A DNA stretch of 62,246 nt, filler included, from Kipferlia bialata (Eukaryota), in NCBI GenBank assembly GCA_003568945.1. It is 8 parts of 7 records of this genome, joined end to end, with 100 filler letters (N's around TTAATTAATTAA, not from the genome) between each part and the next. Parts side by side here need not be neighbours in the genome. Positions count along the whole stretch, not along the records: positions 17,913 to 30,117 come from BDIP01001118.1; 7 more parts are not named here. The stretch is one strand, 5' to 3'. Made by a program: the position numbers and the translations under genes. The notes below the pieces were generated by a model. The model was not told the origin of the DNA and searched no databases. It saw only the letters and a program-made list of their open reading frames with translations. Shown one piece after another: positions 1 through 62,246 of the stretch (position 1 is its first letter; every line of letters begins with the position of its first letter).

Positions 1-225
1 GTTTTCCTTTTCTCCCCCCCCCCCCCCCCCCCCCCCCCTTATCGATTTTCACATTATTAGCTACTCACTACCAGGCGCCAGGCTGTCTAGTACCACCTCT
101 GCCAGGCCCACCAGAGGCAGGAGGGGGAAAGGTGGGGGTTATATGATATGATCTGACTGTAGTACACTCCTGGATTCATTCTCCAATAGCCACCGCCATA
201 ATGTCCTATTGTGTTCTGACCCCAG

Positions 226-1494
226 GCCGCCCTGCGTCTGTCATCGACACCACCTCCTTCGTGCCATCCCTCCCTAGAGACACCCAGGCCCAAGCCCCCA
301 CCCCCTCTGTCACTGCCACTCCCTCCTCCGTCTGTGCCGCCCCAGAGGCTACTACGGCTACTGCAGAGGCCTCTCCCCATGTGGTGACGCCAGCTGCCTC
401 TTTCTTCAACCCCATGACCGACCTGGGCAAGGTGTTTGACCAGAAGAGAAGGGAGGCAGAGAGAGAGGCAGAGAGAGAGGCCGTGCCCCCCGCCTCCGCT
501 GGCGCTGCTTCTGAGAGACCAGAGGAACCTGAGCGGGAGAGGGAGACAGGGACACTGCCCGAGGTGCCGACTGAGAGGCCCGACCGCCGGGCACTCCCCA
601 TGCCCCTGCCCGGCAAGAACCAGTTCAGGTGGGGGTGGGCCACTGGGTTGCATTGCCTCGTCATGCTATCGTTGTTGAGTGCTACCAGTCAGTCTCCCAT
701 GATAATACTAGCTATGTATATTTATACCCGTGCACCATTGTCCTTTTCAACAGTGTGTCTTCTCCATATCGAGCCCCACCTTACCCTCAGGCTGTCTCGC
801 ACCCTGCCTGCTGCCTCTGTCTCCAGGGGCAAGGACATATCTGAGTCCTCCCCAGGTGCCCTCAATGCACATGCACTATTGGCACAGCAGTTCAGCAGAG
901 GTGGGCGGTTGGATTATGGTCTTCTACTGGTCCTGTTACGTCAAGGTTCCACTCAGAGTCTCAGTAACAGTATCAAGATCACTAGTGGAGTGGTAATATT
1001 GAGTCATACTCTGGACTATACGTGTTATGTCCCTAACCCCCAGGCACCCCTCAGCTGAGACACGTACCCTCCAAGGAGGCATCCCCCGAGGATGCAGTGC
1101 CCCCTGGAGACCTCCCAGCCAAGCAGGTAGTGTGGGTGTGTATACAGAGTGTGGTTGCTGTAACACATAACATGGTGTGTGTAGCATATCCGGTGTCTCA
1201 GCCTCATCCCAGGACAAGAGGACCAGGGAGTTCTGTGGTCTCCTCAAGGAGTCGGAGGTCAAGGCGTACATGTATGTCAGAAGGTGTGGTTGATATTGGC
1301 ATCTCTCATAGTGTGATTGTATTGCAGTGTATACATGACAATACCCCCTTGATCTCCAATTCATACGATATGCATACCTGTATAGTTAGAGTGTCTGTGA
1401 CCGCAGGATGGGCTGGCCGAGGTCCATGATGGAGCTGGATCCCGAGGCACCCCTGACCCAGGCCCAGGTAGACATCATCAGAGAGGCAGAGTAG
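226..1494 (+). CDS. 5'-partial spliced hypothetical protein, low complexity, with a possible WH2-like motif
   Basis: Exons approx. 226-628, 791-900, 1044-1126, 1213-1265, 1407-1494 join in frame with GT-AG ends. Contains ALLAQQFSRGTPQLRHV and ends LTQAQVDIIREAE*. Confidence 0.65.
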
Positions 1495-1577
1495 ACATCA
1501 TCAGAGAGGCAGAGTAGACATCGTAGACATCATCAGAGAGGCAGAGTAGACATCATCAGAGAGGCAGAGTAGACATC
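1468..1577 (+). repeat. 23-bp tandem repeat (GTAGACATCATCAGAGAGGCAGA), 4 full copies plus partials
   Basis: Directly visible; the first unit encodes the last codons of the upstream gene and the stop falls at the start of the second unit. Confidence 0.95.
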
Positions 1578-1769
1578 GCTAGGATAGGGCAGAGTACTAC
1601 TTTCAGAGTAGTGTGCAGGAGTGTATGAAAGGAAGGAATAGATGAATATGTATCATTCAATGGTGGTATATAAGGTCAACGTTTCGTCCATTATGGACTC
1701 CACTTGTAGCAGTCCATGTTGTGTGTAGCCACATTGTGTCTGCAATGGAGCAAGTCTATGATAGGAGAG

Positions 1770-2020
1770 GGCTGACTCTTAGCAGTATGGCCTCCAGCCA
1801 CCGAGCCCAGGATGCCATTACGTGTTGAAAGACGACAGGGCTCGCGCAGGCACCAAAGGACTGGCCCGCACTGTCCTGCCGTCTCGCAGGGTGGCGCCGC
1901 AGAGGGCGAGGCCCTCGCCGCGAGGGCCTCGGGGCGTAGGAGGATTTGGCTGTAGCCACTGTTCAGGTCGAGCCTGGCCAGTTACATGCCCTTGCGTAGG
2001 CGGAGGGCTGCCACTGGGCA
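1770..2020. ncRNA. Candidate structured non-coding RNA, class and strand unassigned
   Basis: GC/CpG-rich intergenic island with nested stems: 1907-1917/1921-1931 (11 bp perfect), 1802-1808/1838-1844, 1795-1800/1947-1952, 1959-1981. Confidence 0.4.
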
Positions 2021-2230
2021 GTGAATATTACTATCCTTTAGTTCATTTTTGTACACAGTGGAGAGTGCTCCAATGCAGTGTCGAATACTCACATTATGTT
2101 TCTATTTACCTGGAGGGGGTACGCACACAACACAATACTATAATATAGTATTACTATATCCCTAACTAGACAGGGAATTATCAAGCTGGCCAGTGCGGAC
2201 GTTCTAGTAGTAGATGGAGGCGCATGTAGA

Positions 2231-2491
2231 CTACTCAGCGGTAACAGCCTCTCCCCTCCCAGCCTCTAAGGACGAGGAGACCTGGTGCCACACAGCCCAC
2301 AGGTGTGCCTCCCTCTTCTTCTTCTCAACCAGCGCAGTCTCAAGCTTCTTGGTCTGCTCTCTGAGGAGGGCCATGCTGTTGCTGAGCTTGTCAAATAATG
2401 CGGCTGTGGTGGCCGCGGCACGCTCAGGGGAAGAATCTTCCTCCGTGCGGGGGTTGCATGCCGGTGACGTGGTGAATCCCTGGGAGCTCAT
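2231..2491 (-). CDS. Small single-exon coiled-coil hypothetical protein (86 aa)
   Basis: ATG-to-stop ORF with GC3-rich codons like neighbouring genes and a heptad-like segment LREQTKKLETALVEKKKRE. Confidence 0.55.
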   Translation of the reverse strand: MSSQGFTTSPACNPRTEEDSSPERAAATTAALFDKLSNSMALLREQTKKLETALVEKKKREAHLWAVWHQVSSSLEAGRGEAVTAE

Positions 2492-3092
2492 TATATCTGG
2501 TGGAGTCAGTTGAAGATGTCTGTTAGAGACTCTGAAGAGTTGGAAAGATTCCGACGGAAACCGGAGGGGAAACCGGAGGGTCGGATATCGTATATAGAGA
2601 AAGAATGGTCCAAAAGCGGGTGACTAGCGCCGGAGGCCTGAGTGAGAAGGATAAAGGGACACACAGAGATACATAGAGTGTATTATCTTCTCGATGCCTT
2701 CTCGAGAGAGAGAGGGAGAGAGAGAGCAGTTGATCATTGGTCCTCTCTCAGTCTCTATTTCAGTCACTGGTCTGGAGAGGCTATTGGGTTTCAGGTTCTC
2801 AGGAACGCCATTGCCCTTGTCGTTTGCCGACCTCCTACACTCTAGAGGTCGGCCTCTGTGAGTCCAGCGTCTGACACCTGTGACCAGTCTTTAGCCCTGC
2901 TAATGGAGTCTCACGAACCCTATTTCTTCGTCCCAAGATGCGTATTGTCCGAACAATCTCTATAGTCTTCACAGAAAAGGTATAACGTCACTTGAGTCCT
3001 AAAATACAGAATATATTCAACACGGGCCACTGCCTAGGCGACAGGGATATGACACACTAAGATACAACCTGGTATCCGCTGGAGACACCTCT

Positions 3093-6000
3093 CTACTCCA
3101 TCCGGAGAGAGTCCTTGCCACTCATCCTAGGGCCTGGGGTTGCCCTGAGGGAGGAGCCTCTGCTCTGCCTGTTGCGCTGATCGAGGGCGGCCTCCCTCTC
3201 AATCTCCCGCACGTCCCTCCCCAGCACCTCGAGGTAGGGCTTGCCTCTGAACTTGAACACCCTGCCGTGCTTGGCCTCGTAGGCCCTCACAGCAGGCACC
3301 AGCAGCGTGTTGACCTTGGTCAGCTCGGCCTGGATCTCGCCCCTCTCCCTGTCCTCACCCATCAGACGGGTGGAGTTGCCACTGAAGAGACGCTCTGGGT
3401 CGGTGGCACCCACACTGAACTCCCGAAGCCTGGCAAGGGTGAACTGCCTCCTGGACACTAGCTCAAAGATGGGGAGGATCTCGTTGAGACGAGACACCTC
3501 CATCTCGCACTTGGTCAGCACCTCTGGGGTGGTGTCGACATGGGCAGCCAGGCCGGACAGGAAGGCAGAGACCTCCTCGGGCTCGGTCTCAAGCACCTGG
3601 GGTGGGCAGACATACGGACAGAGACAGAGATCAAGAGAGAGAGAACAGCCAGCGTAGCGGGTACATCCACCTCAAGAGTAATAGCAAACAGTCACATACC
3701 TGCCATAGCTCCTTGAGCTTGGTCCTGAGGTCGTAGAGACGCCCGGCTCTGTCCTCCTCCTCTGCCTTTGCCTCTGCGGCCACCCTGTCTCTCTCCTCCT
3801 GCTCGGCCTCTCTCTCCGCAGTGATGGCAGCCACCGTTTGCTTCAGAGTGTCCTCGGCCTCCAGCCTCACCGCACTCACACTCAGCTGCATCTCCTCCTT
3901 GCCCAGAAGGGCCACGCGGAGGTCCTCCTGCTCCTTGAGCAGACGGGACTCCAGAGAGGACACGAGAGTCTGATACTTCTCGCGGGTCGCCCTAACGGTG
4001 AGATAGAGTCCCAGGTACAGACCACAAATACGAAACAACAGAGAACACATAACACATAGTTGAATACTGTGGAAGTACTTGACCGTGCAACACATACCTG
4101 GTGAAATCAGCCTTCCAGACAAGGGAGGTGTGGTTAGCCTTCCTCAGAGCCTGCTCAGCACTGAGGCGCTCATTGGCTACAGTCAGAGGGAGACACACAC
4201 TGCTGAACACATAAGTGAATAGATGACACAATGCAAGATATCAGAGTACGTACCCTCAGCGGTGAGCTGCTCGTTGAGTGTCACAATCTGGCCCTCCAGA
4301 TGCTCGACATCACTGCGCATGGCGGCACGGGCGGCGTCGATCTGCTCCTTGGCGGACTGCTCGATGGCCTGCCTAGCAGCCTGTATGGACCCGTCGAGGT
4401 CGGCCTGCCTCTGGAGCCACTGCTCCTCCCTGGCGGCGGCATCCCTCTTGACGGTCTCCCTCTCCATCTCAATCACCTTGGCCAGCTCCGCCTCTCTCTC
4501 CCGCACCTCGGACTGGATCTGGTCCCTGACAGTGCACTCGTACCTGGCGATGGACGCCTCGGCCTGCATCTTGGCATCATCCGCACGCTGCTCGGCCTCT
4601 CTGACTGCCAGGTCGGCATCCGCCCTGATGGACACAGCCAGCTGCTCATACCTGCGGTGAGGGCACCGGCTATATCCACATCGTAGATGGTAAAAACAAT
4701 ACACAATAGTATCAACTAGCGTCTACCTGGCTCTGACGTTGGCCTCGTACTCCTTCCTAGCGGTGAGCAGAAGGGCAGCTCTCTCTCTGTGCTCAACGTT
4801 AAGGGTCTCCCTCTCTCCCTCCACCTCCTCTCTGAGGGACACGGCCAGGGCGTCGTGCTTGTCGATCAGGGACTGCTGGGCACCCAAGAGCCTGGCCTCC
4901 TTGGCGGCCAGCTCTGTCTTGTGGGTCTCGGCCAGCTCCTCCACCCTGGCGTTGCACTCGGACTCCACTCTGGCCAGGGCCTCATTGTGGGCCAGGACCA
5001 GGGCGGAGACCTGGGCATCGGCAGTGGCCCTGGTGCTGGCCTCAAAGTCCAGCCTCTCCTTCTGCCTCTCGGCCTCCGTGGCTGCTGCTGCAGTGGCAGC
5101 CTCTGCCAGAAGGGTCTTGTAGTGGGAGTGGATGCCGTCGACGTGGGAGGCCCAGTGAGCATCGCGGTCACGGTCTCTCCTGGCGAACTCCTCCGCAGTC
5201 TCGGTCGAGAATGCCTGCTTCTCCTCCTCCAGCTTGGTCACCAGGGCCTGCCTGTCAGAGGCCGCCTGGGTGGCTGCTTCGGCCTTGGCCCTGCTCAGCC
5301 TGGCCTCGGTCTCAGCGGTCAGGGAGGCCTGGAACTGGGCCAGCATCCCCTCGTACCTCTCTCTCTCCCTCTCCTCAGCGGCTGTGGCAGCCATGCGGGT
5401 CTCTGCCTGGGAGGTACGCAGCGCCTCGGACAGCTCGGCCTCCTTGGCGTCCCACTGGGAGTGCAGATCGGTGACCAAGGCGTTGTGGTCGTTGAGCTGC
5501 TTCTCGGCAAGGTCATCGAACTTGGCCTTGTAAGATGCAGCCATGCCCTCTCTCTCGGCGTGCACCTGCTGCCTGAGGGCGAGGCCCTCGGCCACAAGCC
5601 GCTGCCTCTCAGTCTCAAGCTGGGCCTCTCTCTCAGCGTGTCTCACAGTGAACCTAGCCTCAGCATCGTGCACTGCTGCCTGGGTCTCGGCCCTCACCCC
5701 TGCAATGACGCCCTCGCACTCGGCCTGGGTCTCCAGCAGACGGGCTGCCAGCTGCTCCTTGAGAGTAGCAGTGGCTGCGGCATGTCCCTCACGCACCCGC
5801 TCGAGGTGTGTGGCGCTGTTCTGCCTCTCGGCGGCCATGTCTGCAGCACATGTGTCCAGGGTAGCCTGGAGATCGGCTGCGTGAGTGGCTGCGAGGGCTG
5901 CCAGCCTGGCGTCTGCCTCCTCCACGCGTCTGTTGGCAGTAACCTCTGCGGCACTGACCCGGGCGGCGGTCTGCTGCCTGTAGGTCCTCTCCAGCTCCAC

Positions 6001-9000
6001 ACCCTGGGCGGCGTATCTGTCTCTGACCTCGGCCTCATAGGATACCCTCTCGGTCTCCACAAGGTGCAGGGCATCGCTGTGCTGCTGGCGAAGGGTGTCC
6101 ATCTCGCCCTGGTACCGCTGCTTGGCAGCCTGTACAAGGGCCTCACCCTCAGCCCGGTGCTCTCCTAGCTTCTCGGCCAACTCCAGCCTGAGCCTGGTCT
6201 CCCTCTCCTCCAGCTCATCTCTGGCTCTCTCCATGGCCTTAGCCCTCTCCCTCTCAGCCTGCGAGGCCTCCTGGGCCAGCTGGGCCTTGAGGGCGTCCAT
6301 CTGGGCAGCCATGTCCCGCCTCACCAGCTCCACAGTAGCCTCGGCCTTGGCGCGGATGTCAGCCTCATACACCAGGCGCTGTCTCTCGCCCTCGGCCTCT
6401 CTCTCCTCCCTCTCCCTCTCTCTTCTCTCCCACTCCTTGGCCTCTGCCGCCATCCTCTCCTGCAGGCTGTCCTGGGAGGCCTGTCTCTCGGCATCAACCT
6501 TGGCCTGGCACTGTCCACGCACACGCTCCACCTCGGTCTGAGACTGCATGCGCACCCCGTGCAGCTCATTCTCGTGAGAGGCGGTCAGGGTTGCTAGCTG
6601 CCTCTCCAGGGTGCGGTTGGCCTCGGCCCTCTCCTCCTGGTGGTGGGTCTGCTGGTTGGCCATGAGGGCAGCGTACTGGGCCTGGACCCTCTCACTGAAC
6701 TCGATCCTGGACACCTCGAGCGCTCTGATACGCTCCCTCTCCCTCTCCTCCATGGCAATGTGCTCGTTGCGAAGGGCCTCCTCCCTGGGCATGAGAAGGA
6801 TGTAAAAGGTGAACCGCAACACAAAGAAACATAGGTATATATGCATATCGTACCTGACTCCCATTCTCACTGCCATGTCGGCCTCAGCATCGGCAATGGC
6901 CGCTGCATAGCGTGCCTTTACCTCCTCCTCCTGCTTGACAACAGACAGGCGGACCTCGGCAACAGCGGCATCGTGAGCAGCAATGAGCTGGGGATGAGAT
7001 TCTACAGTCTAACTGTGATACCGAACTAGTGAAATAGTGCAATGCCCTACCTTCTCTCTCTCCTCCTCTGCGGCTGCGGTGGCCTCTGCCAGGGTAGCGT
7101 CCAGGGCCTGTCTCTCGTGGGCGATGAGGGTGTTGTACCTCTCCCTGACCTGGGCCTCGGCCTCTGTCTGGGCGGCCTTAGCCCTCTCCACACTCTGCCT
7201 GGCCTCTGCCTGAACAGCCTGGGCCTCCTCGGCCAGGGAGTCCTTGAGCTGGGCCAGGGTCTCTCTGTGCTCAGCGTCCCTCTGCACAAGCTGAGCATCG
7301 CACTCCTTGCGGACAGCGGCCTCACGCTCGGCGGCCTCTGCCTTCCTGGCCTCCTCCTGCTCGGCGACATACTGCTGGGCAGCGGCCCATCCCTGGGCCA
7401 CCTCGTCTGCCCTGGCCTTGCTGGTGTCGGCCAGAGCCTGGCGCTCGGAGTCCAGGAGGGAGTCGTACTTGGCACGGATGGACGACTCATACTCGAGCCT
7501 CTCCCTCTCCACAGACTGCCTCTCGCGGGCCACTGCCTCGAGACCTGCCAGACGCATGGCCTCGTACCTGTCGCCCTGGGCTGCCATGTCTGAGGCGTGG
7601 GAGGCCACAAGGGCGTCTCTCTCTGCATCGGCCTCGGCTCTGACGGTCAGCAGGGCTTGGGCATGGGCACTGTGCAGATCGGTGATGTCGCCCTCGAGCA
7701 ACAGAAGCCTCTCTCTGAGTACCTCTCTCTCTGCCTCATGCACAGCGCCCATCTCGGACAGAGCTCTAGCATGAGTCTCGGCCACCTTGTCGGTCTGCAC
7801 CGCAAAGGCCTCTCTCTCCCGCTGCAGCACAGCCCTAGTCTCCTCGGCCATAGCCACACGCTCGGCCTCCACAGCAGCCTGGGCAGCCTCTCTCTCTCTG
7901 TCGAGCTCCACACGCAGAGAGGACAGGGCCTCCTGGTGCTGGGCAGTCCTTGGAGTGAGACACAGTAAATACACATGACAGGGAAATGAGACGAATGACT
8001 ACAGGGATAACACGGCTCTCTCGCCAAACAGGAGTCCATACCTCTTGGCCAATGCCTGAGTGTGCTCAACTCTGAGGGCACTCTCGCGGCGCTCGTGCTC
8101 CTCTCTGGAGGCCTCAACAGCCTCATTGCGCTCCTTGAAGAGGACAAGACGCTCGGCCTCAAGCTCAGACTGTAGCTGGAGGCGCCGGGTCTCGTACATC
8201 TGATCCAATTGGGTGCGAAGAGCAACCTCTCTCTCTGCCTCTGCCTCTGCACGGCGAGTCTCCCTCTCTCCCTCTCCGGCTAGGAGCACAGCTCTCTCGG
8301 CCTCCAGAGCAGCCTCCCTGGCCTTGATCTCGGCGGCAGCGGCCTGCCTGGCCTCCTCGACCTGGGCGTCCATGGCCTGCTGCCTCTGCTCCAACAGCGA
8401 GGCAGACTCAGCCCTCACAGCAGCCAGTCTCTCCTCCTCGGCGGCATGGTACTGCTTCAGCAGCTCGTCGTGGGCTGCCTGTGCCTGCTGTGCCTGGGCC
8501 TCAAAGGCATGGGTCTGGGCCTCCAGGGCCTGGGCAAGGTCGGCACGCAGGGCCTCACTGGCCTGCTGGTGCTGTGCGGCAAGGACCGAGACCTTCTCCG
8601 AGTGGGCGTCCTCGACAACCTTGAGCTTGGCTGCCTGGTCGGCAACAAGAGCCTCAACGGCAGCAGAATGGCTCTCCCTCTCCCTGTTCAGGGACTCAGA
8701 GTGCTGGGAGGACAGCAGCTCTCTCTCAGCTGCAAACTTAGAGGCAGCCTCTGCCTGCCTCTCTCTCTCTGCCTCCTCGGACTTGGCCATGCGGTCCCTC
8801 TCTGCCTCTCTCTCCTGCTGTGCCTCGGCCTGCAGCTGCACACGAAGGCTGGCCATGGAGTCACGGTGGGACGCCAGAAGAGCCTGCCTCTCGACCTCGC
8901 ATCCCTCGGCCAGCTTGACCTGGGCCTCGGCGAGGGAGTCCACCTCACGCTGGATCCGCTGGGGTCAGAACATAAAGCAATACAAAATGAGAGGTTTCAT

Positions 9001-12000
9001 GATACCTTGTCGTTTGCCTCTCTCTCAGTCTCTATCTGCTTCAGAGACAGAGCCTTGACCTCCTCGATACGAGTGTTGCACTCAGACAGCAGGGCCTCCC
9101 GCTCAGCCTCCCGCTCAGCTTCCGTCACCCTCTCGGCCTCCTGCCTCTCTGCGGCCTCGGCCTCGGCCTTGTTCTCACGGGCAGCAGCCTCGGCAGCGGT
9201 GGCAGCCATCCACTGCGCCTCTCTCTGCCGGGCCTCCTCATCCACCTTGGCGGCATAGGCCAGTCTGGCGGCGTCCATGTCCCTTCTGTCTGCCTCCAGG
9301 CCCTCGACCCTCACGGCCATCCCGGCCTCCAGGGCAGCCTCTCTCTCCACAAGCACGGCATCCAGCCTGGCCCTCAGGGCGGCCTCGGTCTTGGCAGCGG
9401 TCGCCTCCAGCTCAGACCGCAGCTCCGCCTCCCTCTCGCGCATCTGGACGTCCACGGCCTCCCTCTGAGCCAGGACCCCTTCGACGAGAGAGGCATGGCT
9501 CTCGGCCAGGGCAGTCTCCCGCCGCTTGTGGGTCTCGAGCAGAGTGGCCTCCCTGGCGGCATAAGCTGCGTCGAGGTCGGCACTCTTCTGCTGCACCAGG
9601 GTCTCCACCTCGCCCTGCACGGAGGAGAGGGCACGCTCCACATCACGCTTAGAAGCAGCAACCTGGGCCTCAACGCGACGCTCACAGTCACGCCTAAGCT
9701 CCTCCTTCTCCCTCTCGACCTCTCTCTCTCTCTCTCTGACCTGGCGCAGATGCCTGTCGTTGGCCCTCTGAGCAGTCTCCTCGGCCTGCTTGACGGCCTC
9801 CTCCACTCTCTTCCGCACTGTCTGCTCGTACTCCAGCCTCTCCTGCTCGAGGCCATCCCGGGCGGCCATCACTTGAGTGTGCACGTCGGCCTTGGCGTCA
9901 AGCCTAACCTGGGGTCAGGGAGATAAGGTAGAGGAGAAAACTACACCAGGAAAATTGAGAATTCGTTACATCATGTATACGCAGCCACATACACGGGTCC
10001 TTAAGCAAACAGTTACCTGGCTGAGCTGGGTGGTCAGTTGGTCAATAGCAAGGGAATGGTCGTGAGTGAGAGCATCAATGCGGGCCTCGGCCTTAGAGAG
10101 GAGGTCCTGCTTCTGACCCTCCCACTCCGACACAAGCCGCTGTGTCTCAGCTGCGGCGGCCTCTGCGGCGGCCTCTGCCCTGGCCTCCACGGCCTCGAGG
10201 GCAGCGGTGTGAGTGGCTACCAGGGTCTCCACGCGGGCATCCGCTGCAGTCTTGGCAGCATCGACCTTCTTCTGGTAGTCAGCCTCAAGGGCAGCCTGCT
10301 CTGACGCAAGCTGGACCCTGGCGGCCTCAAGCGCACGCTCTGCCTCTCTCTCTCTCTCTGCCTCTCTCTGCCTAATCTGGGCCTGGGCAGCAGCGGCCTC
10401 TGCACGGATGGTGTCCCTCAGCTGCCTCTCTGTGTCACGCATAGCAGAGATAGTGGCGTCTACCTCAGAGCGCAGGGCAGACTCCTTCGCAGCAGCCTCC
10501 CTCTGCATCTCCTCCCTGTCTCTCTCTCTCTCCGCCTGGCGCTGAGCTGTGGCCATGGCCTCTCTCTCCCTGTGGGCGGCACTGGCGGCCTCCTCTCTCT
10601 CCTGGGCCTGGGCCTGCAGGGCCAGCAGGGCCTCCTGGTGGCTCCGTCTCTCGGCCTCCATGGCCTCGGCGTGGGAGTCACGCATGGCACTGAGCTGGGC
10701 GTCAACCTCTGCGAAGACAGAGCAACGGAACTGGGCTGCGTCTGCCTCTCTCTGCTCCTCCCTAGTCTTGCGCTCCTCCTCTGCCTCCCTCCGCACCCTC
10801 TGCTCGTTCAGAGCAATCTCAGCGTCCTTCTCCCTCAGTCTGTCGTACAGGACTCTGTCGGCGGTGTCGGCCCTCTCCCTCAGGGCATTGAGCTGGCGCT
10901 GCTTGTCCTGCATCTCGGTCACCATGCGCTGCTCGTGCAGCAGCGCCTGCTTCGACAGCTCCCTGTCGGCGTCTGTGCGGAGCATGGCGGTGCGGGCCTC
11001 TGCGTCCTGCTTGAGGGTGGCCATGGCCTGGGAGTGCTGCTTGTGGAGGGTGGCCTCGACCTGGGCCAGGTGGGTGGAGTGCAGCTTGGCCTGGGCGTCG
11101 GACTCGGCCTGGTACTGGGTCAGCGCCTCCTCCAGCTCCAGACGCAGGGCCTCGGTCTCACGCCTGGGGGTGGGCAGGAACCAATAGGCTAATAGACAGT
11201 AAACATACAAACAAACACGCTTAAAGGTGAGTGGTGAAGAAATAGGAGAACACACCTGTACTCATTAGCCTGGGCGGAGTACTGCTCCTTAATGACAGCC
11301 AGAGCACTCTGCCTGTCTGACCCCAGACACGACTGCAGCTGCAGCTCGCGCTGGTTGGCCTGCTCTCTCTCCCCTGCGATGGCCTCTGCAATGTCTCTGT
11401 CCCTCTCCAGCTGGGCCTGCTGCAGAGCCTGTCTGGCGGCAGACAGCTCGTTGCGGGTCTCCTCGAGCAGGGCGTTGTGGGACTCCATGGCCTCGTCCTT
11501 GGCCTTGGAGAGGGCCCCCTCAAACTCGGCTCTCTTCGAGAACTCGGCCTGCTGCAGCTCCATCAGCTCCTGCTGGCCACTGCGGATCAGCTCTTGAGCG
11601 CGATCGTGCTCCTGATACGTAAGATTTGGTACTGCGATACACATGAAGGCAAGAGGAGGACGGCAACTGACATATATATATATATATATTACATGGACGT
11701 CGTTGTGAGCATCGAGTACCTGTGTGAGCTGGGCCTGCAGGGCCTGGACCTGGGCCTTCATGCCCTCCCTCTCAGTCTCGAGGAGAGAGTTGATACGGGC
11801 TCTGTGGTCTGAGACCTGTGCATCGCACTTTCTCTTGTACTCCTCGTATGTCTCCTTGGCTCCCTCCACACGCCTATCACAGGACGCCTCGATCTCACTC
11901 TGATGGTGAGACACATATAGAAATACATATGAGCAAAAGGCCGGGCGAGAATGCAACCCACCCAGGTCATGTGCACAAGCATATGATGACATATATACAA

Positions 12001-12148
12001 GGAATATGAATACCAGTACCTGTCTGCGCCTGAGCACTTCATCGAGCTCGCTGGTCTTGGCGTCCAGCTTCACCCTCATCTCCTCCCTCTCGAGGTTGAG
12101 CTTGGCACGGGCCTCGTCCAACTCAGAGCGCATGCGGTCCTCTAGGAT
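3093..12148 (-). CDS. 5'-partial giant coiled-coil protein with C-terminal MAP65/Ase1/PRC1 microtubule-binding domain (at least 2,664 aa, 13 exons)
   Basis: Exons 12020-12148, 11720-11899, 11256-11611, 10017-11163, 9006-9908, 8042-8958, 7051-7948, 6854-6987, 4727-6784, 4254-4651, 4098-4176, 3700-3991, 3093-3596 sum to 7,995 nt in frame. The last exon has ATDPERLF..STRLMGEDRER..ELTKV..L...VRAYEAKHGRVFKFRGKPYLE, matching the PRC1/Ase1 conserved motif. Confidence 0.85.
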
Positions 12149-12210
12149 CTGGGTCAGATGGGGAGGAGGGGGGGGGGGGGGGGGGGGGGGGCCCCGGAGT
12201 CAAGAGACTA

Positions 12211-12310
12211 NNNNNNNNNNNNNNNNNNNNNNNNNNNNNNNNNNNNNNNNNNNNTTAATTAATTAANNNNNNNNNNNNNNNNNNNNNNNNNNNNNNNNNN
12301 NNNNNNNNNN
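12211..12310. other. Artificial contig linker
   Basis: N-run with central TTAATTAATTAA (stop codons in six frames). Confidence 0.99.
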
Positions 12311-12791
12311 TTTTTTTTTTTATATAATCCCCCCCCCCCCCCCCCCCCCCCCTATACCCAGTGCTTATCTTGTCTGCGTGACTGTGTGTTTCTTCTTCAT
12401 TGACACTCATTGTATATATGACTGTGTTACAATTGTATGTTTACCATATAGTCGTATATCCTCTATCCACTTACACCAGTGGGGCTGTGCCATCATATAT
12501 ATGGGTCTGGCCTATATCGTTGAGATACCATCACACACACTCTCTCTATATATGTATATGATTGTGCACTGATTCCAGTGGGGCAATGCCATCACTGGTG
12601 GATCTACCTCCTGTGTCGTTGAGACATCCTCTCTCTGTCTCTCTATCTATATATATATAATTGTATAATTGTGTTCTGATTCCAGTGGGGCAATGCTATT
12701 ACTGGTGGCTCTGCCTCCTGTGTCGTTGAGACATCCTCTCTCTCTCTCTTTATATATATATATGTATATATCCTCTATCCACTTACACCAG

Positions 12792-13327
12792 TGGGGTAAT
12801 GCCATTACTGGTGGATCTGCTTCCTGTGTCGTTGAGACATCACCCTCTGAGTATAACGGAGCCCCCAGCTTTATACTCACACACACTGCAAATGGCATAT
12901 TCGAGACCACAGTGACAGGTTGGTTTTGTATACATACACATATACACACATATATATGGGATATATGTATAATGCGTACACTGCTGATGGTATATTCGCG
13001 ACCACAGTGACAGGTGTGTGGGTTTCACACCCTCCCCTCCCCCCCCTCTCCCATATATTTATATATGTGTGTGTCTTTTTACTGACCCACAGGAGATGTC
13101 GACCTGGCCACTGTCGGAGACTATGTCCTGTACCCCAGCTATGGAGAGACAGTCATATCTATGGTATGTGTCTCAGATGTATGTTTGGGTCTCTCTTCCC
13201 CCCCCCCCCCCCCCCCTCCCCAACCCCAGGTGCCGACGTCAATGAGATTGACCCCCGGCTGAGGGAGCTGGAGAGACAGGGTACCCCATCGCCAAAGGGG
13301 GAGGGCAAGGAGGCGGATCTGTGCTAG
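12792..13327 (+). CDS. 3' end of a spliced hypothetical gene
   Basis: Exons approx. 12792-12918, 13093-13163, 13230-13327; ends ...KGEGKEADLC*. Confidence 0.6.
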
Positions 13328-13604
13328 GGTTTGCATGGACTAGCGCATAGCTAGCGCTCAGTGTAGAAGTATATATGAATTCGGTTATTACTCATAAATC
13401 CCAAGGATTGCAGTGTACAGTGGTGGTTGTAGCTAGGGCCGACCCAGTCAATGATTCGAGAAGGGTAATAACCAAACCACAGTTCACGGTACAGACTCCA
13501 TCCATCCTTGTAGAATAGAGAGCACAGAGACCACGTAGAGTGACTTACACTTGACACTACCATTGAATGTCTACACGTCTCTATCTATTCTCTATCCAAC
13601 CACC

Positions 13605-16376
<2,772 letters not shown>

Positions 16377-16636
16377 GTCTCTGTTCTGTCGAAGAGGAGT
16401 CAACAAGGAACCAATCGATGCAATCAAGATTCAATCAAAAACTCTACACCCCTTTGTCACACTCGATTTCGTCTGAAGAACTGACTATCTGGCACTCCAT
16501 ATGCTACTGTAGACCATCACGCCGTCTCAGCAGTAGAGGAGACGATTATGCCGAAGTGATTGCATCAATGATTGCAAATGATCCAGCACCGAGCTCCATC
16601 TTGTCGAGGTATCTGTGATCTGAGGCCGACCCAGTG

Positions 16637-17320
16637 ATGCCGGGACCCAGTGGCCCGTCGAGGCTGGTACACAGCAGCACATACTACCCGGACCTAGACG
16701 TGCCGGCCCTTCTGGGGCAGCAGGGGAAGGGAGGGGCCATTTACACCTTTTCTGTGAGCTCTCCGGCCCGTGAGGTGTGCATACGGGGTGACTGGGATGG
16801 GTGGGTGAGCAGTACACCCCTGGAGAGGAAGGGAGACACGTGGCAGGTGCTGCTGAGGCTGTCCCCGGGGACACACCAGTATAAGGTACGTCGATACGTA
16901 CCCGATCCGTGTCTCCTCTCTATCTCTCACCCACCTCCTGTCATTTGGGGTGTGGTGTATTCAATCCTCGTCTATCTCTTGTGTGCTCTCTCCCATTGTC
17001 ACTCTGTGTCATACTATCCTCCCTCACTTTGATATGTCCCTCCGTATCTATTCTCCTCCTGACCCAATCTATTGTCTCACCCCCAGTATGTGATGGATGG
17101 CCACTGGACCCTTGACCCCTGCACAGTGACATGTCCAGATGGACACGGTGCGTGGATGTGTATACATACATACATATATACTGCCGGGTAGTGACGTCAT
17201 CCCCGTCCACCCCCTGACCCCTCAGGCAACACCAACAACTGGGTGCACGTCCTGGCCTCTGTCCCCCCCTCGGCCCAGTCCTCACCCAGAGAGAGGGAGA
17301 GGAAGTACCACGGGAGGTGA
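16637..17320 (+). CDS. Protein with AMPK-beta-type glycogen-binding module (CBM48); 3' end uncertain and may extend to about 17630 or beyond
   Basis: Exons 16637-16885, 17087-17147, 17226 onward give EVCIRGDWDGW..TPLERKGDTWQVLLRLSPGTHQYKYVMDGHWTLDP....DGHGNTNN. Confidence 0.85.
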
Positions 17321-17764
17321 TGCAGAGGGGAGGGGGGAGGGGACACACCAGTAGGTCCACCAGCCACAGACAGTAATAGAACGTATTGATACACTGCTTG
17401 GTATTGGTCTGGGTGTCGGTATGTGTGTAGGCCGCGGGTGGGTCGGTGTGTGGATAGTGTGCCACTCCTCAGGGCGCTGTCTCAATATGCCGCACACGCT
17501 CTCTCACATTCATCCCCCTCTGCCTCAATACCCAGTCAAGTATACACCATGCATGGGTATGTGTCACTCATGGATGTGGATCAGGACCCCATTGTCGACC
17601 TGAGGGATCAGATAGGGCAGTACACACAAGTACATACATATATCTATTGAAAAGAGTAACCAGTACCACTATATATATCGGATCGATATACAAACAACTA
17701 TACTACCCTCTATACCTGTGTGAATGCTATTTGGTGTGCGCTGGTGGGATGGGAGTCCCTGAGG

Positions 17765-17812
<48 letters not shown>

Positions 17813-17912
17813 NNNNNNNNNNNNNNNNNNNNNNNNNNNNNNNNNNNNNNNNNNNNTTAATTAATTAANNNNNNNNNNNNNNNNNNNNNNNNNNNNNNNN
17901 NNNNNNNNNNNN
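17813..17912. other. Artificial contig linker
   Basis: Same N/TTAATTAATTAA linker. Confidence 0.99.
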
Positions 17913-18012
17913 ATGTCCTGCCCACATTCAACCAGTACATGAGGATACTGGTGGGGATGGGAGGTATATGCTATATATACACAAGATATGTATTTATCTA
18001 CAAGATTCAGTG

Positions 18013-18044
<32 letters not shown>

Positions 18045-18933
18045 TTATATACTTCTACCCACATTCAACCAGTACATCATGATACTGGCGGGGATGGGAG
18101 GTATGTACCAGTATTCAAGTACATATATATATATATATATATACTATATGTGTACATTCAACCAGTCCATATACTAACCCTCCAGACCCTGTCCCCGGCC
18201 TAGCTGTCACATCCAACTATGTCAGAGTCATATATACATATATGTATATATATATATATATATAGAGGAGAGTATATTTATATATATGATATCCCTCTCT
18301 TACCCTAGACCCTGTACCTGGCCTAGCTGTCACATCCAACTATGTCAGAGTGATGTATGCACTCACACTGGGGATATCAGTAGGGGATCCTGTGTTGATC
18401 AGGTATAGTATATATCTTCACAATGATTCATTCATATCTATCTCTCCCTCCCTCCGTCACTCTCAATAAGTACCCTATCATACTTTGTTTCTTACGCGAT
18501 ACCCTTTCTTTACCGTTTCTTACGCGATCAGGGGTGGCAGAGGCACTGGCAAGTCCTATGCAGTGTCTGCATACGCACTGAAGCAGAGTGGCATGTCGAG
18601 GTATGGGTCTATGTATGTATATTTGTGTGTGTGTTAGTACCTAAGTATATGAAGATTGCAGGGCTATCAAGGGAGGTCTGCGGATGGATTTTGGTTTGTA
18701 TATACATTATCAGGGTTGTATATATATATGTATGTATCCACTCTGACACTAGTGTTCTGTGCCGCGTGTCCCCTGCCACCAACATATATCCATCACGTTC
18801 TATTATCTAAATATGTATATATATGTGTGTGTGTATGTAGTTATATATCCTCATATCAGTGTCCTGTGCCGCGTGTCCCCTGCCACCAGCCCCAGGGACA
18901 TACAGGCACTGTCATCAGCCGCAGAAGGTATAC

Positions 18934-18968
<35 letters not shown>

Positions 18969-20814
18969 TATATGATATATATGGTATATATACATATATA
19001 TGTACACCAGTCCCAGGGACATACAGGCCCTGTCATCAGCCAGAGAAGGTATATCTGCATATATATGTGTATACAATATATAGTACACATATGTCTTTGA
19101 CTCTCTCTAACTCCAGCCCCCTCTGATGGATCCAGCCATGGCAAGACACACACTACTGTCTCTCTCTTTCTATATGAATATATATGTATATATATATCTA
19201 TATCTATATATGTATTAATACATATATCTCACCCCAGCCCCCTCTGATGGGTCCAGCCATGGCAAGACAGGACTTGGGATAGACTTGGGTGAGATACAAT
19301 ATTGATATAATAATGATAATATATACACATATATATATATATATATATATATTAGACCTGGGTAGGAGTCATCATACCGCATATATATCGCACCTTTACT
19401 CACATGCTACATGATTTCCCCCCCTCTTTCCCCTAGGTCGCACCCTCTCTGCCACCATGGTGTCCACTGTGATCTCTCTCCACCCACCCCCCCTCTCTCT
19501 CTATATATATACTATAGTGCTTACTGTCAGGTCGTACCCTCTCTGCCACCATGGTGTCCACTGTTGCCTCCATGGCCACATCCATGGCATCCATGTCTAG
19601 GTATAGGTTGTGTATACGCCTGTGTATATACAACACTATATATTAATTCAAGTACATTGTGGCATCAATATCAAGGTATAGACATAGATAGAGTCTAATC
19701 AATAATAATATGTAATAGGTAGATTCATATATATATGCCTATGTACTCTTAAATGTCATTATATACAATTATATATATATATGTATATATCTAATCATGT
19801 CAGGTCGATGCTGCCCTCCAGTCCCTCCCTGACACATATGAATATATTATATATACTATTACATATATATATATATATATATTCTTTAATGTGTACTCTT
19901 GTGATACCGGGACACTTACCATCAGGTCGATGCTCCCTTCCAGCCCCTCCCATCACCCCTGTACACCCATATATATATATATATATATATACCTATATAT
20001 ATATATATACACATACATATATATATATATATATGTCTATCTAATCCTGTCAGGTCGATGCTCCCCTCCAGTCCCTCCCTGGCCCTCACCCACATGGACC
20101 AGCACGGGTATGATATATGCAAAGAGTATTTAGTGTATACAGTAACTTTTCGTACTTTCATTGTTTTAGTATCCAAACATACCATCTTGTATGCACTCAG
20201 ATTCAGTGGATACATATATCCATATCTATATCTAACCCTAGTAGCAATGGCGCCACTCTTGTTGTCCTAGACACTGTAGACCATACCAACACCCATACCA
20301 TATATATATATAAATACTATACTATATATATACATATATAACTAACCCTAGGTCTAATGGTGCTACACTGGTTGTCCTAGACACTGTAGACCAGACCAAC
20401 ACCCATGCCATGCACGCACTCAAGGAGAGCATCGACTACATCCAGCACCCAGTCATGCTATCTAGGTATATATAGTGTAGTATACAGTGTATATACTCTA
20501 TACTATAGTATATGTATAGTGTATATATACTATATATACCCATGCCATGCACGCACTCAAGGAGAGCATCGACTATATCCAGCACCCAGTCATGCTATCA
20601 AGGTATATATAGTGTAGTATACGGTGTTTATACTCTTTATGTCTCTCTCTCTCTCATGTATATGTAGTCTCTCACATACCAGGTGTGTATTAGACCCTGA
20701 GCTTGAGCAGAAGTCTCTCTCTCTCTCTCTCTCGCGCTCTCTCTCTCTATATATATACATATATATCTCACTCTAGATGTGTATTAGACCCTGAGCTTGA
20801 GCAGAAGGCCCTGG

Positions 20815-20848
<34 letters not shown>

Positions 20849-21462
20849 AATATCTAACCCTAGGTGTGTATTAGACCCTGAGCTTGAGCAGAAGGCCCTG
20901 GTGGTACAGCTCAACCCACTGAAGGAGGAGGATTTCTACCAGGTATACATCAGTATACATCAGTATATACGAGTCTGTTTATTAGTGTGTTTACAAGTAT
21001 AGTTCTGGCCCTGGTATGGTACAGCTCAACCCACTCAGAGAGGAGGACTTCTATCAGGTGTGTATGTGTATGTATATTGTATGTATTGTCATGTATCCAA
21101 GGGGATGACTAGCCTTACACCCAGGTCTTTGACTCTCTCTTCTCCACATTTGTCATTAGTCTATTTGTGTTAATAGTGGTATCACTGGGTATTAGTGTAT
21201 ACCTCACCCTCTCTGCCTACGTTGCGTATTCTTGTGTACCTCACCCCCAGGTCTTCGACGCTCTCTTCTCCCCCGAGGAGATACTCACAGGGGACACACA
21301 GGAGATATGTCAGGTAGTGGTTATATATGAATGTGTATGTATATATACAATTGTATGTATACATATTGTGCTATGTGAATATTTACCAGTTATACATACA
21401 TGCCTGAGGAGATACTCACGGGGGACACACAGGAGATATGTCAGGTATATATGTATGATATA

Positions 21463-21494
<32 letters not shown>

Positions 21495-22276
21495 GATATG
21501 CTGGACTATGTATATATCTGCATGTTATGTATATATATGCCTGATTAGATACTACAACACCCAGGAGATATGCCAGATATCAGTTCAGTCTCGAGTATAT
21601 ATGTAGACTCTATTTGCAATCAGAAATTATTATGTATACACATATTACTATGAGAGCCTCATCCCAGTCCCTGGCCCATGCCATGGTCATCCTGAGAGTG
21701 CATTTGTGTGTACTATTACAGACATGATATTCATATATATATATGTATATATGTATACATTGCATTCATATATTGTGTCTGACACTCAGTCCCTGGCCCA
21801 TGCCATGGTCACTCTGAGGGAGTCCCCAGCATTTGCAGGTAATGTGTACATGTATATTATATAATACGTGTAATGTATTTCCTGTGAGATGGTGAGATCA
21901 GAGCTGTTATACGGGCAGTAATTTGTAATTGAAAACACATATTCTCTCTCTCTCCTATACATATATACATACATATTTTGATCATCTAGGTCTCGGGGAG
22001 ACATACGCCCTAGGCTCCAACCTATTCTTCCTCTCTCTCTCTGTCTCTCTCTCTCTCTCTGCAATACTCTTAAACTTATGATCGTAGGTATAGGCTTAGG
22101 AGAGACCTACACCCTGGGCTCCAACCTAGTCTATCTCTCTCTCTCTGTCTCTCTCTCTCTCTCTGTATATATGTGTGTATTGGTGCTGATCGTAGGGATA
22201 GTCCTAGGCGAGGCCTACACCCTTGGTTCCAATATATTCTCTCTCTCCATAATAGACTTAAACTAACAATTCAGGT

Positions 22277-22313
<37 letters not shown>

Positions 22314-22566
22314 AATACTCTTTACTAACAATTCAGGTATAGGCCTAGGAGAGGCCTACACTCTAGGCTCCAACATATTCTTCCTCTCTCTCTCTCTCTC
22401 TCTCTCTTCAATGCTCTTCAACTTAAATTTCAGGTATCGGTCTTGGAGAGGCCTACACCCTAGGCTCCAACATATCCCCCCTCTCTCTCTCTCTCTCTCT
22501 ACTATGTAGTATTACTTACCAACCAGGCATTGGCCTAGGAGAGGCATACACTCTAGGCTCCAACCT

Positions 22567-22603
<37 letters not shown>

Positions 22604-22918
22604 AATACTCTTAAACTAATGATCGTAGGTATAGGCCTAGGAGAGGCCTACACTCTAGGCTCCAACCTGGTCCTGGGCTCTAACATAGTCTCTCTCTCTC
22701 TCTCTCTTGGTGATGAGGAGGACATAGATGGTATAGTGGAGATAGATGGTATTGAGGGTATAGAGGGTCTAGATGGTCTAGAAGGCCTGGGCGGAGAGGA
22801 AGAGGGGGAGAGAGAGACTGGCTCCAAGAGACTCCTCTCTGACTGGCAGTGTCTGCACAGACACCCCGAGATAGTCGCCAAGGTGCTATATATATATACA
22901 TATGGACGTATATATAAG

Positions 22919-22949
<31 letters not shown>

Positions 22950-23006
22950 GTATATAGGATACGGTGGTAGTGTCTACACAGACACCCCAAGATAGTGGCA
23001 AAGGTA

Positions 23007-23058
<52 letters not shown>

Positions 23059-23135
23059 GTATATATGTATATACACAGTTTACTGCCTCACCTTTAGGCC
23101 GCCAAGCTAGCCTTCTCTGCCTTCCTGCGTGAACA

Positions 23136-23171
<36 letters not shown>

Positions 23172-25768
23172 CATATATATTAATATATATACTACCCCCA
23201 GGCCGCCAAGCTAGCCTTCTCCGCCTTCCTGAGGGGTAGTGAGACAGAGGTGCAGAGGTGCATGGACACCCTGACTCAGGCATTAGAACCATGCTTAGGA
23301 GCAGATAGGTATTAGGATATATATATATATATATATGCATGTATACCTATATATATATATGGAGAGAGACAGAGGTGCAGAGGTGCATGGACACCCTGAC
23401 TCAGGCATTAGAGCAATGTCTGGGTACAGATAGGTATTATTGATACTATGTATAAACTGGTAGTATACTATACCTATATATATATACAGAGAGAGAGAGA
23501 GAGAGAGTCTGGGGACAGATAGGTATTAGGATATATATTCTTGCTATGGTCCGCTTATATATTGTGTATTCACCCCCAGCCTAGCTCCTGTCTCCAACAT
23601 GGGTCTGTTACTGGGCCACCTCTGCCCTGGCAGACACCCAGTGTCCATATCTAGGGGACCTATTGCTAGAGAAGGTATGTATATATACGTACATATATTG
23701 TATACATNNNNNACCTATTGCTAGAGAAGGTATGTATATATACGTACATATATTGTATACATACACCCAGTCTCCATAGGAAGGTGACCCATTACATCAG
23801 ATGGTATGTGGATACATATATATATATATATGTAATGTTAGTATATGTGTATATAGCAAGAGGACCCATTACATCAGAGGGTGAGTGTATTGTAGTGTAT
23901 TCCGACTTATGCGTGTTTCTGTTTGTCTCACCTTTCGGCAGTGAGAGTGACGATGCTGTCCACCCCATCTATCTATCTATATATATATATATGTCTTCCT
24001 ATATATATACTAATCATAGACAGCGAGAGTGACTCTGACGATGCTGTCCACCCCATCTCAGACTTTGTGGGTCCAACCACAGACAGTGGACACTTCAACC
24101 ACAGGCCAAGGTATATATACATTTATATATATATATAGTATATTCTGTCACTATTTCTATATGTACATAGTATACCTGTCCACAGACAGTGGGCACTTCA
24201 ACCACAGGCCAAGGTATATATATTGTAATCTGTGACCAACCCACCTATATACTCTCTCTCTCTCTCTCTCTCTATGTATATAGTACTATATCTTACCCCT
24301 CAGATTCCTGTATGTGGAGGACATGACCATGGACAGGTCACCATATACACCATTAGATACACCATATATACTCCATATACTGTCTCTTTCTCTCTCTCTC
24401 TCTCTGTGTGTATATATATATAGATATATATACATATACATATATATATATATCTTACCCCTTAGGTTCCTGTATGTGGAGGACATGACCATGGACAGGT
24501 CTCTCTACCACTGGATAGGCCAGATCACAGGTATCTATGCCACTCTGTATTCAAATGTATATAGTGGTAGTTCAATCTATATTTATATAGCTACATATAT
24601 CTCATGCCAGGTCTCTCCTCTTCCCCCGACCAGACCACCCTGCTGGGGTCACCATTCACAAGAGACAGGGACGAGGAGGCTGGGAGGAGGTATTGAATCA
24701 TGTATAAATATATTATATATATAGGACAGTACTTATAGTGATGTATATATATAGTAGTCTATTGACAAGGGACAGGGACGAGGAGGCTGGAAGGAGGTAT
24801 ATATGCATTGATACTTGTATATTATATAGCTTATATATATATATGTACTTGTAGTGTTATATATATAGTGGTCTATTGACAAGGGACAGGGAGGAGGAGG
24901 CTGGGAGGAGGTAGTATATCATGTGTATAGTCAGTGTTTATAGTGGTATACATATCACCCTTCACAAGGGACAGGGACGAGGAGGCGGGAAGGAGGTAAT
25001 ATTTGTATTGGTACTTGTATATTATATATCTCATATATATATATGTACTTGAAGGGTTATACATTTATAGTGGTCTATTGACACGGGACAGGGACGAGAA
25101 GGCGGGAAGGAGGTATTATATCATGTGTATAGTCAGTGTTTATAGTGGTATGCATATCACCCTTCACAAGGGACAGGGACGAGGAGGCGGGAAGGAGGTA
25201 TGTTCCTGTCTACATACAGTAGCCATGCAGTATTCATGTTTCCCTAGTTTACATCATCAAGTGATTGTTGAGTACATTCCCATAATGATACACTCTCACC
25301 ACTAGGTACCGTGACCGTAAGGACAGGGAGATTGCCTCTCTCCTACAGCACCAGGGACAGTGGGTGTGGGGAGGGGGGTCAGCAGGTGTGTAGAGATATG
25401 ACATCACTTCTTTGCCCTCTATATATATAGTTGGAGGATTATGTGTTTTATACTCACTCCAGGCACTCTGGTGTCAGTCACCCCTTCCCTTCCTGTCTTC
25501 AACACCCTGTGTGCATATGCCCAGGCATGGGGCACGGCAGGGGGGGATGCGGTGCCAACACTGGCTGTGGACACACACCCAGGGCAGGTATACACTCTAT
25601 CGTACTATATACTACCCTCTGTAGTATTACTGAAGGCATATATCTATTGGGACCCTTACATGCTAGTCTCTCTCTCTCTCTTCATCTCTCTATTACTGTA
25701 ATTATAGGTCCATCCAGCCTCTGTGGATAAGGATATGAACATCCTAGTATTTGGTGACCCCTCTGACA

Positions 25769-25799
<31 letters not shown>

Positions 25800-26065
25800 C
25801 TCACCTTATAAGGTGCATCCCGCCTCGGTTGATAAGGATATGAACATCCTTGTGTTTGGTGATCCCTCTGACATGGACACGGCCCTAGCACACCCATTCA
25901 CAGTCATGAGGCTCACACTTGGTTAGTATATATATATAGCTATAGAGAGAGAGAGAGAGAGAGAGAAATGTAGTGTATATGGATATGTATATATATATAT
26001 GTGTTGATATGGACACAGCCCTGGCACACCCATTCACAGTCATGAGGCTGACACTTGGTTAGTAT

Positions 26066-26119
<54 letters not shown>

Positions 26120-26594
26120 GTGTATATGGATATATGTACATTAATATACATTGATATGGACACCTGCCTGGCACACCCATTCACGGTCATGAGGCTGACA
26201 TTAGGTATGCTTTTAGTGTATGTGTTCAATTCTGTTGAGACTCTCACATCCCATGTGACGTGTTCACCTTTGTGACTGACAGCCTTGCCCATCCTGCCAC
26301 TATATATATATATATATCCATATTCATATATAAATACATATATCCTACTACTACTATACTATCCTACTACCTCTTACCTCTAGACGATCAACAACCTACC
26401 TATATTAACATCCACTAATATATATATATATATATATAGGCGTGTATATATATCCTACTACTACTATCCTACCTCTTACCTCTAGACGATGTCTTCACCT
26501 TTGTGACTGACAGTCTGCCCATCCTGGCTGCAGCAGCATGTACCCAGGCCAGGGACAGACTGTGGGAGGTATGTATACTAAGATACATATATAT

Positions 26595-26625
<31 letters not shown>

Positions 26626-29110
26626 GAGAGAATGCATGTACCCAGGTATGCATACTAAGATACATCTATAACAATACTTGTGCTATATATTATGAGAGTA
26701 TGAACACAGGCCAGAGACAGACTGTGGGAGGTATATTTCTTTCTCTCTCTCTCTCTCTCTCTAGCCCCCTATTAACCCACTCAGTTTGTGCAGTCTGTGG
26801 GTGAGCGTGCCTTCTGTGGGGTTGTGCAGGACACAGTCACTGAGATCATATTGGAGGCCTTATCTGCAGCAGGCAAGGACTCTACTTATCCTCATTGTTG
26901 TATGTGTTTAGTATTATGTATTATGTATTGACTGATATATATTGTATGATTACTGATATATGCTAACCCCCTAGGCACTCTCTCCACCCTCCTGACTCCC
27001 ACTGGTGACACCGACACACCCAATGCAACACCTGGGACACCAGTGGTCAAGCAGCCTGAGGTATTGATATGCATATGTATACACATTCCTATATGGGTTA
27101 TACAGGTGATTATGTATGCAAGCATTTTCCCTCTAACCCCCAGTCTGATGGCAACCAGTCCATAGTGAGGGAGCACAAGTACACTCCCCTCCCCCTCGAC
27201 GCCTCTGCCATCCTAGCACTGTTCAAGTTCCCATCGCTGCCCTCTAGGGGTGTAGCACTGGCTACTAAGGTACTCACTCTCGTGTAACTATGTTGGGTCA
27301 GACTTCCTCTGGTTATCGTGTAATTGCCTCCACTATTTATGGTGTTTCCTGTGCTATCGTGTAGTGTTTCTTACTCCAGGGCCTGGCTGATGGCATTGCC
27401 TCTAGTGAGGGCCCAGTTAAACATATTGATTCACATCAAATATAGTAATATGTATACTACTTTAGTACTATTGGGTAGTTATTTCTCACTCCAGGGCCTG
27501 GCTGATGACATTGCATCCTGTGAGGGCCCAGTTGAGACTGCCTCCTTGGTCATAGCAAGGAGGGCAATGATCACACTGCTACAGGTTAGTGAGATCATAG
27601 TATCAGTATATATATACGAATATGTATGTATGGTATGGGTATATGTATATTTTCACGTGGGGGACAGACCTGTATATATATATATATATATATATGTAGA
27701 GAGAGAGAGAGAGAGATGCTGACTCCTCCACTTCCTGACCCCCGAGGGTACCATTGAATTATGTGACATATAAATATATATAATAATAATATATATAATG
27801 TTGTTTGTGTATGTGTGTATAGGGAGAGATATTGACTCCAGGTCCTGACCCCTGAGGGCACCATCGCCCCCAGGAGTGCCAGCAGTGGTCTAACCGAGGC
27901 ACTGCAGCAGTACTATTACCAGGTATCGGGAGAGATATGTGTATTATATTGAAGTATGATTGAAGTATGACCGAATTCTCTACCTTACCCTAGCACCAGG
28001 CCCACTTTTCCATCTTCATCTCTCTCTCCATATATATACATACATACATAATATATATATATATATGTGTATGTGTGTGTGTACGTCTAACCCCAGCACC
28101 AGGCCCACTTCTCCATCGGCGCAGTGCTCAAGGACGTGGTGCTACACTCACTAAGCAGCAGCACAAGTACAACCACACCTATAGAGGAGGGAGAGGACAC
28201 GTCTCTACAGTCCCTACAGTACTGGAACGATGTCCACTCCTCTACTAAGGGAGAGAGAGAGATCGAGGCTGATGCTGTACCCTGGGGTGCCCTTGTCTAT
28301 GCACCCAGGCTCAGTGACCCAACAGCACTGGACACAGAGGCATTGAGGGGGCAGCTCAATGTGAACCCAATCACAAGGTATACTGCACATTGTTTGTATG
28401 TAGGAGTGTATATGTATACCCATATGACCCCAGGCACTACTTTGGGGGTCCAGACAGAGACAGGATGTCTGTGGAACTGTTGACACCAGACTCGACAATG
28501 GCCAGGTATTGATACACATACACCATATAGTATATACATATATACGCTACTATACAGTATATATATGTATATATACATGTATAGGGGGAGAGTGTATCAG
28601 TGGATATGGAACTGTTGACACCAGACCAGACTCGACAATGGCCAAGTATCCATACTATACAGTATGTATTATCTTCATTCCCAAATCATCTATTGTCCAC
28701 CGCCGTCTCTTCGAGGACTCTGCAATATATACAGTATATATATAATTATGTATATATTGTAGTGCTATGTAGTATTATTCTATTCCTAACCATCTAGGGT
28801 GCACCACCGCCTCTCTGAGGCCTCTGCTGTGCTGCAGACAACAGACACAGACTCGGTGGCACAGGTATTGAATATATGATAGCCGCTAAGGTATTAAGAG
28901 GTGTTATGTTCATGAATATTTGTTTATGAGTAGTATGCTGTATATATTCATTTCTCACCTAAGGTCCACTCCCCCGTCCTCCTCTCTCTCTCTCTCTTTT
29001 TCTCTATCTCTCTCTCTCTATTCATTACCGTACATCTTTACCTCATGTTCACTCCTCCGTGACACTGACACCCCATATTAGTATATACACATTCGAGTAT
29101 TTTCCACATA

Positions 29111-29147
<37 letters not shown>

Positions 29148-29274
29148 TTCTCACCATAGGTCCACTCCTCCCTCCTCCTCGCTCTCTCTCTCTCTCTCTC
29201 TCTATTCATTTGTGTATTATATATCTTTACCTCAGGTCCACTCGTCTATCCTGTGTGACACTGACACCCACAAG

Positions 29275-29322
<48 letters not shown>

Positions 29323-30117
29323 TCATTAATCTCTATTCAATAATATATATATACCTTCTTCTTACCACAGGTCCACTCCTCCATCACCGATACCCACAAG
29401 GCAGGGTCATATTCATATATATATATATATGTATATGTAATACTATATACATACCTTTACTCCAGGTCCACTCCTCCATCACTGATACCCACAAGGCAGG
29501 GAGGGATGCAGACCTATACACCCATACATACATGTGTATATATGTACGAATATTATATATCTTTAACCCAGGTCCACTCGTCTATTCTGCGTGACACTGA
29601 CCCCCACAAGGCAGGGAGGGATGCAGAGAGTGACACCAAGAGATTCAACATGGTGGTGGTGCTCTACATACCCGTGGACAGCATCAGAACAGGTATTCTA
29701 TGTACATGCCTGCTTATGTATCTCGTTGTATGTTCTTCTCTCTATTCCATATCTCACCCCAGGCTCTGTGCCCCTGTGCCTGACCCCCCCTGGCTGGTTC
29801 AGCACATATGTCACAAACCCATTCCACCATGTAAGTATGGTATATATATACCCATTCCACCACGTAAGTATTGTATATATACATGCACATGTATCATGTA
29901 TTCGTCTATACTTACCCTCTATATAAGTATGTATATATATATATGCTGGTTCAGCACATACGTCACTAACCCATTCCATCATGTAAGAATGGTATATATA
30001 CACTAGTATATGCGTCATGTATTTGTATACACTTACCCTCTCTATATATATGTATATATATATGCCTCCCCCCCCCCCCCCTGTCAGCACAGACGTCACT
30101 AACCCATTCCATCACGT
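17913..30117 (+). CDS. Internal fragment of a very large, many-exon gene with an AAA+-like P-loop (midasin/dynein-related style)
   Basis: Spliced exons 18309-18402 and 18532-18600 give GDPVLIRGGRGTGKS (Walker A); 20352-20465 gives a Walker-B-like LVVLDTVD. Dozens of further short exons lie on the same strand. Confidence 0.6.
21990..22690 (+). repeat. Array of 7 diverged copies of an acceptor plus exon 5' end (GIGLGEAYTLGSN), separated by (CT)n
   Basis: Copies start at about 21990, 22088, 22196, 22337, 22434, 22527 and 22629 (the last is the intact exon). Confidence 0.92.
24655..25200 (+). repeat. Array of 6 copies of an exon 3' end plus GT donor
   Basis: ACAAGGGACAGGGACGAGGAGGCNGGRAGGAG|gta ending at 24689 (intact exon), 24796, 24910, 24995, 25112 and 25197. 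Confidence 0.92.
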
Positions 30118-30217
30118 NNNNNNNNNNNNNNNNNNNNNNNNNNNNNNNNNNNNNNNNNNNNTTAATTAATTAANNNNNNNNNNNNNNNNNNNNNNNNNNN
30201 NNNNNNNNNNNNNNNNN
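30118..30217. other. Artificial contig linker
   Basis: Same linker. Confidence 0.99.
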
Positions 30218-30265
<48 letters not shown>

Positions 30266-30271
30266 ACTCAC

Positions 30272-30853
30272 CCCACTATGAATGGTGACCCTAGGGCATC
30301 TCGCACTCTGAGGTTGGCTAGTTCTCTTTGGAGGTAGACAAGGGATGCTGGGAACTGATGGGAAGAGAGAAAGAGAAGGGGGGGGGGGAGAGACAGAGAT
30401 AGAGAGAAGTAGAGATAGGGGGTGGGGGTGGGGGGCTGCATACCTGCTGATTTGGCTCTATCAGTTTGCATGCATAGGACTGACCGCCCCTCTCAGCCTG
30501 GAGGTTATAGGGAGGGGGAGATAAGTGGATGAAGAGAGAGCAGTAATCAAGAGAGAATGTCATGATGATGAGTATTATGAGTATGATAATGTACAATAAC
30601 CTCCCACCTTCACCACCACACCGAAGGAACCCTCCCCCAGGAACTCTGTGATGGTGAAGATCCCACTCAGTGAGACTCTCCTGGGGTGAGAGGGCATTAT
30701 AAGGGCACTAATGACAATGGTGTATTCATCAAGGACACGTCGAGTGAGATGCATGCAAAGTATATGTGTATAGGTCTGTATGGGGGGCCTGACATATAAT
30801 AACCTGAACTTTTTCATGTCCAGGCACTCTCCTAGAGGCTGAGAGTCAGCCAT
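30272..30853 (-). CDS. Ser/Thr protein kinase, 5' part only
   Basis: Spliced FLGEGSFGVVVKAERGGQSYACKLIE...YLQRELANL (subdomains I-III). Confidence 0.85.
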
Positions 30854-31259
30854 TCTAGCCTATAAATAGGCCCAGAAAGACACAGTGGAGGGTCGTCTGA
30901 TATCATGTAGTTTTTGCTTCACAGAGAAAAGGGTGTAGCGATAGTACCGAGGAATATTATAATACTTCGTCAACAAAGAGATATGCCATTCACAACAGCA
31001 CGCATATATACAAGGATTATTGACACACCATCTGTAAAACTCATCTATTCCTAACTATAACAATACCAGTCCTCTCATACCAACGCATGTCAGCATGTAA
31101 CTCTGAGGACCAATCGATCACAAACAATTATCTCATTCAACATTCTCCAATACAACCTTCAACCACGTGTTCCACACGTGCACTCGTGTCATCTACAGTG
31201 ACTCTAGTAGGCCCACTACTCATGTCCCCTACATCTAGAGAGACCACTGTAATAGTCCC

Positions 31260-34200
31260 TTAGTACACCTTCTTGATGGCGGTGGCCAGGAGGAGGGGGT
31301 TGCGCCAGTAGGGGCTGACGGGGATGACCTAGGGTCAGGGACAATAGTACGTATCCACAGAACGAGTACATAGAACAGCACATAGAGAGTGATAGTATGG
31401 ACCTCCTTCTAGCAGAAGTATGTATGTATACATATAGTGAATAGGATGCAGTATGTAAGGTACCTTCTTGTCCTTGCACCCTGCCAGTCCGTACACAGCC
31501 ATCCTGGCGGCCCTGACAGACATCTCCTCAGTAAAGGACATCTCGTCCTCAATCTCTACGTACCTGAGAGTAAGACATATTCACATACATACATATATAT
31601 ACACATATACTGAGAGAGAGAGAGAGACGGACATCTCGTCCTTAATATAGACATACCTAAGGGTTAAGTGAGAGAGAGAGAGAGATAGAGGCAGAGAGAG
31701 ACACCACGTACTGTCCAATCATGGCCAGGTTGGTAGAACCCTCAGGGATCACAGGGGGACGGTCGGCCATGGCACTAGGGGTGAGATCCATATATACGAA
31801 GGCACCTACACAATACAAGGGAGTAAACTAGTTAGTGAGTTCATGTATATATATATGCATATATATATATATACCCACCGGTTGTTGAAGTGTGCATCGA
31901 TGTATGGCATGGAGCATGGGATCACATTGACGATGTCCTGCTCGTGGCCCTGGGGGGTGAGACAATACACACATTACTACCCACTCTGACAAGTATTTGA
32001 TACTATAACAAGGATTGAGTAATGTGACTAGAACCTACACGTACCTCCATCCTGAGGTGGCTCATGAGTTCAGTAAAGATGTCTGCACCGGTGGCCTCCC
32101 TGACAGTCTTGTTGACATAGTCACCTGGGTCAGCAGGAGTATCAGTACAGTATATCAGTCAGTGTATGTACTGATATAGACATAGTCACCTGTGATGTCT
32201 GTGTGCAGCATGTATCCCCAGAACACAGTCTGGTTCTTGGGCTGGCCCCTGGGGGTTAGACACTCATACTATGATGTGTATATGATATGTATGTGTATTC
32301 ACTATATATATAGCACAGTCTGGTTCTTGACCTGGCCCCATATATATGTTTCAGCCAGTGAACATCCATAGTCAGTATATATGGTAGAACCACTACATAC
32401 ACTCTACACATATAGAGTGTACCTGAAGTGTGGCTGGGCAGGTACAACGATGGACATGCGCCACCTGGGGGTGAGGGGACATATAAGGTTAAGTAGAGAG
32501 CACTAAAGGGGACACACACATAGAGAGAAAGTAGAACGTCTACTGCCTGGGGGTGAGGGAAAAGAGGCAACGAGCTATATATACATGAGATAGAAGGAGA
32601 GAGAGAGACTCTCACACCTAGAGTCCACCAGTGTGCACAGAGCACCGGAGCCTGGCACATTGCCAGAAAAGGCCTCGATCTCCTAGGGTATCAGCAAGGG
32701 TATCTAAAATCTCAGATAGATTTGAATGCGTGTCCACATGGTATACACATATATAGATAGAGAGAGACAGAGTATAGTGTGTTACCTTGAGCAGTCTGTT
32801 TCCCTTCATGGTCACTGTGAATGAGTGCCAGTAGGACTCCTCCCACTTGCCTGGGGGTAAGAGGATACCTATTATAAATATGTATATATATATATACTAC
32901 TGCACAAGTGAGGGGACATCCACTATCCCAACCTGCGAATGGCTCTGGGTAATGGTCCTATTACTAATGGATACACAATAATGGATGAATATTTGTATAC
33001 TGCAAATCATTATACCTCATACTAAGTATATAAATATGTACATAGGAGTATATATATATGAGACCTAATACGTATATATATATTTATATTTACATACATA
33101 AAAATAGTATATGTATATGAGACCTCATACACTTATCATACCTGCGAATGGCTCTGGGTTGCCAAACACACCCTCCCTCTTGGTGCAGAGCTTCCTCCAG
33201 AGGTCAAAGGACTGGGGGTGAGACATAAGGGATTGGCGCATTACTCACAGAGAAATAATGAACCATACACCACGTAGAGTATCTATATATGTGTATGGAT
33301 ATATATACCTTGGGGTTCTCTGGGGCAGGGGGTGCGGCATGGGTGAGGTCACCCAGGACAGCACAGTCACACATGGCGCCTGGGGGTAAGGTATATATAT
33401 ACACTAGTATATATACATTTAGAGAGAGAGAGGGGGAGGGGGAGAGAGATGTATATGCATGCACATACCGTTAGTGATGCAGCACATGTCCTGGGGTCTG
33501 AGTGTGATGGTCTCTGGGGTGCCTCTCCTCTCGATGGACAGACCAGTCACAGTGATGCCTAGGGGTGAGGATAGATGAGGAGACATTGAGGGAGATCTGG
33601 GAGAAAACACAAATACATACACATGTCAGTAAATGGGATGATGGTAATGCACAATGTACCTTCGCCTGGTGCCAGAGTGACGTCCTTGACGAGGCAGCCC
33701 AGCTGGAAGTCGACGTTCTCACCCTGAGGTCAGTGACATGACGGCGGAGTATTCAAGATAGAACTTGCATATACAGGATGTGTGAAATTATATATATACA
33801 TCATTACCTCGAGGTGCCTCTGGAGAGGCCTGATGACAGACTCGTACTGGTTGAGAGGGGTCCTGGCAACGGCACCCAGGGTGTCAAACTTGTTGAAGAA
33901 CTTGATGCACCTGGAGTGAGAGAGGGAGTGATAGAGAGAGAGAGAGATGGAGAGGGAGAGACAGAGGGAGAGAGCATGCTATTTGCTGAAGAACTTGATG
34001 CAGCTGGAGTGAGAAAGTATGGTACTGTAAGTACTAATATAAGGCGGTGATAAGAGGGAGAGTACCCCCACCTGCGCATGTATCTCTTCATATTGAACAC
34101 TGTATATACACGTATCTACAGAAAGACAGAGACTAGAATATATACATGCACAGATATAGAGAGATGAGGTGAGAGAGATGGAGACTCCACCGGCGCATGT

Positions 34201-35182
34201 ATCTCTTCATCTCAAAGACCGAGGACCAGGGCTGGAAGGCAAAGGTGGTCTGCCACATGAACCAGAAGTTGGTCTGGGGTGAGGGAGAGGAAGATACGGG
34301 GGGGGGGTATACTGCTGCATATGGTAGAGTGTGAGAATGTTACATGCATATATATATATATATAGAGAGAGAAAGAGAGAGAGAGACCGACCTTGTAGAA
34401 GTGGGGGTGACCACCAAAGAAGTCATCGATGGACACGTTGTCAAGGCTGGGGGTGAGACAGTGGTACGACACAGAGAAGACTGCACTGACACGAGTGGCA
34501 ACATGTAGTCCTATCCAAACACACCTCTTGTAGGACACTGTGGACAGCTTGGCCAGCATACATATCTATACATATATCAATACAAATACATATATATATA
34601 TATATATACATATACAAAGGTGTATATGTATACCTCTTGTAGGACACTGTGGACAGCTTGGCCAGCAGCATGCGGCACTTGTTGCACAGACCTAGGGTCA
34701 GAGAGGTGAGAGAGGGAGAGAGAGACCACAGAGTATCACATGTACTCTGCAATACGTGGTGAATATATATATATATAAGCATACACACATACCCATGTCT
34801 GTGGCCTCCAGGATGTTCCTGTCCTTGTCCACGAGTGTATCACTGTATAGTATATATACATACACATATATAGTATGTATATACATACACATACCCATGT
34901 CTGTGGCCTCCAGGATGTGCCTGTCCTTGTCGACCAGTCTGGCACTGGAGCAGGTGGGGTGGGCGGCGTCAAAGGCCACAATCTCCTGAGGGGTTAGAGA
35001 GAGAGAGAGAGAGATAGAGGTGGGGTGGGCAACGTCAAAGGGCACAATCTCCTTGAGGTCAGATACACAGTCAAATAGAGAGAGAGAGAGAGAGAGAGAA
35101 AGACGTGGGATAGGCGGCTTCAATGGCAACACTCCAGGGGGGTTAGAGAGAGGGAGACCGTGCGGAATATATGTGTGTGGGG

Positions 35183-35216
<34 letters not shown>

Positions 35217-35333
35217 CTGTACCTCGTATGTGCTCTTTCCGAGCTGGTCGATGGAGGGTGTGGTGCTGAGGAGGTCCCAGAAGTTCTCGTAGAGGTCGAG
35301 GTTGAGCATGCGTCCACCACGGCAGACAAAGCC
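31260..35333 (-). CDS. ohyA: Oleate hydratase (MCRA family) coding region, about 19 short exons
   Basis: GFVCRGGRMLN..YENFWDLLSTTPS, TNFWFMWQTTFAFQPWSSVFEMKRY, RTPLNQYESVIRPL, SFTEEMSVRAARMAVYGL. TAA at 31260. Confidence 0.92.
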
Positions 35334-35396
35334 CTGAGGGTTAGAGAGAGAGGAACATGGGAGACAGGTAGTGGTATATATGGGGATGGGCGAGGG

Positions 35397-35433
<37 letters not shown>

Positions 35434-35447
35434 GTTTCCCCCCCAAA

Positions 35448-35480
<33 letters not shown>

Positions 35481-35519
35481 AATACATGGCGATCCTACAG
35501 TGGCAGACTCACTCCATAC

Positions 35520-36567
35520 CTCCTCGAACTCCTTGGCCTCGTCCAGAGCCTCTCTGGCGTCCTGCCTCTCGGCCCTGACACCCCCAAGGTACCCGGCAAG
35601 GTTCTCGTACACAGCCAGACAGAACCCAACCACACCTCCACACAGGTCCAGCACCAGGCCCTGCACATACAGCCATGCCATGATGAGGGAGGCCCACACA
35701 GAGTAGAGCACCCCGTAGTGTCCCTCTGCGTCCCCGTCCTCGTCCTCTGTCAGCTCCTCAAGGGCAGACATGGGCTCGATGTCCTCCATCTGTACCAGGG
35801 GCTCAGCAGCCTCAGCACTCTCCTCTCTCTCCTCGGGGGCCTCGACCTCCTCCTCCCTTGCCTCCTCCTGAGTCTCACGGACAGAGGGGGAGACCTGGGC
35901 TGCAGACTCAGGAGCCGGGGGCACGACAGTTGGGGTCATCTCCTGCTCATCGACACCTAGAGGACGGGTGTGGTCACCAAACGCAAACTTGGGCTTCACC
36001 CCACTGCGAGCAGCCCTGAAGTTAGACGTATGTGATGGATCACTAAACAGATCCTAGGTTGAACTAGAAGAATACCAAAGTGACTCGTTTTGTGGAAATA
36101 CTCGCCATACCTCGCCTGAAGGAAAGGAGACTGGCCCATCAGTGCAGCACGAAGCTCGCTGAGGGTAAGACTTGCGCCGATGATAATAAAATTCACCAAC
36201 GTGTGTCAAATTAGAGATATAGCTGCCTGAAGTTGTTCACTCACCCACTCTGGTCCTGTGCTAACTTGCGGTAGAGTTCCCTGGTGTGGTCTGTAACCTT
36301 CATCTCAACCTCTGAATCAGAGCTGCACTCCTCATACACTAGCCCTGCAGTGGAAGGGGGTCTAACGTTGGAGTTGTGAGCAGGGGATCCAGAGTACGCC
36401 TGGTGCAGATTGCTCACAGTGGGTGTTGCATCATCGTCTGCTGCACCATAATCGAAGGCAACTCCGTAAGCTGGCGTGCTAGCCACTCCCATTTGCTGCT
36501 CACCACCTGAGCCGGAGCTCTCATCATCTGAACCGTCCTCCTTCGGCTTTAAGAAGCTGGAGAACAT
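35520..36567 (-). CDS. Three-exon acidic/low-complexity region with a hydrophobic segment; either the N-terminal extension of the oleate hydratase or a different gene mis-joined at a poly-G tract
   Basis: Exons 36245-36567, 36111-36158 and 35520-36015 join in frame from the ATG and end in phase 0, matching the first hydratase exon. Confidence 0.7.
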
Positions 36568-37208
36568 CTTGTGGTCTTTAAGGACTCTCCTTTTTGCTCC
36601 AAGAGCCGTTGTACCTCCTTACAGGCCACAAGAATGCCACTAGAAGTGTAGCCGCAAGACCGCCACTCTGATTATCTATTGCATCAAAAATCTCGACTTG
36701 GACCCTTATTTCGCCCAAGAATAAGGGTTGACTTAATGCAAGGGAAAAAACAACCAGCTTTATCATACTCTTTACTGAGATGATTGTTGTGGTGAGTATT
36801 CCTGGCCTGCTTGTGGTTGTTTGGGGTTACATCACCCCCTTGGTTGTTTGAACTGTCCCTGACCCCAGATTCAGCCCACGGCCGGACGCTCCTTCGAGAT
36901 AGATATTCCAAGGTATTTACGCTGTCACGGACGGACAATTCATAAGAAGCCATTTCAATACCAACCCGGATCGGGTGCTGCCTCTCTCGGCTAATGCTTA
37001 GTTAGTTCGCATTTGTTGTTGCAGTTGAGTGTCCGTAGTCTAAAGTCTTGTAACGGTTACAATGTAACCGTAGACCTATCAGAGAATGTCTATTGTGTCT
37101 GGATTCATCGACAACCCTGATTGATTCATTATGCGATATTCATACATTGTATTTTCATATTACTTTGTCGTAGAGGTAGGTAGATCGTTATGTCTTTCCT
37201 GACCACAG

Positions 37209-37553
37209 GGAGGCTCGTGTACAGGATGTGAAGAAGATCATCCAGGAGCGTACAGGTAACAGGAATGGAGAGACTCTTCAATTTATTCTCACTGAAGATC
37301 TCTTCTCATCGAGCAGGGGTAGACGTCGCCCAACTTGGTTTGCTCTATATGGGCAGGGTGTTGAGGAATAGTGACAAGGTATAATAGAATTACTATATTG
37401 ATATATAGGTGTTTCCTGGCCGTGACTCATCTCAGATTGAAGGGTCCGTGACCCCTGGTTCCACTGTACACATGGTCATCAACTACAGGTATGTATAATG
37501 ACATGGATATCTACATCACAGGATATTCCGTCTCTGACACTAGGGCAGCTTGA
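37209..37553 (+). CDS. Small ubiquitin-like protein (first exon not resolved)
   Basis: Four micro-exons give EARVQDVKKIIQERTGVDVAQLGLLYMGRVLRNSDKIEGSVTPGSTVHMVINYRAA*. Confidence 0.75.
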
Positions 37554-37931
37554 GCATGTCTTTAGCGAGTGTGTCTGAAGCTCATTCCTTTTGTTGTCAG
37601 TTTGTCACCTCTGATTCGGTGACTGTGAGTGGCTTGCATATTGATGCTGAGTCACCGCCAAGTGTTTGGTTTTTGTCTTTCTGTGTATATTCATCCCGAT
37701 ATCCCCTGAGAGGTATGAGTAAATGTGTTTACAAAGGTAGTGATAGAGTTACGGTTTAAGATGGACACATACTATACTAGATAGCAGCCTGCTTTGCAAT
37801 TCTCCTAGAATGATCTTCACCCCAAACAGCCTAACCCGCAACCACACAATAAAAATGAAAAGACTTCACCTACCACAACAACAGAGTATTCCACCAAACC
37901 CTACTCGCACCAAAAAAGAACTTCACTCTAT

Positions 37932-38497
37932 TTACTCCACAAGGTAAACCTCGATGGACACACCAGCCTCGATGTCGAGCTTGGAGGTCTGGGGTTAGGC
38001 AAGTACATACACAATACACTAACACAAAGCAAAGAAGAAAGAGATCAAAAGAGATAACAATTCTTACGTACGATCCTCTTCACAGTCTCGACGTCAGTCT
38101 TGATCTGGAAGTAACGCTTGTGGACGCGCATCTGCCAGTGGTCGTAGGTGTTGGTTCCGTTACCGCAAGGGGACTTGCGGGTGGTGATGGCCAGGTGGCG
38201 GGTGGGCAGTCTGATGGGTCCCTTACGGGAGGAGATGGACTTGCGGATGAACTGGTTTGACTGGTTCACGATGTCCCTGCAGACTGATGTCAGAAACACC
38301 TCAATAACAAGCCAAGACTAGCTACCCACCCGCCCAATGGCACTATAGATCCCAAAAGAGCCACGAAACATAACAAAAACTCGAAAACAACACGTACCCT
38401 TCTCAAGGGCCTCCACGTTACGGGATGTCAGCGCGATGCGGATGTTAAGCATCTCACGCTGGGCTGGGGCATGCTCCTTCTTCTTGTCGACAACCAT
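37932..38497 (-). CDS. RPS20: 40S ribosomal protein S20 (uS10), 3 exons
   Basis: IRIALTSRNVEALEKVC...KGPIRLPTRHLAITTRKSPCGNGTNTYDHWQMRVHKR. Confidence 0.97.
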
Positions 38498-38703
38498 CTC
38501 TCGAGAATGACCAAAAAAGCTAGGGCACTCAAGGCCTAAGATGCTGCTCGCCAATATCCGACGATTCTGTCGGAGAATTACCGGCAAACCTTTTTTTTAG
38601 CTGTTGCATATAACTGAACAGGTCGGAGCAATCCGGGAAATAGTCGGAAAAGTGTGAGAACAAAGCAGATAGTTGCCAGGTCGCTCTTTGGATTCTGGAA
38701 AAG
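38498..38703. promoter_or_regulatory. Putative bidirectional promoter between RPS20 and RPL44
   Basis: 206 bp between divergent ATGs, with a T-tract and several TCGGA/CCGG motifs. Confidence 0.6.
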
Positions 38704-39275
38704 ATGGTAAGTGAGGGGTGTGTGAGGTGTTATGGGAGCTGAGGAGTGGTGCATGGGTGTCGAGGGTGTGTTTGGCAGTGCTGGATGGATATGGGTTGTT
38801 TCAGGCGTGTTTTGATCCTAGGTTCACTATCCCAAGACCCGCCGTACCTTCTGCCCTCGTGAGAACAAGCACACTGTGCACAAGGTGTCTCAGTACAAGA
38901 AGGCCAAGGACTCCCTTGCTCCCCAGGGAAAGCGCCGTTACGACCGCAAGCAGCGCGGATTCGGTGGACAGACCAAGCCCGTGTTCCACAAGAAGGCCAA
39001 GACCACCAAGAAGGTGCTGCTCAAGCTTGAGTGCAAGGACTGCAAGCACAAGCAGTACGCCGTGCTTAAGAGGTGCCACGTACGTCACTTGTGTGTATAT
39101 AACATAATGTGTGTATATAAGTGGGATTTGAGTATTGTGTAATGTCTTTGTTTATGTATCATTGTTGAAGGGTTTCTGTCTATGTTTACTACTATTAGCT
39201 TTTCTCACCCTTCAGAAGCTGGACATCACCGACAAGGCCAAGGCCAAGACCAAGGGTGCCGCTATCCAGTTCTAA
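38704..39275 (+). CDS. RPL44: 60S ribosomal protein L44/L36a (eL42), 3 exons; the first coding exon is the ATG only
   Basis: Exons 38704-38706, 38822-39079, 39216-39275; [30 protein letters not shown]. Confidence 0.97.
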
Positions 39276-39678
39276 ATCTGTTGAGCTGTATTGCCGTGTT
39301 GCTGTGTGTTTGATATCGTCCTTTGGGATGGTTTAGAATAGATAGTCAGAGGAGAATCAGGTCTATTAGGTGTGGAGTATGCGTGTCTGTTGGTTTATTC
39401 ATTACTTGTGGATAGTTGTGTCTTGGACAATGACACGAGTCGTCACTTGGCCTTGTCCTCAGACTAGTATGTTTTGCTTATACTCACTTGTGTGACTGCT
39501 AACATATAAGACAGAGTGGTTTGATCAAGCATCGCCCCTGTCTTCGACCAGTGCTCGTTCTCTGGATTAATCTACGTTTCTCAACTACGGCACCTGCAAC
39601 ATGTTGATCTTTTCTGAACAAATTGTGTGGCAAAAATATGGCTGAGGCAATACTTCTTTCTCTTCAAGTCATCTTGAC

Positions 39679-42002
39679 ATGTACGACTCAATAGTGTCCT
39701 GCACGATTCCAGCCAAGCTTGGAGGGCTAGGTGTGAATGTATATGTTGACTCAATGCAGTGGTTAGCTATAGAATCTGAATAATCTTTGAATCTCACACA
39801 CCCCTTGTTAACTGGATAACATAGCCTATCAGTGGCGTCAGTATATATATGTATACTACCTTCGCCGACGGTTTCATTAACAGACATGTCCACGGCATCT
39901 CACTATTAAGAGCAAGCTTTTAGCCAGTCATAAGCCAGTATGACACCGAAATGTTGATAGTGTCATTGACACCGAGAAATGAACCTCACCCTCAGGTCTG
40001 GCCGGCCAGATGTTTGTGGTGACTGCGACCATGGCTGATGGCGAGACTGTCGACCTTGTCCTTAAGACCTCTCCCGCTGGGGCTAGGATGGCTGCAACCA
40101 GGTGTATGGTGTCCACGTTTTCTTTCTTCTTTGTCGCTTGGGATTGTCTCATTTCAGGGAGGTGGATCTGTACGATGCTGTTCGTAAGGGCACTATGCCC
40201 GAGGTGGCCAAGATATGCCCCATGGTTCTGACTGAGGAGGCTGACTACGAGACTGGCGAGATCAAGGTCGAATAGTGATCAGTCTATTTGTGACATTGTC
40301 ACACAGGACTTGCACCAACCTCAGGTTCTCATGGAGAACCTTGTCTCCGCTGGGTGCCTAGGAGTCAACTTCATCTGTGGCAACCAGATATGGGGCATGT
40401 CTGACGAGCAGAAGGCCAAGGTACTGAGTACTGGGTGCCCCATGCTTCTCGCCTGACCTCCTATCATTCTGATCCCAGATCCAGGACAGCACCTTCGACG
40501 TGGTAGAGGGGGCCTTTGTGTCTGCTGCCAGGTACAAGTCCTCCCGCTCTCTCAAGGGTACCCATGTCACTCGGAAGATTGTCTCCGAGCGTACCGTGTA
40601 GCTTATCTCTGACCGCTCATCCAGGATGCACGCTGCCACCTGGAATGACCCCGAGATCATGGCCCAGGGCTGGCTCAAGGGCGTCTCCTTCTTCGACGGT
40701 ACAGGTGGGTGGGTGTAGCGCTCTACCAGGATTTCCATCAGGTTCATTGTTTTACCCCAGGAAAGGAGGCATGGGAGAAGGCCATATTCAATGCCCGCTA
40801 CATGTGGAACAAGGGAAAGGCCAGGTACCCCGTGGTCTCTCCCTCTCCTACCCCTCCGCACCCATGCCCCCCCTCACCCCCCTAGGTTTGAGTCTGAGGA
40901 GCAGATGACCCTGTCCCCCAAGCTGCTCAAGCTCATGGACGACTCCCTGGCAGCCGCATCTTTCCAGGTGGGATAGTCAATCTGGCACCATCTATAGTAC
41001 TACCTCTGTCTGACTCAGGACATGAACGAGCGTGTCACCGACCCGTCCACCCCCTATGCCCTCTGCCACGGTGACTTCCACGCATCCAACATGTTCCTGA
41101 GGTAGTGTGAATGTAATGAGGCCTATATATATCAGTGTATATACATATATAGATAGTTATTAATATGCATACATAAGTAATCATCTGTATACTCATATAC
41201 ATCCATCATGTTCCTGAGGTGGGGAGGCACTCATGTTACTAGCCACTATTGTTTACGCGGGTCAGCACGGGTCTCCTGCCACTTGCTCTTACTCTCAGGC
41301 CCAAGACTGAGGGCGAGGAGGGAGATGTCGAGAAGATGGCTGACCGTATCGTCATGGTGGACTGGAGCGAGGTACGTGTCTATACTGTGTGACAATCTGA
41401 CACCTTGAGACACTCTGTATGTATGTACGTATGTGGGTGTGTACTCGTCCCCACCCCAGGTTGGTGTCTGGGAGCCCACGACCGACCTGGCCCAGATGAT
41501 AGTATCGGACACAAAGCCAGGTACGCAGTTGGATAAATGTATGTGTTGACACTAACGAAGGCTAGACTCAACTACTCCATTACTATGGAACACGTCACTC
41601 ACCCTCTAGAGATCATGGAGCGTACCAGGGAGCTGCTGGAGTCCTACCACGCCGCCCTGATCCGCTACAACCCAGCCATTGAGGCCGAGTACCCCATGGA
41701 CAAGTGCTGGGAGAGGTGGGGACCTATACTCTATGGGAGCTGAGTGATTGTCCTGTCTAACCTCTGGCCACTCATCCCCCAGGTTCTGCCTTGATGGTGC
41801 CTCCCGCTGGGTGTGGCTCTTTGCCATGCTCACTGGGTTCCCCATGCCCCCAGCTGCCCTCCAGGTGGGTGGTCTCTCTCAGTGTGCCATCAATTACAGT
41901 GCTCTACTCACTCACCCTCAGTACTTCCACGACCAGTTCCTGAGGTTCGTGGAGCTGCACGGGGACCACCCCATCTACCCCCTGGGCCAGGTCGTCCTGT
42001 AA
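39679..42002 (+). CDS. Ecdysteroid-kinase-like / aminoglycoside-phosphotransferase-like small-molecule kinase (start uncertain)
   Basis: DLVLKT, VLMENL, YALCHGDFHASNMFL, IVMVDWSEVG...PTTDLAQMI, ELLESYHAAL across many short exons. Confidence 0.82.
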
Positions 42003-42287
42003 GGGGACTATGACTCATATACATGAGGGGAGGATTGTACTTGTACACTTTAACCGTAGCGTAACAGATTATAGAAGAAATGTACCGTAAGACGTGAATA
42101 CCGAGTAAACAACAGACCAAGTGACTTCCTCCACATAGTGCAAACACACACAAAGTTTTACACATTTACTCTCGCACAGAGGCTAGACACCACCACAAGA
42201 TAAAACAAAATCATACTACATACAAAATGCGGCAAGAAATGGCAGATCACCCAATGTACAATACTCATTCTCCACTTAACACCAGAG

Positions 42288-42368
42288 TTACTCTGTGACG
42301 GGGGCGGGAGCCTCGACTGGCTCCATATCAAGCATGACAGGGGCAACGTCAATGGCAGGGCCAAGGTC
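42288..42368 (-). CDS. Terminal exon of an unidentified gene
   Basis: Acceptor after poly-C, then DLGPAIDVAPVMLDMEPVEAPAPVTE*. Confidence 0.55.
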   Translation of the reverse strand, partial: DLGPAIDVAPVMLDMEPVEAPAPVTE

Positions 42369-42415
42369 CTGGGGTTGGGGGGGGGGGGGGGGGGGGGAAA
42401 AAGGAAAAGGGGGGG

Positions 42416-42515
42416 NNNNNNNNNNNNNNNNNNNNNNNNNNNNNNNNNNNNNNNNNNNNTTAATTAATTAANNNNNNNNNNNNNNNNNNNNNNNNNNNNN
42501 NNNNNNNNNNNNNNN
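42416..42515. other. Artificial contig linker
   Basis: Same linker. Confidence 0.99.
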
Positions 42516-42629
42516 TGTGTATATCCCCCCCCCCCAGGGGCCCCCCCCCCCCCCCCCCCCCCCCCCGGATTCCCCACTATTATCATCTCTATCCCACTTT
42601 CTCTCTCACATCTACCCTTCCAACCCCAG

Positions 42630-45600
42630 GCTGCTGTGGCCCTGTGAGTGATCCAACAAAGTACAGGCTCAGGCACGCAGTGACCCACTCTCAGTCATAT
42701 ATTGATAGAGGAGTACACTGTCCAGTGGAGGCACCTAACGCACATCCATTCTCATACTCACAGTGTGAGTCACACACTCTCTCTCACCCCCCCCCCCTTC
42801 TCTCTCTATCTAACCCCAGATCCATCCTGGGCGAGGGTGTGTTCTCCAGGGTGTATGAGGGAGAGGACACGGGGAAGGTAGGGTCAGAGGATTTGAGTGG
42901 AAGAGTAGTATAATTTCAGTGTCTTCCTCTACCACTATATAGATACCCACTCCCAGGTGGCGACACAGACTGACAGGGAGAGAGACAGCGAACAGTATCT
43001 GGTGGCCATCAAGATCATCAAGAGTGATCCACTATACAGGTATCGGTATACATACTGTGTATTGCTAATTGTGAACCCCTACCCCCCCTCACCCCAGTGA
43101 GTGGTGCCGTAGAGAGGTCAGGGTGGTGAAGTTCCTCTCCCAGATGGACCCCCATGACCTGATGGGGCTCAGTAGGTGGGGGTTCTTTGTACTACGTCTA
43201 GGTCAAATATCCATGAGTTTCTGTCTCTCCCATAAGGCTAGATGATATGCATATGAATAAGTATATGCACTGTATTACCATATCATTACTTTTGCTCTAT
43301 TTCTTACCCCAGAATCAACAACGTGTTCACCTACAAGCACCACCTGTGTGTGATATCACCCCTCGGACCAAGGTGGGTACCTTTCTATGTGTCCACACTC
43401 ATTCACCTCTGATTATGTGGTCTATCCTTGTGGTTAGACGGGTTCAACACCTGTTTGCTGAGTGTCAAGAATCCTGTGCCATACCATCCCCCACCCCAGG
43501 TTCAATCTGTTCAAGTTCATCAAGAACCTGGCCTCCCAGAGGAAGGCCGAGATGCAGCAGAGGGGGAGAGAGGTACGGATAGATCTATACTATATATTAA
43601 CATATGTATGTCTGCAGTGATAATCTCACCCCAGATGCAGACGTGTGTGGGCATGCGCCTTATGGAGTCTGTCAGACAGATCCTGGGTCTCCTCACAATG
43701 TCCCTTAGGTGAGCCATCAGTGTCATTCCGCACACAGATTAGAATAGTAGTACTTTAACTGTATACCAGCATCAGACTCATGCCTCACCCCCAGGTTCAT
43801 CCATGCCTTTGGCGTTGTGCACTCAGATTTGAAGCCAGAGAACGTGCTGTACAGTGGAAAGCCAGTGTACGTCACATATCTGCACACACACTGCCACTCA
43901 CCACCTCTCTCTCCTCACCTACACCCTTTACTCACCCTTCAGACCTGGCCAGGGCAGGGGCATCAACGGACTGGTGGAGCCTAGTAACGATGTGAGTGAG
44001 TGTGTATCCTGCTAACTATATATATTGTATGCTCATATCGTGTCTCTCTCTCACTGTCAGGTTGTCAAGTCCTATGTGTCATGCTTCCTGGCCAAGCAGT
44101 ACCCAGATGTGCCCACCACAGACATTGCCAGATACCTCGATGTGGACAGTGTGGGTGATCATCAGATGGGGGCGAAGCTCAGGTGATTAGTCAATGCAAC
44201 ATATATAGCATTGTGGTACTATAATCCTTATCCCTCTATCTTACTGACTCCTAGACTCATTGACTATGGAAGTGCCTTTGTGGCAGTACCCGAGAACCAC
44301 AAGGTTAGTCCATATGCACACTGAACACACTGTACACTATGTCTCTATATATCCCACCCTGTCCTTACCCCTAGGACTGGCCCAAGCGGGTGGCCTCTCT
44401 GTTCTACAGAGCACCCGAGGTGGTACTCACCAACACAGAGTACTACAGGTGGGGCACTAGCAATTATTGTTACGCAAATTTAGAATTGATTTCCACACAT
44501 ACACTCACCCCAGCCCTGCCACGAACATCTGGGCATACATATCCATATATGTATATTTACACACACACTCTTTCTCACTAACTATATAGATATCTATATT
44601 GACAATGCTGATATCAGCCCTGCCATGGACATCTGGGCCCTGGGCTGCATAGCCTTTGAGCTGTTGGCAGGCAGGCCCCTCTTCCATGCCGAGGATGGGA
44701 AGGGGGTGCTGGAGAGACAGAAGTCTATGATTGGGGAGCTGCCTCAGTGTCTGGGGGCTAGGTGGGTGGATGTGTGTATATACCTGTAATGATATACGCA
44801 TACATCAAAAGGGCTAGTATAGTATTTCTAGTGTATACTCCCTCTCCCCCAGCAACCGGCCTGTCAATATATATGTTAATATATACATGTCTACTCCTCA
44901 CCCAGCAACCGGCCTGTCAAGAGAGTCAACCAGGGCATTGGGATGGGCATGTCCCAATCACACTCGGGCAGTCAGTCGGGTATCAGCCTGTCACAGCAGG
45001 GGTACATGGTACGCATGAGTGTGTATGTATATATATGTGTATATAGTGACACCCACCCCAGAACCAGACCACCCAGGGCCGGGACCAGGCCTCTGAGGGT
45101 ACAGATGCCTCCTCCCTCAAGAACATCCAGATGGCACTGAACAAGGGCATCAACTGGGGGATGGTGCCGGAGGGCAGTGCAGTCCCACTCAACCAGGACG
45201 AGGAGTTCAAGCAGTCATTCATGGAGCTCTCCTCGTTCATTGGGGGTGAGGACGGGTCTCTCTCTATTACTCTGTCTCTCTCTCTCTCCACCTCTCTCTA
45301 ACCCCCAGCATGTCTTCGCATGCACCCCGAGAGACGTGACACTGCCAGACAGCTTATGACCCACCCCTTCCTCAGACCATTCCTGGCACGGATGAGACAG
45401 CAGGTGCGGTAGATGTTTATGTGTGTATGGAGGGTGTATCCTGGACACGCATCTTATCTAGTACTTGTAGATGATGCAGTGGGGTTATATATATTCCATC
45501 TAGCCGTACAATGCTCCTAACCCCCAGCGCTTCCTACGTCTCCCTGCTGTCGACAGCCTCCCTGCCTCCAACGCACTCTTCCAGCACACACTGACAGGCA

Positions 45601-46082
45601 TATACCCAGAGAACGAGGAGCTGAGGTATGGAGGCGTAGATACAATGGCAGTATTTACAAGTATGTTTCTATGTATATATACTACCTAAATCACCGCTCA
45701 CCCCAGGTACAGCCCCATCGATGGCGTGTCCCCCACCTATAACTATAGGATAGGGGACAGGACATACGGACCAGGGGCCATGCTCAACTCTTACATCAAG
45801 AGAATATCAACAAAGGTGCGTGTCAGTCTCTTTTGGATCATCGCTGTTTCTTAATAATTCTAGTCCGTGGTATATACATACTCTGTACTGTATATACTGA
45901 CGCCTTACCCCAGGTCTCCCTGTTAGGTCTAGACATTCCCCATGAGAGCAATGTTTGCTACCCATTCCTGGCAGCAGGTGGGAGGGTGCTAGAACTGTAT
46001 TCAATTGAATGTCTGACGCAGACATTGGTGTTATAATGTACTTACTCCAGGTGCCTTCACAGAGCAGCCCAAGAAGCGCTAG
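42630..46082 (+). CDS. 5'-partial CMGC kinase, DYRK/YAK1/HIPK-like
   Basis: LGEGVFSRV, VAIKIIK, VHSDLKPENVL, LIDYGSA, SLFYRAPEVVL, MDIWALGCIAFELLAGRPLF. Confidence 0.9.
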
Positions 46083-46365
46083 GTACTGTGGATGGCTACA
46101 CGTGTTTGTGAATGACCCTTTGGGAGTCTTCCTCTTGATTCTGTCTTTGCGATGTCTGGAATGCATTGGACCAAGTAATAGACATCCACCAGTGGTCTCT
46201 CTCTATTGCAGTGTCATAACAAATGCATGACGAAAATGAATGGTGCAATTCAACCACCCAACTAACTACTCCAGAGTCTCAAGACTCATTAAAGAATATA
46301 CCAGTGGTATACATGTCCCTTGTATCTCCACCTAGCACCTGACCTCTCTCTCTCTCTCTCCTCCC

Positions 46366-46675
46366 CTACTCCTTCTTCTCCTTGTCTTCTGCCTCCACTG
46401 CACACCAGGGCAGGGCAGACCGGGCCCAGAAGAAGTATCTGGGGGTGAGGGTGGAGGATGGTGTATATATGATGTGAACACTTTATAGAAACTTGGAAAG
46501 GCAAAGGATGTGTATGCTATATACTCGTATAGATACACCAAACCCATACCTCACGATAGGGATGTTGGAGCTGACACCAGCCAAGGCCCCGCAGATAGGG
46601 AGGGAGAGGGTGTGGCCGAATCTGGGAAGGACAAACTTGAGGCACAGGAAGACGAGGATGGGGGTGAGGGCTACC
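46366..46675 (-). CDS. 5'-partial small two-TM membrane protein, VMA21-like
   Basis: Two exons give VALTPILVFLCLKFVL...ICGALAGVSSNIPIVRYFFWA...EDKEKKE* with a C-terminal KxKxx ER-retrieval motif. Confidence 0.55.
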
Positions 46676-46731
46676 CTGGAGAGTGAGGAAGAGGGGGGGG
46701 GGGGGGGGGGGGGGGGAGGGGGGGAAAGCTA

Positions 46732-46831
46732 NNNNNNNNNNNNNNNNNNNNNNNNNNNNNNNNNNNNNNNNNNNNTTAATTAATTAANNNNNNNNNNNNN
46801 NNNNNNNNNNNNNNNNNNNNNNNNNNNNNNN
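46732..46831. other. Artificial contig linker
   Basis: Same linker. Confidence 0.99.
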
Positions 46832-46921
46832 TTACTAGTCCGCCCGCCCCCCCCCCCCCCCCCCCCCCTCTTCCCCCACCCACACCCACATGTCTCTATC
46901 CTGTGTACCCTTGACCGTCAG

Positions 46922-48077
46922 GAGTATGTCACGTCAGAGGCACAGCTACAGGACACCATTGAGGGACTGAAGCAGGAGGTGCATACCCTAGAGGTAGCCA
47001 GGGAGGATGACAGCGTAGGTGAGGGCAGTGGTAGCTGTGTGTCTGAGGCATAGTGTTATACTCTATTCAATGATAGTATCCCCCCCTGACCCCAGGCCTG
47101 TCCCAGGTTCGTGACCTCCATGCCCAGATACTGGCCAGGGTGGCTGATCTGAAGTACAATGCCGCAAAGGTGGCCAAGGACAAGGAGGGGGCGGTGCGGC
47201 AGAGGTTCAGGGGGAGGCTGGCGGAGATTGAGGCAGAGCTGAGTGTGGAGAGGAAGAGAGAGCCTGACAGCGACACCCTCAACCTGGTCAAGACATACAA
47301 GCAGAAGAGTATTCAGCTAGACCTGATCAAGGGCAGGTGCCAGGTATGGAGTGGCTCAGTTGTCTAAGTACTATGACCAGTACTCTCCCTACCTCTACCC
47401 CCCTACCCCCCAGGCCATGCACACCGAGAACGATGCGCTCAAGGCTGCCATCGATGATGCACGGGCAGAGATACAGGTACAGGCAACACACATCCGTCAC
47501 TCATGCATGCCTTATCAACTCTCTCTCTCTCTCTCCCCCCTATATCCCACCCCAGGCCAGGGAGCAGGACAGCGACATAGCCAGGGAGGAGATTGACGAG
47601 AGTGGGCGCCGCATCAAGCATCTACAGACTGAGGTGGAGCAGCTGCTGGCCTCTCTGGCGAGTGTGGAGGCCGAGACAGAGGAGCAGGAGGAGGAGGCCA
47701 GACAGAGGGCAGAGCCCACCCTGACAGCAGAGGAGATGGCAGGCATGGAGAAGAGCAGAGCAATAGCAGATGCGCTGAGGGCAGAGGGCAGGAAGCTGAG
47801 GCTGCAGGTCGAGACGTCCAGACGCCACACCGCTGACATGCGCAGTGAGCTCACAGCCAGCATAGCCGACAGGAACAGAATAGCAGAGATTGTGGCAGGG
47901 TGTCTGAAGTCTGTGAAGAGGGATGTGGGGAGTGTGGACCTGGGCAACAAGGACAGGAAGAGCAGGGCGGCCTTTGTGAGGGAGCTCATGGGGCAGCAGG
48001 AGATGTTTGATGCCCTGCAGAGGGTGCTGGGCAGGCCCATATCAGTCAGCCAGCTGGACCCCTTCGTCAACACATAG
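46922..48077 (+). CDS. 5'-partial coiled-coil protein
   Basis: Four exons, E/K/R/A-rich heptads, ends SQLDPFVNT*. Confidence 0.8.
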
Positions 48078-48272
48078 ACATGTACAGTACATGGTGCATA
48101 GGAGTATGGGGGTGTCATGTTTTCTGTTCTGTTGAGAGTTGTATTGTGTGTAAGAATGTGTTCTCTGTACACCGGACATGGATAGTAACCATGGTATCTC
48201 ATACATGAATTAACACCTACCAAAGGTATACTACAGACCATACGGCGTATATTGTGACAGGCATGCATCCAA

Positions 48273-51200
48273 CTAGGGTTTGGACTGCATGTAGAGGGGC
48301 TCCAGTATCTGTGATATGTACTCCAGGGCAGCTGCCGCCGCCACCTTCTCCCACGTGGCATAGGGGTCACGACCCACCCCCTCCAGCATCTGTCTCAGCC
48401 TGGCCAGATAGGCACCACACGCACCGGTACCCACCCGTCCTGCCTCCTTACACACCTCTAGAGACGCAGGGCCAGTGTAGCCCCTTTCGCGGGGGGGCTC
48501 CCAGTTGCCTTCGAAGAAGCACACACATGCTCCATGGACCTCCACTGCGGCTATCATCAGCGCCACCTCTCTGCCGAACCCATCCTCCTCCATCTCTGAC
48601 GCATAGTCTGCCTGGGCTGTTTGGAAGTCTCTGCCTGCCTTGGCGGGGAGGCCCTGCAGCAGTCGTGTACCGGACAGCCACTTGCGGTACGTCTTCTCAG
48701 CTATGTGGCGGGGCCTGACTGGCACGTATGCCCTCTGGTCCCCCTGTTTGACAGGGCACAGCTCCCAGGGCCAGAAGAGACCCCCCGACCCCGATACCTC
48801 CCACGCCCCAGAGGCCAGGGGCTGGTACCAGTCAGCGTGGGGGTCTGTGGCGTCGTCGCCACCCGCAACCTCGATGAAACCCAGTGGGTATCGGCCCTTG
48901 TGAGGGGGGCCTAGCACCACACCTGGGTCCAGAGAGGCTAGCCCTGTCTCACTACCCTCAGTGTCAGCCAGGAGGACCCTCACCCACTCACCCACTCGGT
49001 AGACTGGGGGAGTGTGTCCAGCACCTGCCACCCGCCGCCCTGTCGCCCTCCCTCCCCCTGCTGCCCTAGTACTAGGTGGTGACACTGGGGGATGGGGTGT
49101 GTCTGACGCCTCAGTGTCTACAGAGAGGTCAGGGGCAAAGCGCATGAACTCTTCCAGAGTGACTACAGGGGACGCAGTGTCAGCCTGGAGACGGTACAGC
49201 AGGGGGATAGACACCTTGAGGGCCTCCTCCCCTACCTCCTGGGAGGCCAGGGATAGTACACCCGAGGCAGAGGGGAGGGGGTGCACCCCTAGTCTGAGGT
49301 GGAGCACAAACCAGTTGGCCCTAGCCTTGGCCAGTTGGTCCTGGTCCGGCACCCTCCCCAGGCCCTCCCGGCACCGCCTCTCAGAGGTCGATGTACGGAG
49401 CCTGTCCATGCCTAGGATAGAGGCACTGACGTAGGGTATGCTCCACTCTGCCACTCTCTCCAGGATGTCACCCCCTGAGGCAGGCAGACCTGCCATGGCC
49501 CGGAGGAAGGGGTAGGAGTACGCCTTGATATACTCCTGGAGGGCATCTCTCACCACAACCACGGCTGGCTTGGTGGTGCTCTGGCCTAGCAGGTCGTCGA
49601 AGGGCCGCTGGACAGAGGCAAAGAGCCTGCTCCCGGCACTGGATGTCTTGGCCACCAGAGCAGGGGGGAGCTTGTCTGGCTCACCATCCTGACTCGTCAG
49701 AGGTATGTGTAGTGTAAGTATATATATGATCGTAGATGAAAACAGTGGAGCTTGGACACCCTTGTTAGTCCCATAACGAGAACAATTACATCGGAAGAGA
49801 GTATCATAGGGGACGCCGCACCTTGGGGAAGAAACACTTGTACAGGGGCGTCGCTGGGAATACCACAGCCTTCTGAGCACCCCTCTGGGACCGTTGGCTC
49901 TTCTGACTCTTCTGACTCTTCTGACTCTTCTGACTGGCCCTCTTCCTCACCCCCTTCTTCCCTGCCTTCCCTGCCTTCTCTGTGAGTGGTACTCTCCTGG
50001 GGCTCTCTGGGATGTCGAGGCTGCCTCTGTCCTGGGACAGGAGAGAGGGTGCACCTGATGCCCCATACCCAGGGGAGAGAGAGAGAGAGGTGCCGAGGGA
50101 CTGGGTGGTGAGGGACATGTCCAGATCGGTGTCACCCTCGGCAGACAGAGTGGGCTGAGGGACTCTGCCAGTGACAGGGGTCACACCCACCCTGCCCCCT
50201 CTCCTCTTGCCCACTGTGTCCTTAGACACCTGTGGGGTGTACTGCGGCATACGTTTGACAGGGGGAGACACAGAGGGGAGGCCCCTGCGAGCATCTACCT
50301 CACTAGAGCGCTTACCACCTGCCATCCCATGTGTGTCCCTATCCCCATCCCTTCGATTGGTATGGGGTGTACTGGTAGGTGCAGTAGGGACATGTATCCT
50401 GTCTGTCTGGACCTGGGTGTCCACACCTCTCACCCTCAGTCTCCGCTGGGTCTCTCTCTCCACTTCCAGCGTCCTCTCCCTCTCTCTATCCCTCTCCCTC
50501 TCCCTCTCCCTTTCCCTCTCCTTCTCTGCTGCCACCTGGTGCAGCCTGGCTATCTCTGCCGCCTGTTCACTGGTCCTCTGCTGCAGCGTGGCCCTCTCTC
50601 TCTGCCACTGTGCCCTGTCCCTATCCCTCCCACCCTGCCCTCCCCCTCCCTCGGCCACCATCAGCCCACTCGACACCCCACACGCCACAGTCTGCACTAT
50701 GTCCCGGTGGGTGGGGCCCCGGACAGGCGTGGCACGCACAAGGCTGGGGGTGAGGGGGGAGAGCGCATGGAGATATTGAACATCAGAGAATATGTAGATA
50801 GATTGTGTACACACAATACATATAGCTATATATATATACCTAGTCACGTCCACCCTGGGTATGTCACCCAGCTGCCCTGTGCGTATGTAGGCCAGCAGGG
50901 TCTGGGCCATCTGGGTCTTGTTCTGGTTGGCAGACTCACACCCTATCATGGTGACAAGGCCCTGCAAGTCCTGCGTCAGAAGGATCGTGTAGGAATAGAC
51001 CATGTAAACCCAGTCTGAAACACCCAGTCTGAAATACTGAGCATGCTTGTAACTCGAGTATAGAAAGGCGCTTCAACCATACACCCACCTGCCGACTGAG
51101 CTTGTTCTCGCCTATCCGCCTGGCCACCCTCTTGTCAGGCTCAAACACACCCCCACCCCTGGTGGCGTTGGACAGCACCACCTGGACATTAGTATGATAA

Positions 51201-51888
51201 TACATTATAGACTCAACTATTAGATATATGTATAAGTATTATAATATACTAGAGACTCTACTATTATATACATGTATAAGCACTATGGTACCTTGAGCAC
51301 GTCCTGGGGGAGCATGGCAGGGGTTGTGGGGGCAGGAGGCCGGGTGCGGGAGGGGGCAGCGTGGGGGGCAGGCGGGTGCGTGCTGTCCCGCCCACCCACC
51401 TGGGACACTGCCCTCTCCACCGTACCCTTCCCTGTGCCTGTGCCTGAGGGTCTAGATGGTAGGACAGGCCGCATCCCTGTCATGTGGCTAGTGCTCACAC
51501 GCTGACTACTTGGCGGTCGCACTCCGATATCACGGTGACGGTCTCTGTCAATGGAAGGTCTCTCTCTCTCCCTCTCCCTCTCTCTCTCCGCCAGTGGTGG
51601 TCGAGCAGTGAATGACTGGGTACGGGATGTAGATGTAGCGAAGGACTCCTTCCGCGGGAGGCTGTCGCTCACTGCCTCCCTCCCCCTCCCCCTGTCCCCC
51701 TCCCGTACCTGGGTCAGAGAGGTGGTGGAGGCACGACGCACAGAGCCAGACACAGGCTGTGTGTATGTGGTGTCTCTGGGCTGGGGTCTCCCACCCCTTG
51801 TGTCACTGCGCCTCGGCTCCTGATGTGGCTGTTGTCTGGGCTCTTGTTGCGTCATGGGCTGGGAGGGGGCCTGGGTGAACCTCAGGGC
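48273..51888 (-). CDS. 5'-partial large hypothetical protein with long disordered regions and a globular C-terminal part
   Basis: Long open exons (about 51292-51888, 51089-51181, 50840-50971, 49810-50743, 48273-49689) with typical acceptors; no family recognised. Confidence 0.75.
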
Positions 51889-51972
51889 CTGGGGGTCAGG
51901 GTTAAGGGGGAATGATGTGTGAAGGGAGAGGACGGGGGGGGGGGGGGGGGGGGGGGGGCCCAAGAGGGGGCG

Positions 51973-52072
51973 NNNNNNNNNNNNNNNNNNNNNNNNNNNN
52001 NNNNNNNNNNNNNNNNTTAATTAATTAANNNNNNNNNNNNNNNNNNNNNNNNNNNNNNNNNNNNNNNNNNNN
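51973..52072. other. Artificial contig linker
   Basis: Same linker. Confidence 0.99.
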
Positions 52073-52187
52073 CACTCAATTGGCTATGTCTTCCGTCTCT
52101 CTCTCTCTCCCCCCCCCACCCCACCCGCCTTGGTATACCCTCATTCTTTAACCTATCTACCCCTCTTATCTTGTCCTGACCCCTCAG

Positions 52188-52748
52188 GAAGCAGGTCCTG
52201 GTTGACATCCAGGCCCAGATGGACGGGCAGGGCATAGTCAACCCAGAGGTGGGTGTATTCATTAACTATTTATATATACATTAGTATATAGAACTAATAA
52301 GTGCTGTGTGTGAGCCCACTGACCCTCAGTCCTTCGACCACGCCCTCGTGGCCAAGGCTGTGTGCAACTTCATCTCCACTGATGTGTCTGTCGCTGTGGC
52401 CACTGCTGGGTGCACCCTGGTCACATCCATGTGTCTGCACTGTGCAGGGGGGGTGGCACCACACGCAAAGGAGTACCTCAAGGTACAGACACAACAATGT
52501 AACATACCATATTTCCCCTCTGATATACCTGCCATTTATATATATATATATATGAATACATATCGCTTTCTTCAATATATACTCACATATATATACCTCA
52601 CCTTCAGGCCATTCTGGGCCGTCTGCGTGAGAAGAAGCTGACCACCGTCAAGTACTGCTCCACAGCTGCCTTCTCCGTATTCCTGGTCGCCAAGATGGAT
52701 GACGTCTACCCCCCATTCAACGCATCACTACGGTAAGTGTGTGTGAGG

Positions 52749-52785
<37 letters not shown>

Positions 52786-54878
52786 TCACTCACTCACTCT
52801 CTGACTCTCTCTGACTCTCTCTCTTCCCCTTCCTCCTGCCTGACCCCCAGCAGCAAGAACCCCGCTGTCCGCATTGAGACCATGGGTCTCCTTGCTAGGC
52901 TCTGGGCAGGTGCAGAGGCCATAGGGGAGCAGTGGGTGGGGTACAAGCCCCTCACCCCTGTGTACATGAGGAGACTGGTGACTGGGGGTGCCCTGTCAGA
53001 GGTCACAAAGCCCAAGCTAGTGGCTAGGATTGTGGTACGTCTCTCTCTCTCTCTCTCTCCAGGTTTCCCATCACTCTTCCTTTGTATTAACTATATTAGT
53101 ATTTATATATTCTATATATATTAATATATTTTCCCCTAACCCCAGTCCGACCTGTCTGCCCAGGCCGCAGATGCCGCTGAGATCATCCGGACAGCTGCCA
53201 TCCAGTGCATCACCAGCCTAGGCATGACAGGACACGTACCAGATGAGCAGCTGCTAGAAGGATTGGACAAGAGGATCAGGGCCAAGGTGGAGGCCGCCCT
53301 AGCCAAGAGAGAGAGGGCAGACCAGGGGGGGGAGGCCCCTGAGGCCAAGGAGGCCAAGGATACCAAGGGAGAGAAGGAGGAGAGAGAGAGAGCCAAGCCC
53401 AAGGGCAGGCCCAGGGCCACCTCGATTGGGGGCAGGAGTAAGGCACCCGAGAGGGAGGCAGCGGCCGAGGAGGAGGACCCTTATGGGAGGCCCGACGTCT
53501 CTGACAAGCTCGGCTTGGAGTCCCCAGTCATTGTGAAGCTGGCGGTACGGCTGATTCGCACTGTCTCTCTCTCCCTTACCTCACCTTACACTACTGATCT
53601 TTGCCTTACCCCAGCACCCAGACTGGCATATGCGCCTGGAGGCCATCAAGGAAGTGCAGGCTCTGTTTGCCCAGCACAACTACTCAGTCCAGCCCAGACT
53701 GGGGGAGCTGCCTGGGGTGCTGGTCAACCGCTACAAGGTGCCAAGTGATATCTGGTATTAGTGCATATATATATGTATATGAATAGCACTTATGATACTG
53801 ACCCCAGGCTGAGAAGAACGCCAAGCTGGCCCCCCCTCTGATGGCCATGACAGCTGATGCGCTCAGGTCCCTGAGGCCAGTCGAGAGGTATGGGTGTGCA
53901 TATCACTCAATATATTGTGTCTATATAGTTGTGTTGTGTATATGCCTCTACCCATCAGGACCCGCTATGTGCAGATCCTGGCCATGCCCGTGATCCAGGG
54001 CCTGGCAGACTCCAAGGCAGGGTACCTGAACACAGTGGAGAGGGTGCTGACACTGCTGACGGGCAGTGAGGAGGACATGGGTGCGTATTATTGTATACAT
54101 TATATATTATATGTATCTATATATATGTGAGTACTGCTGACGGGGAGTGAGGAGGACATGGGTATGTATATGTATGTGTAGGTATAGCGTCATTGCATAT
54201 CGGTGATGTCATACTACTGTATAGCTCTCACCGTCAGGCAATGTCCTGCTAGATGGTGCCGTCCAGTCAGGCCACAGGAACCTCTTCCACATCATAGCCA
54301 GCGGCCTCAGCGCCAAGAAGTCTCGGTACGCATACACATATATACATACACCCCCCTGTCCTTACCCTAACTGTCTGTGTGCACAAATATTATACATATA
54401 TGCATATACTACCATTCACATATACTACCTGTGCTCCTTACCCTCAGTGTGCACACCAAGGCCCAGTACACACATGTTTTCAAGAAGTCATATTGATGAT
54501 AACACATAGTCTATACACCCATACGTTTTTACCACCCTGTCCTTATATTAACTCTCAGTGTGCACACCAAGGCCCAGTGCTACCTCCTCTCCTGGATAGC
54601 AGGCCAGTTTGTGCAGTACAAGGACGAGGAGACACCCAGGCCTGACCACAAGAGGATAGAGCTCATGCGTTCCCTCATCGAACCAGTCATGCAGTGCGTA
54701 TAGTGTATATATATGCCCCCTACTCCTCCTCTCTCGCCCGTCCCCTCTCTAACCCAGCCACCTGAACGATCCCAACCCCGGACCCAGGCGTGATGCAGAG
54801 TCACTGCTGGCCTCCATCATACACGTGGACCCCACCCATTCTGTCAAGAGGGTCAAGGAGTACGTCTCTCTCTCTCTC

Positions 54879-54917
<39 letters not shown>

Positions 54918-57900
54918 TCTACCCCCAGGTGCCATGAGAACATGACTAAGGCATCCAGGGACAAGATCCAGCCCTTGGTGAACAGGCTGTGCGAGGCAGA
55001 GAGGCAGAGGGAGAGAGAGAGAGAGAGAGAGAGGCAGGCCGCAGAGGTCAAGAGGGAGCCCGAGAGCACTGCGGAGGCTGAGAGGTATGCTAGTGGTGGG
55101 ATATCGACTGTGGTTAGTCCTATCCCTGCTGGTAGGGTAGGGCCCAGTGTAGTACGTAAGCTTAGTAAGCCTAATAGTCGTATAGGGAGGCCTGTGACAG
55201 GGTCTAGAGTGGGTAGCAGGAGTGGTGTGAGGGTGGGGAGACCCCGGCTGGCCGCAACGACTAGGGCTGAGAGAGAGAAGAGAGAGGCAGAGAGAGAGAA
55301 GAGGGATGCAGAGAGAGCAAGGCCTCGCAAGCCAAGAGTTACTGGATACTGAGTGTATAGCTGTACCAATGAATTGACTGTCTCATTCATTGGTGCAAGT
55401 GGAGTTGGATAATGGCGTTAGACACACTAACTCCAGAAGAGTACCGTCTTATGCGCTGTTAATACATACATATATGTGTTCTTGTACCTGTCTCTCTGAC
55501 CCTTCAGGAAGCCAGAGCGCAAGTCCCACCCCGGCCGCACCCACAAGCGTAGTGTGAGTGAGGTTGATGTGGCCGAGGAGCTAGAGCGGGAGAGAGAGGC
55601 AGAGGCAGAGGCTGCCAAGCCCAGCAGACTACCCACCAAGGGCAAGGGCCTAGTGAGGAGGGACGCCAGGGGTAGGCCCATCACACAGGGTGAGGAGGTT
55701 GAGGTGGAGACAGAGCCCACGGCATCACACTTTGTGGACCCCTCTAGACACCAGAAGGAGAGGGTTGGGAAGACCCACAGGTCCCCAGTGCGTGGTGTGC
55801 ACCCCAAGGCCAAGGGGAAGGCAGAGAGGGAGAGAGAGAGAGAGAGAGAGGAGGTCGAGCCCCCCGTGGTCACCCCCATCACCCAGCAGCCTGAGGCAGA
55901 GGCAGAGGCAGAGGCTGAGTTTGATGACCACCTTGGCGACCTGCCCCCCACACCCAAGCTGCCTATACCCAGCTACAAGGTATATATTTATATATAGTGT
56001 ATATAGTGTTTAGTGTATATGTATGTAGTACTGATACCAGGTGGAGGACGTGCAGGACAAGGCCGAGGTGGAGAGGGCGGAGAGAAGAGAGGCAGAGCTG
56101 CAGGGTATCAGGACACAGATCGCACAGCTGCCAGCAACCCCGAAGCTAGCACAGCTAGGTACTATACCATTTGAATATGTGTCTCTATATGGTTGTTAGC
56201 TTTGTCAATGTACCTCTCCCCCACCCCGGTCTCTGACCCCTCTCTCCCTCTCTCCCTCTCTCTCATCCCAGACACTCGGTCTCTGACCCACTGCACCGAC
56301 TCACTGGACGCCCTGGTCAACAGACTCATGTCGAACGAGTGCAGGTGGGTACTGGTGTGAATGTTACATACTATATACCCCATACCCCCGTCACCTCCCT
56401 GGACCCACGGATATATATATTCTTACATATATTCTTACCCCCACGACCTGGTACGATGATTCCATGGAGGAGGCCTATTCTCTCTTTCTCTCTCTCTCTC
56501 TCTCCCTTACCCCCAGGACCTGGTACGATGATGCCCTGGAGGAGGCCGATGCCGTCGAGGGCATCATCTCCATCCTCAAGGTGGGTGTGGATAATTACTA
56601 CATTCAATAATATTGTATAAGTATTAATTGTTTCATAGGTGTGGATGTTTAATAGTTATATTAACACTATAATTACTCTATTAATAGTATTGCATTGACA
56701 TCTGATGAAAGCACGTCGTGACAGCCATCAGAGAGAAGCCAGCCCTGCTCAAGGACTCCGACTTCCCCCCTCGCCTCGTCAGCGGGGTGCTGAGGTATAT
56801 ATATGTATATATATGTATATTAATATTCAAATAGTCCTCTGCTATAACTCCTCCCCCTCCCTCCATGCTCTTTCCTTGGGTGTTTTACTCTCTACTATTC
56901 TCCCTCCTCCTCACCCTCTCAGGGCTCTCCGTATCCACACCCCCGTCACGGCTAAGTTCCCAGTGAGACTAGTGCGCTATGGAGCCATAGCCCTGGCAGA
57001 GGTCTTCGAGAGGCCCCAGGCCTGTGGGTTCTTCTCAGCATCAGAGATCAGGTATATAGTGTATATTTGTGACATATATGTATTATATATATATATTGTT
57101 ATAGGCCTCAGAGATCAGGTATGGGATGGATCTATACTATACTGGTTTCACATTATACAATAGTACTATTATAATTGTATGTGTTATAGGTCAAGGCCTC
57201 CGGGTTATTCTCAGCCTCAGAGATCAGGTATATAGTAGTGGATAGGTGTATGTTATAGGTCAAGGAAAGTTGTCTCTGCTCTCCCTCACTGTCAGAATCA
57301 TGCTGTTTGAGGTGTTCTCCCTCATGCACTGGGTGGGCACAAAGCCAGAGGAGCTCAGGTATGGTACAGCATAGTAGTACACTCTGTTTACTACGCTATT
57401 GTATACTTCAGAGTCTGTTGGGTATTAAGCCAGAGGAGCTCAGGTACATAGCACATAGCAGTATACTATGTTCTATATACTAGCTTTATTGTGTGTACCC
57501 GATATACTATGTACTATATGTATTGTACTCATGTATTCTAACCCACTAGCTCTGGTGACTATGGCACCGAGGCCCAGCTGAGGGATGCCATGGGTCTACT
57601 CAACAACATCATCCTGGAGGTAGGGGGTTGTATGATGCATTAGTGTATGGTGTGGATAGTATAGTGCTATATACATGCCTGTATGATGTACTGACCCCAG
57701 ACCACTGACAACTGTGACCCCACAGTATGCTTCGAGGCACTGCAGTCACTGCTGAGGTGGGTGTACAAACACATATGTATAAGAATTCACTAATATATGT
57801 TACATTAAGCTCAATCAATGTATTAATATAAGTACCAGAGTTTGCAGTCCCTCCACAACTCAACCGTCAAGTGCATGTTTGTGATGTGGCAGATAGACTG

Positions 57901-58150
57901 TCTCACCCCAGGAGTGTCAACAGCCAGCTCTTCCTGAACCCCTTCCCCACCCTCCCCGAGGCCTCTGCCCACCCTGCCATGTGCCGCTCTGCTGTGCTCT
58001 GGTACAACCCCAGGTCACTCGCAGACATACAGGTGTGTGTATATGTGTATATATAGAACTTATATATATACCTGATATATATATATATATATATATATAA
58101 GATGCCGCTCTGCTGTGCTCTGGTACAGCCCCAGGTCACTCGCAGACATA
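52188..58150 (+). CDS. CKAP5: XMAP215/ch-TOG/MOR1-family microtubule polymerase, partial at both ends
   Basis: TOG HEAT signatures: LGRLREKK..TV, LRSKNPAVRIET, RPDVSDKL...KLAHPDWHMRLEAIKEV, VQPRLGELPGVLVNR, VIQGLADSK. Confidence 0.78.
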
Positions 58151-58250
58151 NNNNNNNNNNNNNNNNNNNNNNNNNNNNNNNNNNNNNNNNNNNNTTAATT
58201 AATTAANNNNNNNNNNNNNNNNNNNNNNNNNNNNNNNNNNNNNNNNNNNN
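58151..58250. other. Artificial contig linker
   Basis: Same linker. Confidence 0.99.
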
Positions 58251-58451
58251 TTTTGTGGGGGAGAGAGGAAGGGGGGGGGGGGGGGGGGGGGAGGTCCAGT
58301 ACATACAGGAGAGGTGGGATGTATATGAATATGGAGATTATACCTCACCTCCTTCTTTCTCTCTCTCTCTCTCTCTGTCTCTCTGTCTCTTTACCTCTAA
58401 CCCACTAGGGAGGATGAGTCCCAGCGTGTTTGGGGCAGGATTATGTTTGTG

Positions 58452-58497
<46 letters not shown>

Positions 58498-58623
58498 GTA
58501 ATATTCATATCTCCTTCTTACCCTCAGAGAGGACGAGTCCTAGCGTGTGGAGGAGCTGGTCTACTTCCTCTCTCTCTCTCTCTCCCTCCCCTCAGTCCTT
58601 GTTAACCACTACTAACTCTCTAG

Positions 58624-58946
58624 GGAGGATGAGTCTCAGCGTGTTGAGGAGCTGGTCCAGCAGTTGGAGGCAGCACACGAGGCCAATGCAGCCATGTACA
58701 CACAGACACAGGTATGAATAATAGTATATATGTATATATACTGTAATATTTATAGACATTCTACATTAGAAGGGTATATACCTTCATGAGGCCAACGCAG
58801 CCATGTACACCCAGATATGTGGACATATATATATATATATATGACTATAACGTATGTGTTATCATTTGAATAAGATATATATATATGTATCTCATGTACT
58901 ATATATTTAGTCTCACACTCAGGGTGGGAGCCAGTCCCAGGAGTGA
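58624..58946 (+). CDS. Last two exons of an unidentified coiled-coil gene
   Basis: EDESQRVEELVQQLEAAHEANAAMYTQTQ|GGSQSQE*. Confidence 0.6.
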
Positions 58947-59184
58947 ATACAGACTCTCAGAGTCTTGTACTGTACAGAGTGAGTACAGAGTGAGTGAGTG
59001 AGAGGGAGATGCTCTATCTCATGTATCATCTCTCCTCGGTTTTGTGTGTTTCTGAAAGAGTCAATAGATTAACCTTCGTCAGTATTCTCAGGGTACAGTC
59101 TATTGTATAGGCATCAGACCCTCTCTTACCCTATCTGTCCTGATCCTTTCATCTTACTTCGAAGTTCTGGAATCCAAAAGTGCG

Positions 59185-61682
59185 ATGCTCCAAATGATGG
59201 TGTCTCAAATAGAGTCTATTCTACCGTCTCGTCTGGAAGGAGATGGCCTCAATTTTGGAAGAGTAGGGTACACTCTCTCCAGCACCAGTCTCTCACTTTT
59301 AACTGCTACTATTTCACCAGTGTCATTCCAGTTACACTATGAGGCTGCGGGATGTCTTCTCCGAGAAGTGGTGGCGGTCTCTACCTGAGACAGTGGACAC
59401 GTGGAACATGCATGTGAGTGGGCAGTAAAATACTACTAGGCCTAGTAATACACACACTTCCACACAAACCAACCATAGTGGTAGTATACACTCTCCCTAT
59501 GAAGCACATATATACATTGACATATATATATATATATGTCAACATTCTTACCCCGTAGATGTCCGACATGTACCCACTGGCTGTCCTCCTCGGCACATCA
59601 GACCCAGGTGATATAGTATATTATCACCTACTCTATACATTCTAGCACACGTACATGTACCATACGCTTTAGATACCAGGCCCTACTCATTGCATCACCT
59701 GAGTGCCTAACCACCAGACCACCCCCACCCCCTCCCCCCTCTGACTAGGGATAGTGCATTCAGTGTCGGGGATGCGTTGTGCATGGCCAGACTCAGTGCA
59801 GGTGGGTCACCTAGGAGGCTATTGACAGAGGATGGGTCGAGTTTCAGTGAAACTGTTTCACCAACCGGTATTCTACCTGACAATCAGTATACTGGATTAT
59901 CCTCTTCTCTCACGTGTTAGCTGTCTACGAGAGTAACACTGAGAAGCTCCGAGTTGCCTTGCTCTCTCTAGGGTTCAGACACATTGCCTTCTATGACCGG
60001 CATGATGTGAGTATCCCAACAATACAATTACCCACTGACCCGTTTTGGTACCCCTTTCATTGTCTTAGTAATATATATATATCGAGGACTCTGATTCCTA
60101 GGTTCGTGAGTATCCTAGCAACATATATCGATTTCTACTCACACGTTTTGACACCCCTTACATTGTGTTATAGAGAGGCAATGGGGACTCTGACCACCAG
60201 GTTGCCTGTTTCATGTGTAAGCAAGGCGATGTAGTTGTGGGTTGCTTCAGAGGTAGTCAGGTGGGGGTACAAATACAGAGTATTCTACTGTTATACTGTT
60301 TAATTGTGTTCATTGTACAGTACAAGACACATACATACATAGTCACTATGAGATCGTTGTCTAGCGAGTACTTCCCTGGTGCGTCTTGTCTCAAGGTGTG
60401 TACCGCTGACCCCGAGATGTTCTCCTCTCGCAATTGGGCCACAGACCTATGCATGGAATTGGGAGATGGAGGGGAGATAGGTATGTAGCGAATAGCACAG
60501 TATATTATACTGAGTATAGTCTCCAGTCACCCACTTCTTAGTGCTTATCGAGTAGGGACCGTCCACAGAGGCTTCAACAGGGCCCTTGATGAGGTATACG
60601 ATAGGGTGCATGAGTACATCACTACCAATGTGACCACTGGGTGCACTCTCTACCTGACAGGGCACTCGATGGGTGGGGCACTGGCCACACTGACACTGGG
60701 TGGGACAACTTGTCACACCGTGACAAGCTATATAACTGTCTGAACTATCTAGTGACTACTGACACTGGGTGGGACATGCTCATCAAGCGTATATACTATG
60801 ATACACTATCTGTTGGCCCAACAGTTGGGTACTTTTTCCCACTATTAATAGTGTGTCATTATGAGCACTCACCTCAGCCCGTATTACCGACAAGTCAAGC
60901 CGGGTAGTTAACCCTGACAACTGCATTCTCTACACGATTGGGTGTCCACGGTGTGGAGGGGAGGACTTTGCAACAAGACTCTCCAACAATGTAACAGGTA
61001 AGCATATATTGCCAGTGACTATTAGTCATTGTCACTCTGTAACAGAGTCTCTGTTTAATAGTGAATCTATTGTTGTATGTAGGAATATCCTCTCTGATGC
61101 GACAGGCCTTCACAGACTGCAGTATGTCAATGACGTCTTTTGTCGCACACCCATGGAGTCTCAGGTACAAGTGTATGGCTCTTTACTGCAATTATAATTG
61201 GTCGATTACATATGTATGTCTCGCCCTCACATAGCAGGGGTACTGCCACGTCCCCGCCGATGGCACCGTGACATATCTAGACGAGACAGGCATGCACTCA
61301 CAGGTGCCAAGGGGTCTGTTTGCAGACACAATGGTGACTAGGTATATAATATTCAGTAATACTGTCTACAATACTGTATATAATTTATGCATACTGATAT
61401 AATAGTACCCTGTTTGACTTTGTTAGGTGGACGTGGACCCTTGACGACTGGATCCTCTTCAGCGCCACACTCAACGTGACACTCAAGAGCCACAGGTTCA
61501 ACTCCTATGTCACTGCACTGCAACAGGTGTGGGACAAAGGTGAGAGTGAGAGGATGGCGGAGAGGGGGGATAGAGATGCGGTGGTTGGATCAAGAGAGGG
61601 AGAGACCATTCCCGCTCAAGAACATGAGGAAGGGGCAGGGGTTGGAATTGGAGGACTGGAAGAGAATACGGCAGAAGAATAG
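59185..61682 (+). CDS. Class 3 lipase (Lipase_3), multi-exon, start uncertain
   Basis: VVGCFRG, NWATDL, VHRGF, LYLTGHSMGGALA, LYTIGCPRCG..DFA, RLQYVNDVFCRTP..GYCH, SHRFNSY (Ser-Asp-His triad). Confidence 0.9.
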
Positions 61683-61816
61683 TAAATGTAGAAATAATAA
61701 TGTAATGTCAATTCTTGTTTTAGTTTGGTAAATCGACTCGATTTATACACCCAAAAACATTCCTAAGGGTTCATAATTCATCTAGTCTCTACTCTTTTTG
61801 TCACTGGTATTCACTC

Positions 61817-62019
61817 ATGGAACCTGTCACGACGCAAGAGGCCGCTGCCTCCATGTTACCACCTGATGCTAGTGCCAGTGGATCTCCATTACCTACAGGG
61901 GAGGGAGAGGGAGAGGGAGATGGTAGTAGTAGTGTGCAGGGTAAGACTACCAACACCCTGCGCTCCAACCTGACCAGGCAGATACTCTCATGGTGCTCAC
62001 TGGACGTGGGTAACTCTAG
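61817..62019 (+). CDS. First exon of an unidentified gene
   Basis: ATG after an AT-rich spacer, open frame to a donor AG|gtatgg near 62020, then an intron running into poly-C. Confidence 0.6.
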
Positions 62020-62197
62020 GTATGGTACTGAGATAGTGTCAGGTGGTGGTATGCCTTGGATGCATGCTTATGCATGTTCTCCTTTTCTACACTGTGAACC
62101 ACTACTTCTTGTCTCCATGTCATTCAATTCCATCTACACTGCGTATCGATAAGTGAGAATGATCTTATAGTTGTTGACGTTATATGGTGTATATCTG

Positions 62198-62246
<49 letters not shown>

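Follow-up and report, generated by a model that had tools for sequence, protein, structure and literature searches.

The echo-bearing gene

The window analysed here is a stretch of 62,246 nucleotides from Kipferlia bialata, in which short contigs are separated by N spacers, and the arrangement described below lies in the contig at 17913-30117. Every count refers to this window of one sample. K. bialata is a free-living fornicate, for which the draft genome paper gives 124,912 annotated introns (PMC5874029).

At the locus, 31 exons read off the sequence form one open frame of 976 codons, and the conceptual protein matches the NCBI entry K. bialata KIPB_004976, partial, at all 976 residues. The product is likely a divergent dynein-heavy-chain-like AAA+ protein (AAA+ ATPase), as suggested by a Pfam match to AAA_7 (E = 1.8e-4, under the cut-off) and by Atlas feature matches of 0.93 to dynein/AAA clusters. 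A weak search returned no longer relatives of the protein, and no close paralog of the gene was found, there being a single protein match and, across three exons, a DNA contig of flat depth.

Partial copies of the exons, here termed echoes, lie in the flanking introns: A' echoes repeat the acceptor half of an exon, and B' echoes its donor half. The open-frame chain and the identity to KIPB_004976 establish that the middle copies of the A'/exon/B' triplets are the real exons. Contigs from two read runs, X1 (DNA) and X2, were compared with the locus over 17913-18945 only, with one echo junction checked; X2 was taken as RNA by guess, with which its GT-AG joints fit, and its contig is called RNA-type below. 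The principal features are as follows.

18309-29830, + strand: host gene fragment, 30 coding exons (24 with echoes), open frame, match to KIPB_004976
18753-18781, + strand: A' echo, case 1; AG intact, 1 silent difference; junction present in DNA contig, skipped by RNA-type contig
18860-18927, + strand: true exon, case 1; RNA-type contig with 0 other letters
19005-19048, + strand: B' echo, case 1; GT intact; 5-nt overlap with A'; RNA-type contig passes from 18927 to exon 19238
19049-19116, + strand: 68-nt GT-AG inner intron of complete appearance, lying between B' of case 1 and the A' (19117-19148) of the following exon; unused in mature RNA
20242-20301, + strand: A' echo, case 2
20352-20465, + strand: true exon, case 2; sole open frame fitting the chain
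20538-20602, + strand: B' echo, case 2; 11-nt overlap, one A'/B' mismatch
20683-20815, + strand: two stacked A' echoes, case 3 (units 20683-20713 and 20777-20815)
20864-20942, + strand: true exon, case 3
21007-21057, + strand: B' echo, case 3; 9-nt overlap; 2-nt insertion adjoining the overlap
21125-21145, + strand: A' echo, case 4
21251-21313, + strand: true exon, case 4
21403-21444, + strand: B' echo, case 4; abuts A'; 2 silent differences
21987-22570, + strand: six stacked A' echoes of exon 22629-22882; up to 4 synonymous states at one codon
24761-25201, + strand: five stacked B' echoes of exon 24611-24689, which has no A'
25708-25769, + strand: A' echo, case 5; silent at each of its 7 differences from the exon
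25813-25921, + strand: true exon, case 5
26005-26204, + strand: two B' echoes, case 5 (units 26005-26057 and 26152-26204); 6-nt overlap, one A'/B' mismatch
34785-35146, - strand: two-sided case in another gene and contig; exon 34895-34985 with two A' and one B', gap 4 nt

The annotated set comprises 114 exons in 8 genes. Outside the set are the genes of 1-12210 and 46800-52000, the small ones of 36500-40100 and 59500-62200, a pair of doubtful first exons at 40158-40420 and an N-gap duplicate at 23713. Echoes were accepted at a local score of 29 with an anchor at the splice site, the one exception being an unanchored B' at 58785 that was kept. The first annotated exon of the main gene, 17914-17963, was excluded from the echo search and from later counts. 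In this first exon of the deposited model the RNA-type contig diverges from the exon before 17921, and a 47-nt DNA contig there has a depth of 1100 compared with about 390; the exon is probably itself an echo.

Several further details of the gene model were recorded. A 33-nt exon candidate at 23771-23803 is interrupted by an in-frame stop and was reinterpreted as an old echo. A 50-nt duplicate at 23658-23762, 100% identical, spans a 5-N gap and is likely an assembly overlap; it was not counted. The annotated coding exon 22629-22882 holds a CT microsatellite (22686-22707) resembling the spacer that follows the exon's echoes, and this region is possibly an exonised echo unit. The intron at 26873-26974 starts with GC rather than GT, as the reading frame demands.

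Arrangement of the echoes

A search of both flanking introns found 79 echoes, 44 on the acceptor side and 35 on the donor side, at 43 of the 114 exons of the 8 genes. The main gene bears them at 24 of 30 exons and the other genes at 19 of 84, ranging from 1 of 12 exons in the phosphofructokinase gene to 7 of 19 in the gene at 31464-36015. Polarity is strict, with A' upstream of the exon and B' downstream, and none of the 12 unanchored matches was a convincing wrong-side half; whole-exon duplication followed by deletion, which predicts such halves, was rejected. The repeat unit is minisatellite-sized (median 108 nt, range 33-230 nt over 56 innermost units), the spacers have a median of about 71 nt, nearly equal to the 81 nt of echo-free introns, and the arrangement is that of tandem duplication.

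The splice dinucleotides are kept as AG in 35 of 44 A' echoes and as GT in 32 of 35 B' echoes, and 13 of the 79 echoes are broken by a stop or a frameshift. The 40-nt intron flanks of the echoes show identities of 0.66 and 0.61, compared with 0.60 and 0.57 between unrelated introns, and flank identity did not track exon divergence. Thirty of the 43 echo-bearing exons are one-sided and 13 are two-sided, with A' and B' occurring together on one exon at the rate expected by chance (10 against 9.3 expected, of 30; p = 0.71). Two-sided exons bear longer echoes (p = 0.015 and 0.006), one-sided echoes in the main gene scale in length with their exons and end near mid-exon (rho 0.67, p = 0.013), and the unduplicated remainder of an exon is never shorter than 19 nt for any echo.

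Echo-bearing and other exons start with GT in 12 of 30 and 21 of 84 instances (p = 0.16) and end with AG in 21 of 26 and 67 of 88 (p = 0.79), which gives recursive splicing via AG|GT no clear support. A nested splicing scheme that pairs every A' acceptor with a B' donor was rejected (same-intron table 10/9/3/7, p = 0.43), and a preference of the junctions for microsatellites gained no support, dinucleotide repeats being no richer there than in the rest of the spacer (p = 0.65).

Tiling of the two halves

The preliminary description drew attention to five triplets in which the A' echo stops about where the B' echo starts. All five are present, with an AG preceding each A' and a GT following each B', and their measured overlaps are 5, 11, 9, 0 and 6 nt. 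As a rule, however, the pattern does not extend further: the 8 other two-sided exons are all gapped, 3 of them by no more than 11 nt. The offsets of the 13 two-sided exons, among the 114 exons, are +11, +9, +6, +5, 0, -4, -6, -8, -18, -18, -20, -41 and -171.

It had further been argued that a shared breakpoint would be unexpected by chance, and that the offsets should be compared with random breakpoints. Within this window, 8 of 13 offsets lie within 11 nt against 1.9-5.6 expected, where the cut of 11 nt was chosen post hoc and the discovery set contributes 5 of the 13 exons, and p ranges from below 0.001 to 0.26 according to the null. A uniform null gives p = 0.004, or 0.027 with a 20-nt floor; nulls drawn from one-sided exons give p <0.0001 by lengths and 0.002 by fractions; permutations give 0.08 and 0.013; and a gene-matched comparison (7 of 10) gives 0.26 by fractions and 0.0004 by lengths. 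The excess of near-tiling is thus modest and null-dependent, and it comes mostly from breakpoints that lie in mid-exon. Thousands of echo cases should exist genome-wide, which makes the breakpoint question directly testable.

Overlaps occur in 4 of the 13 two-sided exons, all four from the original list, and the A' and B' copies of the overlap are identical in two of them and differ by one base in the other two. In simulation, exact abutting produced apparent offsets of -5 to +12 (95%), with values of at least 5 in 12%, so that part of each supposed pointer can be alignment overshoot; 6 of the 13 offsets fall within this simulated range, and no overlap exceeds 11 nt. The reading of the overlaps as pointers is a weak one.

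Echoes in DNA and RNA-type contigs

A 6190-nt X2 contig has 0 other letters relative to the full exons, carries the full-exon letters at five exons and, through its GT-AG joints, omits the echoes at four introns. It proceeds from 18927 to exon 19238, where it has the full-exon letter, and so passes over the B' donor, the 68-nt GT-AG inner intron and the A' acceptor. That RNA bypasses this normal-looking inner intron for the outer sites points to exon-definition-like splicing in a short-intron metamonad.

A 712-nt X1 contig at a depth of 393 covers A' 18753-18781 and continues unbroken through the spacer and the exon, and this gap-free, single-copy contig implies that the echo is real DNA. The same contig also runs from 18183 to 18307, omitting one echo unit and carrying two other letters, which appear to be the echo's own. 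This join is ambiguous, because the omitted unit and its copy are identical over 32 nt, long enough for a 31-mer graph to collapse them; alternatively, it may reflect an echo-less haplotype or a deletion. No second allele was found in the contigs over 17913-18945.

Silent-site divergence of the echoes

In the main gene, echoes differ from their exons at 93 of 331 four-fold sites (0.28) and at 48 of 1188 zero-fold sites (0.040). By codon position, the differences number 34, 17 and 138 (34, 19 and 140 over 55 echoes), and transversions alone show the same contrast, with 46 at four-fold and 26 at zero-fold sites. The ratio of zero-fold to four-fold divergence is 0.125 in the main gene (95% CI 0.087-0.182, bootstrap over 24 exons) and 0.166 (0.117-0.234) over all 43 exons. 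Since a dead copy gathers changes at all sites, a copy decaying neutrally since its birth would be unable to give a ratio below 0.5, and values of 0.5 or more arose in 0 of 10,000 bootstrap samples for the main gene. Such a protein-coding signature is unexpected in intron DNA that is spliced out. Four conserved genes give a ratio of 0.52 (CI 0.32-2.2; 13 echoes at 11 exons), and plain decay may hold for the echoes there.

The bias is also found among the echoes themselves. Compared with one another they give a ratio of 0.19; single codons show three or four synonymous states across echoes, and, of the 14 codons in which three or more states occur, 7 specify a single amino acid throughout. Private changes, present in one echo only, fall at 13 of 109 four-fold but only 11 of 372 zero-fold sites (p = 6e-4). 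Changes confined to the exon, where all stacked echoes agree against it, number 1 of 26 at four-fold and 0 of 89 at zero-fold sites. Rapid change in the exon lineage was therefore rejected as the cause of the bias, given the single exon-only change and the silent bias of the private echo changes. In a test for concerted evolution, a 202-nt higher-order repeat was present, yet four-fold divergence between echoes (0.40) exceeds that between echo and exon (0.28). The higher-order duplication, of two B' echo units with a period of 202 nt, occupies 24864-25200.

Changes from G/C to A/T outnumber the reverse by 42 to 12 at zero-fold sites and stand at 32 to 49 at four-fold sites (p = 2e-5, with stacked echoes not being independent). 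These opposite base biases indicate two processes, and a thin layer of AT-biased decay lies over the silent-site bias. Silent divergence is furthermore greater towards the splice end of the echo than towards the break end (58 of 157 against 34 of 157, p = 0.003), alignment bias affecting only the last 5 nt, and the divergences of A' and B' are negatively correlated over 13 triplets (rho -0.72, p = 0.005, post hoc).

Proposed origin of the echoes

The echoes of the main gene may be, with a probability of about 0.5, fragments of other working alleles that arose by mis-repair or unequal exchange between diverged homologs. As they are diverged at silent sites, have intact splice sites and lie between foreign flanks, another working allele would be their simplest source. 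Alleles whose introns can barely be aligned would pair only in the short exons, and repair of a break in an exon would copy the homolog's sequence into the adjoining intron. Of the two junctions, one would be resolved by homology inside the exon, and hence be invisible, and the other closed by microhomology end joining, so that a half exon from one allele would come to lie next to a full exon from another; further copies would be stacked by unequal crossovers later on. Breaks would need about 20 nt of exon as an anchor, or longer copies would be purged, and the lack of any echo leaving less than 19 nt fits either such an anchor or selection against longer copies. An anchor of this length would place A' ends and B' starts alike in mid-exon, often near-tiling. 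The copies would be tolerated because each has one splice site only, which would imply splicing of an exon-definition-like kind.

Allele capture requires a silent-site diversity near 0.25 and outcrossing, both of which are assumed here. The gene listing for K. bialata in PMC8516963 includes Spo11, four Dmc1 entries, Msh2 and PolQ as present and Ku70 as absent. Microhomology joining at the echo junctions is presumed, although these show no excess of dinucleotide repeats (p = 0.65). In metagenome contigs scanned for alleles, 33 and 81 pattern matches were obtained, none of which was confirmed, and no related locus came to light. The model does not predict outright either the silent gradient towards the splice end or the negative correlation between A' and B', and the ratio of 0.52 in the four conserved genes counts against it there. 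If the echoes are captured alleles, one genome would hold a readable sample of the alleles of a population, and outcrossing with very high diversity would be implied for a free-living fornicate known from one draft genome.

The preliminary description also proposed that a complete exon copy had been inserted into a broken copy of itself. Joined together, A' and B' would read in frame and, in 4 of the 5 cases, yield the exon's peptide with 0-2 residues changed, and so, had an insertion occurred, the two copies would be different alleles. With that proviso insertion is possible for some triplets, and under allele capture a single insertion at one break may account for a minority of the triplets. 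It does not serve as a general rule, since most echoes are one-sided (30 of 43 exons), the two halves co-occur at chance and their divergences are unequal: A' and B' of one triplet are heterogeneous (p = 0.037), and in case 2 the B' divergence (2/60) is far below that of A' (8/54).

A broader form of this idea, compatible with allele capture, is that most two-sided exons record one break that received a 200-250-nt insert of another allele, comprising the exon and its flanks, with small overlaps or trimmed gaps. The limit of 11 nt on the overlaps, the 6 of 13 offsets that fit exact abutting and the longer echoes of two-sided exons are consistent with it, as is the insertion of hotspot-derived fragments at breaks described for mouse meiosis (bioRxiv 10.1101/2020.06.23.168138). 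Nevertheless, it accounts poorly for the chance co-occurrence of A' and B', their unequal and negatively correlated divergence and the mismatched overlaps, and the scaling of one-sided echoes with exon length indicates that mid-exon breaks alone give tiling. For most two-sided exons, a single insertion is a tentative possibility.

Alternative explanations

Diverged gene copies, whether from hybrid subgenomes or from former tandem paralogs, could have been merged by repeated template switching, leaving echoes as remnants of the lost copies. This would explain the silent-site bias and the unalignable flanks as well as alleles do, and without any need for standing hyperdiversity. It is nonetheless fairly unlikely, for a codon with up to four synonymous states, together with the silent bias of the private changes, would demand at least four donors, and no paralog remains.

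Alternatively, the halves might be under selection because they are used, through rejoining of A' and B' in DNA, as conversion donors or as minor alternative exons. Low zero-fold divergence, the in-frame A'+B' products, near-tiling in 8 of 13 exons and the omission of an echo unit from the DNA contig between 18183 and 18307 would all be expected, although the 32-nt identical run of that unit can collapse in the assembly graph. The preliminary description had offered a ciliate-like rejoining of this kind as one of two readings and had pointed to A'-B' junctions as its mark. This rejoining found no support: over 17913-18945, neither the X1 nor the X2 contigs, from which rare forms drop out, contain the case 1 joint that would lead from A' 18753-18781 to the latter half of the exon. 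The RNA-type contig carries full-exon letters only, 30 of 43 exons are one-sided, 13 of 79 echoes are broken, two of the four overlaps are mismatched and the zero-fold changes show AT-biased decay. Selection through use is accordingly quite unlikely, and there is but a slim chance that Kipferlia, outside the ciliates, keeps split spare exons under purifying selection and swaps or rejoins them in DNA.

A short-read assembler could also have placed exon halves of two haplotypes in tandem. Allelic copies would differ at silent sites, and the published draft is an Illumina/SPAdes assembly (PMC5874029); moreover, the duplicate at 23658-23762 spans an N gap, 13% of sampled words from 18000-27900 are absent from the index of the DNA run, and 18018-18297 is without contig cover (flagged as skipped repeats). 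Mis-assembly is, however, distinctly unlikely in view of the independently built DNA contig at single-copy depth that spans A' 18753-18781, spacer and exon without a gap, the stops and frameshifts of 13 of 79 echoes, which are unlike working alleles, and the presence of six different stacked copies.

It is very unlikely that the echoes are ordinary same-chromosome tandem duplications that decay neutrally and tile by chance: while the geometry, the ratio of 0.52 in the conserved genes, the near-identity and homologous flanks of some echoes (20777-20815) and the gene-matched fraction null (p = 0.26) agree with this, the bootstrap samples, none of which reached 0.5, and the silent-biased private changes reject it for the main gene unless intronic copies mutate several-fold more slowly than silent exon sites.

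Comparison with known systems

The closest counterparts are the lancelet "mirages" of Adh3, the globins BflGb6 and BflGb9, and PGBD5, which are described as tandem duplicates of 5' or 3' exon-intron borders, many with AG or GT, in units of 10-160 nt with 81-100% identity, and are reported to be harmless to splicing (PMC3087553, PMC3902484). The Kipferlia echoes similarly span either exon-intron border, keep AG/GT, are minisatellite-sized and are skipped in RNA. Unlike the mirages as described, they occur in a metamonad, where 24 of the 30 exons in one gene and 43 of the 114 in the whole set bear them, frequently at both borders of an exon; a silent-site bias has been measured in them, and stacked copies appear little homogenised. 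The globin paper calls the origin of mirages unclear, and the word "synonymous" is absent from its main text (PMC3087553). In the BflGb6 mirage alignment, compared by eye, 4 of 5 silent differences between the haplotypes' exons recur in the repeats of haplotype 1; that these repeats carry exon variants of haplotype 2 would fit a mixing of alleles, and gives no direction. The echoes are border duplications of the mirage type, at very high density, and carry a coding signature that points to allele capture, which, if correct, would give mirages a testable mechanism.

Single-locus parallels are known in humans. In CBS 844ins68 an intron/exon junction is duplicated, the distal site is used and the upstream exon piece is spliced out, as for A' (PMC2630376), and in the 37-bp VNTR of F7 IVS7 the donor pseudo-sites are repeated and the first is used, as for B' (PMC1557585). 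As reported, both differ from the echoes in being single loci with near-identical copies, without allele-like divergence, in the setting of long-intron mammalian splicing.

The paralogous MDSs and pointers of Oxytricha-type ciliates resemble the echoes as local partial coding duplicates with short overlaps, but the ciliate pieces are described as being joined into an expressed somatic gene (PMC9797194), whereas Kipferlia expresses the uninterrupted copy, with no joined form in the one case tested. A pointer, moreover, is repeated at the ends of ciliate pieces, while in Kipferlia only 4 of 13 two-sided exons overlap, and identically in 2. The Rogers model of intron gain, in which an AG|GT segment is tandemly duplicated, shares with the echoes a local duplication hidden from the mRNA; unlike it, the echoes sit within introns between existing exons, which they lengthen, and none creates a new intron position.

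As to mechanism, end joining at meiotic double cuts in mouse yields inter-homolog microhomology joins with duplications or insertions of 15-349 nt (bioRxiv 10.1101/2020.06.23.168138), and template switching between diverged repeats in yeast is a mechanistic analogue (PMC4215184). Those events, as described, are rare, experimental and at hotspots, whereas the Kipferlia arrangement is fixed and gene-wide, and a link between them is a proposed one. Among the matches listed, outside subscription papers and judged by title or the start of the abstract, none on Kipferlia introns or exon duplication concerned such echoes, and a search over the same kind of literature for exon-border repeats with synonymous bias found none.

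Other loci in the window

On the - strand, a 65-nt intron at 32125-32189 begins with the same 11 bases as the exon that follows it, and may possibly represent a Rogers-type gain through a duplicated AG|GT segment; the intron at 31564-31711 shows this signature more weakly, over 6 bases. Exact nested tandem repeats of 23 and 55 nt run across a gene end at 1468-1578 and are either a recent duplication or an assembly artefact. The phosphofructokinase gene at 13761-16237 (- strand) is an intron-rich gene for the pyrophosphate-dependent enzyme with an echo at 1 of its 12 exons, and its nearest full-length relatives, of 551 aa, are 59% identical over the first exon.

Follow-up and report, generated by a model that had tools for sequence, protein, structure and literature searches.

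Partial splice-junction copies in introns of a Kipferlia bialata gene are skipped by its assembled transcript

How is an exon joined at the right place when its acceptor is preceded by a series of near-copies of itself, and how could such a series arise? Both questions are raised by one intron of Kipferlia bialata, a free-living protist. The DNA analyzed here (the window; 62,246 nucleotides, filler included) consists of eight contigs of this species joined by N-linkers, all of which were covered by our copy survey, and the finding sits in the contig at 17913-30117 (BDIP01001118.1). The translated exons of this contig match a single protein, KIPB_004976 of K. bialata (P0003; 976 aa, partial), whose contig is equally long, and P0003 is recovered letter for letter from a model of 31 exons bounded by AG and GT/GC. 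Intron 22 (from 26873) opens with GC in this model. For P0003, Pfam gave AAA_7 alone, a weak match to dynein-type AAA below the cut-off, and leads from the Atlas also point to dynein-type AAA modules. No relative was found among 1.84 billion representatives, and two protein searches returned none. Because an RNA-type contig reaches 4534 nt upstream of the coding part in this contig, the complete product is likely to be a divergent AAA+ protein of very large size, for which no relatives were detected. At the acceptors of 17915-29830, a branch-point-like motif lies just a few bases ahead of the AG, an arrangement known from diplomonads and trichomonads.

The array consists of six copies of an acceptor with about 38 nt of exon start, plus a bare seventh acceptor, and ends at the intact exon (Table 1). 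Each copy carries 38 nt resembling GIGLGEAYTLGSN, two further codons, and then a (TC)n tract; in the intact exon 12, an 18-nt internal repeat precedes its own (TC)n. The units are about 100 nt each, and tracts of 30-33 nt lie between several of them. The bare acceptor (at 22275) is followed by a few exon-like bases only, and AG is kept at all seven decoys. According to the original prediction, this was a seven-copy array; the six exon-like starts and the intact exon stand, each directly after an AG, but the decoy AGs number seven, not six. A sequence check showed that a donor before the (TC)n tract is absent from all array copies.

Table 1. Features of the host gene, of its intron 11 array, and of other loci with copies in the window.
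Feature	Position	Strand	Details
Host gene fragment KIPB_004976 (P0003, 976 aa, partial; degenerate AAA+ module)	17915-29830	+	31-exon model
Exon 11 (of the contig's part of KIPB_004976)	21790-21838	+	donor GT at 21839
Intron 11, contains the array	21839-22628	+	790 nt; exon model and spliced-contig offsets
Copy 1	21975-22060	+	AG 21988-89; exon-like 21990-22021, lacking 6 nt of the exon in frame; then (TC)n
Copy 2	22061-22164	+	AG 22086-87; exon-like from 22088 (3 S, 1 N); then (TC)n
Copy 3	22165-22250	+	AG 22194-95; exon-like from 22196 (6 S, 1 N)
Stub	22251-22311	+	branch-point-like motif, AG 22273-74, GTAG, then (TC)16
Copy 4	22312-22409	+	AG 22335-36; exon-like from 22337, identical to exon 12 over its first 38 nt; acceptor flank differs
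Copy 5	22410-22501	+	AG 22432-33; exon-like from 22434 (4 S)
Copy 6	22502-22601	+	AG 22525-26; exon-like from 22527 (3 S)
Intact exon 12	22629-22882	+	254 nt; internal 18-nt repeat (LGSNLV LGSNIV); exonic (TC)n 22689-22707
Downstream copy of exon 12 end	22965-23005	+	with its GT
Intron 17, five copies of exon 17 end with GT	24690-25305	+	partly a 202-nt higher-order repeat
Intron 29, at least five copies of exon 30 start	28865-29571	+
Oleate hydratase P0004, K. bialata	31263-36567	-	758 aa, 22 exons; protein match

All of the synonymous codon variants named in that prediction are present in the array, and its count of 16 synonymous (S) and 2 non-synonymous (N) differences between the copies at 22088-22527 and the intact exon was reproduced exactly over the first 38 nt. 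Outside this count, the two codons that separate LGSN from the (TC)n tract differ more often non-synonymously; adding them gives about 18:6 for the same five copies (by eye). Over the first 38 nt, the six copies hold 19 distinct variants, 15 of them at third positions, and comparisons of copy with copy (15 pairs) give 74 S and 19 N differences. The units differ pairwise at 3-10 of these 38 nt, and the acceptor types do not track the exon variants. K-mer peaks suggest that K. bialata is diploid (PMC5874029). The six units are all distinct, and no second haplotype, allele, or paralogue was found on the exons covered by contigs of two runs, X1 and X2 (one sample, possibly the source data of the assembly). 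For this reason, the variants are too many for diploid heterozygosity, as had been proposed.

Does the transcript use any of these decoys? No run is recorded as RNA; X2 was taken as the RNA run by guess, and its contig skips GT..AG introns, with three of the listed ones lacking from one contig. The offsets of the spliced X2 contig equal the exon model at all seven exons checked and put the start of exon 12 exactly at 22629, with no extra base, which leaves no room for any array copy. At exon 16, the RNA-type contig carries the first base of the true exon, not that of the copy. The proposal that the spliceosome skips the decoy acceptors is borne out by these offsets, which fit the last acceptor, 22629, in a consensus contig where minor isoforms would be invisible. 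The array is thus confirmed as a stack of partial acceptor and exon-start copies that the assembled transcript skips, and regular splicing is undisturbed by it in the consensus RNA-type contig. If used, five of the seven array decoys would lead to a stop. The two nearest ones would keep the frame open, with copy 5 adding 195 nt and copy 6 adding 102 nt and no stop in either. GT opens five of the seven array decoys and the intact exon 12 as well.

Real as it is, the seven-copy array is an extreme case of a gene-wide, multi-gene pattern and of a known type, the "mirage," neither of which the original prediction had recognized. Exon-end copies occur in 23 of the 30 introns of KIPB_004976, and the seven introns without copies are 56-129 nt long. 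Our detector found 56 copies adjoining their own exon in this gene versus 6 weak distant matches. A match was present in 33 of the 60 adjacent exon-intron pairs versus 0-2 of 60 in five intron shuffles, so the copies are not due to chance. Exon-start copies lie upstream and exon-end copies downstream (0 of 56 reversed), and no copy includes both ends of a whole exon; this one-sided polarity is the one expected from tandem duplication across a single boundary. Intron length in KIPB_004976 follows 100 + 115 nt × copies (r2 0.88). One of the 56 copies, at 23713, is probably a scaffold-overlap duplicate (23658-23762) without differences and was dropped from the shuffle and length analyses. Two of the intron 29 copies have lost the same 9 nt in frame and carry silent changes on either side. 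Of the 30 acceptor-side copies, 23 are followed by a dinucleotide repeat (background 0.48), and a microsatellite precedes 14 of the 26 donor-side copies, which is the background rate. The copies have no Rfam match, and they match the adjacent exon without any family common to unrelated introns, which does not fit introners or mobile repeats.

The splice signals of the decoys are mostly intact across the gene: 23 of 26 retain AG, and 21 of 22 retain GT. Decoys and true sites score alike with 30-site matrices (Wilcoxon P = 0.54 and 0.36), and decoys score well above other intronic AG and GT. Weaker decoy sites are thereby rejected as the reason for skipping; as decoys are as strong as true sites, position rather than strength would have to decide. 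In-frame tolerance as a general rule was rejected too, with 12 of 40 decoy uses being multiples of three (the chance rate). An open frame is kept in just 5 of these 40 uses gene-wide. Upstream copies are more numerous for exons opening with GT than for other exons (P = 0.011, one-sided, post hoc).

Copies also occur elsewhere in the window. The oleate hydratase gene has nine copies in 7 of its 21 introns, and six more genes on four other contigs have 16 copies, at a lower density than in KIPB_004976. Oleate hydratase P0004, which we take to be a bacterial-type enzyme, has a long acidic N-terminal extension and an intron-rich gene. A second acceptor array at 12455-13010 comprises three copies, the intact exon (12792), and one copy on the donor side (9:3 silent-biased in a hand-set frame), and two acceptor-side copies and one donor-side copy lie around an exon at 58624 (58397-58815; 7 silent : 1 non-silent, hand-set frame). 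A very long Glu/Ala/Arg-rich, coiled-coil-like gene on the minus strand (3000-12200) has large exons and almost no local repeats, and a perfect 55-nt duplication at 1468-1578 is possibly an assembly overlap. Judging by known motifs, three fragments are presumably phosphofructokinase-like (14750-15350, minus strand), protein kinase-like (44200-45000), and GHSxGG lipase-like (60560-60720).

The differences between copies and exons are strongly biased toward silent sites in KIPB_004976. Over its 56 copies, we counted 114 S and 49 N differences (pS 0.245; pN 0.033), which corresponds to a dN/dS of 0.115, or 0.165 after substitution-spectrum matching. A dead copy that was identical to today's exon at birth is expected to have a dN/dS of about 0.5. 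The departure from 0.5 has P values of 8e-12 (spectrum-matched), 3e-12 (distinct variants), and 1e-9 (one copy per exon end), in which, as in the counts, the copies are not mutually independent. The bias persists when the array is left out, in both copy types, when each variant is counted once (92:43), and when each exon end is represented by a single copy (70:33). In dead-copy simulations (n = 300), the S share was 0.62 at most and never reached the observed 0.70; to match it, silent divergence would have to be five- to six-fold higher than a dead-copy model gives. N differences lean from GC to AT (27:8), as decay would, and S differences run both ways (41:51). Identity falls to only about 50% in the intron flanks next to a kept AG or GT, while AG, GT, and the branch-point-like A persist. 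An automatic indel tally gave 10 in-frame and 24 frame-shifting cases, many of them at alignment edges.

In the oleate hydratase gene, the copies have S 6 and N 13, i.e., no silent bias, which fits plain neutral decay. The six other genes give 22:15 pooled (ratio 0.29) and range from 7:1 to 5:7 and 0:2, with frames set by hand and some first-codon prefixes off by one base, touching edge codons only. In a frame-free measure, mismatch spacing lies above one third in two contigs, the focal one (0.49) and the last one (0.52), but not in the four others with data. As the differences across KIPB_004976 resemble those between functional homologues, its copies most likely diverged as working sequence and died recently.

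Selection acting on the copies now is one alternative, either through occasional decoy use (yielding longer isoforms in frame, or recursive re-splicing at AG|GT) or through conversion back into the exon that purges harmful changes. Copies 5 and 6 would yield open in-frame insertions, and frame-open decoys have S 14 / N 1 versus 77 / 33 (P = 0.07, post hoc). The GT that opens five of seven array decoys and the richer upstream copies of GT-start exons (P = 0.011, post hoc) also favor this idea, although the intact exon itself opens with GT. Across the gene, however, open frames are kept in 5 of 40 decoy uses, multiples of three are at the chance rate (12 of 40), and the silent bias is seen in frame-closed copies too. 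Conversion at a speed sufficient for purging would also wipe out the 25% silent divergence. We regard present selection on the copies as unlikely.

Alternatively, these may be ordinary mirages, i.e., copies identical to the exon at birth that decayed neutrally, the silent excess being due to unusually fast synonymous change in the working exons of the gene. The oleate hydratase gene fits this account, as does the direction of the N changes, and the protein evolves so fast that no relative exists among the 1.84 billion representatives. However, silent change in the exon must then be five- to six-fold faster than neutral change in the neighboring copy. Furthermore, the copy-to-copy comparisons in the array are likewise silent-biased (74 S / 19 N), and the flanks are far more diverged than the N sites. 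This makes neutral decay from today's exon a rather more doubtful explanation than selection on the copies.

An assembly artefact, in which alleles of a mixed culture were chained serially via the (TC)n common to intron and exon, is improbable on the available contigs. Tracts of 30-33 nt do separate several units, and four units (copies 2, 4, 5, and 6), masked as repeat along with most of the array when the X1 and X2 contigs were aligned, are unbridged by contigs; their order and the join to the intact exon rest on the assembly of the window. The separate X1 assembly, however, puts copy 1 in cis with exon 11 (21762-22020, record 3, depth 413) and copy 3 with the next acceptor, that of the stub (22183-22270, record 4, depth 390), both with zero differing letters. 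Three other exon-copy junctions within 20873-21444 are crossed by X1 contigs with zero differences (depth 377) and without branching; the exon 12 body has a comparable depth (323), depth being a weak measure. The single RNA contig has no variant letters, and at the points where most other copies end, the exon lacks a microsatellite. The probable scaffold-overlap duplicate nearby (23658-23762) and six other letters in a run contig at 23768-23790 are in line with an artefact. At 23658-23790, an identical 50-nt stretch flanks a 5-N gap and is probably a scaffold overlap. The sole X1 contig at 23768-23790, with its six other letters, is closer to the true end of exon 14, which hints at an unassembled extra or allelic copy. 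Finally, patching in of copies from paralogous family genes by ectopic repair would explain both the divergence resembling purifying selection and several distinct donors, but it is very improbable given that, at 80-85% likeness, no DNA or RNA contig with differing letters was seen over the exons (filters can drop records) and that neither protein search found a relative.

On balance, we somewhat favor an origin of the array through short tandem duplications that recurred at microsatellite tracts, with the products being skipped and carrying the sequence of diverged working alleles. Each unit would stem from a jump back over about 115 nt, through unequal exchange or through aborted homologous repair closed by microhomology. 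Metamonads are described as lacking NHEJ and depending on a modified HR system (PMC8516963), and TMEJ of abrogated HR leads to tandem duplications of 100 bp-10 kb in worms (PMC8654963). The unit of intron 11 is delimited by an exonic and an intronic (TC)n; these tracts may serve as convenient points of registration and would thereby account for the high copy number there. Next, only duplications holding one splice site would survive, and the spliceosome would tolerate them by joining the last acceptor and the first donor as a pair across the exon, presumably by exon definition or a positional rule and not by a choice based on site strength. The use of the last acceptor and the first donor is the observed outcome in the consensus transcript. 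Lastly, copies may have been templated on a diverged homologue, or may later have recombined beside another allele, in a very diverse population; they would have been dead only briefly, with about 3% non-synonymous decay. Both routes would need a silent allelic diversity of about 0.2, which we assume.

A broader proposal, possible but short of probable, is that introns of K. bialata grow genome-wide by splice-junction duplications of about 115 nt from diverged homologous chromosomes, archiving former functional alleles, and that a reduced short-intron spliceosome ignores tens of thousands of full-strength decoys by a purely positional innermost-pair rule. Organisms with short introns are generally thought to define introns, and intron definition would choose the nearest, wrong sites in the array introns of K. 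bialata. The dozens of natural full-strength decoys per gene open splice-site choice to direct testing in a lineage that has 87 of the 174 spliceosomal proteins surveyed (PMC6679479). Should the copies derive from other alleles, population diversity and recombination could be read from a single genome, and if the proposal is true, introns would be a record of past gene versions. Exon-end copies also offer a concrete route for intron lengthening. For annotation, the copies mimic exons and can mislead gene and variant calling.

Among known systems, mutually exclusive exon clusters (Dscam-type) also have serial exon-like copies with conservation at the protein level. Unlike in such clusters, no K. 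bialata copy combines an acceptor with a donor, and the transcript contig contains none of them. The main text of the genome paper has no mention of "duplicat," "tandem," or "microsatellite" (PMC5874029), and our search found no literature on Kipferlia arrays or on silent bias in mirages; subscription papers and the genome and mirage supplements, which lay outside this search, may bear on novelty. A 37-bp VNTR in intron 7 of human F7 is similar in having repeated functional donors of which the first alone is used, by position and not strength, but it is a near-identical minisatellite, on the donor side only and at one locus (PMC1557585). The polymerase theta duplications of C. elegans helq-1 mutants share short direct duplications with microhomology joints and are a candidate source of the units, whereas their described median is about 1 kb and their copies are identical, in a mutant background (PMC8654963).

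The closest match is with the amphioxus mirages in the globin genes BflGb6/BflGb9, Adh3, troponin C, and PGBD5 (PMC3087553; PMC3902484). As described in the passages on them, these have up to six units and are likewise tandem duplications across an intron-exon boundary, at either end, with many AG/GT kept and normal splicing. The array has three mirage features, namely, tandem units that span the boundary, AG/GT kept in many of them, and undisturbed regular splicing. The amphioxus cases are single animal loci with 81-100% unit identity and concerted evolution, whereas in the metamonad K. bialata, copies occur in 23 of 30 introns of one gene and in at least seven other genes, with a near-constant unit of about 115 nt and mosaic, unhomogenised units. 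The strong silent-site bias of K. bialata has no counterpart in the passages of PMC3087553 and PMC3902484 on amphioxus mirages. Compared with mirages as described in these passages, the density, the metamonad host, and the selection signature are new.

Follow-up and report, generated by a model that had tools for sequence, protein, structure and literature searches.

The window analysed here is a stretch of 62,246 nucleotides made of Kipferlia bialata contigs chained through N-linkers, and the feature of interest lies within the contig at 17913-30117. The exon at 28097-28375 matches one single database protein at 100% identity, K. bialata KIPB_004976 (partial, 976 aa), and a hand-built chain of 31 exons translates to this protein at 976 of 976 residues. 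Thus, the reading frame was set independently of the exon copies described below. The host gene fragment occupies 17915..29830 on the plus strand and comprises 31 annotated exons (exons 1-13 being based on annotation), 24 of which carry at least one partial copy, giving 46 copies. It is a piece of a very long transcript (RNA contigs of 6190, 168, and 6648 nt) and contains a P-loop. Pfam returned only a weak dynein AAA_7 match for the host protein, under the curated cut-off (E = 1.8e-4), and no match for six single exons of other genes in the window. Searching for longer relatives of KIPB_004976 gave no match, and a scan of metagenome contigs with the host protein gave 33 pattern matches and 0 confirmed relatives. 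The genome was published as a short-read draft with a diploid k-mer profile and 124,912 introns (PMC5874029), and that paper's main text leaves duplication, tandem, microsatellite, and synonymous all unmentioned.

Exon 20 of this gene lies at 25813..25921 (plus strand, 109 nt, phase 0 to 1, AAG acceptor, GT donor), between exon 19 of the annotated chain (25463..25587) and exon 21 (26486..26568), which has copies of its own at 26255-26296 (5′, AG lost, 1-nt indel) and 26697-26730 (3′). Three partial copies surround exon 20 on the same strand. The 5′ copy at 25708..25769 (exon nt 1-62) keeps its own AG acceptor, differs from the exon by seven silent and no replacement changes, and runs into a (CT)n tract without a donor; the spacer that follows (25770..25812) holds this tract together with the live branch site and acceptor. 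The inner 3′ copy at 26005..26057 (exon nt 57-109) has a GT donor, four silent differences, and a flank that matches the live flank at 0.88. The outer 3′ copy at 26152..26204 also has a GT donor, with seven silent differences and two replacement bases in one codon (Ala/Cys), and its flank identity of 0.52 is at the level of unrelated introns. The 5′ copy and the 3′ copy overlap by 6 nt of the exon. A preliminary description, made from the DNA alone, had reported seven of seven and four of four differences as silent in the first two copies, a third copy silent except for one codon, and a 5′ copy that lacks a donor and ends in microsatellite; all of this is reproduced in the independently fixed frame. 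Pooled over the three copies, 18 of 20 differences are silent against an expected 0.43, and the p value of 1.7e-5 is to be read with exon 20 as the most extreme case in the window. With exon 20 set aside, 134 of the 206 differences in the window are silent (p = 8e-11).

Transcript evidence was drawn from contig set X2, whose RNA label is a guess and which was read as spliced RNA because its joints coincide with the annotated introns. One RNA contig is identical to the window over 25811-25920, and it fully accounts for the depth of the bins on either side (49.6 and 8.44 expected, 49.6 and 8.45 seen); therefore, the middle copy is the live exon. A further RNA contig joins 25587 to 26486 and omits exon 20, at a depth of 22.8 versus 64.9 for inclusion (~26%). 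Skipping leads to a frameshift with a stop seven codons on. No other alternative joint is listed for the aligned part of the ~13-kb transcript, and the skip may reflect weak nonsense-mediated decay. Another RNA joint agrees with a GC-AG intron at 26872-26975, 3′ of exon 22.

Distribution of partial exon copies in the window

A scan anchored at exon ends, covering seven gene models and 98 exons of the window, found 65 partial exon copies flanking 38 exons. Copy-bearing exons number 24/31 in the focal gene and 5/22, 1/1, 1/2, 6/18, 1/12, and 0/12 in the others. These six other models are our own predictions, with frames not based on RNA but free of internal stops after the correction of one donor; two predicted mini-exons in models B and E were dropped, being copies themselves. 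The count of 65 leaves out copies that contain indels or whose start is unanchored (for example, at 29371, 29466, 28695, and 23940). In a control, the same search of focal-gene exons against non-adjacent introns gave 0 matches in 784 pairs. Outside the focal gene, two 5′ copies and one 3′ copy surround the exon at 12792-12918 (12579..13013, plus strand), and the same arrangement is found around the exon at 58624-58711 (58409..58820, plus strand); five copies lie on 5 of 22 exons of another plus-strand gene (54133..57443), and seven on 6 of 18 exons of a minus-strand gene (31629..35051), all in our own predicted models. The translation of this last, intron-rich gene (31269-35333, minus strand) presumably resembles bacterial oleate hydratase, also called myosin-cross-reactive antigen; the gene is possibly a lateral transfer that gained many introns and copies. 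Two genes with short introns, at 13761-16237 (minus strand, which we take to be a pyrophosphate-dependent phosphofructokinase look-alike) and 40067-41990 (plus strand), have GC3 of 0.85 and 0.78 and carry one and no copy, respectively, on 12 exons each; for comparison, GC3 is 0.63 in the focal gene, with copies on 24/31 exons. Genes with high expression may have been purged of copies.

In length, the copies range from 20 to 71 nt; their median spacing is 110 nt (IQR 97-128), and 89 of 90 self-hits are less than 1 kb apart. Each carries its own intronic flank and lies at a median of 74 nt from the adjoining splice site. Focal-gene introns without copies measure 56-129 nt, and each copy adds ~111 nt of length. 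Polarity is strict: 5′ parts occur only upstream and 3′ parts only downstream of the exon, with 0 cases of the reverse in the scan, where the single match was the contig-edge exon 1 itself. In 7 of the 11 exons that have both kinds of copy, the end of the 5′ copy is no more than 11 nt from the start of the 3′ copy (p ~0.002), and such two-sided exons are not over-represented (8/10/4/7, p = 0.72). At inner junctions, a microsatellite lies within 4 nt at 0.29 versus 0.29 and within 12 nt at 0.65 versus 0.45, the latter being a weak signal. It has to be considered whether the copies descend from full tandem duplicates, that is, mutually exclusive exons that were both live for long and were truncated later. 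Such a history would yield silent-biased divergence, saturated flanks, and kept splice sites; however, random truncation should leave parts of the wrong polarity too, and no intact full-length duplicate was seen among the 98 exons, making this origin very improbable.

Four X2 contigs on the focal gene, at least 99% identical to the live exons, join across copies through GT..AG introns, with 0 differences from the live exons at 26566-26783, 27267-27493, 27581-27839, and 28503-28796, and the RNA loose ends at exons 14 and 17 correspond to the live versions. Absent RNA depth on copies was not counted as evidence, except where a contig joins across a copy. These joints bear on the proposal that a minority of molecules currently uses the copies, whether by splicing of a non-canonical kind, by template switching at the RNA level, or by a regulated rearrangement of the DNA at some life stage. 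Splice signals and frame are intact in 54/65 copies, and low use would escape contigs, which drop rare variants. Against such use, the RNA contigs join across the copies, a splice dinucleotide (GT/AG) is present at the inner end of only 3/65 copies, and no DNA joint removes a copy. Minority use is thus improbable, and the RNA-level use raised in the preliminary description is without support.

The preliminary description had also allowed that the assembler concatenated separate haplotypes. The genome is a short-read draft of a diploid with long microsatellites, and the assembly does drop sequence, as the 69-nt exon and the young copies described below illustrate. DNA contigs cover exon 20 at a depth of 337 and its outer 3′ copy (contig 26129-26292) at 365, so that the direct check reached one of the three focal copies, the other two lying in simple-repeat zones. 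Five single DNA contigs span copy and exon with 0 differences (23843-24239, 24472-24944, 26773-27662, 28092-28855, and 29447-30033), at depths of 365-394, like unique flanks. As the DNA run may be the assembly's own source, contiguity is confirmed but not independence. A second haplotype would, moreover, bring a whole exon, not a truncated one ending in microsatellite, and an artefact of this kind is hardly credible. Neither a joint removing a copy nor an allelic variant on a live exon is listed among the contigs of the one DNA run, and the sequenced strain therefore looks homozygous here.

Between exons 29 and 30 (28864-29572), the RNA contig coordinates need 69 more nt, and no single 69-nt GT-AG exon lies between them in the window. 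Since the loose end after exon 29 is also missing from the window, the assembly and KIPB_004976 lack one in-frame exon. DNA contigs further show extra young copies of the 3′ ends of exon 29 (28820-28881) and exon 14 (23708-23793, at a 5-N gap) that are missing from the assembly, which means that the draft undercounts the youngest copies. The extra exon-29 copy could be heterozygous or a collapsed repeat.

Constraint on codons and splice signals

Conservation of amino acids and splice signals is not expected in unexpressed intronic DNA. Across the 65 copies, 152 differences are silent and 74 are replacements (silent fraction 0.67), with pS of 0.237, pN of 0.043, and pN/pS of 0.18 (0.13-0.25 by bootstrap over 49 families). 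Removing exon 20 gives a ratio of 0.20, taking a single copy from each family gives 0.21 (103:60 silent to replacement), and copies of exons 14-31 give 0.15 (58:25); in genes other than the focal one, where the frames are our own predictions, the signal is weaker (30:26, pN/pS 0.30, p = 0.04). Third codon positions hold 158 of the 226 differences, and second positions are identical at 768/795. For a dead copy beside a live exon, the expected silent fraction is 0.43 analytically and 0.38-0.40 in simulations that apply the same detection rule at all ages, and a neutral pseudo-exon fragment would show a silent fraction of ~0.4 and a pN/pS of at least 0.5. The contention of the preliminary description that selection at the protein level acts on the copies, or did so until recently, held on every test (0.67 versus 0.39-0.43 silent), and the comparison that it had set, with a neutral expectation of ~40%, comes out above that value over the whole 62-kb window.

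These figures also weigh on the simplest account, in which the copies are ordinary dead duplicates and the bias is due solely to selection on the live exon, possibly combined with an elevated rate of silent change in exons (CpG decay, for instance). Each of the 10 changes found only in the live copy is silent, as this account would have it, and CpG o/e in the CDS is 0.36. Against it, the null predicts ~55 silent differences where 152 are seen, and changes private to the inner copies of arrays are themselves silent-biased (10 silent to 4 replacement, p = 9e-4 versus neutral). CpG hypermutation of live exons was rejected, as only 12 of the 152 silent differences correspond to CpG decay in the live copy. 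Together with splice motifs that persist beside saturated bases, these results leave ordinary dead duplicates with very little probability.

Replacement differences lean towards live-GC/copy-AT (44:12), whereas silent ones do not (53:68; p = 2e-5), as if slight neutral decay had been laid over the divergence of two working sequences. An in-frame stop occurs in only 4/65 copies, and collapse of the copy onto its exon would give an open frame in 54/65, without amino-acid change in 27. Along the copies, pS is 0.31 near the splice site versus 0.23 near the junction, a gradient that is confounded by trimming.

The splice signals are kept as well, with AG in 30/35 upstream copies and GT in 28/30 downstream copies (58/65 in all). 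A branch-like motif precedes 0.90 of intact copy acceptors, 0.90 of live acceptors, and 0.13 of random intronic AGs; donor scores of copies equal those of live exons, and acceptor scores are 3.8 for copies, 6.4 for live exons, and -9.4 for random sites. Identity is ~0.9 in the exon part and falls at the splice junction; the 25-nt flanks match at 0.65/0.63 versus 0.58/0.59 for unrelated sites, with only 13/65 clearly closer than unrelated. The -3 base differs in 14/30 copies versus 32/177 two-fold C/T silent sites (p = 0.0014). Signals that are kept while adjacent bases are near saturation suggest a spare splice site that has been working for longer than the exon part has been diverging. The flanks would then be older than the exon parts, although constrained silent sites could be an alternative cause. 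The copies are constrained at the protein level and at the splice level; they are real, beyond chance and beyond the neutral null, and provide the basis from which we infer a mechanism.

Proposed recycling of spare exon ends

It is proposed, with a probability of about 0.55, that the copies are spare exon ends: within a diverse population, out-of-register recombination would turn silent ends into working ones and back on different chromosomes, a recycling step that we infer from a single strain. The cycle would begin with a backward non-homologous jump, through template switching or polymerase-theta end joining, that duplicates ~110 nt across an intron-exon boundary; alternatively, a whole exon with its flanks would be dropped into a break in the same exon. 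Only products with one complete exon would survive, which would account for the strict polarity observed. The shared 20-70 nt would then permit out-of-register homologous exchange. Upon collapse, the spare acceptor or donor and its codons would become live and exposed to selection, while the reciprocal product would have the live end parked as a new spare, with arrays being built in this way. Since exchange would refresh the exon parts, these would come to resemble live alleles, in line with the silent-biased pattern seen, and the intron flanks, not being exchangeable, would age towards saturation with working signals retained. A thin layer of AT-biased decay (~4-5%) would be the record of the time spent silent, and both versions would have spent most of their history as working exon ends. 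Since only one version can be the working one on any given chromosome, the two were most likely in use on separate chromosomes.

The main competitor is a one-off capture, in which frozen pieces of a diverged allele or a hybrid parent were inserted during break repair and have been dead since, with no recycling. Capture accounts for the silent bias, the kept splice signals, the polarity, the abutting 5′ and 3′ halves (7/11), and the AT-biased decay, and, by our own estimate, both it and recycling require silent diversity of the order of 0.2. However, it implies that flanks and exon parts are of equal age, yet the -3 base has reached saturation, against a difference of 18% at two-fold sites. The copy arrays also speak against it. 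At 21984..22570 (plus strand), six 5′ copies of exon 12, whose live start is 22629, form an array with silent states that differ from copy to copy. This array is mosaic, with discordant relationships of flank and exon part: the copy at 22088 has a flank that is 96% live-like and an exon part with five differences, and the copy at 22337 has an identical exon part and a different flank. Its six silent variants exceed the supply of two parents. Five 3′ copies of exon 17 (live end 24689) at 24761..25197, plus strand, fall into two alternating types, and the RNA loose end corresponds to the live version. At least three synonymous states are present in six alignment columns, and more than two live versions must therefore have contributed. 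Capture without recycling is accordingly unlikely, if less so than any other rival. A monotonic age ladder, with the nearest copy the youngest, was considered for the arrays and is not general. Within exon 12 itself, at 22653-22710, the annotation-based sequence has an in-frame tandem duplicate of 18 nt that differs at silent sites; a (TC)n tract coding Ser-Leu repeats comes after it.

Among the routes put forward in the preliminary description, duplicate-and-collapse turnover and the capture of diverged alleles fit best and may be two faces of one process. Plain conversion between a dead copy and the live exon fares worse, as it alone cannot lower pN/pS or keep differing acceptor motifs that work; by our own equilibrium argument, conversion with a permanently dead copy drives pN/pS near 1. 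Published gene lists fit recycling without being proof of it. Metamonads lack classical end joining and fornicates use Dmc1, not Rad51 (PMC8516963); the genes listed for K. bialata include Spo11, Dmc1 (four entries), Rad52 (five entries), and PolQ, but no Ku70 (PMC8516963 supplement), and the organism is reported to be diploid (PMC5874029). Several observations count against recycling: the sequenced strain showed neither a collapsed nor a copy-free haplotype, the coexistence of copy-bearing and collapsed haplotypes for long enough to saturate the flanks is left unexplained, genes other than the focal one give a weaker signal, exons flanked by copies on both sides are not enriched, and microsatellites show little close-range enrichment. 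Extended to the genome, the proposal becomes more tentative and somewhat less probable than recycling itself: a genome-wide reservoir of unexpressed cassettes of splice site plus codons (~110 nt), kept functional by recombination cycling, may largely build the long introns, so that a single genome would preserve many alleles that were once live in a recombining population of high diversity.

Relation to known systems

Mutually exclusive tandem exons are neighbouring copies with mainly silent divergence, conserved splice signals, and diverged flanks, whereas the Kipferlia copies are half exons with a single splice site and are not found in RNA contigs. Silent cassettes that serve as conversion donors are known from Borrelia vls, trypanosome VSG pseudogenes, and chicken pseudo-V segments. 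These are unexpressed partial copies that stay in frame since recombination can activate them, and they diversify one protein at a dedicated locus. The Kipferlia copies are likewise unexpressed with the frame preserved (a stop in 4/65) but differ in that the protein is conserved and that copies occur in six of seven unrelated gene models.

Internal gene duplication and intron gain by tandem duplication were reportedly described by Gao and Lynch in 2009. Internal and partial gene duplication, including intron gain by tandem genomic duplication, has been reviewed (PMC3443670), and the process likewise involves a short head-to-tail intragenic duplication that is tolerated as the extra copy is spliced out, but there an exonic segment is duplicated and its AGGT supplies the new splice sites. 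Anatomically, the Kipferlia copies are a case of internal partial duplication, but the duplicated unit spans a boundary that was already there, without gain of an intron, and the silent copy is protein-constrained. A second parallel comes from the paralogous MDSs of ciliate scrambled genes (Feng et al., 2022, citing the model of Gao et al., 2015; PMC9797194). They are local partial duplicates of coding segments that are interchangeable and buffer mutations, but they are joined by programmed, RNA-guided germline-to-soma rearrangement in each sexual cycle (PMC9797194). The Kipferlia unit is instead linked to splice sites, and the genome already contains the working exon in full. We know of no programmed germline-to-soma rearrangement in Kipferlia. 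A literature search, in whose coverage subscription journals are mostly absent, found no description of an intronic spare-exon-end architecture, which is apparently undescribed so far.

If recycling holds, purifying selection would act through recombination on untranslated sequence, and introns would have a new route of growth (~111 nt per copy in the focal gene). It would also provide indirect evidence, from one genome, that a free-living relative of Giardia outcrosses and has very high diversity. Splicing would, in addition, bypass a near-perfect proximal acceptor in many introns, which would point to exon definition in a lineage whose spliceosome is reduced (87/174 proteins; PMC6679479).
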